A stretch of DNA of 46,948 nucleotides, counting the filler, from Jimgerdemannia flammicorona (Eukaryota), in the NCBI GenBank assembly GCA_003990765.1. It is 2 parts of 2 records of this genome, joined end to end, with 100 filler letters (N's around TTAATTAATTAA, not from the genome) between each part and the next. Parts side by side here need not be neighbours in the genome. Positions count along the whole stretch, not along the records: positions 1 to 23,431 come from RBNJ01001106.1; 1 more part is not named here. The stretch is one strand, 5' to 3'. A program made the translations under genes and the position numbers. Positions 1 to 46,948 of the stretch are shown one piece after another (position 1 is the stretch's first letter; each line of letters starts with the position of its first letter). The notes under the pieces are model-generated. The model saw only the letters and a program-made list of their open reading frames with translations. It did no database searches and had not been told where the DNA came from.

Positions 1-30
1 TTTTTTTAGTTAATTAAGTATTCTATATAT

Positions 31-522
31 TATAATGTGCTCAGCTCAATGGAGGTAAATTACAAGGTTGAGAGTTGATATAGTTTAGCTTAAGCCTACA
101 GTTACTTTATCAAAAGTAACAAATATTCTAAGATTCTTAAGTTCCTTGATATTTAGTAGTATAATAGTCAATCTAGATACAGTAGTTGATTTGTATATCA
201 ATTTCCTTATTGGAATAATTCTCTAGGTGTAGCAGTAATTTTGTATAATAGACAATTTGATATAGTATAATAGGATTCCTTATGCAGAATGATCTGTCAA
301 TTTAGTAGTTTTCTTTTTGAGTAGCAGCAATCTTCAAAAAATATGTAATTTCTGGTGTGAAAATCTTAGTAGACTTCTTTATGCAGACTTCTTAATTTGG
401 TACAGATTCTCCTGAATCAGCAGCTTCTGGGAAATAACTCAGATAGTGTAGATTCTCCTGAATCAAACTTACTAGAAATAGAGAATAATATAGATTCTTC
501 TGAATTGGATTCACTGGGAATA
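31..522 (-). repeat. 3' part of a family-B gypsy LTR (inverted, degenerate)
   Basis: The reverse complement of 31-160 matches the LTR 3' ends at ~35980-36117 and ~38670-38807 (aagtaac, gctcaagc, tccattgag, attaca read here as attata). It continues into the 'gaatctg/ttcaggagaatc' repeat region. The inner boundary is approximate. Confidence 0.85.
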
Positions 523-1256
523 GATGAATACATATCTATAAGACTAAAGAAGTCTAATATATTCAACAAATATAATAACATTCCCTATTGACAAGCAGTA
601 AATTTCCTTATGTATCTTATATTCAAAATGAGGCCTAATATATTATATATAGTTAACAAAGTGATATAATACTCATCATACTATAATAATTTATATTGAA
701 TAACAATTAAGTATATATTCAGATATATAAAAGGTACAAAGAACTATATACTCAGTTTGAGTAATAAAGGAGTAAGTGGGAGTACTATAAACCTTTTAAG
801 TATATATGATGCTAATTGGACAGATGATTTGGATAATAGAAGGTCTATGATAGAATACTTCTTCCATCTTAATGATAGTGGAGCCATTTTATAGCAAACT
901 CATAAGTAATCTTTAGTGATAATATTATCTATATAAGCAGAATATCAAGTATTATCTATAGTAATGAAAGAAGCTATTTAGCTTTACAAATTGCTAAAAG
1001 ATTTGGAATTCTCTCAGAAATCTACAACTATATGACAGGATAATCAATCCACCATCACTTTAATAAAGAATCCTATATATTATATAAGAATTAAATATAT
1101 TGATATATAGTACTATTATATATAAGAATTTGTTGAAAACGAGACTATATATCTGGAATACACTACTATGGAATAAATGATAGTAGATTTACTCATAAAA
1201 GCTCTTCTAAGAATAAGTTCAAATTCTGCATATATTAAATAGATATTATAGTGAAT
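523..1256 (+). pseudogene. Ty1/copia RT C-terminus + RNase H remnant, heavily mutated
   Basis: Translates as PY*QAVNFLMYL..MRPNI, DANWTDDLDNRRSM and DNQSTITLIKNPIYYIRIKYIDI*YYYI*E, which are eroded copia motifs (DADWAGD..DRRS, DNQSAI.L..NP..H.RTKHID). It is collinear with 17780-18560. Confidence 0.9.
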
Positions 1257-1272
1257 AGGTAAAATGAGCATT

Positions 1273-2342
1273 GGGGGGGTGGGGTGGGTCCTATTGATGC
1301 AGAAGATCTGGGAGGCAAGGTATATCCCTTGGGGGTCTACAGGGGATCTAAGAGCAGTAGTTGGAGGAGGAGGAAGCAGGAAGCTCCACTATCATAGATT
1401 CTGATAGAAGGAGTATACAGAATTGGACTTAGATAGGAAGAAAATATAGAGAGAGTGCTATAGAGAAAGGAGATGTGAGAGTGGTGCAAGCTGTTATTAG
1501 AAGAAGTATCAGTGCTGGATTTCGATCTTGGGGATGGAGTAGAGAATCAGAGAGAAGCTGGGCAGAACTTATAGCCAGAAGAGTAGTAGCAAGTAGGTAT
1601 TGGAGAAGAGTGGAACTGAGCAGAGCTATGGATGTAGAGAGCAGAGGTCAAGAAGTGGATCCTCCCCAAGTTCTGGATAGCTTAGAGAGAGTTATGAGGC
1701 AGAATGTTATGCTGAACTACAGATCTGGACACTTGGTGGCAAGGGAAATCTTTAAATATGAGGAGTGTCTTGATGTGGGACAGGAGAGAGAGATGGTATA
1801 GACACTAGAACATTGGTTGGGAGAGTGCAAGGTACTACAGGGCTTCTGAGATGGAGTAGCCCAGAGGCTGGGGGAGATATATAGAATTCAGGGGGAGAAT
1901 TGTTGAGATCAGTTAAAATAGAGAATAGTGGGAGGAATTGGTGATGAGTGGTTTATTCTGAGGTAGGTTCTAGCAATATAGATAGGATTGATGGAGTATT
2001 AGTACACAGTATTTGAGGAGGAAAGTAAGATGATAGAGAGTGAGAAGCTAGTGAGATGAGAATGGCTCTTGGTGAATATTCTGATAAGATAGCAGAAAGG
2101 ATAGAGAAGTAGGGGTGGGCAGAGATGGAAATTTGTAGAACATATATGTAATAAGTAGGAGGAGAGTAGAGGTCATGAAATCAGAGGTAGTGTTCAATAG
2201 GGAAGGAGTGAGTAAATTAGCTAGTATTGGAGTAGAATAGGGATGAGGATAAGGAGAAGACTGCTGGCATATTATAAGGACTTAGTATTTGTATAGACAG
2301 TGAATAAATAAGAGCTAAGGTCTATAGAGAAAAAAAAAAAAA
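1273..2342 (+). mobile_element. 5'-truncated LINE (L1/Tx1-like) with poly(A) tail and 16-bp TSD
   Basis: Matches the reverse complement of 23532-24490 (NVMLNYRSGHLV...EECLD...EHWLGEC, the ORF2 C-terminal zinc region). A-run at 2330-2342. Flanked by aggtaaaatgagcatt (1257-1272) and agataaaatgagcatt (2342-2357). Confidence 0.92.
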
Positions 2343-2608
2343 GATAAAATGAGCATTATAATAAATAGATAGAATGGATACTATAATATATGGCATTATA
2401 GTAGAGATTTAATTGATAGATATTATAGTGAAAATCTATAACATTGCTCAGGATTTCCATTTTTCACTACTTCTTTGATATATTTTTATGCTTATAAGTA
2501 GAGAATTTGGACCTTTTTAGATTATCTAGATAGCATCCTATTAATAATATTTTGTTTGGCTCAATCAGCTTTATTTGCATTTTATTTATATATCTCATTA
2601 AGTAGGAG

Positions 2609-2758
2609 TATTGAGATTCTATTTCTATATACAACTTAACATAAATTGTAATATAGTGTGATATTATCAATTAGATGTGTAAAGGTGTATAACTTGGATG
2701 ATCAATAAATATTTTTCTTTTCCTCTCACCTTTTTTTATATTTCCCAAGTATATAATA
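2609..2758 (+). repeat. copia 3' LTR (degenerate) preceded by a PPT
   Basis: atatctcattaagtaggag|tattgagat matches atatctccttgagtgggag|tgttgagat at 18821-18849. AATAAA at 2704. The end taata is a deaminated caaca. Confidence 0.6.
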
Positions 2759-2782
2759 ATTATATATTACTTTTTTATCTAA

Positions 2783-3240
2783 TGTGACAGTATAGCCAAA
2801 TTTGGAAGAAGGAAATAGGGAATAGACACTTGATTGCACCCAGTTCCAAAGTAGTATAGCTTTATAGTTAGCAGTCGCCGATTTCAACATTGTCTAAATT
2901 CTTAGACATTATCCAAATTGAACACCCCGATTTAGTATAGCATTTAGATATTGTCCAAATGTTTCGACAAAGTCCAAATGACTCATTTATTACTTAGCCA
3001 CCCTCTCATAGCTAGCAAACTTGTATAAATAACCCAGTATCTTCAAGTGAATAAACCTCAGATCGAAATAGTTCAAAGCAAAGAGATAGCAAAGGAACTA
3101 GTAAGCCTGTAGGCAGATACACTTCAAACTCACCCACCCTCCCCTGCAACTTCAAGAGACTCCATGAGAGTCAGAACAGTCAAGTTTTCAAGATACAGAA
3201 ATCTGACATACTTTTAAGAGTAAGTGTCCGCTACATTACA
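2783..3240 (+). repeat. 5' LTR, family A
   Basis: TGTGAC...TTACA. Direct repeat of 9022-9479. TATAAATA near 3024 and AATAAA at 3050. Confidence 0.97.
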
Positions 3241-3243
3241 ACT

Positions 3244-3260
3244 TGGTGCCCATTGGCTGG
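3244..3260 (+). promoter_or_regulatory. putative primer-binding site
   Basis: TGGTGCCCATTGGC starts 3 nt after the LTR end and is identical in copy A' (22975). The cognate tRNA is not determined; it may be a deaminated TGGCGCCCA. Confidence 0.7.
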
Positions 3261-3354
3261 TAATTCAAGACGAATCCCTCACTTTCAAGCTGAACAATGA
3301 ACAACCGACACTACCCGAACAACCATATAAACCGAGCCCCAATACCCAGACAAG

Positions 3355-6300
3355 ATGGATATGAGACCACCAGTATTCCACGGATATATCTCAGATGAAT
3401 CAATCATCACCTTCATTGATGATTTCGAGCAGTATGCCGCTGTAAGGACCCTGACAGCAGCACAGCAAGTAGCCCTCATGCCCTTCAGCCTATGAGGTCC
3501 TGCCAGAGTAGCATTCACAGCCGCAACCCATGCAGGAAATGATGCTGATGCTATACTGACAGCACAGAAGATCTGGCTCCGAAATACATATTACACAGAC
3601 AAGATCAAGCAAGCCCTGAAGGATCAGCTCAATACAACATGCCAAGGAATGAGTGAGGATCCAAACACATTCTATACTAGAATTCGATATTAGATAATCC
3701 TTGCAGATTATGCTGCTGCTATCCGAGATCAAGTAGCTGAAGCAACCTTCATGAAAGGAGTCCATCCAGAAATAGCTATGGCTATCTGCTCATCACTAGT
3801 GATTCTGGATCTGCCACAGAAGGTCACCTATGCTCAGTGATACTGGATAGCCAGACACCCACAAGACCATACAATGGAGAGAGTTACAGGAGTCAGAATC
3901 GAGGCACCCAAGGCAACCAGTGTAATCTCCACCACAATGATCAATCGAAACACACCTCAGCCAAAAGCTACAGAGCAGCAAAAGAACAGTGATCCTATGG
4001 AGGAACTTGCCAAAAGGTTTGCCGAAATGACTGCCCACCTGGGAGATGTGGTAAAGGAAATCCAAGGAAGAGATTGCCGCCCTGTTCAGAAGTTTACTGC
4101 CACCTCAGACAAGAAGAAAGGTACCTGCTACAGCTGTGGAGAAGAAGGCCACTACTCCTATGAATGCATGAGTGAAACCAAACGCAAGGCTCAACCAAGC
4201 AATACCACATGAAACAAGGAGCAGGCCAATACAATCACCTTTGAAGAAATCAGAGAATCCGATGAAGAGGAATGGGAGGCCTATCCTGCTCAGACTACCA
4301 AGAAGGATGCTTGCAAAGAACCTTACAAGAGACCGCCAGGAAGACCCAAGAAGAACCCAGTGGAAAAGCAGATGGAAACTGCCACAGAAAGCCAAGCCGA
4401 AGAGATGGACCAAGATATCGAGCTAGAGCAAGCAGTTCAAGATATCATCCAAGGAACCACTCCAGCCAGTGAAGGAGAAAAAGAAAAGAAGCTTCACAAA
4501 ACCAAGACCTTTAAGTATGACATCTTCAAGGATCTCAGCCAACAAAAAGTCAATGTAACCTTCGGCCAGCTGGCAGAAATACCTACATTCAGACAGCAAA
4601 TGAGATTTGGACTTGCAGAAACCACCAAGGAGCAAGGCTGGAAGATAACCAAGGTCAAAAATGTTCAAGAAGACTCAGGAGAAGAGAGTGAAGACAACCG
4701 CAAAACTTCTGCCTATGCAACCTACCAAATCAAAGATAGAATCTTTGAAGCCATTATTGATATGGGAGCAGGAGGATGTCTCCTCAGTAAGAAGGCAGCA
4801 GACCGCCTAGTTTGGGATGTGGAAGAAGCAACTAAGCTAGTATTCGTCACAGCTGATGGCACAAGAGCCACACCTCTGAGAAAGATCTGAGATGTTCCCA
4901 TCAAGATTGGAGGAGCAACAATCCCAGTAGATATAATCGTAACCAATGCCACCAACTATGACATCCTCATCGGCAATCAATGGCTTCACAAAGCCAAGGC
5001 GGTAATCGATCTCAATGCTCAGAAGATGCAGATCACCTACCAGGGACAGAAGATACGAATTCCCATCAATGTCAACAAAGGAGTCCTGCCCAATATGGAG
5101 GAAGAAGAGAGTGAGCAAGAGGAAGCTTATATGGTGACCACTCCAAAGAAGAAGAAAGTTGGATGGATGAGTGAAGAAGAATGGTACAAGAAGATCGCAG
5201 AAGGCTATGCCCCACAAGGAGTCTGTCCTCATGGAATCAAGATGTACTGTATGGAGCATGTCAACGATTGCTATCAGTGCACCATCGGAACCAAGAAGAT
5301 CTACCAAGAAAGAAGGCAGAAAGCTCTCGAAAAACAAATCAGAGAAGAAGAGAAGGAGGAAGATGATGAACTACCAGCCCTCCTGGAGGACAGTGATGAT
5401 GAAGAAGAAATCAAGATCAAGATTCGAAAGATCCACCCTGATGCAGTCTTGCCAGAATACAAGTCAGAAAGCACAGCCGGAATGGACATCGCTACAGTAG
5501 AAGAAACTGTACTAGAACCCCAGACAACCACCCTACTCACAACTGGACTGGAGATGACTATCCCAAAGGATCATGTCGGGATTCTCAAGACAAGAAGTAG
5601 CCTGGTTAGAAGTGAAATCACAATCGAAGAAGGAGTCATTGATTCAGACTATACTGGAGAAATTCTACTCATTGCTAGGAACCACAATTCTACAATTCCA
5701 TTCTCAATTAAGAAGAAGGACCGATTGGCACAGATGTTGATCTTCCCAATCATACAGCCAAGGATCATAGAAGTCAAGAATCTGGAGGAAACGAAAAGAG
5801 GAAAGAAAGGATTCAGATCCACAGGAAGAGAAGTATTTGCCAGCACCAAGATCACTGAACTTGAGCATAAGAAGGAGGAAAACACGAGCAAGCACAGTTA
5901 CATGATTGGAGACAAATTCCCACTCAAAGAGGAACTCAAGAAAATACTCCACAAATTCAAGAATGTCCTTGCCATGGATTTCAAGGATATCAAGAGAAAG
6001 ACCCCACACTACTATCATGAGGTAGATACCGGAGACACTGAACCAATTTATCAGAAGGCAAGACCTGTCCCACCAGCCTACCGAGAATGGCTCAGAGAAG
6101 AAATCAAGCAGATGGAAGAAGCCGGCATCATCAAAGAAGCCAGCAGCCCATGGTCTTCACCAGTTGTACTAGCCCCGAAAAAAGGAAGCAAACCTGGAGA
6201 ATTTGCCCCAAGGCTCTGCGTTGACTACAGAAAACTCAATGCAGTTACCAAGAAGGATCGCCAACCACTGCCACTCATTAGTGACATCCTTATAACACTG

Positions 6301-7329
6301 GGAGATGAAGCACAGTACTACAGCACTTTGGGCTTATACTCAGGATTCCACCAAATCGGACTCACAGATATGGTAAGTGAAAAGTCAGCCTTCATCACCC
6401 CAGACAGAACCTACATCTACCTACGAATGCCATTCAGAATGTGCAATACACCAGCAAGCTTTCAGCGAATGATGAACAAAATCTTCTGCTATGATATGGG
6501 AAGATGGATGATAGTCTATGTCGATGATATAATCATCTACAGCAAGACACCTGAGGAACATCTGCAGCATATACAGCAAATAATGGAGAGACTAAGACAA
6601 TATGACCTTTATATCAAACCCAAGAAGTATAAGTTTGTGGAAATCGAGATCTTCTATCTTGGCCATATTATCAATCGAGACGGAACACACACGGACCCCC
6701 TCAAGATACAAGCAGTAGCAGCATACCCAAGGCCCACCACCATCACAGAAGCTCAAGCCTTCATGGGACTCACCTCCTATTATCGCAGATTTATTAGAGG
6801 ATTCTCCAACATCACAGGTCCAATCTACAAACTCAACAAGAAGGATACCAAGTTCCAGTGGACTGGCAGACAACAAAAAGCATTTGATGAACTCAAGGTC
6901 AGACTGACCCAGGCACCTATCCTCAGACGACCCAATTGGACCCAAGAATTTATCCTTCAGACAGATGCAAGCGCACAAGGACTAGGAGTAGTCCTAGCTC
7001 AAAAAGAAGACAAAAAGGAGTATGTCATTGTATATCTTAGCTGTGGAACCCGAGAAGCTGAAAAAGAATATGAATCCTATAAGTTGGAATGCCTCACAGT
7101 CATCTGGGCCATAGAAAAGTTCCACTACTATCTGGCTGGAAGACACTTCACCATCCAGATGGACCACTCAGCTCTCACCTGGCTACTGACAACTGGACAA
7201 CCCAAAGGAATCTACACCAGATGGATAATGAAGTTACAAGCCTATGATGTAACCATTGTACACCACCCTGGAAGAACAAACTCCAATACAGATGCTCTCT
7301 CACAGACATCTTGAACTACCTCCAACTAA
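3355..7329 (+). pseudogene. Gag-protease-dUTPase-RT-RNase H polyprotein, single frame with premature stops
   Basis: ORF pieces at 3874, 4360 and 5026 share the frame of ATG 3355 (MDMRPPVFHG). Motifs: knuckle CYSCGEEGHYSYEC; protease IIDMGA (D-T-G with ACG>ATG); RT RLCVDYRKLN and VYVDD; RH QTDAS, LECL and DHSAL. Most stops are TGA at inferred Arg (CGA) positions. Confidence 0.95.
5410..5826 (+). CDS. dut: trimeric dUTPase domain between protease and RT
   Basis: All five dUTPase motifs are present: AGMDI, RSSL, GVIDSDYTGEI, DRLAQ and RGKKGF(R)STG. Confidence 0.95.
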
Positions 7330-7339
7330 CAAATCAATC

Positions 7340-8533
7340 ATGAATAAGGAGCTCTACTATGGAATTATCACATACCTGGGATAGCAAAAGATGCCCCAAC
7401 ATCTGGAAGAATGGACATAAACAATTATCAACAGGACATGGAAACAATTTGAAACCAACAGAGAAACACTGAAGAAAGGAAAACTACTGATCATACCAGA
7501 ACACAAGAAGGAGCAAGCGATGAAATCAGTACATGAACTTAGCCATCTAGGAGGAATGAATACATATGATAAGGCAAGAAGAACAATATGGTGGCCAGGG
7601 ATGGAGGAAGATATCAGACAATTCGTCAAGACCTGCGACAAATGCCAGAAACAGAAACAAGACCAATGAAATCAAGCCCCAGGATCAGCACACATAGAAC
7701 CAGTACCATTTGCCCATATAGCAATGGATGTAATCGGCCCTCTACCCTTGACCCTGACTGGTAACCAATACATCATTGTCATTGTAGACCTTTTTACGAA
7801 GTGGATAGAAGCAGGACCCCTCAAGGAAGCCAATGCACAGTCAATCACTGATTTCTTCTACAAGGAAATCATCTGCTGGTTCAAGATCCCAACACAAGTA
7901 ACTACAGATAGAGGAACAGAATTTGTGAACCAGCTCTTTGAGATTCTCTATAAGAAGTACAAGATCCAGCACATTCGGACCACAGCCTATCACCCTCAAG
8001 GAAACAGACAAGTAGAAAGGACCAACAAAACTCTCAAGAATGTTATTGCCAAGATCTGCAATAACTACGAGAACTGGAATCACTATCTGCCAATAGCATT
8101 ATCTGCTCTCCGGGATATCTAATCACAAAGCACCCACTTTACCTCTCGAGAAATGCTGTTCGGAGAAGAATGTTCTCAAGGAACCTTATCATCTAATGGA
8201 GATGCTGTATGGAAACATGTGGACATGGAAATATGGAGACTACACCAAATCAGGAAGAAGGCTGAGGATTACATAACCAAGGTGCAGGCACTACAACAGA
8301 GGAATGTGGAAAAGACCCACAAGCCCTTGGAGATTATCAAGATAGGAGATAAGGTCCTAGTGTATTGGAATATGGTAGAAGCTTCATGGTCATGAAAACT
8401 GGAGTCCAAGTGGGAAGGACCTTACCTTGTGCAAGATATAAAAGGGACCACCTTTTGGCTACGAAAACTCTCAGGCACAATAATCCCCACCACCATTTAC
8501 TGAAACCGACTCAAGAAATATTATGGCCAGTAA
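7340..8533 (+). pseudogene. integrase ORF (HHCC, DDE, GPY module), no chromodomain
   Basis: Starts at ATG 7340 (MNKELY). Motifs: HELSH...CDKC, MDVIGP, TDRGTEF, YHPQGN.QVER, KWEGPY, ending RLKKYYGQ*. The frame differs from RT/RH. Several internal stops. Confidence 0.93.
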
Positions 8534-8984
8534 CAAAAGTACTGCGATGGCACTCAAGATCACTAGTGCTGCCCAAAGAGCCATCGAAAGACAATGGCAC
8601 ACCACCGAGCCTCTGACCATAGAGCCATTCTATGAGGATATTCAGAGTATTGTACAGACTCATCTCTCTCAGATCTCGTACTTTAGAGCCTATCAATATC
8701 ATGCAGAATTTCAAGAGTACTTCAAGCTTAGACAGGTGCTCAATCAGGATCCAGCAAAGACCAAGGAGGACTGGATTGCCGAGTGTCAACTCTCCCACTC
8801 ACAGATCACTATCGCCAAAAGGATCCACAAGTTATTCTGAGAAGATGAACCAGTGATAGACCACCTGAGAGGAGTAACCCCCACCGACTTCAAGAAAGTG
8901 AGAAGACATCATTGGGAAACAGTCATGCAGCAAATTGTACAGTATAAGACCATACAGATGGTTGAAGCCTGGGAGTTTGAATAG
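8523..8984 (+). pseudogene. ORF3, unknown ~153-aa accessory protein (one internal TGA at 8838)
   Basis: ATG overlaps the integrase end. The frame continues past TGA 8838 (EDEPVIDHLRGVTPTDFKKVRRHHWETVMQQI...WEFE*) to just before the PPT. Homologous to family-B ORF3. Confidence 0.8.
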
Positions 8985-9021
8985 ATGCCTCAGGGACGAG
9001 ACCATCCATTCCGGAGGAAGT

Positions 9022-9479
9022 TGTGACAGTACAGCCAAATTTGGAAGAAGGAAATAGGGAATAGACACTTGATTGCACCCAGTCCCAAAGTAGTATAGCT
9101 TTATAGTTAGCAGTCACCAATTTCAACATTGTCTAAATTCTTAGACATTATCCAAATCGAACACCCCGATTTAGTATAGCATTTAGACATTGTCCAAATG
9201 TTATGACAAAGTCCAAATGACTCATTTATTACTTAGCCACCCTCTCATAGCTAGCAAACTTATATAAATAACCCAGTATCTTCAAGTGAATAAACCTTAG
9301 ATCGAAATAGTTCAAAGCAAAGAGATAGCAAAGGAACTAGTAAGCCTGCGGGCAGATATACTTTGAACTCACCCACCCTCCCCTGTAACTTCAAGAGACT
9401 CCACCAGAGTCAGAACAGTCAAGTTTTCAAGATACAGAAATCCAATGTACTTTCAAGAGTAAGCATCCACTACGTTATA
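9022..9479 (+). repeat. 3' LTR, family A (purine tract ggaggaag at 9013-9020)
   Basis: Direct repeat of 2783-3240 with about 28 substitutions and no indels. Terminal CA is mutated to TA. Confidence 0.97.
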
Positions 9480-9702
9480 CTAGTTTGCATTTTTTTTTTT
9501 TTTGGAGCATATATTATATTCTTTTTTTTGTTTTGGTGAACATATCTTCTCAAGCAAAAGTATTGAGATTATAAATTATTATATATCTATGTAACTTTAT
9601 ATCAATTTATTTTATATTATTTGTATATTATTTATTATTCACAGTGCCTAAAAGCATATAATTTATGTTGTGAATAAATCACTTCTTCTGTTCATCACAA
9701 CA
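9480..9702 (+). repeat. copia 3' UTR remainder + LTR (LTR ~9561-9702), the target of the family-A insertion
   Basis: ctagtttgcattt...catatcttctcaagcaaaag|tattgagat parallels 18789-18849. AATAAA at 9673, ending caaca at 9702. Confidence 0.6.
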
Positions 9703-10763
9703 AATTACAAATATATACTACTTGCTCTATTATGACTTCATAGGCTCAGATATCTCCTATATAATTATTACTCAAGAAAGTCCAATATTAGACTACAAAA
9801 TAGTTCATTGATTACCTTCATGAGTGAAGCAGGAACCTCAGTGATATTTTAAAAAAGAAAATCACTAGCTGCTCATTTCTTAGGCTGATATATAGTTTGT
9901 CTTAGGAGTAATATGAGAGGGATAACATCATAGACATTTATTATCCACAATGTCATTTTATTGAATAGTATATATATTTTGAGAAAATCAATCTTGGACC
10001 ATTTTATTTCTTAAATACTCACTATTGCTCTTTTATTTCCAACTTATACCTCACTTGCAGCACTTGTCAAAGGTATGCATTTGAATATTACATATACCTT
10101 CTATTTTTTTTTTTTTTTTTTTTTTTTTTCAAACCTTTTAAATATCCTGTATAATTATTTTTTCACTTCTCAGCATCATGTAAGGTAAATGGGCCTGAGG
10201 TACAGAACTATATTTTATTCTTTCTGTTAGTTAGGATTTGTGCAATTATAGTTTTAATATGCTAATTATTACTTTATAGATATCTATTACTGCTGACAAT
10301 AATAAGTTGCTGGAAAGCAGTGGTAATGAAACAGAGGTAAAGTAAATATATCTTCCTCCTTGGTATCCAACATGATATGGATTTTGCAAACATCATCCAA
10401 TCAGGTCATTAATATCTCTAACACATTGTCTTTACTTTGAATAACCCCCTGCTATATATCTCATCACTCTGTTGTAATTTAATAGATGAGACCGGTGAAA
10501 GGAAAATAAGGTGCATTTAAATATTTCATATACCTCTTTCTACTTTCTACTTATTATTTTGACCATTCAAACCTTCATTTTTTTCCATGCTGCCATTTCA
10601 TTTTCTTAACCTCTCACTCTTACTCTATCTTTTCTGCTTTGTACCTTGCTCACCCACCCAACATCCTTTTGTTTTATTATTTTTATTCTGAGCAAAAACT
10701 CTATCCTCTTTGCTAATAGTTGACCACTGTTTCTCTTTCTTCTAATCACTATGCAGTGCAATA

Positions 10764-10979
10764 GCAATCACTGCCATGGTGGGGCACTAATAACTGCTAT
10801 TAAAAGTTCACTGGGTATGACACATTTGGACTAAGTTGGTCAGCCACAGTTCGACAACATTTCAGACTGTTTCCTACATATGTAACTCAACTTCTTGAGA
10901 TTGTTGAATTCGACAACTGCAACCATCTGAACAATATGCCTATGCTCAACTGTTTCCTAAACCTCACCTCTATCCTCAA
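10764..10979 (+). pseudogene. internally deleted paralogous fragment of the F-box/LRR gene
   Basis: High DNA similarity to 13560-13870 (ctgccatgg.ggggcactaataactgct; ccacagttcgacaacatttcagactgt; caactgcaaccatctgaacaatatgcc) with two internal deletions. Confidence 0.9.
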
Positions 10980-13117
10980 CACTTATGAAAAGGAGCATAT
11001 CCCTATTAAGGAAGTCGCTGAGCTTGCCCAGTCTGGCATCCCCAGAAGTGAACCCTTCTACACAGAGAAAGACTTCCTCACTACCATGGAGAAGCACCAA
11101 CTCTTCACCAGCCAACTTACTCAATGACTAGATTGCTGCAGAACCAACCACAAATGTGCCAGTTATCATCCTTGTAGGCCACAGGGCTCCAGATTCAAAA
11201 GCCATCCATATCTTTAATGGGAAGAAGGTCCATCTCTTTGATGCATAGAATGACAAAACTACCATATACAGGTTCAAGATTGCTATCTTCGTGGGCCACC
11301 GCTGGCACCATCGAGGCCTTTTACAAGCACCTAGCATCCCCGGGCTCTTTCCTTCATAAGTACACTGCCAACAATGACCAGTTCAGAGGCCTCTTCATCG
11401 TCCTGGCCACCACCTCCAACTGATCAGCATTGTAGCCCACCCATCCTATGCCACACTCTCCGCACACCTGCTCTTTGTCAACAAGCTGAATGGTGCTCAG
11501 TGTCACAAGCAGTCGACATTGTAGTTGTCGCTGGCAAATTTCTTGAGTATAGATAGTTATTTTGAGCATGTATTGCTACCTCATTCATTATAGAAATTTC
11601 ACCTCTCTCTCCATTCTATATACAAAAGACAACTTGTTCGATTGGTTGTTGAATCCTCTAAAGGACATTGTCAACTTTATATCAATTTGCATCTAAAACA
11701 TATATATACGACAATCCAGTAACAAGCATAGGATTCTTTAATCTGTATGTAACTATCAAGGCCAATTATTGGATGATGTTTTTGATCTCATGTCCCTTGA
11801 TCGAGTCCAGGTGGTTATGTGTACATGTATATATTATGTGTTGGAAAGGTGGCTACCATTTAATAAATAGCCCTACAATATAATTATATTGGGTTCTAAA
11901 CTATCAACTATAGTCAACCAACTGGTGTGGCAATAGTCAGGAGAAGTGCAGACAAAATGCGCCTACTTTTGACCGCTGTGCATAGATCATTGAAATCTAT
12001 ACCATTACCAGATTGTACACTTCTAGCTGACATGTAAAGTTCTACCACCTTCTGTCTATCCATCCATAATTTATACTCTCAACCTCTATCTACTGGAATG
12101 CTGTTGCTCAGCTTCACCTTCTAGATGAACAGACTGGACATGAATGCAAGCACAGCGACCACTGAATGCAGTGGAAGTAGCAGCTGATAGCATGATCATC
12201 ATGGAGATGACGAACTGCTGTAGTTTGGCTGTAGGGCTGAAGGTATTCTGCTTGGAGCTAGGAGCGGGGTGATGTAGACAATCGCTGGGATTGCCAGTGA
12301 TGAAGTTTGTAGGGGATGATGCATTCATAAGGAATATTAATGAATTGTGACAGTGCTTCAGGGCCAGGCATCGACTATGGAGATGGGACCGAGGTCTGCA
12401 GCTGCGGTCTGATCTGTGGCAGGGATGAGAACACCAATACCCACATTGACGATGAGGTAGATTCATTGTATTTCTGAACCTCCTTGTACTTATCCCTGTC
12501 CCTGTCCTGTTCTCTATTACAGATCTTCGGTATCAACACTAGTGTGCTGATGACATTTAACACTGAGATTGTGTTCCAGCCTCATCCCTATTACCCATTA
12601 CAATGCAGATAGGAGAGTCCTTCCTCTAATACAAGGCGAGATAGAATACATTGGCAGCCACTTAGTCACGTGAATACCAAATTGGAACATTAGTGACCTA
12701 AAAAACTTTCTTGTCAATTTACATCTCTTTTTACATAATAATCTACAATAGAATGTGGTTGTAAATTTATGAATAAAAGCCAAGAATGGTTTTGCAAAAG
12801 TTGCATTTTCATTACTGTCCACACCATGGAGATCTGACATTTTTCGGATTTTTGCATGGCCGATCAACATTAGTGTTGCTTGTTTTGTAATTGGTGTCAT
12901 CACCAAGTGGCGCCAATGTATCAACAGGGATAAAAAATGCGTGATGTAAAGAGGGACTATATTAAAGTTTTTGTCACCAACTAATCCATCGGCCTTCTAT
13001 CCATCCATTGACTATTATCTCTCCATTGACCATTAACCATTCGTTGATTATCAACCATCAACCATCAACTATAAACTGTTGACTATTATCATTGACAATC
13101 CAATACTCTCCTGAACA

Positions 13118-14284
13118 ATGACTTCCAAGTCTATACTCCATATACACAATGCACACCATCTCGAGAGGGACATTGTTGCACACATTCTTGGCTATATAGA
13201 GATCGACAATAATTATGCTCGCAATATGTATAATTTCGCTCTCATTGAGACTTCATGGCACAGTCCTGCCATAAACTTGCTATATACTCATCTCAACTTT
13301 TCAAGTTATGATGCCATAATCAACTATATCTTCAAGATTGCCCATCATCTGGAGTGCGCCAGTCTTGCTCGCTCGATTTGCCTTTCGGGCCTCATAGGAC
13401 CCATAGACTCAGAAATCCATCTCCGCTACCTCATTCAATCTTGCCAGAACGTCATCTCATTTAAGGTATTGAAGTGCCCTGTGACCTGGGTTACTGATAG
13501 GGTCCTCTTGTCCATGGCAGATCACTGGTCAAGTCTTACCCAACTCACTCTCCACTACTGCAATTTCTGCCATGGCGGGGCACTAATAACTGCTGATGAA
13601 AGTTCACTAAATATGACACATTTGGACCTAACTGGTATTCCTAGAATCAAGGCAAACCAATATTCCGAAATTATCCGAGGTCTTCCCAACCTTCGGTTTC
13701 TTTGTCTGTCCTGTCCAGTCGGTTACCCACAGTTCGACAACATTTCAGACTGTCTTCTCCATACTATCAGTAATATGAATCAGCTTCTTGAGGTTGTTGA
13801 ATTCAACAACTGCAACCATCTGAACAATATGCCCATGCTTGACTGTTTCCTAAACCTCACCACCACTCTGAAGTGTCTTAATATCACAGGGTGCAGCCAA
13901 ATATATGGTATTACTCTTGCTAATATCATTCATGCCTGTAATGCCCTCTGATATGTCAATGTATCTCGCTCCTCATTTGACAACGGGTGCCTTAACTATC
14001 TTTGGACCACCAATGCCTGCCAGCAAATTGAGTAGTTCGCAATGTCCTACTGCTCCGGCATATCATTAGTGTCTTTTCACTATTTTGCCAACATACTCGG
14101 ATTGCATGTGAGTGATGGACACATCAAGAAGTGCATTATATACATCTAGGGAATGAGGTCGAAATTGCCGAAGCACTGCATGAAGGAGATTGAAGAATCT
14201 AACCCTGGGCTTGTAATCGATGTGGATCATGAAGGGTTCATCCTTGAAGAAATCATAGAGTCTATCCTCAGGCCAGTTGTCTGA
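13118..14284 (+). pseudogene. intronless F-box-like / RNI-like LRR protein, probable pseudogene
   Basis: N-terminus LERDIVAHILGY...NFALIETSWHSPAINLLY is F-box-like. LRRs include LTQLTLHYC, MTHLDLTG, LRFLCLS, LEVVEFNNC and LKCLNITGCSQI. The LRR pattern continues in frame past TGA 13949 (L*YVNVS, IE*FAMSYCSGIS). The 3' end is uncertain. Confidence 0.8.
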
Positions 14285-14354
14285 ATAGTGCACCAGGGAT
14301 ATTCGTATTTGCTGGGCAGGTGTCAGATATATTGAGAGGGTGATTAACATTAAC

Positions 14355-17300
14355 AGTGATCACCGAGCATTATGGGAGATTGCCTTTATACTATCAAATT
14401 TGCAAACAAAGCTCATAATGCACACTACAATGGTACACAACATATGGGAGACTCTATGCACCCATCACCTGCAAGTATCCACATTGAATAGATTCTATCT
14501 GAAATCACAGCTATTCAACATAAGAATGAAGCCAAAGGAATGCATCCGTGATTACAGCAATCATGTCGACAATCTGGTAAATGAGGTGAATTCTGTCAGT
14601 ACATCGATAGATTGTATATGTGATGAAGATAAGGTCCTGGTGCTTATAAGGGGCCTTCCTGAGGCATACAATATTGTTGTCACTGCTATGTGGGAAAGCA
14701 GAAGCCTCGTGAACTACACCTACATAATAATAGCCTCATCAATGAGGAAATGTGCCAAGGAAATGGTCCTGCCGAGACGACAAAAGGGTGTTCTACAGGT
14801 CTCGCAGATAAGGCACTGGCAACAAACATGGTCAACAGCAAAAGTGTGGCCAAAAGGGAGAAACTCAAACCCAAAATCAATGGGATAGCAGTTAATCAGG
14901 CAAATTGTTACAACTGTGGCAAGTATGGCCATATGCTATCATAAGGAAAGTGGTGAAAATAAGCATGAAAAAGAAAAGAAAAACTACTGTGGCAAAGGGA
15001 AATATAGCAATGCAAATACCACCGAAACTGATGAAAGTGGTGATCTATTTTTTGCGCAAGATGTCAGTTCCACCACCAATCTCGCCTCCACATCTATGAA
15101 GCCTGGTTGGAAGGATGACAATTTTGGACCAAAAAGTCCCACCAATCCTGCCAGCATAAGTTCTGACAAATTTACCACAAGCACCAATTCCACCATCAAC
15201 AGCATGAGATCTAAGGAAGGATCTATCAATCTGTCATCTACAACTGGTCAGCAAAATATTTTTGGACCGATGAAAAGTAGTGATGACAGCAATCCCAGCG
15301 AATGCGCTAACACAGCCGATAACAATGATGTCTGGCTCATGGATTCAGAAGCCATGCAGCATATGACAGCCCACTGGGAGTAGTTCTCTACATATAAGTC
15401 GTTTGAACACCCGGTGCCTATTAAACTGAGAAATAACAATGTGATATATGCCCAAGGCAAAGGAAATGTTGGAATACATCTCTATGGGAATATCATCGAG
15501 CCTGCAGCCACACTTGGGGACATATTGTATGTGCTAGAGATAGGAAAGAACCTCTTCTCCATAGGTAAGATGATGGCTCGAGGTAATAAGGAGATATATA
15601 TACATCCAAAAGGCACAACCATATATGGCCTGCATGACAATAAACACAACAAGATGTTGATGACAGCCTCGAAGCAAGGCAATCTATATATGATTGACAG
15701 AATGCCGAATGGAGTAAAAGCCTCTACATATATGATGACAACTAAGCCTAATGCATATAATATATAGCATAAATGTTTGGGGCATATCGGCAAATCGAGC
15801 CTTGAAAGAATGATTAAGAATGGTTTGGTGAATAGACTGCCAGCATACATACATCAAGATAACAACTTCTGCGAGGATTGCATGACAAATAAGGCATCGC
15901 GGCATCTATTCAAAGAATAACTGTGGCCCGATGCAAACCCCATCACATTCCAGCAAGAGGTATTTCCTCACGTTCATCGATGATAATATGCATAAGACAT
16001 ATGTATATTCATTATCGGCGAAAAGCAAGGCCTTGGAGAAGTTTAAAGAATTCAAGGTGATTACTGAAAACAAAACAGGATGAAGAATACACACTATATG
16101 CTCAGACAATGATTGGGAATACGTGAATGGCCAATTTAGGCAATTCCTGACGAAATATGGTATATGCCATCAGACAACAGCTCCCTATATGCCTCAGCTA
16201 AATAGCATGACTGAGCAATTTAACTGTATGATTATAGAAATGGCGCATACGATGATCAATGTGGTCAGACTAGGATACTCCTATTGGGGAGAAGCCATGA
16301 ATACAGCAGTATATATCTACAACTGATGCATATCTCAATCACTAAGCAAGGATTCCAGCAACGAGCATTCCAGGGATGCTGATCATACTCCCAAGGAGTT
16401 ATAGAGCAGAACAAAGCTGGATGTATCCCATCTACAGATTTTCAGTTGCGATGCATATATCCTTGATAAAAGCAATATTAATCGGCATAAATTCAAGCCA
16501 AAGATGAGTAAGCATGTTCTTCTAGGGTATAGCAGGACATTGTATAGACTCTGGAATCTACGTATGAGATGCGTGGTGATTTTGCATGATGTACAGTTCA
16601 AAGAAAAAGGAAATGGGTTGGAGACTCATGTGGAAGTACCATTCGAGACCTCTATGTTTCAGCCAGTGCAACAACTGATGCCAACGAAGGCTCCAGCGGC
16701 AAATCAAAATTATTATCAACCACTATATGAGGACGAGCCAACACTCGAAGAATCAAAGATTACCAAGATCAATGATGATGATGAATTCTCTGATGATGAG
16801 GAAATCAAAGAAAAGAGCAAGTAAAAGCCAAAGCATAAGCCCAAGAACAAGACATGTTCCAACTTAGGAAGTTATTGGGATGCGCCAGCAAGCCTAAGGC
16901 AGTAATGTAAGGATTATGTGAGCTACATCGAGCATATGATTGCACATACATGGCCACATCTGGCGAGCCATATATATATGATGAGGCTATGCAAGACCTG
17001 AACAGCAAGAAATGAGAACGTGTGATGGATGAGGAATACGATTTGCTCATCGAAAATGGTACCTGGGACTTGATACCTCTTCTGCCAAAACATCAAGCAA
17101 TCGGATCCAAATAGGGATATAAGATAAAGTGCAATGCCGATGGAAAAGTAGAGTGGTATAAAGCTCGTTTCATAGTCAAGGGTTATTCACAGGATTATGG
17201 TGTAGACTATGACGAGACCTTTTCACCCATATTCAAGCTTACTTTGCTTAGAATACTCCTTGCGATTGGCATGCTATACGACCTGGAAGTCCATCAAATA

Positions 17301-18565
17301 GATATGAAGATGGCATTTCTGAATGGTGATGTAGACACCAAACTATATGTCTGTCAACCCTAAGGATACGAAAATAGTGAAGAATTTGTATGCAAATTAC
17401 GCAAGGGACTATACAGGATCAAACAAGCAGTGTGATTGTGGAATAAGAAAATTGATAAACATCTCCTTGATGAAGGATTCATGTGCTGCAAAGTGGATAA
17501 TTGCGTATACATCTGGTATTATGACAATAGCATAGTATTCATCAGCATATGGGTGGATGATATTATTATCATTGCCAGTAAGAACAGGCTCAATGGAGTA
17601 AAGGAAACCCTATGCCAAAAATTTAAGATGACCGATATGGGCGACACATCCTTCCTTTTGGGAATAGCAATTACACATGACAGGAGCACATGCACCATAT
17701 ACCTCTCGCAAGTAACATACACCAAGGCTATCCTCAAAAGATTTAGTATGAGTGAATGTAAGCCCATTGGCACCCCGATGGAAACTTCCATGAAGTTAAG
17801 GAAGCCCGACACTATGCTCAAACCCACCAATAACATTCTCTATTATCAAGCTGTTGGTTTCCTCATATATTTAATAATTGGAATGAGGCCCAACATATTC
17901 TACACTGCCAATAAGGTAGCGCAGTATTGCTCATGCTATGACAACTCACATTGGATGGCAATCAAGAGGATTTCAGATACTTAAAGAGATCAGCATATTA
18001 TATGCTTACATTGGGTAGCGACATTGGAATGAGTGGGAGCAACAGCAAGAGCAACAGCAATGATAATGGCATCCAGCTATCTGGTACATGTAATGCTGAT
18101 TGGGCCAGAGACTTGGATGATTTCTGGTCTATGACTGGGTATCTCTTTCACATCGGTGCAAACCAAGATAAAGGGTCTGTTATTTCATGGCAAACATGCA
18201 AGCAGAGTTCTGTAGCAACCTCATCAACACAGGTGGAGTATCAGGCATTATCATTGGCAATAAAGGAGGCCATTTGGCTCTGTGAGCTATTAAAAGAACT
18301 CTGCTTCTCTCAGGAACAGTACCCTATGCTGATCAGGCAAGACAACCAATCAATGATAGCACTTGCCAAAAATCCAGTACATAATAGCAGAACGAAATAT
18401 ATCAATATACTCCATTATTTCATTAGAGAATACCTAGAGTGTGGGAGTATACACTTAGAATACATCCCCATGGAGTATATGATTGCTAATTCACTTATGA
18501 AAGCCCTTCCAAAGCCGAAGTTCAAGCTATACACCAATGGAATGGGTCTTACGAGCGGGTCATGA
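14355..18565 (+). pseudogene. copia gag-pol, disrupted
   Basis: Gag (LIRGLPEAYN), knuckle CYNCGKYGH, protease WLMDSEAMQHMT, I*HKCLGH, integrase CGPM...FIDD / PQLNSMTE / WGEA, RT YKARF..KGYSQ..GVDYDETFSP and IWVDDI, RH NADWARD / QDNQS. Contains frameshifts, stops and a short deletion near 15915. Confidence 0.95.
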
Positions 18566-18839
18566 GATTTTTCAGGCTGTTAAAAGCCTCTCATACCACA
18601 TTTCTACATTTACATCTACATTGGTCACATCCCTCATCTAGGAGTAGATTATAATACATTTCTGTAGGTATTATGAGTATTTCAGGACACTTTTCAACCT
18701 GCAAAAATTTCTTTATTATAGGATTTCTAGTTGGATTTAGGTTATATGCAGTTCTAGTCTTTTTGCATGCATTGTATTGCTTTTTTGTCTAGTTTGCATT
18801 TCTCTCTTTTTTTTTTGTACATATCTCCTTGAGTGGGAG

Positions 18840-18994
18840 TGTTGAGATATGACAACTCAATATATATGTCAACATCATCCATAGGTGACATCACCAATCA
18901 GTGCAATCAGTATATGTAAATTCATGTTACAATGTTATCCAATAAATGGCTGCTCTTTTCCCATATCTCAAAGAAGTGCTGCTATTATACAACA
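18840..18994 (+). repeat. copia 3' LTR (155 bp)
   Basis: TGTTG...CAACA inverted termini. PPT gagtgggag at 18831-18839. AATAAA at 18941. Confidence 0.85.
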
Positions 18995-20241
18995 AAATAC
19001 TTGCTGAAAAGCTTGCCAAAACTTATAGAGCCTTATTTCAGATACCAGAGACCTATAGGTAACCTTCACTGGTACTTGATGTCCAGGTTAGCTGACTCTA
19101 TATATAGTCTGTAATACAATAGACAATATCTTATTAATGATAGCAAAAGGAAGAAAGTACTACACCAAAACAAGTATACTCCAGATATAGCTGAAGGTAC
19201 TAGAAACTATGAAAAAGTAGAAAAGACACCAATCTGATACTTAGTGCTCCAAATAGATAGAATTGATCTAGATGAGATTCCATTCAGATTCATTATATAA
19301 TGAATTCAAATTAACTTAGATTGATCCATCTGGATTGATTCATATTAATTGATCTATCTGAATTAATTATATGAAATCTTTATTAATATTATCCTTTCTT
19401 TTGTTGATTTTTTGCTCTGTTTTTTTTTCTTGCTGTACTTTGGTGACATCACTCTTTCTTTTGTTCCCTATCTTCTTTTGTTCTTTCTTTATTCTTTTTC
19501 TTTATTCTTTTTCTTTTCTACTGCATTATAAGTAAACAAAACAGCAGCTCTTAATTATATGTTGGTCTAGTCTACTCATTTTTTTACCCTGCAATGATTG
19601 TCAAAAGAGAGAGTATTTAAGGTAAAAATGTACTCTCTGCTGATAATATTATATTCTTTCTCAAATAGGTAGCATACAAGCTACTCATCAAGAGCCAAAG
19701 AAGTGATAGTAGTGGTAATGGCAGTGGTGATGGTGGGGATGAGAGAAAATTCCAGCAACAACTCATAGTAGCCCTTCAGACCTCAGAATTCACAGACCTG
19801 ATAGCTATATATGTATATAGAGCCTTTTTGGAGTAGCTGATAGTAGATATAGGTTGCTCATTCTACCACTACTTGTTTACTTGTATTTACTTTTTTAATT
19901 TCCCCCAATATAACCCAATACACCTCATACTTTTCTTTGGGTCCTCAGCTTTATGGTAAGATCTATTGACTTTATTCACAATATCTAATCAAGATGAAGA
20001 AAGGCTGGCAGATGTTCTGGAGTATGTCTTTAGTGGCTGAGCTGTTGAGTCAATATATTATATAGCAGAGGTCTCAAAAGGAACAGAAGTAAGCCTTTAT
20101 GAGTAATCTTGTATAACATATAACTTATTAGTATGCAAATCACTCACTTATAATCTTTTTCTAAAATACTCATCTCTATGTTTTATTTAACTTCATTTTT
20201 ATGTAGTCTCTCTTAAAAACACCCACATAATACCCATATAT

Positions 20242-20361
20242 AACCTGTCTGCATGCAACCCATCTGCATGCAACCTATCTGTATACAACTCATTAATATA
20301 CAATTCATCTATATGAAACCTGTCTGCATGAAACCTGCCTACATACAACCTATCCACATAC
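20242..20361. repeat. 15-bp tandem repeat x8
   Basis: Units approximate aacctgtctgcatgc. Confidence 0.85.
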
Positions 20362-21855
20362 TTATCTCAGCCCCTCAGATCAGGGCTCAGTTCTATTAGA
20401 AAGGAGAGTTCAAAGTTACTTAAGTTCAACCATATCTGGTATATGATCTAATAGAGAAATTCAAGAGCAAGATATTTAGCATAAGCAGTATCAGTATTAT
20501 CATCAAGGCTTGGGGGTCTATATTCGAATTAGAGCCAATCATTCTTGACCAAGAGACCCATTAGTCAGCAGGAGTATTCAACAATAAAGAGAACTGTACC
20601 ATTATTAATAATTATGAAGAGGTGGTTATAATAGTGATAAGGAACTGCTATAGTAATAAGCTTCACTGCAAAATTAATGAGTTTTGCAAGAATTGTATCA
20701 AATCCTAGATGACAGGAAAGAGGGGGTGAAAAAAGCAAAAAGGGGGGATTTGGATAGAAATTGGGTATACTACAATACTGGCAAAGAGTGAGTTCCAGAG
20801 TTTTTAAATTCTCTGTACTTGTTTCTCTTTTTTTTTTATTTTATTTTCTCATTAGATAATCAATCTCTTGCCAATATGCTCTTTTTGATAAAATTCTGGG
20901 GATATACAAGATTCTGTACTCCTACCAGAAATTTAGAAGTACTGTTGAAGAGCAATCTGTATGTAAGTATGATACAGCCTATATAGCAATGGTAGCTATA
21001 ATCTAGAGTTCTTTGAGCAGGTTGATAGAGTATATAGCAGGTAGCTTGATGGAGTATATGGCAGACAAGTTTGGCAGTAATTTCAACATAGCTGTATGTA
21101 CATTCTTGGTGCAATTTAGCATGCTATATAAGGTGAGGAGCTTTACTTTTTTTGATGCAGCCCAGGATTTCTGCCTCCCACACATAATAAGGACTGACCA
21201 GATGTTATCCATTTTGGGCAGGTTTCTAAGTTAGGGCTCTTGAGGCTCAATGAAGAACAGGTATCCTCCAGTACTGCCTGGTAGTATGAAGTCTTAGTCC
21301 AAGAGTTCACTCAACCATATGCTCAGATCTTATCAGAATATATTGGGTGCAATATTTCTCTGCCCATACACATAGATAACAACATCACTCCAGTAATGTT
21401 TTATGTTCTAAAAAGGAAGGACCCAACTTAGGAGAATAGTAGCAGAGTCTGGTATGACCTCACCTATAGTTTTGGAGTCCCATTTGTAGTCAACATGGTG
21501 GTTCTATTCTAACTACATAATCAATATGGTACCATCACCTCTAAGATACAATAGTTATCATACTTACAATAGATGACAGGCTCATCAAGGCCTGGGATGG
21601 GTAGGTGGAGTAGTTTTTATAAGGGTTAGGCAATCTTTTATAAGGGTTCAGCAGTTATTTTGTATGAATTGGGCAGTCTTTTTTTGGGGGAGTTGGGGTG
21701 GCAGCCAGGCACCTCTTTTCTATAGCACTAGTATAGCTGTTATGCTGGGCCCTATTAGCTCTTTGGCTCTGCTCTTGTAGTGCTACTGGAGCAGTATGGC
21801 CAGAGTATCCATGAGACCCAAACCAGTAATGGGGCTCAAATCTGTAGTGGACTTC

Positions 21856-21955
21856 AACCATCAGAAGCACCCTCCAATCACCAGAAGCATCCTCCAACTG
21901 TCAGAAATACTCTTTGATCACCAGAAGCACTCTCCAACTATCAGAAGCACCCTCT
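21856..21955. repeat. 20-bp tandem repeat x5
   Basis: Units approximate aaccatcagaagcaccctcc. Confidence 0.85.
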
Positions 21956-22007
21956 GACCCAGACTTGAACTTTTTGGTAGCTTAGGGTTGCCCATTTTAC
22001 TACTTAT

Positions 22008-22320
22008 GGAAGACTACAAATTTTGTGTACTCTCTCTGTCAACCCTGCCAACCCTCTGGCCTGAGCACAGACTACTTAGGAGTACCCTATACTGCTGGCA
22101 GAGGGCCACAAATTTTGCACTCTCCTCTCACCTACCCTGCCCCCTCTACCAATCCTCCCTGCCCAGGACACTTGTGGTTTAGAGCTGCCCCTTGCTGCTA
22201 GTGGAGGGCCACAAATTTTGCATGCTCTCTCTGCTGATTTCATCTACCAACTTGAGTACTGACAGCTTGAAGCTGCCCCATACTGTATACAGAGGGCCAC
22301 AAATTTTGCATACTTCCTCC
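22008..22320. repeat. ~90-105-bp period repeat x4
   Basis: Core gagggccacaaattttgca recurs near 22009, 22101, 22204 and 22292. Confidence 0.8.
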
Positions 22321-22504
22321 ACCACTGCTAACTTTACTGAGCACTGCCCCACTTGGGCTACAAACTCTAGACCAAGCCCTCAGTTTTTTTTTTCCTTTAT
22401 ATTTTAAATTATTAAATAATCCACAAGGCTAATTAACTTATCCATAAATCCAGAACCCATCAAATTTGAGTGGCCCATGCCCAACTAATATTTCAGATAT
22501 ATAT

Positions 22505-23423
22505 TGTGATGGTATAGCCAGATTCGGAAGAAGGAAATAGAGAATAGACACTTGATTGCACCTAGTCCCAAAGTAGTATAGCAACATAGTTAACAGTCCT
22601 CGATTTCGCAACTTGCTAAATATTTCGCAAAGTGTAAGATCGAGCTCCCTGATATAGTATAGCATTTCGCAACTGGCAAAACATTTCGCAAAGTGTTAAA
22701 TAACTCATAACTTAGCCACGTAACCCAGTAACCATCTCATAGCTAGCAAACTTGTATAAATAACCCAGTATCTTTGAGTGAATAAACCTCAGATCAAAAT
22801 AGTTCAAAGTAAAGAGATAGCAAAGGAACTAGTAAGCCTGTGGGCAGATATACCTCGAACTCACCCACCCTCTCCTGCAACTTCAAGAGACTCTGCGAGA
22901 GTCAGAACAGTCAAGTTTTCAAGATACAGAAATCCAACACACTTTCAAGAGTAAGCATCTGCTATGTTACAACTTGGTGCCCATTGGCTAGTGATTCAAG
23001 ATGAATCCCTCACTTTTAAGCTGAACAATGAACAACCACCACCATCCGAACGACCATACAAACTGAGCCCCAATACCCAGACAAGATGGATATAAGACCA
23101 CCAGTATTCCACAGATATACCTCAGATGAATCGATCATCACCTTCATTGACAATTTCGAGCAGTATGCCACTGTAAGGACCCTGACAGCAGCACAGCAAG
23201 TAGTCCTCATGCCCTTTAGCCTATGAGGCCCTGCCAGAGCAGCATTCACAGCTGCAACCCATGCAGGAAATGATGCCGATGCTATACTGACAGCACAGAA
23301 GACCTGACTCTGAAATACATATTATATAGATGAGATCAAGCAAGCCCTGAAGGGTCAGCTCAATACAACATACCAAGGAAAGAGCAAGGATCCAAACACA
23401 TTCTATACCAGAATTCGATATCG
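22505..23423 (+). mobile_element. family-A sister element (A'): 5' LTR 22505-22971, PBS 22975, gag start 23086, cut by gap
   Basis: Collinear with 2783-3690 except for a diverged U3 repeat block. Confidence 0.95.
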
Positions 23424-23431
23424 TTTTTTTT

Positions 23432-23531
23432 NNNNNNNNNNNNNNNNNNNNNNNNNNNNNNNNNNNNNNNNNNNNTTAATTAATTAANNNNNNNNNNNNN
23501 NNNNNNNNNNNNNNNNNNNNNNNNNNNNNNN
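23432..23531. other. artificial assembly spacer (44 N + TTAATTAATTAA + 44 N)
   Basis: Exactly 100 nt. The 12-mer gives stop codons in all six frames. Confidence 0.97.
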
Positions 23532-26500
23532 CCCCCTACCTCTTCTCAATGAAAGACCACTTTATCAAATACCATTTCCACCTGTCCACCACTCTGTCCA
23601 CAAATCCCTTCCACCAGACAGCGATATTGCCCCCCTTGGGGACTCCATCCAACCCACCACCCAGTCAGTAGATCCCCCACCAACTCCTCCCACCTCAATA
23701 ACTTCTCCTATATCTCTATCTATCACCCCTCCTCAAAAACAAAGAGCCAATGTCCAGCCAACCCCACCCACACTGCTATAACCCACCCTACAGTGAGCCT
23801 CCTATTGCCGATACCTCCCACCAGTCTAGATTCCAAATCCTCCCAGCGACCTCTCTCACCATCTGGTCTCCATTTGACACCCAGCTGGTCCCCTATAGCT
23901 ATCCAAAAGTCCCCCAGAACCTCACACTCTCCCAGCCAATGTTCCGGCATCCGCACAAATCCCCCAGCTTGCCCTATATTAAAACACTCCTCACAATCCA
24001 GTCGACCACCATCCACCAGATGCCCAGTACAGAAATTTAACATAACATTCCTCCACAGTATTCACCACCACACTACCCAGAACTTAGGAGGAAGCCACCT
24101 CTGCACCTCAGTACTCCAAGACCAGATTCCTGCCCAGTCCCACTCCTCACCAATCCTCACCACCTGCCAACTACTTGGTCAAAGATACTGGCCAAGTCCC
24201 CACTAATACTCCACTCCATCACCAAGATCAAACTCAGTAAGTGGAACTCTCCTTAGAAGCAGATGGTCTCATCGCCACATAGCTGGGCCCCACACCACCT
24301 CCCCCTCATTGCCTCGCCAGTGCAGGCCTATCCGGTGCGCTCCATCCACCACTCCCCACCAGAAGCTCTTAAACTATAGCTGTCAGCTTCCATTCAGACT
24401 CACCAAAGAGAGTAGATCTCCTGAGGACCCCCGGGGGAAGAATCTCATCTCCCATATCTTCTACATCAGTGGTACCCAACCTCCACCCTGTAGATCAATG
24501 GCTCTTTTCAACCACCAGGCTCGCAGGCAGTGTAGTCACTTAGGGAAATTGACAAGGCCTAGGCCTCCCCTAAGCACTGGCTCTACAAGGGTATCTCAAC
24601 TGATCTGGGCCCTTCTCCCAGCTCAAATCCAATCCCTAGCCAGTTTTATCAGCCTCTTTACCACTCAGGCTGGAAAATCTAAGTGGTATGCTACATACCA
24701 CAGCTTGGGGAACCAGTAAACATTCAGAATCGCCACCCACCCTGCCAGGGAGATGTGACAACCCCCCCAGCCTTTTAGTGCCTCCCCCCAAATGACCACC
24801 CTTCTCTCCCACCATATCTATGGCAGGACTGATCCATATATAGACAGGAAGATACCTAGATACTGCACCACCTCTCCTGTGGAGACAATTGTTCCAATGA
24901 TATCCCCTCCCACTAGTTCATTCCCCAACACCATTGTCTCACACTTATGCCAGTTGAGTTTTGCTCCAGAGTGTACCTCATACTATTCCACTGTTTCCTG
25001 AAGAGCCTCTACATCCGCTACTAATCCAAGTCCAACTACCATATCATCTGCAAAGGCCCCCACTTTCCACTCCACACCATATACAGAGAGCCCAGCCACC
25101 TTCCTATGGATCCTATCCATCAGAGGTTCCAGAGAAAGGGTATAAAGGATAGAAGACAGTGGGTCTCCTTGAGGAACTCCTCTCCCCAAGGAAAATGCCA
25201 AACCCCTGTGACCATTACACATCAGTGCCACTCGACTCCTCTCCAACAACTTCAACATAGACTTCCGAAACTGTAGTGGAACACCAATTCAGTCCAGTAT
25301 CTTGTCCAGCCAAACCTGCCGAATATGGTCATAGGCCTTCTCCTGGTCCAAAAAAACCAGTCTACCATCCAGTCCACAAGCCTGGGCCCCTTCAATAATG
25401 CCGTGCACCCAGGCAGTCCCATCTCTGATAAGTCTACCTCCTACAAAGCCCTGCTGCTCCTCACCCAGTACCTGTTGGGCAACCTTCTGCAGCCTTGCAA
25501 CAATCACCTTAGTCACCAACTTTCGGTCTATGTCCAGAAGCATGATCGGCCTCCAGTTCTTCCAATCCTTACACCTGCTCTTGTCTTTGTACAAAAGGGC
25601 CACCAGCCCTAAGTCCTGCTCTCCAACCCACATACCATTTAGAAGAACATGGTCACAGAGGGCAGCCATCTCTCTCAGCATACCAGGGACTTTTGCCATC
25701 TTCTTCCAGAAGTCCCACAGTAACCCATCTTCCCCTGGCACTGTCCCAAGCTTAGTTGCTGCCAGGACTTCTTGGATCTCCTCCTCTTGGACTGGTAAGA
25801 TCAAGTCACCCAGTCCCTCTACCTGCGGCAGCTCCCACTCCTCCAGTGTAACACCAATTGTCTCTGCATCAGCACCCCCTTCATCCTCACTCCACAGACC
25901 CTGCCATTTCTCCTTCAATACCCCTAGGATCTGTTGTGTGCCATGCACCAAATCCCCCTCAGCATTAAGGACCCCATCCCACCAATGTCTCATCCTCCTA
26001 GCTTTGAGGAGCCTAGACAAGTACCTAGTAGGCCGCTCTTCCACCTCAAGCCTCTACCACCTTAGCCTGGCAGCCATTTCTTGCATATGAGTCTCCTCCT
26101 CCTCTCTTAACACCTGTTGCAGTTCCATTACCTCCAATTTTGCCCACTCCAATCTCCAATCCTCTACCTTACCAGAAGTAAGTAAATCAGCCCACTCCAT
26201 CTGCAATCTCCTCAGCCTATCTGAAGCACACCTTATGTACTTCCTCCTCTGTCTCCCAGCCTCTCTACCAGCTCTTCCCCAATAGACCCTCGCAGCCTCC
26301 TTCAACCTCATCCAACAGACACCCACAGACAAACTCTCCTGCCTCCAGAGAGGAACCTTTGCCTGGATGTCCTCCACCCATGAGTCCCACAACCCCTTCT
26401 CAGCCAGTAGGGAGGAGTTAAGGCACCAATGTCTGGGTCCATCTCCACTCCCCCCAAACTGCCCCTGCCCTAACAGTCCCCAGTGATCAGACCATGGGCA

Positions 26501-27163
26501 CCACTCTACCTCCAAAGTCTTCCAAACATCAGCACCCCAACAATTGGCTGTCAGAATCCAGTCAATCTGTATCCCTAAGCCATTCACCCAGTGTGTGTAG
26601 ACCCTGGTATTGCCCTATCATGTTCTGCCCATATCTCCTAAGGAGCTAAGATTCTCCATCTCCTCCCATGCATCTAGACCACTACTTCTCCCACCGGCAT
26701 TCCTCTCTCTGTCAGTTCTATCTAATTGCAGATCCCAAACCATATTAAAATTATCACCCAGAATATCAACACCTTCCTCCAAGAAGACTCCCTCCTCCAG
26801 CAGCTCCTTAATCCATGCAATCCGCTTACCTCTCACTGTAGGGCAGTAGCAGGAACCAACTCTTACCGAATCCCACCCTGGCCGATGCCATTCTCCCCAG
26901 ACCAAGCGGTCACCCCAGTTCCTGATTCCCTCTAAGTCTCCTCTATCCTTCTTCACCAGAATCACCACTTTGCCAAACCAAGCTGTAGCCCCACCCAAGT
27001 CCCTAGTCTACTCCACCCAATTGTCCTCATTCTTACACTGTACATCCTGCAGTAAAAAGAGATCAGCCTCTAATCTCTTGAGCCAAGTAAAAATGTTCTT
27101 TCACCGCCTAGAACCCCATAACCCATTCACATTCAGTGAGAAAATGTTAGTTGTACTATTCAT
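23532..27163 (-). pseudogene. LINE ORF2 (APE endonuclease - RT - zinc region)
   Basis: MNSTTNIFSLNVNGL, LLQD, GDNFNMV, IDWIL, WSDH; WRPIMLL, QQGFVGGR, LDQEKAYD, GVPQGDPLS, AFADDM, YLGI, GGLGLVN; CEEC...EHWLGEC. Confidence 0.95.
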
Positions 27164-27194
27164 AGGGAATAATGTTATATGATGATCTCATCTT

Positions 27195-29193
27195 CTACAA
27201 ATCTGCATTCAACTCCTCCTGCGCCAAGTCCAAGTCACGTTCTGCTGCTAGTTCCTTCTTTTCAGCTTCCTGTACCTCCAACCCTCCCAGAAGTTCCACT
27301 ATTGCCCCATCCTCTTTCTCCTCAAAGTCCTCACGATACTCCAGACAGGCCTCCTGCCAGAACTGCAAACCATGATGCTCTGCCCAGCAGTAAGCAGCCC
27401 GCTCACCAGCAACTCCTGCAGCTCTACCTTCCACACCTCATCCACCTTGTATCCCTCCTCCTCCAGGAAGATCGCAAGAATCTCCATCTTCAGTGCCTCC
27501 ACCATCCCATCACCACACAGAATCTGTTCCCAATACTCCTCAGGCATCACATGCAGGTCCACTTCTCCCAACACCTCAGTCGTAAGGTTATCCATCACCT
27601 TGCTCATCCACAGCAGATTCTCCACCTCCTTCCCTCCAGGCGTCCCCGGCTGCCCTGCATCTAGCATTGTGGTATCTGCTCCTATACTGGCAGTCTTATC
27701 CCACTCCTCCTCTGGGACATCCACCAGCTCATCCTCACCAACTGTCACCACCTGCCCCCTTTTTGCCACATTGGAGACCCCAAAGTGAACTCACTGGGCC
27801 CCCTCCATCAGCACATCTACTACCACCCCTCTCTTTACAACTGGGCCCCTCCTGATGAGAGATGGGGAGGTGCCATCCAACTCCTGCTCCTAGACCTCGA
27901 AAGTACCATCTGTATAGGGGTCCTTGCTCGGCACCTTCCCAATCTCTTCCCTGTTCACCTCTACCTCCTCTCCTCCTTTACTAGCCCAGACACTAGCTTT
28001 GATACCTCCAGACTCTTCAGCCCTATCCACCTTCTTCTTCAGCTCTCCTTTTATACTGGCCAAAAGCTCCCTCTACTGTAAGCACCTCTGGGCCCGCTCC
28101 CACTGCCTCTTGTCAGTGCAGATACATTTCCCCTCCACAATCTCCAAATGTGTCGACTCCTCAAAGAGCCTCCATACCTTTCCCCACTGTTCAACTGCTC
28201 CACTCAACTCCTCCAATGCTTCCAACAAGTCTTCCTCCTCCTCTTCACTCCCCTTCACCCTCGACACCTTACAGACAAAAGCCCCCCACATCAACACTGA
28301 GGGCCCGTCACTCACCTTCCCTGTGGCCTCCTTCCCTACCAGCCTAATCCTGACATCAACATCTCCCATCCTAATCGCAGTCCTCTCCTATACCTGGAAG
28401 CTGATATCCACCACATTGCCATACTCTGTCATCACCTCATCCACTCTCCTCTTAGTCTCCTCCTTCATCACTGTAGGTACCCCCTTCACCAGCAGCTGCA
28501 CCACCCTGGGGTCCCACCTCAGGCATCGCACCATGGGGACCACCACCTCCCCAACTACCACTCTAGTCTTCAGGGCCTCTTTCAGTGGGCCTGCCTCCTC
28601 AAAGCCCACCTCAACCCCCTCCAGATCCTTCAGAAACTTCACCGAGGCAGCTCCAGCCACCTGCTTCGAGATAAGACCCAAGACCATCCTCACTGTCACA
28701 GCTAAGCCTCTGAAGCACAATGTCACCGCAAACTCCAAGATTGATTTCTTGAGTAACAGTGCTTCTGCCAGCCCTGTTACACCATCAGCCAGGTCCCTCT
28801 TCCATATTGAGAACCCCTGCCCCACTCTGCTATCAGCCATCACATCCCCTTTTTTTTCCTGATTCCCCATCATGCTTCCATCAGCAGTCCCACCCCCAGT
28901 CACAGCACCTCCAGCACCTACACTTGCATCTCCCACCAGAGCACCTCCCCCCCTCTCTAGGCTTGCCTTGCCCTTCCCTACAGCAGCACCAGCCCTAGCT
29001 CCAGCTGGCCACCCACTCTCCTTCACCTTATCCGCAAAGCTCGGGGGCCCAGACCTTCCCCCATCCCTACTAGCCACCGGTCTACCTCCAGATCTCTCAC
29101 CACCCTTTGACTCTTCAAAGGCCCCCATCTCTAGGCCATAACCCCTCCCCACATTCTGCCAACTGAAGGCCCCAGGTCCACCTGACCCAGCAT
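27195..29193 (-). pseudogene. LINE ORF1
   Basis: Minus-strand ORF pieces upstream of ORF2 (SFADKVK, RRM-like QLLVKGVP...YGNVVDI). Conserved with 40551-41950. The start is approximate. Confidence 0.8.
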
Positions 29194-30876
29194 GCCTGTC
29201 AGAACTCTTGCTTGATGATATTGTTATAATACCTTTTCTCTAAGTTGTGTCAAAAACTGTTGCTTGAAGTTGGTGTAATGTGAATTGTACCAGAAAAAGG
29301 TGCAATTCCTGGATACCCTCCAATAGCCCATTGATGGACCATCTAATCTCAGCATCATAGTAGCAGATGGAGCCTGAACTCAACTCCTTGAAGAAGTACA
29401 AAATATCATCATCTCTCTTGGACACATTCAGTTCTCTATCTCAAAAGCTATTGTCACTGAAGCTGTCACCTATGACATGATTCTTGGTACTAACTGGATG
29501 AAGGAAATGAATACAGTTGTTGATATTGGTCAACAAGTACTCAAGTTTGACTACCAAGGCAAGAAGTATAGAGTTAAGGTGACCAGCTATGAGTAATCAA
29601 AGAAGAAGAAGAAGATCACTATTCAGAAAGAATATGCCAGCAGTATAGAGTCTACCATAGAGGAGGAAGAAGAATCTGAAGATGGAAATGATCCCAGACT
29701 CAATCCCTGAATTAATCTGGTAGATGACAGACCAGAAGACAATATGTGGGCCAAGAACACCATCCCTATCACTATTGGAGCTATTGTAGGAGAAATCAAA
29801 GGATGCTCTATCTGCCTCAAGAGACACAAGTATCCCGAGCATTCCTCCAAGATCATGGGAACAAGGAAATTGCCTGGCATAGCCTGCCCAGAGTGCAGAA
29901 AGAAGAAGAAATACAGACATATTCCAGAAACACCTACAACTAAAGCTACAGAAGTATAAGCAATTTGGGGTCAAGAATCATCTGAGAAAGAAGAAACTTC
30001 AGACCAAGAAGTTCCTGAACAAGAAGTACCTGAAGAAGAAGAGGTTCCCAAACTCATTCCCTAGGATGACCCTCACTAGACACTACCTGAAGACAATGAC
30101 CCTTGGAATACAGAAGAAGGACCCAGTATAATCACCATTATCCCTAAGAAAGAATCTCACCAAGAAAAGACTTTTTGACTAGGAAGATGTCCACACCAAA
30201 TGGTCTTCCACTCTCTCCAAGACTACTGCTATCAGTGCCATTTACTAGACCACCAGAAGAGACAGAGATCCTAGAGACCAGAACCCCCAAATACAGTTGC
30301 ACAGTCAACTACCTTCCAAGAAGTACCACCAAGTTGCAAAATTAATTCAGAGGACAAGGCCTCTTTACCTAAACAGAAGTATATCCCTTATCTACCCTTC
30401 CACCAACTTATGACTAAGATGGGTACTGATTCCTGAGACAACAAGAGATTAATAACTGAGAACATCATTTCCAAATAATAGGATATTGCAACCATGGAAG
30501 ACACCCAGATTGCCAAGACTGTAGGCATCAGAAGATCCATCTCAGTCATAATGTTGCAATCCACACTTTGAATAGAGGAGATAACAGAAGCCAGATCTGA
30601 AAAAGCCAGGCAAAAAAGCCAGGAAAAAGGACCCTCAAGATCTATGATTTAGGAGAAGACATCCTGACTCTCATCAGACATGCAATCCACCAAGGATGGG
30701 TAGAAGATGCCATCAACTTCATGGAAGCCCTAGACCCTACAGAAAGAAGAAGAATCAACTATCTCTGAGACCCCTCTACTGGAGCCAGATGGCTACACCT
30801 CAACCTCAGAGCCTGAAGGCTGTCTGCTAGTGGAGCTTCAGCTCTAGGACAGCCTGAACTCAGCAAGGATATTGCC

Positions 30877-31281
30877 CAGTATGCCCTGCTACATCCCAAG
30901 GCCAAACCCCTGACCAAAGCCCACCCAGAGGATATAGAATATGATCTTTACAGTCTAGAGGATGAATTCATCAAGTCTGGAAAAACATTCATGATCAGAA
31001 CTGAACTAACTATGTAGCCACCTCAAGGAACTTATATATAATTGACCTCAAGGTCTGGACTTACCAGACAAGGAATAACTGTAGAATGAGGAACCATTGA
31101 CCCAGGATATATAGGTGAAATCAAGGTTATCCTACACAATAGCAGTGCAGAATAGCATCAAATTATTAGAGGACAGAAGATTGCCCAAGCAGTCTTCATG
31201 AAGGTCAGGACCCTGCAATTATAAGAAATGTCCAAACTGACTGAAGGAACAAGACAAGCCAAAGGATTTGGAAGTTCAGAC
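30877..31281 (+). pseudogene. dut: dUTPase domain, family B copy 1
   Basis: LHPKAKPLTKAHPEDIEYDLYS, RSGL, GTIDPGYIGEI, QKIAQ, RQAKGFGSSD, with stops. Confidence 0.9.
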
Positions 31282-31636
31282 AAGAAGGAAGTACATCTCC
31301 TTCAAGTCAACTACCTCAAGAGGAATGTTCCCCAACAAGTATACTGCCAATCAGTCAAACTGCACAAGAATCTCATCCTGGAGCTTAGAGAACAAACCAC
31401 CTTCGAAATCTTTACACCACCTGATCCCAGAAACCTTTTCTTTGAACCCAAGGAAGATATCCCACACCTAGATATAGAAGGACACACTTTTCCTGACAAG
31501 ATGAACCCAGTGTACTCCTGAGCAACCAACCAAAGTTAGGAGACCATCATCTTGCCAAAAGGAACCATCATAGGACATCTGGTGCCTTTTCTCAACCAAA
31601 CTCATAGGGAAGTTTATGAACTAAATTTATCAGGAA

Positions 31637-33101
31637 ATGGAAAAAGGTCCCAGAAGAAAGGAAAGGCCCTCTGCGACCCAGGAGACAGTGAAGCCTTCCA
31701 CCAACATTGGAGAAGAATTGACACCCCAACAACAGCAACAACTAGTAGAACTTCTCAACAAATATCAAGATATCTACACCACCAATTATGACAACCTACC
31801 ATACAATCTATCATATCACCACAGCATAAATACAGGAAATGTAACACCCATCTGGCAGAAACCCTATAGAATACCCTATTACTTAAAAACATTTGAAAAG
31901 GAGCACATTCAAGAACTCTTAGACAATGGAGTTATCTGGCCTTCAACCAGTCCCTGGGCCAGCCCTATACTTATTGTACCAAAGAAAGGAGGATGGAGAC
32001 TCTGTGTAGATTACAGGAAACTCAATTCAGTCACTAAAAAGGATACTTATCCTTTGCCCAGGATTGATGACTTTTTGGATCAGTTACAGAATATCAGATA
32101 CTTCAATAGTATAGATCTTTTCATGGAATTCCATGAGATCTCCATGGACCCAAAAGACATTCAAAAGACAGTCTTCTTGCTTTGGAAAAACTGTTTGAAT
32201 ACCTCTGAATACCTTTTGGACTTTGTAATATACCCCCTACCTTTCAGAGAATGATGAACTCAGTCTATGCCCCCTTGATCCACTACTGCCTAATTGTATA
32301 TATGGATGATTCTAACATCTATTCAGTAAATTTTGAAGAACATCTACACCACCTAGAGGAATTCTTCAAGCTCACTCACAAAAACCACTTGAGACCAGAT
32401 GTAAAGAAATACTATTTTGGAAAACAGAAACTTGAATTTCTTAGATTTATAGTTTTGAAAAAAGGAACCCAGCAGACCCAAAGAAAACTGAAAAGATCAA
32501 CAATTGGCCAGTACCCAAGACCCTGAAGGAAACACTATCATTTCTGATGCTAGTATCCTATTACAGAAGGTTTATCAAAGATTTTGCCCAAATTGCCGCC
32601 AAAATCCAAATCCTTCTCAAGAAAGGAGTGCTATTCCAATAGACAGAATCACAAGAAAAAGCCTTCAGGGAACTCAAGAACTACATGACTACAGCACCAA
32701 TTCTTGTGTACCCCAATTTACAAAAGCCATTCATCTTGTATACAGATGCTTCCAAAGATGGCCTGGGAGCAGTTTTAGCTTAAGAAGAATCTGACCAACA
32801 ATACTATGTGATAGCTTATGCAAGCCAAGCTACCAATCAGCAGCAGATGAACTATGGTAGCACCAAACTGGAATGCCTTGCAGTTATATGAGCAGTCACC
32901 CTGTTCAAGCATTACCTTATCAGAAAAAGATTCACTCTGATCACAGACCATGTAGCCCTCAAATGACTATTCAACTACAAGGAACTCACCAGAATTCTAG
33001 CCCACTGGATCTTTATCCTTTAGGATTACAAAATCACCATCATTCACAAAGCAGGGAAAGCCCACAACAATGTTGATGTACTTTCCTGCCAGCCCCAATA
33101 A
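31637..33101 (+). pseudogene. RT + RNase H, family B copy 1
   Basis: SPWASPILIVPKKGGWRLCVDYRKLN, YPLPRIDD, VYMDD, YTDAS, LECLA, TDH, ending NVDVLSCQPQ*. Confidence 0.93.
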
Positions 33102-34177
33102 ACTAGAAGAAGAGTGTCCCAAGGAACTACACCCTAAAAGAAGCTCCTCAGACCATCAAGGCACAAGAAGATCTCATCTGAAAAGAACATCAGAAAGCTC
33201 ACCAGGGACAGGTGAATATAGAAGAGAAGCTGCAAAAAATACATCAACATTGGTCTAACCTCAGAACACAAGTCCAGGATATATTCAAGAAATGTGACAC
33301 CTGTCAAAAGTACCAAGAAAGGAAGAACTATCAAGCACTATTGCAACCAATTGCACCACCAGACAATATCTTTCAGAGATGGAGAATAGATATAATTGGA
33401 CCTTTACTAGTTATACCAAGAAGAAACAAATATATCCTTATATTTGTGGAACATTTGACCAAGTGGCCCAAGGCTTTCTCAATGGAAATTGCAGATGCCT
33501 TAACCATTGTAGGCCTTCTCCATGGACTCACACTCAGATATAGACCCCCAGAAGAACTCATCTCTGACTGAGGCATATAATTCATCAACAATATAATCAC
33601 AAGTTATGCCTGAATTCACAAGATCCACCTCAAATAGACCACATCATACCACCCTCAGACCAATGGCATGACAGAGAGAATGAACCAAACCATCAAGAAA
33701 AGACTTGCCTGAGTTAATCCTACCAATTGGAACCTCTGCTTACCTGAGATCCTATGGGAAATTCAGAATACCTCTGCTGCCTCTACCAAACAAAAGCCAT
33801 TTGAAATGATGTTTGTCAAGAAAACCAGAACTACTGACTATGAGAATCTCGGAAATCTCCTCAAGAAGACAGAACAGTTACGTAATCAAGCCCAAGGTCA
33901 GATTATCAAAGCCCAAGAAAGACAAAAGAAGTATTATAACTAGAAACAGAAGGATCAGGAGATCAAGATTGGAGATCAAGTACTAGTTTGGAGAAGTATG
34001 ATTGAAACAAATTTTGCTGTCAAATTGGAACCCAAATGGGAAGAATCTTATCTTATATACAATATCAGAGAAACCAGCATCTATTTAAGAAGTATAGATG
34101 AATGAACCCTGAAGACACTAGTACACATCAATCACCTCAAGATATACCTTTTCCCACATCATGAATTAAGGAGTTGA
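33098..34177 (+). pseudogene. integrase, family B copy 1
   Basis: HQKAH...CDTC, IDIIGP, ISD, YHPQTNGMTER, KLEPKWE, ending HINHLKIYL...*. No chromodomain. Confidence 0.9.
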
Positions 34178-34676
34178 CAACCACCTTTGAACCCTTGTCC
34201 TCAGCTCATTTCAATCACTGCCAGTTCCCCTATCCCAATTCTGAGAAATCAATGGGAATACTCTCCAGAAGATCCAGATTCATCAAGAGAATCTTGTCTT
34301 GACCAGATGATTACTACAAGTCCACCAACTCCAGGCCCATTATGCAATTGGAGAACAATTGCAGAACCTCTCAGTCCTAGAACAAACATATATCCAAAGT
34401 ACTACAAGACTATCAAGAAGAGATATCACTGCTATAGACAGGCTCTATACTCTTTACAAATATAACTCTGCAGCCTTATTACAAGCACAATTCTCCTGAT
34501 AGGATGCATATAGAATAAACTTGGCCACCTACCTGAGCATCATCAATGCTATCAAAATCCTATTTCCAGAAGAAGAAGAAGAATCCTTAGAATGGAGCAA
34601 CCATGGTACAGATGATGAAGATGATGGAACAGGTATTAATACAGAAGATACTTACTCATACTGAAATGATGACTAA
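34161..34676 (+). pseudogene. ORF3, family B copy 1 (~171 codons, acidic tail)
   Basis: MN*GVDNHL*TLVLSSFQSLPVP...QAHYAIGEQLQ...LSRRDITAIDRLYTLY...EEEEE...DDEDD. No frameshift. The frame is retained in the copies at 37122 and 45986. Confidence 0.75.
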
Positions 34677-34716
34677 AGGACAGTCTGAGAACAGACCATC
34701 CTTTAGTGGGGACTGA

Positions 34717-36117
34717 TGTGACAAACCAGAATATACCACCCAAATTACAACTTAGCCAGATAATGTGAACATATAGCAACCAGTAACTATTGCTGCAGAA
34801 AGCTATATAAATAGCCAGACTACCAGATAAGATATACCTGTATAAGACCTACATATCTGTACAAGACCTACACACCTATGTAAGACCTACACACCTATGC
34901 AAGACCTACACACTTACTATAGATAGTAATCTATAGTTAGCCATATAGCAACCAGATAGCAACCATAATATATAAATTACCCCAGAGACAAGAGTGAATA
35001 AACCTTAGTCTGAATTAAAGTGCAAACCAAAGAAGCCTCTAAAGATTGAGCATTGGTCCCCTTATTTCTACTTCAGTTTACTTTTCAATATAAAGCTTGA
35101 AGATTTTGCCATTAAGTTTAAGAAAGAACTTTGCCACCTTTGGAATTATTGGTACACTTGCCAGATAAGCCTAAAGAAATCAAGTTTCTGCCATCTAAGA
35201 GAAAGCCATTTTGCTCAAGCCAGTTTCTGATACAACTTTACAGTAATTCATTTACACTAATGAAGCCAGTCTTTGACACAACTTTTCCAAGAGACCCTTT
35301 TCCAAAAGCTGCCAGCATGTTTCCCAGTTGAAGCCACCATTTTCAAGTTTTCTATATTCCCAAAGAACTCTGCTGATTCAGGAAGAATCTGTGCCAATGT
35401 ATTCCCAGAAGAGTCTGCTGATTCAGAAAGAATCCATGCCATCCAAGTAGTATTCCCAGTTGAAGCCGCCAATTCAGAAGAATCCACACTATCCAAGTTA
35501 TTTTTCAGAGAGCCACTAATTTAGGAAGAATCTGCAACATCCGAGTTACCTAAGCTACCCGAGTTATTAAATTATCCACCTCCCATGACACCTGAGTTAT
35601 CCAAGTAATCTGAGTTATCCACTGCCAAGTTATCTATTGTTCCCAGTGAGCTAATTCAGAGGAAGCTGTACCAAACTGAGTCATCTACCAGAAACTGCAT
35701 ACTTTTGGAGATTGTCACACTATACAGAGATTGTCATACTAAGATTATCATACAGAAATTGCATAAGGAGAACTGCTAAATTGCCAGACCATCATGCATA
35801 AAGAACTCATGCTATACAAGATTGTCATACATAGAGATCATCACACTATACATGAAATTCTACCAATTCTCAGATTGACCCAATAAGGAAACCCATTTAT
35901 ACAAATTGCTGCTATACCCAGAGAATCATCCCAATTAGGAAATCAATATACAAATTGCTTGCAGATATTCAGCTTTGACTATTATACCACTAAACACCAA
36001 GGACCTCAGGAATCTTAGAATATTTTGTTACTTTTTGACAAAGTAACTGGGGGCTCAAGCCAAACTACATCAATCCCCAACCTTGTAATTTGCCTCCATT
36101 GAGTCAGGCATATTACA
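34717..36117 (+). repeat. family-B 3' LTR (1401 bp)
   Basis: TGTGAC...TTACA. Homologous to 37361-38807. AATAAA at 34997. Confidence 0.9.
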
Positions 36118-37360
36118 CTAGTAAAGCACAAGAAGACCTCATCTAATAAAAATACCAGAAAGTCTACCAAGGACAGACAAATATAGAAGAAAAGCTATAA
36201 ATAATATATCAATATCAGTCTAATCTCAAAATACAAATTAGAGATATACTTAAGAAATGTAATATCTATCAGAAGTATTAAGAAAAGAAGAACTATCAAG
36301 TACTACTATAACCAATCGCACTATCAATCCACATCTTCCAGAGATGTCAAGTTGATATTATTAGACCTTTATCAGTTAAACTAAAAGGAAATAAATATTT
36401 CTTAATATTTATAGAATATCTAACCAAATGGTCTGAAGTTTTCCCAATAGAACTCACTGATGCTCTAACTATTATTAGCCTCCTTTATAGCCTCACACTT
36501 AGATATAGATACTCAGAAGAACTTATCTCTAACTGAGACATAGAATTTATCAATAATATAATTATAAGTTATACTTAAATTCACATAATCTATCTGAAAT
36601 AGACTATATTATACTATTCTCAAATCAATGGTACAATAGAATGAATAAATCAGACCATCAACAAAGAACTTATCTAAGTTAATTCTATTAATTAGAAACT
36701 CTACTTATCTGAAATCCTATGGAAAATTTAGTACACCCCTGCTATCTTTATCAAATAGAAGCTATTTGAGATAATGTTTGTTAAAAAAAACCAGAACTAA
36801 TGATTATGAGAACCTTGGAGATCTCTCTAAAAAGATAAACAATTATATAATCAAGTTTGAGCTCAGATAATCAAGGTCCAGAAAAGACAAAAGAAGTACT
36901 ATATATAACTAAAAACAAAAAAAAAACAGAAGATTAAGATTAATAATCAAGTTTTATTTAGAGAAGCATAATTGAATTCAAATTTACTACTAAATTAGAG
37001 CCTAAATAAGAAGAACCTAATTTATTAGAGAAATTAGTATCTATATAAAAAATATAGATAGATGAATTTTGAGAATACTAGTATATATTAATTATCTTAA
37101 GATATATCTTCTCTCAATATAATAAACCAGATAATTGACCACTACCTCTAGACTCTTATTCTCAGTTCTTTTCAGATCCTTTCAATTCCACTACCATAGT
37201 TTCAAGAGATTTAAGGAAGCCATGACCAACAAGTCTAAAAACTTCAGAAGAACCTTACTATTGTCTAATATCTACTACAGATTTACTAACTAGAGATCTA
37301 CTATATAATTAGACAACAATTGCAAGACCTCTCAGTATCAAACTATATGTACCTATATAT
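36118..37360 (+). pseudogene. older family-B copy: integrase + ORF3 N-part, heavily mutated
   Basis: Collinear with 33153-34390. Bounded on both sides by LTRs of younger family-B insertions. Confidence 0.88.
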
Positions 37361-38807
37361 TGTGATAAACCAAAACATACTACCTGAATTATAACTTAGC
37401 CAGATGACATGAACACATAGCATAGTAACCAGTAACCATTACTGCAGAAAACTGTATAAATAACCAGACTACCAGATAGGTATATCTATGCAAGACCTGC
37501 ATACCTGTGCAAGACCTGCACACCTGTACAAGACCTGTACACCCATGCAAGACTTACACACTTATTATAGATAGTAATCTATAATTAGCAACATAGTAAC
37601 CAGATGGCAACTACAACTGTATAAAATATCTCAGAGACAAGAGTGAATAAACCTCAGTCTGAATTGAAGTATAAACCAAAGAAGTCTCTAAAGATTGAGC
37701 ATTGGTCCCCTTATTCCCACTCTGATCTACTTTCTGATATAAAGCTGATTTTGCTGCCAAGTTTGAGTGAAGAACTTCACTACCTTTAGAATTATTAGTA
37801 TGCTTGCCAGACTAAGCCTGAAGAATCTGAGTTTGCTGCCCAAGTTCAAGAAAGAACTTCACCACTATTTCTAAGTTATCCGCATTCCCAAAAAGCCTAA
37901 GAGAAAGCTGCCTTGCTTAAGCCAGTTTCTGATGCAACTTCACAGTAATCTGTCATATATATAAAGTCAGTCTTTAATGTAACTTTGCCAAGAGACCTTT
38001 TCCTAGTTAAAAGTTGCTGATTCAGGAAGAATCTGTACCATCCAAGTTATTTCTCAGTTAAAGCCACTAATTCAGGAAGAATCTGTATCATCTGAGTTAT
38101 TTCCCAGTTAAAGCTACTAATTCAAGAAGAATCCATTCCACCTGAGTAGTATTCTCAGAAGAGCTCACTAATTTAGAAAGAATCCATAATATCTGAGTTA
38201 TCTGAATTACTTGAGTTATTAGAATTATCTATGACATCTAAGTTATTCATTGTTCCCAGTGAGCCTGAGAAGAATCTGCTACTAGTATAATTCCCAGTAA
38301 AAAGGAATTCACCAAATTACCAGACTGCTCTACATAAGGAACTCATCTCACTACACAAGACCATCATCCAGAAATTGCATAAGGAACCCACCACACTATA
38401 CAGAGATCACTTCACTACACAAAGATCATCATACAGAAATTGCATAAGGAGAACTGCTAAATTGCCAGACTATCATACATAAGGAAATCATTGTGCTATA
38501 TAGAAATCACCTGCTACTCAAGAAGGAAACCACTTATGCTATATATGAAATTCTACCAATTCCCAGTTGACCTAAGAAGGAAATCTATTCACAAATCACT
38601 ACTATACCTAGAGAACTATCCCAATAAGGAAACTTGATGAAATTGATTTGTTGTATCCAGATTGACTATTATACTACTAAACACCAACAAGGACCTCAGG
38701 AATCTTAGAACATTTTGTTACTTTTTGACAAAGTAACTGGGGGCTCAAGCCAAACTACACCAACCCCCAATCTTATAATTTATCTCCATTGAGCCAGGCA
38801 CATTACA
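37361..38807 (+). repeat. family-B 5' LTR (1447 bp)
   Basis: TGTGAT...TTACA followed by a PBS. Confidence 0.9.
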
Positions 38808-38809
38808 TT

Positions 38810-38824
38810 TGGGGGCTCTACTGG
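38810..38824 (+). promoter_or_regulatory. putative tRNA-Pro primer-binding site
   Basis: TGGGGGCTC lies 2 nt after the LTR. It equals the first 9 nt of the classic tRNA-Pro PBS (TGGGGGCTCGTCCGGGAT). Confidence 0.7.
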
Positions 38825-38841
38825 AAAAATTTCAAATCAAC

Positions 38842-40550
38842 ATGACTTTTCAGCTCACAAGAACCCATAGTCAAACTGGATATATACATTTGATACAACA
38901 TCAATCTCTGCCACCACAAGAGAACTAGTTATCACTAGTATTTGAACAGGAAGAGAAGTAATCACCTCAAGACTTGTCAACTATCCAGCATCAGAAGGTT
39001 CCCAACCAGAACCAGAAACTAGTACAGTCCAAAATCTCCAACCAGATCAACCAGACAACACAGGTGGCCATGTTGAAGATTTTGAAGAACTTGTACAAGA
39101 ACTAAAAGATCTTATTACACAAGCCTGAGATCTTACAGCCAAACACTCTATACCAGTCCCACCAATCTCATCAATAGAACCTTTACCACCAGTCCTTACA
39201 GAATTAGAAGTAGCTCCTACAAGAATACCTAGGTTCATTCCACTTCATCTAAGGTTCAGAACCCCATCCTCAAGATACCCAAGCACTCTCATCTCCAGTG
39301 ACAGCTCAGAAAGTGAATCAGAATCAGAATCCAGACCAGAATCAAAATCAGAAGAAAGTGACAATAAAATGGCCACCTCATTGCCAACCTTTGCAGGATA
39401 CCCAGAGGAAGTCCCCAGAGAATTTCTTGATAGAATTGAAGAAATCACAGCTCTGAGGAATCTCTCAGATGAAAGAAAAATTGCCATCTATAAGGCCCAG
39501 CTCAGAGAACCAGCCAGTGGAATTTTCCACTAAATAGCAAATGATCCAAATTCAGAACTGGCAAGATAGATATAAGCAGCAGCATCTTATGAGCTAGAGT
39601 ATGTGGCCATGGTCCACTGGCTCATTGAAAAGTATGCAGGAAATGAAATCTGCCACAAGGCCTAAGAATCTATCATAGAGATGAAGATAAATCTTAGAGA
39701 ATCATCCAGAGCCATCTTCACAAGAATCCAAATGAGAATACATATAGCTGGGTTCAATGCTATCAACCAGGACATCATAGGTCTAATGATCTTTATGAAT
39801 GGGATTCCCCCAAACATTGCTCAGCATGTCTATACCCTAGGCATCAGAAGGTCTGAAGAGTAAGTAGACATAGTCCAAGAATTCTTTGATGTCAGACAAG
39901 GAACTATCTGGAGTGATCATGATAAGAAGGATAATAAGAAAGACACCCTGATCAAGGCTTTACAAGGACTCCTCTAAGAATAAGAAAGGTCTGAAGAAAG
40001 AAGACCAGCCAAAGAAGGAAAGAAAGATAGGAGCGAAATCCAAGACCTCAGCTCCAAGTTGGATTGATTGGTTGGGCAGATTGAAAAACTCACCATATGT
40101 GAAAATTAGAGTTATCAAGACAACAGAGGATACCCACCCCAGAGGAGCTAAGGTTATCCATCAAGAGATAACAAGAGCTACCAGTAAGAAGAAAGAAAAT
40201 ACTCTGCCCAAGACAGAGTCCAAGTCTAATGCTTTCACTGTGGACAATTTGGACACTATGCTACTGAATGTGACAATAAAAGAAGTGACTGAAGAGACTC
40301 AGAACTACCAAACCAAAGGAATGACACTCAGTACAAGAAGACTGAAGCTCATTTTGTTGAAGATTTCAAGGAAGTAAGTAATAGTGAAGACTACAGCAAC
40401 CTAGACTTGTACTCTACCAAGATTACTACTCAGAAAACAGTCTATCCAGCAGAGAAAAGGAAGAGACCTGTAGGAAGACCATCCAGGAATATCAGCAAAA
40501 GAATCATCTAAGAAGAAGATGAAGAATATAAGGAAGAATAAGTAGAAACA
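38842..40550 (+). pseudogene. family-B gag with N-terminal Pro/Ser/Glu-rich extension
   Basis: Capsid start MATSLPTFAGYPEEVPREFLDRIEE (39369), FMNGIPPNI and knuckle CFHCGQFGHYATEC (~40229). An in-frame low-complexity stretch lies upstream. The start is uncertain. Confidence 0.8.
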
Positions 40551-42137
40551 CCACTCCTCCTCAGAGACATCCACCAGTTCCTCCTCACCTACCACCATTA
40601 CCAGCCCTCCTTTCTCAACTGCAGAAACTCCAAAGTAGATGTGCTGAGCTCTCCATATAAGCACATCCTCCTCTGTATTACCCCTTGTGGCTGGACCTCT
40701 TCTGATAAGAGAAGGAGTAGCCTCTCAGACTTCAAATATACTATCTACATATGGATCATTACTCAGTACCTTACTGGCCTCTACTGGTCCCTTCTTCACA
40801 TTCCTCCCTCTCTTGCTGGTCCAGACACTCACCTTGACACTCCCAGTATCCTTTACACCACCATCACTCTTCTTTGCCCTCTCTTCCAGGTTTGCCAGCA
40901 GCTCTCTCTGCCTCTTGTATCCTTGAGACCTCTCCCACAGTCTCTTATTAATATGGATATACTTCCCATCTACTATCTCCAAGTGTGTCAACTCTACATA
41001 TACCTTCCAAGCCTTTGTCCTTTACTCTATAGTACTACTTAGCTCCTCTAGCACCTCTAGTAAATCCTCCTCCTCCTCACTCTCCTTTACCCTCATCACC
41101 TTGCACATGAAGGCCCCCTATACCATCACTGATGGCCAATCACACATCTTCTCAGTAGCCTCCCTCTTAGTTAGCCAAATCCAGATATCCACATCTCCTA
41201 TCCTAAAAGAGGTCTCTTCTCAGACTCAAAATCCAATATCAACTACCTCTTTATACTTAGCTATGACCTCCTCCACTCTCTTCCTCATCTCTATAGCCAT
41301 TATCATGGGCACTCCTTTTACCAGAAGTTGTACTACCCTGGGGTCTCACCTCAAGCATCATGCTATTGGAACATACATCTCTCCAACAGTCAGCCCTCCC
41401 TTCATTGCAGCCTCTAATAGCCCAACCTTCTTAAAGCCCACCTCCACCACTTCTAAACCCCTTAGAAATTTCACAGATACCACACCATCCATCTGCTTAA
41501 CAATTAGCCCCAGAACTATCTTTGTCATCACTGCTAAGCCTCAGAAATACAAAGTGACCACAAACTTCAAGATCAACTTCTTGAGTAACAGGGCTATCAC
41601 CAGGCCCATTATATCATTAGCCAGGTCACTCATCCTCATATCCATCCCATAGCTTAGTCTACTATCAGCAGTCTCATCTAGATTTTTTTTCAGATTACCC
41701 ATCACATCTCCATCAGCAGTCACTCTCTCAGCTCCTACACTACCAGCCCCACTACTCTGGCCCTCTAAGGAGACACCCTCTTTCTCTTCAGCTACCATCT
41801 TCTTCTTTCCCAGCTCCAGCCATCCCTTCAGTTTCATTGCCTGTCTCTCCATTCAGACCTTGTCTGCAAAAGTTATCCTCTCTCCTCTCTGCTGCTTCAT
41901 TCCTTCTCTTCCACCACTATCTGCCCTGCAGCCCCACAAGAATGGACCTGGTATCCCCAAACCAGCTCCTTGGCACCTTTCTACATATTACCAGTCAAAA
42001 GCACTGAGGTCACCCTATCTAGTATACTCCTCAGAATACTCATTGCTCACTATATTATTATCACCTTTTTACTAAAAACATTGTTGAAAGTATTGTCTGA
42101 GTCTTGTATAACCCAGATATTATTAGAGAGAGGTGTA
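40551..42137 (-). mobile_element. LINE 5' fragment (5' UTR + ORF1 part)
   Basis: Collinear with 27701-29302 (ELVDVSEEEW, THLEIVDGK, LLLKKLILKF). Confidence 0.9.
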
Positions 42138-42143
42138 CCAATT

Positions 42144-45100
42144 AATCTGATATCTCCAAGATCTCTCTACTGGAGTCAGATGGCCACACCTCAATCTCAG
42201 AGCCTGGAGGCTTTATACCAGTAGAGCTTCAGTTCAAGAACAGCCTGAACTCAGCAAAGATGTTACCCAGTATGTCCTGCTATATCCTAAGGCCAAACTC
42301 TTGACCAAAGCTCACTAAGAAGATATAGGGTATGATCTCTATAGTCTGGAGGATAAACCCATCAAGCCTGGAAGAATATTGGTATTCAGAATAAGACTAG
42401 CTATATAACTACCTGAAGGAACTTACATCCAACTGACCTCAAGGTCTAGACTGGTCAGACAAAGAGTAACTGTAGAAGGAAGAACCATTAGGCAAAATCA
42501 AGATCATCTTATATAATAGTGGCACAGAATGGTACTGAATCCTCAGAGGACAGAAGATTGCTCAGATAGTTTTCATAAAAGTCAAGACTCCTCAATTACA
42601 AGAAGTTTCCAAACTAACTGAAGAAATAAGGCAGGCTGAAGAATTTGGAAGCTCAGACAAAAAAGAAATATATCTCCTCTAGGTCAACTATCTCAAGAAG
42701 AATGCCCCCCAGTAAGTCTATCATCAACTAGTCAAATTGTACAAGAATCTCATCCTGGAGCCTAGAGAACAAACCATTTTCGAAATCTTTGCACCACTCA
42801 ACTCCAGGAATCTTTCTTTAAACCCAATGAAGATATCCTGAACCTAGACATCAAGGAATATATATTCTCTAACAAGATGAATCTGGTACACTCCTGAGTA
42901 ATCAACCAGAGCTAGGAAAGTATCATCTTGCCAAAAGAAACTATTATAGGACATCTGGTGCTCTTTCTCAACTGAACTCACAGAGAAATCTATAAGCTAA
43001 ACTTATCAGAAAATAGAAAAAGATCTTAGAAGAAAGAAAAGACCCCTCTGCAATCCAGGAGACAGTAAAGCCTTTCACTAATATTAGAGAATAATTGACA
43101 CTTCAGCAATGACAACAACTAGTAGAACTTCTCAACAAATATCAAGATATCTTCACTACTAATTATGGCAATCTACTATATAATCCATTATATTACTATA
43201 GTATAAATACAGGAAATGTAATACTCATCCAGCAGAAACCCTATAGAATACCCCATTACCTAAAGATATTCAAAAAGGAATACATTTAAAAACTCTTAGA
43301 CAATAGAGTTATTTAACCCTCTATCAGTCTTTGGGCCTTATTTGTATCAAAAAAAGGAAGATGCAGACTCTATATAGACTACAGGAAACTCAATTCAGTC
43401 ATCAAGAAAGATGTCTATTCTTTGTCTAGAATAAATAACCTCTTGGACCAGTTACAAGATGCAAGATACTTCAGCAGTATGGACCTTTTTACAGAATTCC
43501 ATAAAATCCCTATGAATCTTAAAGATATTCAGAAGGCAGCCTTTCTTGCTCTAAGAAAACTATTTGAGTACCTCTGAATACTCTTTAGACTTTGCAATAT
43601 ATCTCCCACCTTCTAGAGAATGATGAACTCAGTCTATAGCTCACTGATCCACTACTGTCTGATTATATATATATATATAGATAATTCCAACATCTATTTA
43701 GTAAATTTTGAGGAATACCTATACTATCTAGAAGAATTCTTCAAGCTTACCTGTAAGAACCATCTGAGACTCAATGCCAAGAAATACTACTTTGGAAATC
43801 AGAAACTCAAATTCCTTGGGTTCATAGTTTCTAAAAAAAGAATTCATACAGACCTAAAGAAAATCAAGAAGATCAACAACTGGCCAATATCTAAGATCCC
43901 AAAAGAAATACTATTATTCCTGATACTAGTATTTTACTACAGAAGGTTTATCAAGAACTTTACCCAAATTGCCACTCTAATCCAAATCTTTCTCAAGAAA
44001 GAAGTATCTTATAAATAGACAGAATTACAATAAGAAACTCAAGTACTACATAATTATGGTACTAATTCTTGTTCAGTCCAACCTATAGAAACCATTCATC
44101 TTATATATAGATACTTTTAAAGATGACCTCAGAGCAGTTCTAGTCCAGGAAGGATCTGATCAATAATACCATATAATAGCTTATATATATAAGTTGAGCT
44201 ACCAATCAGCAGTAGATCAAATATGGCAGCACCAAATTGAATATCTTGCAGTTATATAGATAGTTACCCTGTTTAAACATTATCTTATCAGAAAAAGATT
44301 CACTCTGATAATTGACTATACTATCCTTAAATAGCTATTTAACTATAAGAAACTCACCAGAATTCTGGCCCACTGGATTCTTATTCTTTAGGATTATAAA
44401 ATTACTATTATTCACAAAGTAGAGAAAGCTTACAACAATATTAATATACTTTTCTGCCAATCTCAATAAACCAGAAGAAGAGTATACTAAGAAACTGTAC
44501 CCTAAAGAAAGTTTCTCTGACTATTAAAGTATAAGAAGATCTCATTTAGAAAGAACACCAGAAGACCCATCAAGAACAGGTAAATATAGAAGAAAAACTA
44601 TGAATAACATATTAACATTGGCCCAACCTCAGAACACAAGTACAGGATATACTCAGAAAATATAATATCTATCAGAAATACCAGGAGAAGAAGAATTATT
44701 AAGTACTATTACAACCAATTATACTACTAAATAATATTTTTTAGAGATAGAGAGTAGATGTAATTAGACCTCTATCAATTATACTAAGGAGAAATAAATA
44801 TATTCTAGTATTTATAAAATATCTGACCAAATGGTCTAAAGCTTTCTTAATGAAAATTACTAATGCTCTGACCATTATTGGTCTCCTCTATAGACTCATA
44901 CTCAGATATAGATCTCCAGAAGAACTCATCTCTAACTGAGGTACAGAATTTATCAATAATATATTTATAAGTTTTGTCTAAATTTATAAGATTCATTTCA
45001 AGCAAATTACATAATACTACTCTCAGACCAATGGTATGACAGAATGAATGAATCAGACCATCAAGAAAGAACTTGTCTGAGTCAATTCTACCAACTGAGA

Positions 45101-46002
45101 TCTCTGCTTATCTAAGATCTTATGGGAAATATAACAATTTCACAGTCATATTTAGTCTTAGTATATTTTTGTATCTTTTAATTAGTCTTTTCTTATTATT
45201 TCTTGAATATTCTACTATGTTCTGCCACCTTCTACTTGCTTAGAAACCTTCTCTTGGTACCCAGATACCACTAGAACATTCTTACCTTTCCTTGATACCA
45301 AACATCTTATTTTAGCTAGTTATAAAACCTTTTGAAATATTGTAGAACAGTATTAGTCAGCTTTGCTAAGAATCTATTTCTTGGCATTTCTCTTTCTTTC
45401 CAAGATCCTTTTGGATCTTTCTTTCAGATCATATATAAACATCCTTATTCTCTGTCTGAATAAAGCTTAGAATATTTTCTCTCAGAAATCCTTTAAGAAT
45501 ACTTGAACCTTTAAGTATCTCTTTAAGCTACTTTAGGTCAATTAGAACTTTCAGATTTAGCTGCTTTCTCTTAAAGAAACTAGAACTATTATAGGAAATT
45601 CAGAACACCCCTACTGCCTCTACTAAATAGAAGCTATTCAAGATAATATTTGCTAAGAGAATTAGAACTGCTGACTATAAAAACCTCAGAGATCTCCTCA
45701 AAAAGACAGAATAATTATATAATCAAGCCTGAGTCTAGATAATCAAGGTTCAAGAAAGACAAAAGAAGTACTATGACCAGAAGCAAAAGAATCAAAAGAT
45801 TAAGATTGGAGATCAGTACTAGTTTAGAGAAATATAATTGAAATAAACTTTGTTACTAAGCTAGAGCCCAAATAAAAAGGACTTTATCTTATATACAATA
45901 AGTATCTATTTAAGAAGCATGGATCAGCAAACTCTGAGAACACCAGTACACATCAACGGCCTCAAGATATACCTCTCTCCACACTATGAACCAGACAATT
46001 GA
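42144..46002 (+). pseudogene. dUTPase-RT-RH-integrase of family B copy 3, heavily mutated
   Basis: Collinear with 30755-34177. dUTPase at ~42268-42658. RH stop at 44467 overlaps the integrase frame start at 44466. Confidence 0.9.
45130..45593 (+). mobile_element. solo LTR of a different family, 464 bp, 5-bp TSD
   Basis: Interrupts the integrase at tatgggaaa|ttcagaa. GGAAA occurs at 45125-45129 and 45594-45598. Termini tataac...attata are deaminated TGTAAC...GTTACA. TATATAAA near 45432 and AATAAA at 45459. Confidence 0.85.
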
Positions 46003-46194
46003 TCAGCATCTTCAGACTCTTATTCTTAATTTATTCCAATCACTCCCAGTTCCTCTACTACAATTTCACCAAGCTAATGTAAATCCCCTCCAATGAATCC
46101 AGACCCATCAAGAGAACCTCACCTTGGCCAGATATTTACTGCAAGTCCACTAGCTACAGGCCTACTATGCAATTGGAGAACAGTTGCAGAAGCT
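45986..46194 (+). pseudogene. ORF3 N-terminal part, family B copy 3
   Basis: MNQTIDQHLQTLILNLFQSLPVPLLQF...HQENLTLARYLLQVH*LQAYYAIGEQLQK. Confidence 0.78.
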
Positions 46195-46948
46195 TATAGC
46201 GCGATTGCTAATATGACGTCACGCGTAACAATCGACTCACATATTTTCTTGTGACAGTTTCCTCACCTTAAACTACGTACACACTGTTGCACTCAACAGT
46301 AAGTCTTTAACTGCGTCCTCAACTATTAACTTCATACCAGTCTCATAAACAGGAAGACTGTATGAACACCAATGCTGCGATCCTACCATCACATTACTCA
46401 CTCACACATTAGATCATTTAACCTCCCCTACCATCACATTATTCACACGAACATAATAGTCAAAACACTGAAGTCGTGCAACTACAGTCGTACGCAACGC
46501 TACGTTCACCCGTCATTCACTCGCATCTGTACACACACTAGTCCACACACTGTCGTACGCTCCACCGTTCATGTCATTGTGACCTCGACCATTTAACGAC
46601 ACACTTAATCTCATTTACAGGAAGAATGTATAAACACAATACGTCGCTGTAACCAACTAACATCGCGACCCTCCCATCAGGTCATTCACTCACACGCACA
46701 CACACATACGACTGAAGTTTGTTACTTTCGGGTAAGCCTCCCTAGTGTGTTTATTTATATATAGCAGCCTGTGACGTGGGTATTTTGCACTTCCACCTTA
46801 CTAATCATTTCAACGCTTTTTCCTAACCCTCTCCTATTGTGTTCTTCACGTGTTACGTTTTATTGACTTTGTCACATGCTCCACCAATATTTTACGCACT
46901 TGACACCTAACGTTTTTGTGCTTTCCGTTTTCCTGCAACTTTTTTTTT
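46195..46948. other. CpG-retaining non-coding segment of unknown origin
   Basis: CG dinucleotides rise abruptly. Imperfect internal repeat (46341-46410 vs 46609-46700). No convincing ORF. Confidence 0.5.

Follow-up and report, generated by a model that had tools for sequence, protein, structure and literature searches.

A conserved third gene between integrase and polypurine tract in two dUTPase-bearing gypsy families from Jimgerdemannia flammicorona

Organization of element A and its third open reading frame

The window, a stretch of 46,948 nucleotides of Jimgerdemannia flammicorona DNA (filler included) that was analysed as a whole, contains copies of two families of gypsy elements, designated A and B, in both of which a small open reading frame, ORF3, follows the integrase gene. 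The features of element A are as follows.

2783-3238, plus strand: 5' LTR with TGTGAC start, as far as it aligns with the 3' LTR (blastn)
3517-7305, plus strand: gag, PR, dUTPase, RT and RNaseH (tblastn with the L001 polyprotein; Pfam)
about 5446-5826, plus strand: dUTPase domain (Pfam dUTPase, E 4.5e-26)
7262-8533, plus strand: integrase, with several in-frame stops in the window copy (Pfam rve, E 4.1e-13; translation; tblastn)
8523-8984, plus strand: ORF3-A, 153 codons with its own ATG (sequence; intact relatives)
8838-8840, plus strand: the single in-frame TGA that breaks ORF3-A, at codon 106, where relatives have a residue (sequence)
9013-9021, plus strand: polypurine tract GGAGGAAG(T), tract proper 9013-9020, adjoining the 3' LTR (sequence; same tract in L001)
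9022-9477, plus strand: 3' LTR (blastn against the 5' LTR)

The LTRs are 94% identical across 456 nt (blastn, 5' against 3' region), and the U3 of the 3' LTR carries repeated boxes at 9120-9218. RVT_1 and RT_RNaseH are also matched in Pfam, and the polyprotein of the metagenome contig L001 aligns to gag-pol with 68% identity over 1279 aa (tblastn). The integrase terminates in ...RLKKYYGQ, followed by the stop TAA at 8531-8533, which ORF3-A overlaps by 11 nt in the +1 frame; its start codon has A at -3 and G at +4, and its end lies 37 nt before the 3' LTR at 9022.

Full-length intact relatives of ORF3-A share 63-85% identity with it. The protein search yielded eight proteins at E<=0.01 among ten candidates (63-77% identical), and P0001, P0011 and P0016 are full-length, intact relatives of 153 aa. 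On L001, the only relative with checked genomic context, ORF3 occupies positions 5001-5462 behind an open gag-pol of 1274 aa. The relatives of ORF3-A and ORF3-B come from separate contigs. Searches for further DNA copies gave no relatives, either in viral contigs with queries A6 and A4 or in genome contigs with query A4.

Element B and its ORF3 copies

Family B is represented by one long, decayed element (B1) and two shorter ORF3 copies (B2 and B3).

29309-34177, plus strand: pol of element B1 (PR, dUTPase, RT, RNaseH, integrase), heavily decayed (tblastn; Pfam)
about 30907-31278, plus strand: dUTPase of element B1 (Pfam dUTPase, E 6e-22)
34161-34676, plus strand: ORF3-B1, 171 codons plus stop, seven internal stops (B-family HMM, 252 bits over 34161-34673; relatives)
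34717-34911, plus strand: start of the B1 3' LTR (TGTGAC), with 19-bp tandem boxes at 34836-34911 (sequence)
37125-37355 (copy from 37122), plus strand: ORF3-B3, decayed and limited to an N-terminal part of about 77 codons that has lost its ATG (B-family HMM, 64 bits)
45986-46201, plus strand: ORF3-B2, first 72 codons, two stops (B-family HMM, 97.5 bits)

Element B1 also matches RVT_1, RT_RNaseH and rve in Pfam. Its integrase stop is the TGA at 34175-34177, which ORF3-B1 overlaps by 17 nt, again in the +1 frame, so that the overlaps of 11 and 17 nt given in the original prediction are borne out, as are the peptides quoted there for both ORFs. The same prediction had the ORFs running up to the polypurine tract, as is seen (ORF3-A and ORF3-B1 end 37 and 40 nt before the LTR), with a correction to the end of ORF3-B1: this is the TAA at 34674-34676, ahead of the LTR at 34717, and not the TGA at 34662, because intact relatives continue to ...YWDDD. 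The protein search with ORF3-B gave six proteins at E<=10 among 34 candidates, and the full-length relatives are P0017 (171 aa, 77% identity), P0018 (172 aa) and P0021 (169 aa, 48% identity).

The claim that three B copies keep the frame stands for the first 72 codons, which are free of indels in B1, B2 and B3 but contain two to six stops in each. It fails past about 34375 (B1 coordinates), where B2 and B3 diverge or are cut off, so that the LS..IT..R motif is present in B1 only; the match of the B2 copy to B1 ends at about 46194. The ORF3s of B1 and B2 agree at 55/72 first, 58/72 second and 39/72 third codon positions, and the differences comprise 49 transitions and 15 transversions. Differences between the element and aligned contigs from sequencing runs are likewise mostly transitions.

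Coding status and selection

Across 152 codons, ORF3-A and its counterpart on L001 differ with pN 0.203 and pS 0.805 and without indels, and identity by codon position is 78/81/42%. In the other two frames of the same pair, pN/pS exceeds 1. Conservation of ORF3 is about that of gag (pN 0.20 versus 0.18), the comparison values for this pair being pN 0.184 for gag and 0.153 for RT-RH. The original prediction had named a dN/dS near 1 as evidence against the gene; the observed pN/pS is about 0.25, a value that comes from one DNA pair with saturated dS and CpG sites included. The low pN, the high pS and the lack of indels therefore indicate a coding gene under purifying selection. ORF3 is thus a genuine, conserved third protein-coding gene between integrase and the polypurine tract, and the intact relatives and structural models agree with the proposal of a real, conserved gene for a small helical protein that takes the place of env in two gypsy families.

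Relationship between the A and B versions

The original prediction would have given up the kinship of the two ORF3s if the alignment of the window copies proved insignificant against shuffled sequences, and this is what was found: the Smith-Waterman score of 35 was reached by 240/2000 and 335/2000 shuffles (p about 0.12-0.17). Comparison of an A profile with the initial 78 codons of B2 likewise gave no signal (0.8 bits). However, the negative pairwise result is overturned by profiles of intact relatives, which are significant. With the B-family HMM, all seven A proteins score 11.0-21.7 bits (single-comparison E 7.7e-9 to 1.4e-5) in colinear alignments of up to 86 columns, and for three A proteins, with 2000 shuffles made per protein and 1909, 1922 and 1918 scored, no shuffle reached the observed score. 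In the reciprocal search, B proteins score weakly with the A HMM (4.5-11.6 bits), and the observed score was reached by 3 shuffles of P0017 and 17 of P0021. In a six-frame scan of the window and L001, the best non-self match of each family HMM is the ORF3 of the other family, in frame and colinear (B HMM to L001:5181-5348, E 1.9e-5). Comparison of the two profiles with hhalign gave P 0.0011, falling to 2.5e-4 on adding B diversity, and none of 221 column shuffles reached the score of 27.2 (highest 21.0).

These profile matches, together with the order PR-dUTPase-RT-RH-IN-ORF3 common to both families, point to one old accessory gene. Both families carry the dUTPase between PR and RT, and in both the LTRs have TGTGAC ends, with which they start. 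The ORF3s of families A and B are therefore very probably homologous descendants of a single ancestral gene, a relationship carried by profiles of intact relatives rather than by the window copies. Independent acquisition of unrelated genes at the same position, with convergence of helical proteins producing the profile similarity, would fit the identity of about 19-21% over 52-53 aligned columns, the insignificant pairwise test, the hhalign probability of only 15-43% and the use of shuffled controls that do not keep helical periodicity. It would leave unexplained that every A protein compared beat all shuffles with the B HMM in colinear alignments, that the two families are mutually best non-self matches in an unbiased scan, that the score climbs as diversity is added, and that element architecture, start arrangement and an acidic, Trp-containing C-terminus are common to both; convergence is accordingly considered highly improbable. 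No third family bridging A and B emerged, with 18/18 matches belonging to one or the other.

Separate cistron or integrase extension

Ty3 uses programmed +1 frameshifting between GAG3 and POL3. By analogy, ORF3 could be a C-terminal extension of integrase produced by programmed +1 ribosomal frameshifting and no separate gene, a reading with which its position agrees, since in window A, L001, B1 and B2 it lies in the +1 frame to integrase and always overlaps it. However, B1, B2 and the relatives in both families retain the ATG, with A at -3 conserved in both; in A, L001 and B1, the frame of ORF3 is already closed 13 codons before this ATG; and the length of the overlap varies among A (11 nt), B1 (17 nt) and L001 (44 nt). 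In the sources of P0020 and P0024, moreover, the upstream frame to which ORF3 is joined is not that of B1, as mapping of their N-terminal extensions shows, and the frame relation between ORF3 and integrase is therefore not fixed. A frameshift product would combine a fixed frame relation with a dispensable start codon, a combination that ORF3 does not display, and the frameshift reading appears very unlikely. ORF3 is more probably a cistron of its own, translated from the conserved ATG that overlaps the integrase stop. Its product may come from an RNA that is spliced or subgenomic, or from ribosomes that terminate at the integrase stop and then re-initiate. Among four sequencing runs compared, the only RNA-library run contributed one 188-nt contig within the integrase (8087-8274) and none on ORF3; the comparison covered contigs only and is uninformative on ORF3 transcription. 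The only joint in the compared contigs is an opposite-strand artefact.

Protein features and possible function

The highest 19-residue Kyte-Doolittle mean in four intact relatives is 0.17-1.36, and GRAVY is about -0.6. As originally proposed, the protein, 153-172 aa long, is not Env, given the lack of any membrane-like segment in these relatives, and it is not a chromodomain: no member of either family (16 A, 7 B) matched any Pfam family at E up to 10, and the models are all-helical. A Pfam match to HTH_Tnp_Mu_2 in 4 of the 16 A members (best E 0.031) covers residues 4-63, off the helix-turn-helix-like motif of the core, [LI][ST]-x5-6-A-x-R-[IL]-[YH]-x-L-[FY]-[KR]. AlphaFold2 models are all-helical for both families, with mean pLDDT of 53.3 and 54.6. 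The predicted helices span 61-75, 81-88 and, after a turn, 92-113 in A, and 72-82 and 86-99 in B, but the helix-turn-helix geometry is not reliable because pLDDT is low (53-55). The C-terminus is acidic and contains Trp (...DAEDAYPYWDDD in B, ...EAWEFE in A); in ORF3-B, the pI is 9.6 for the core and 4.05 for the tail.

A match to a well-characterised TE domain, which the original prediction had named as a ground for refutation, did not appear in the Pfam, PDB or fold searches, and none of the Pfam, PDB, Foldseek and structure searches matched the protein to a known fold, a viral regulator or a DNA-binding family. The PDB sequence-profile search gave chance-level rows only (asparaginase, tissue factor). 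With Foldseek, the models reached at best E 0.57 and 2.0 against PDB and 1.0 against BFVD viral models. The wide structure search with VIA-align peaked at Z 5.3 and 5.5, under the noise level for helical models, and the ESM Atlas offered unnamed or unrelated clusters only, its P0017 model having TM <=0.37 to anything. An origin of ORF3 by gag duplication was also considered and rejected, since the six-frame HMM scan found no other part of the element that resembles ORF3.

The roles of transactivator, anti-silencing factor and integrase partner put forward in the original prediction are all putative. Tentatively, the ORF3 protein may act in trans as a soluble, all-helical regulator of the element. 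The core, neutral to basic and with the helix-turn-helix-like motif, might bind nucleic acid, the putative targets being the repeated U3 boxes of 18-19 bp or the RNA of the element, and the acidic, Trp-containing C-terminus could act as an activation or partner-binding tail. Boxes were found in the U3 of 3/3 LTRs examined; those of L001 lie at 5602-5673. The narrower possibility of a sequence-specific transactivator, in which the core would bind the U3 boxes of its own LTR and the tail would recruit the transcription machinery, is distinctly unlikely. It would entail co-variation of box sequence and recognition helix between subfamilies, and both of these features differ among the window A copy, L001 and B. 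If true, it would reveal a positive feedback loop of the Tas/Tax type in a non-retroviral LTR retrotransposon.

ORF3 could instead be a cofactor of integration or assembly that binds integrase or Gag, either targeting integration where the integrase has no chromodomain or being packaged in particles, with the acidic Trp tail as a docking motif. It sits where chromoviruses have a chromodomain, which neither family possesses, it is conserved like gag, and a small helical protein with a charged tail would suit such a role; the core motif, however, seems to resemble a nucleic-acid-binding helix pair more than a docking module, and a cofactor function is judged unlikely. A complex prediction for the C-terminal part of the L001 integrase with the L001 ORF3 scored 0.00, which speaks neither for nor against binding.

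Another candidate role, retained for escape from silencing, is that of an antagonist of host genome defence, whether RNA silencing or DNA methylation and deamination. The transition-type changes throughout the window copies, in B1 against B2 and in aligned contigs alike, suggest that the elements are under strong host attack, and lineage-restricted, fast-evolving orphan proteins are typical of counter-defence; the cluster search found only 3 representative clusters among 1.84 billion. However, a pN/pS of about 0.25 reflects ordinary purifying selection rather than the signature of an arms race, and no similarity to known suppressors was found in Pfam, PDB or Foldseek, leaving this role about as improbable as that of a sequence-specific transactivator. 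Taken as a whole, the reading somewhat favoured here is that ORF3 is the third gene of a dUTPase-bearing Ty3/gypsy clade, derived from one ancestor, expressed as a separate cistron and encoding a putative regulator; the gene order of this clade would be gag-PR-dUTPase-RT-RNaseH-IN-ORF3-PPT-LTR.

Comparison with known accessory genes

The foamy-virus protein Tas/Bel1, which is encoded 3' of pol and acts on its own LTR, combines a nucleic-acid-binding part with an acidic C-terminal activation part. The layout of ORF3 is similar in concept only, its activity being putative and the two proteins having no sequence or fold similarity (best Foldseek E 1.0, viral models). In fungi, the additional gene brtn has been described in gypsy elements, the original paper reportedly being that of Zhao et al. 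(2011). It is an extra gene of the Boty-like gypsy elements of Botrytis cinerea (PMC7264820; 10.1101/2021.04.13.439636) and lies antisense to gag-pol (PMC7264820). By these descriptions, brtn and ORF3 are alike as additional genes of fungal gypsy elements between pol and the 3' LTR, but ORF3 is in sense orientation and overlaps the integrase stop.

The sense additional ORFs described between pol and the 3' LTR are mostly Env-like membrane proteins of plant Athila-type elements (PMC7264820). ORF3 resembles them in its location on the gag-pol strand, after integrase and before the polypurine tract or 3' LTR (A, B1, L001), and in being present in many copies and as conserved as other element proteins, unlike a one-off transduced gene. 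In contrast to the sense ORFs described there, it encodes a soluble helical protein of 153-172 aa without a membrane segment, occurs in dUTPase-bearing elements and matches no family. ORF3 is a new form among the additional ORFs already recognised in LTR retrotransposons. In chromoviruses, the integrase chromodomain directly follows the GPY/F module and lies 3'-most in the coding region (PMC2864245). ORF3 occupies the same place but differs from the chromodomain so described in probably being a separate cistron, in its other frame, in its all-helical models and in the lack of a Chromo profile match.

CERV of the C. elegans Ty3/gypsy element Cer1 is described as made from a spliced mRNA, dependent on phosphorylation and needed for expression or export of genomic RNA (PMC10309623). 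CERV and ORF3 are both accessory proteins beyond gag-pol in gypsy-type elements, with a regulatory instead of an envelope role that for ORF3 is putative; the spliced mRNA and the essential phosphorylation are features of CERV. Full-text literature searches found no description of ORF3.

Implications

In RT-RNaseH, families A and B have diverged to about 30-46% identity. The usual view is that gag and pol suffice for LTR retrotransposons; since purifying selection has kept a third gene across two families so diverged, the element relies on a function beyond these. Were this to be self-activation, RNA export, targeting or counter-silencing, it would account for the persistence of these elements under heavy mutational attack, and a new protein family would join the few known accessory genes of retrotransposons. 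With the two ORF3 profiles, fungal genomes can be searched directly for the entire clade.

Element A and the position of ORF3

The internal region of element A, a gypsy-type LTR retrotransposon, encodes gag, protease, a dUTPase domain, RT, RNase H and then integrase, followed by the small gene ORF3-A.

Features of element A
2783-3238: 5' LTR, 94% identical to the 3' LTR
5446-5826: dUTPase domain (Pfam PF00692, E 4.5e-26), located between protease and RT
8531-8533: integrase stop, after the C-terminus ...RLKKYYGQ
8523 (ATG) to 8982-8984 (TAG): ORF3-A, 153 codons, +1 frame, 11-nt overlap with integrase
9013-9020: polypurine tract, GGAGGAAG
9022-9477: 3' LTR, paired with the 5' LTR

ORF3-A ends in ...EAWEFE, 37 nt before the 3' LTR, and its window copy carries a single internal TGA (8838-8840); the peptides quoted for it in the original prediction match the sequence exactly. 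At 8405, 8522, 8711 and many other positions, the A copy of the window reads T against C in every aligned contig of three runs (40 contigs at 8405), and transitions predominate throughout the copy-to-copy differences, a pattern that fits C-to-T decay of the window copy. A further A-family copy, the third, is truncated (22498-23430): it comprises an LTR and the first ~60 gag codons, with 87% identity to 2776-3690, and then ends. The window also contains a Ty1/copia-type element interrupted by stops (14289-18565, +; Pfam Retrotran_gag_2, SH3_retrovirus and RVT_2) and a leucine-rich 278-codon open frame of F-box/LRR-like appearance (13115-13951, +), which matched nothing in Pfam at E<=0.001, is associated with a partial repeat (10880-10979/13773-13872) and may be the only host gene present.

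ORF3-A as a gene

A word-indexed search returned eight ORF3-A relatives at E<=0.01 among 10 candidates (63-77% identity), and cluster look-up added two full-length 153-aa members, P0011 and P0016. The family is narrow, since an exhaustive phmmer search over 1.84 billion representatives found just three clusters. An intact relative on the metagenome contig L001 combines an open 1274-aa gag-PR-dUTPase-RT-RH frame with integrase and an intact 153-codon ORF3, which stops shortly 5' of the same polypurine tract as in the window, followed by a TGTGAC LTR start. Between the ORF3 sequences of the window and L001 there are no indels, the first, second and third codon positions are 78%, 81% and 42% identical, and pN is 0.203 against a saturated pS of 0.805 (one DNA pair, CpG sites included), while pN/pS exceeds 1 in the remaining two frames; the pN of gag and RT-RH is 0.184 and 0.153, respectively. 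ORF3-A is thus a real gene, bearing the signature of a protein maintained by purifying selection, as judged from this single pair with CpG sites included.

The B-family counterpart

Features of element B1, a second gypsy-type element
30907-31278: dUTPase domain (Pfam PF00692, E 6e-22), likewise located between protease and RT
34161: start of ORF3-B1, +1 frame, 17-nt overlap with the integrase stop at 34175-34177

The window copy of ORF3-B1 contains seven internal stops; with these read as X, it retrieved six relatives among 34 candidates. Three are intact and full-length, namely P0017 (171 aa, 77% identity), P0018 (172 aa) and P0021 (169 aa, 48% identity), and all share a C-terminal acidic tail, ...DDGxGIDAEDAYPYWDDD. 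Alignment with these relatives places the true end of ORF3-B1 at TAA 34674-34676, 40 nt from the LTR at 34717. The proposal that three B copies keep the frame holds for the first 72 codons, over which the partial copies B2 (45986-) and B3 (37122-) match B1, and fails beyond, where both are diverged or truncated. Over these codons, B1 and B2 are identical at 55/72, 58/72 and 39/72 sites by codon position, which is the coding pattern once more.

The B3 copy (36117-38807) starts within integrase sequence immediately behind the B1 3' LTR, has its own LTR-like end and resembles a B element that is nested or truncated at its 5' end. In B1, ~2.1 kb separate the protease match (29309-29593) from the RT match (31742 onward), far longer than in A. 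Between 24000 and 29000, G+C rises to 51-55%, against 27-45% in the rest of the window, and GC skew is strongly negative (-0.36 to -0.52). ORFs of this stretch (25289-27007, -) contain a fragment of an RVT_1 reverse transcriptase (E 1.8e-9), and the stretch is probably a non-LTR retrotransposon that integrated close to the 5' portion of B1.

Homology of ORF3-A and ORF3-B

The original prediction had named an A-B alignment insignificant against shuffled controls as grounds for its rejection, and at the pairwise level this was the outcome, since the local score of 35 between the decayed window copies was matched by 240/2000 and 335/2000 shuffles. An A profile scored 8.9 bits against B1, surpassed by 3/3000 B1 shuffles (weak support), and gave no signal against the first 78 codons of B2. 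Comparison of the two family alignments by hhalign yielded P 0.0017, and P 0.0011 after trimming of a stray N-terminal extension; the trimmed score of 27.2 was reached by none of 221 column shuffles (maximum 21.0), with a reversed control at 10.1. When the divergent B-family proteins P0021, P0024 and P0027 were included, P improved to 2.5e-4 (probability 43%). The strongest support comes from the B-family HMM, which gave each of the seven A proteins tested a score of 11.0-21.7 bits (E 7.7e-9 to 1.4e-5 per single comparison) in colinear alignments of up to 86 columns (B 23-108 versus A 29-114), with zero scored shuffles of the A-family proteins L001-ORF3, P0001 or P0016 as high as observed. The reciprocal A HMM was weaker (4.5-11.6 bits), its observed score being equalled by 0 (P0024), 3 (P0017) and 17 (P0021) shuffles. 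When the window and L001 were scanned without bias in all six frames, the best non-self match of each family HMM was the other family's ORF3 in the correct frame (B HMM to L001:5181-5348, E 1.9e-5). A third family linking A and B was sought and not found.

The elements themselves share TGTGAC LTR ends, a similar stretch preceding the polypurine tract, and dUTPase domains, also present in L001; their RT-RH regions are 30-46% identical (tblastn), a distance that fits a faster-evolving ORF3 at ~20% identity. ORF3-A and ORF3-B are very probably homologous, and the conservation of ORF3 in two gypsy families, as put forward in the original prediction, is borne out and strengthened.

Translation of ORF3

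Fusion of ORF3 to integrase by frameshifting is disfavoured relative to a separate cistron. Both families keep the ATG (A at -3 in both, G at +4 in A), and 13 codons upstream of it the ORF3 frame is closed in A, L001 and B1. The length of overlap with integrase varies (11, 17 or 44 nt), and the frame relation is not fixed, as the longer N-termini of the relatives P0020 and P0024 map to an upstream frame other than that of ORF3 in B1. Together, these sequence features argue for a separate cistron, which would be translated either from an RNA that is spliced or starts internally, or by ribosomes re-initiating where integrase ends. The sole RNA-library contig on the element lies within integrase, and no joints were seen in the contigs placed on it.

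Protein features and candidate roles

In line with the small, helical, non-Env protein originally envisaged, ORF3 is soluble (GRAVY about -0.6), has no membrane-like segment and gives all-helical AlphaFold models in both families, at a pLDDT of only 53-55. Searches of Pfam, PDB sequences, Foldseek, VIA-align and ESM-Atlas returned no family name. A and B share a block of the form ...Q-x-Y-[FY]-x-[LI]-G-[QE]-x-L... followed by [WY]-I...[LI]-[ST]-x(5-6)-A-x-R-[IL]-[YH]-x-L-[FY]-[KR]-x(4)-A-L, modelled in A (pLDDT 53-55) as a short helix (81-88) linked by a three-residue turn to a long helix (92-113), which would form a helix-turn-helix-like arrangement.

Repeated 18-19-bp boxes occur ~100-120 nt into U3 in all three LTRs examined, differ in sequence in each, and are candidate enhancer or binding sites.

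Positions of the U3 boxes
9120-9218: window A, dispersed
34836-34911: B1, tandem
5602-5673 of L001: tandem

ORF3-B has a basic core (pI 9.6) and a strongly acidic tail (pI 4.05). A basic nucleic-acid-binding core combined with an acidic aromatic tail corresponds to the layout of transcriptional activators, and by this analogy ORF3 may, tentatively, be an activator, a role preferred over that of an integrase/Gag cofactor, which is unlikely, and of a counter-silencing factor, which is less likely still.

Place among known systems

Extra ORFs located between pol and the 3' LTR form a recognised category (PMC7264820), into which ORF3 fits. In a survey of fungal gypsy elements (PMC2864245), a figure legend mentions an "additional ORF with unknown function" and describes dUTPase domains whose position varies among elements of basidiomycetes and ascomycetes. 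The only named fungal example found is brtn of Boty, which is antisense (PMC7264820), whereas ORF3 is in sense orientation. Full-text searches of the literature yielded no description of ORF3; earlier annotation may exist in Repbase, Dfam or the supplements of PMC2864245. As CERV of Cer1 illustrates (PMC10309623), such a gene can be needed for genomic RNA export. ORF3 is a new, unassigned protein family, encoded in sense orientation with its start overlapping the integrase stop.
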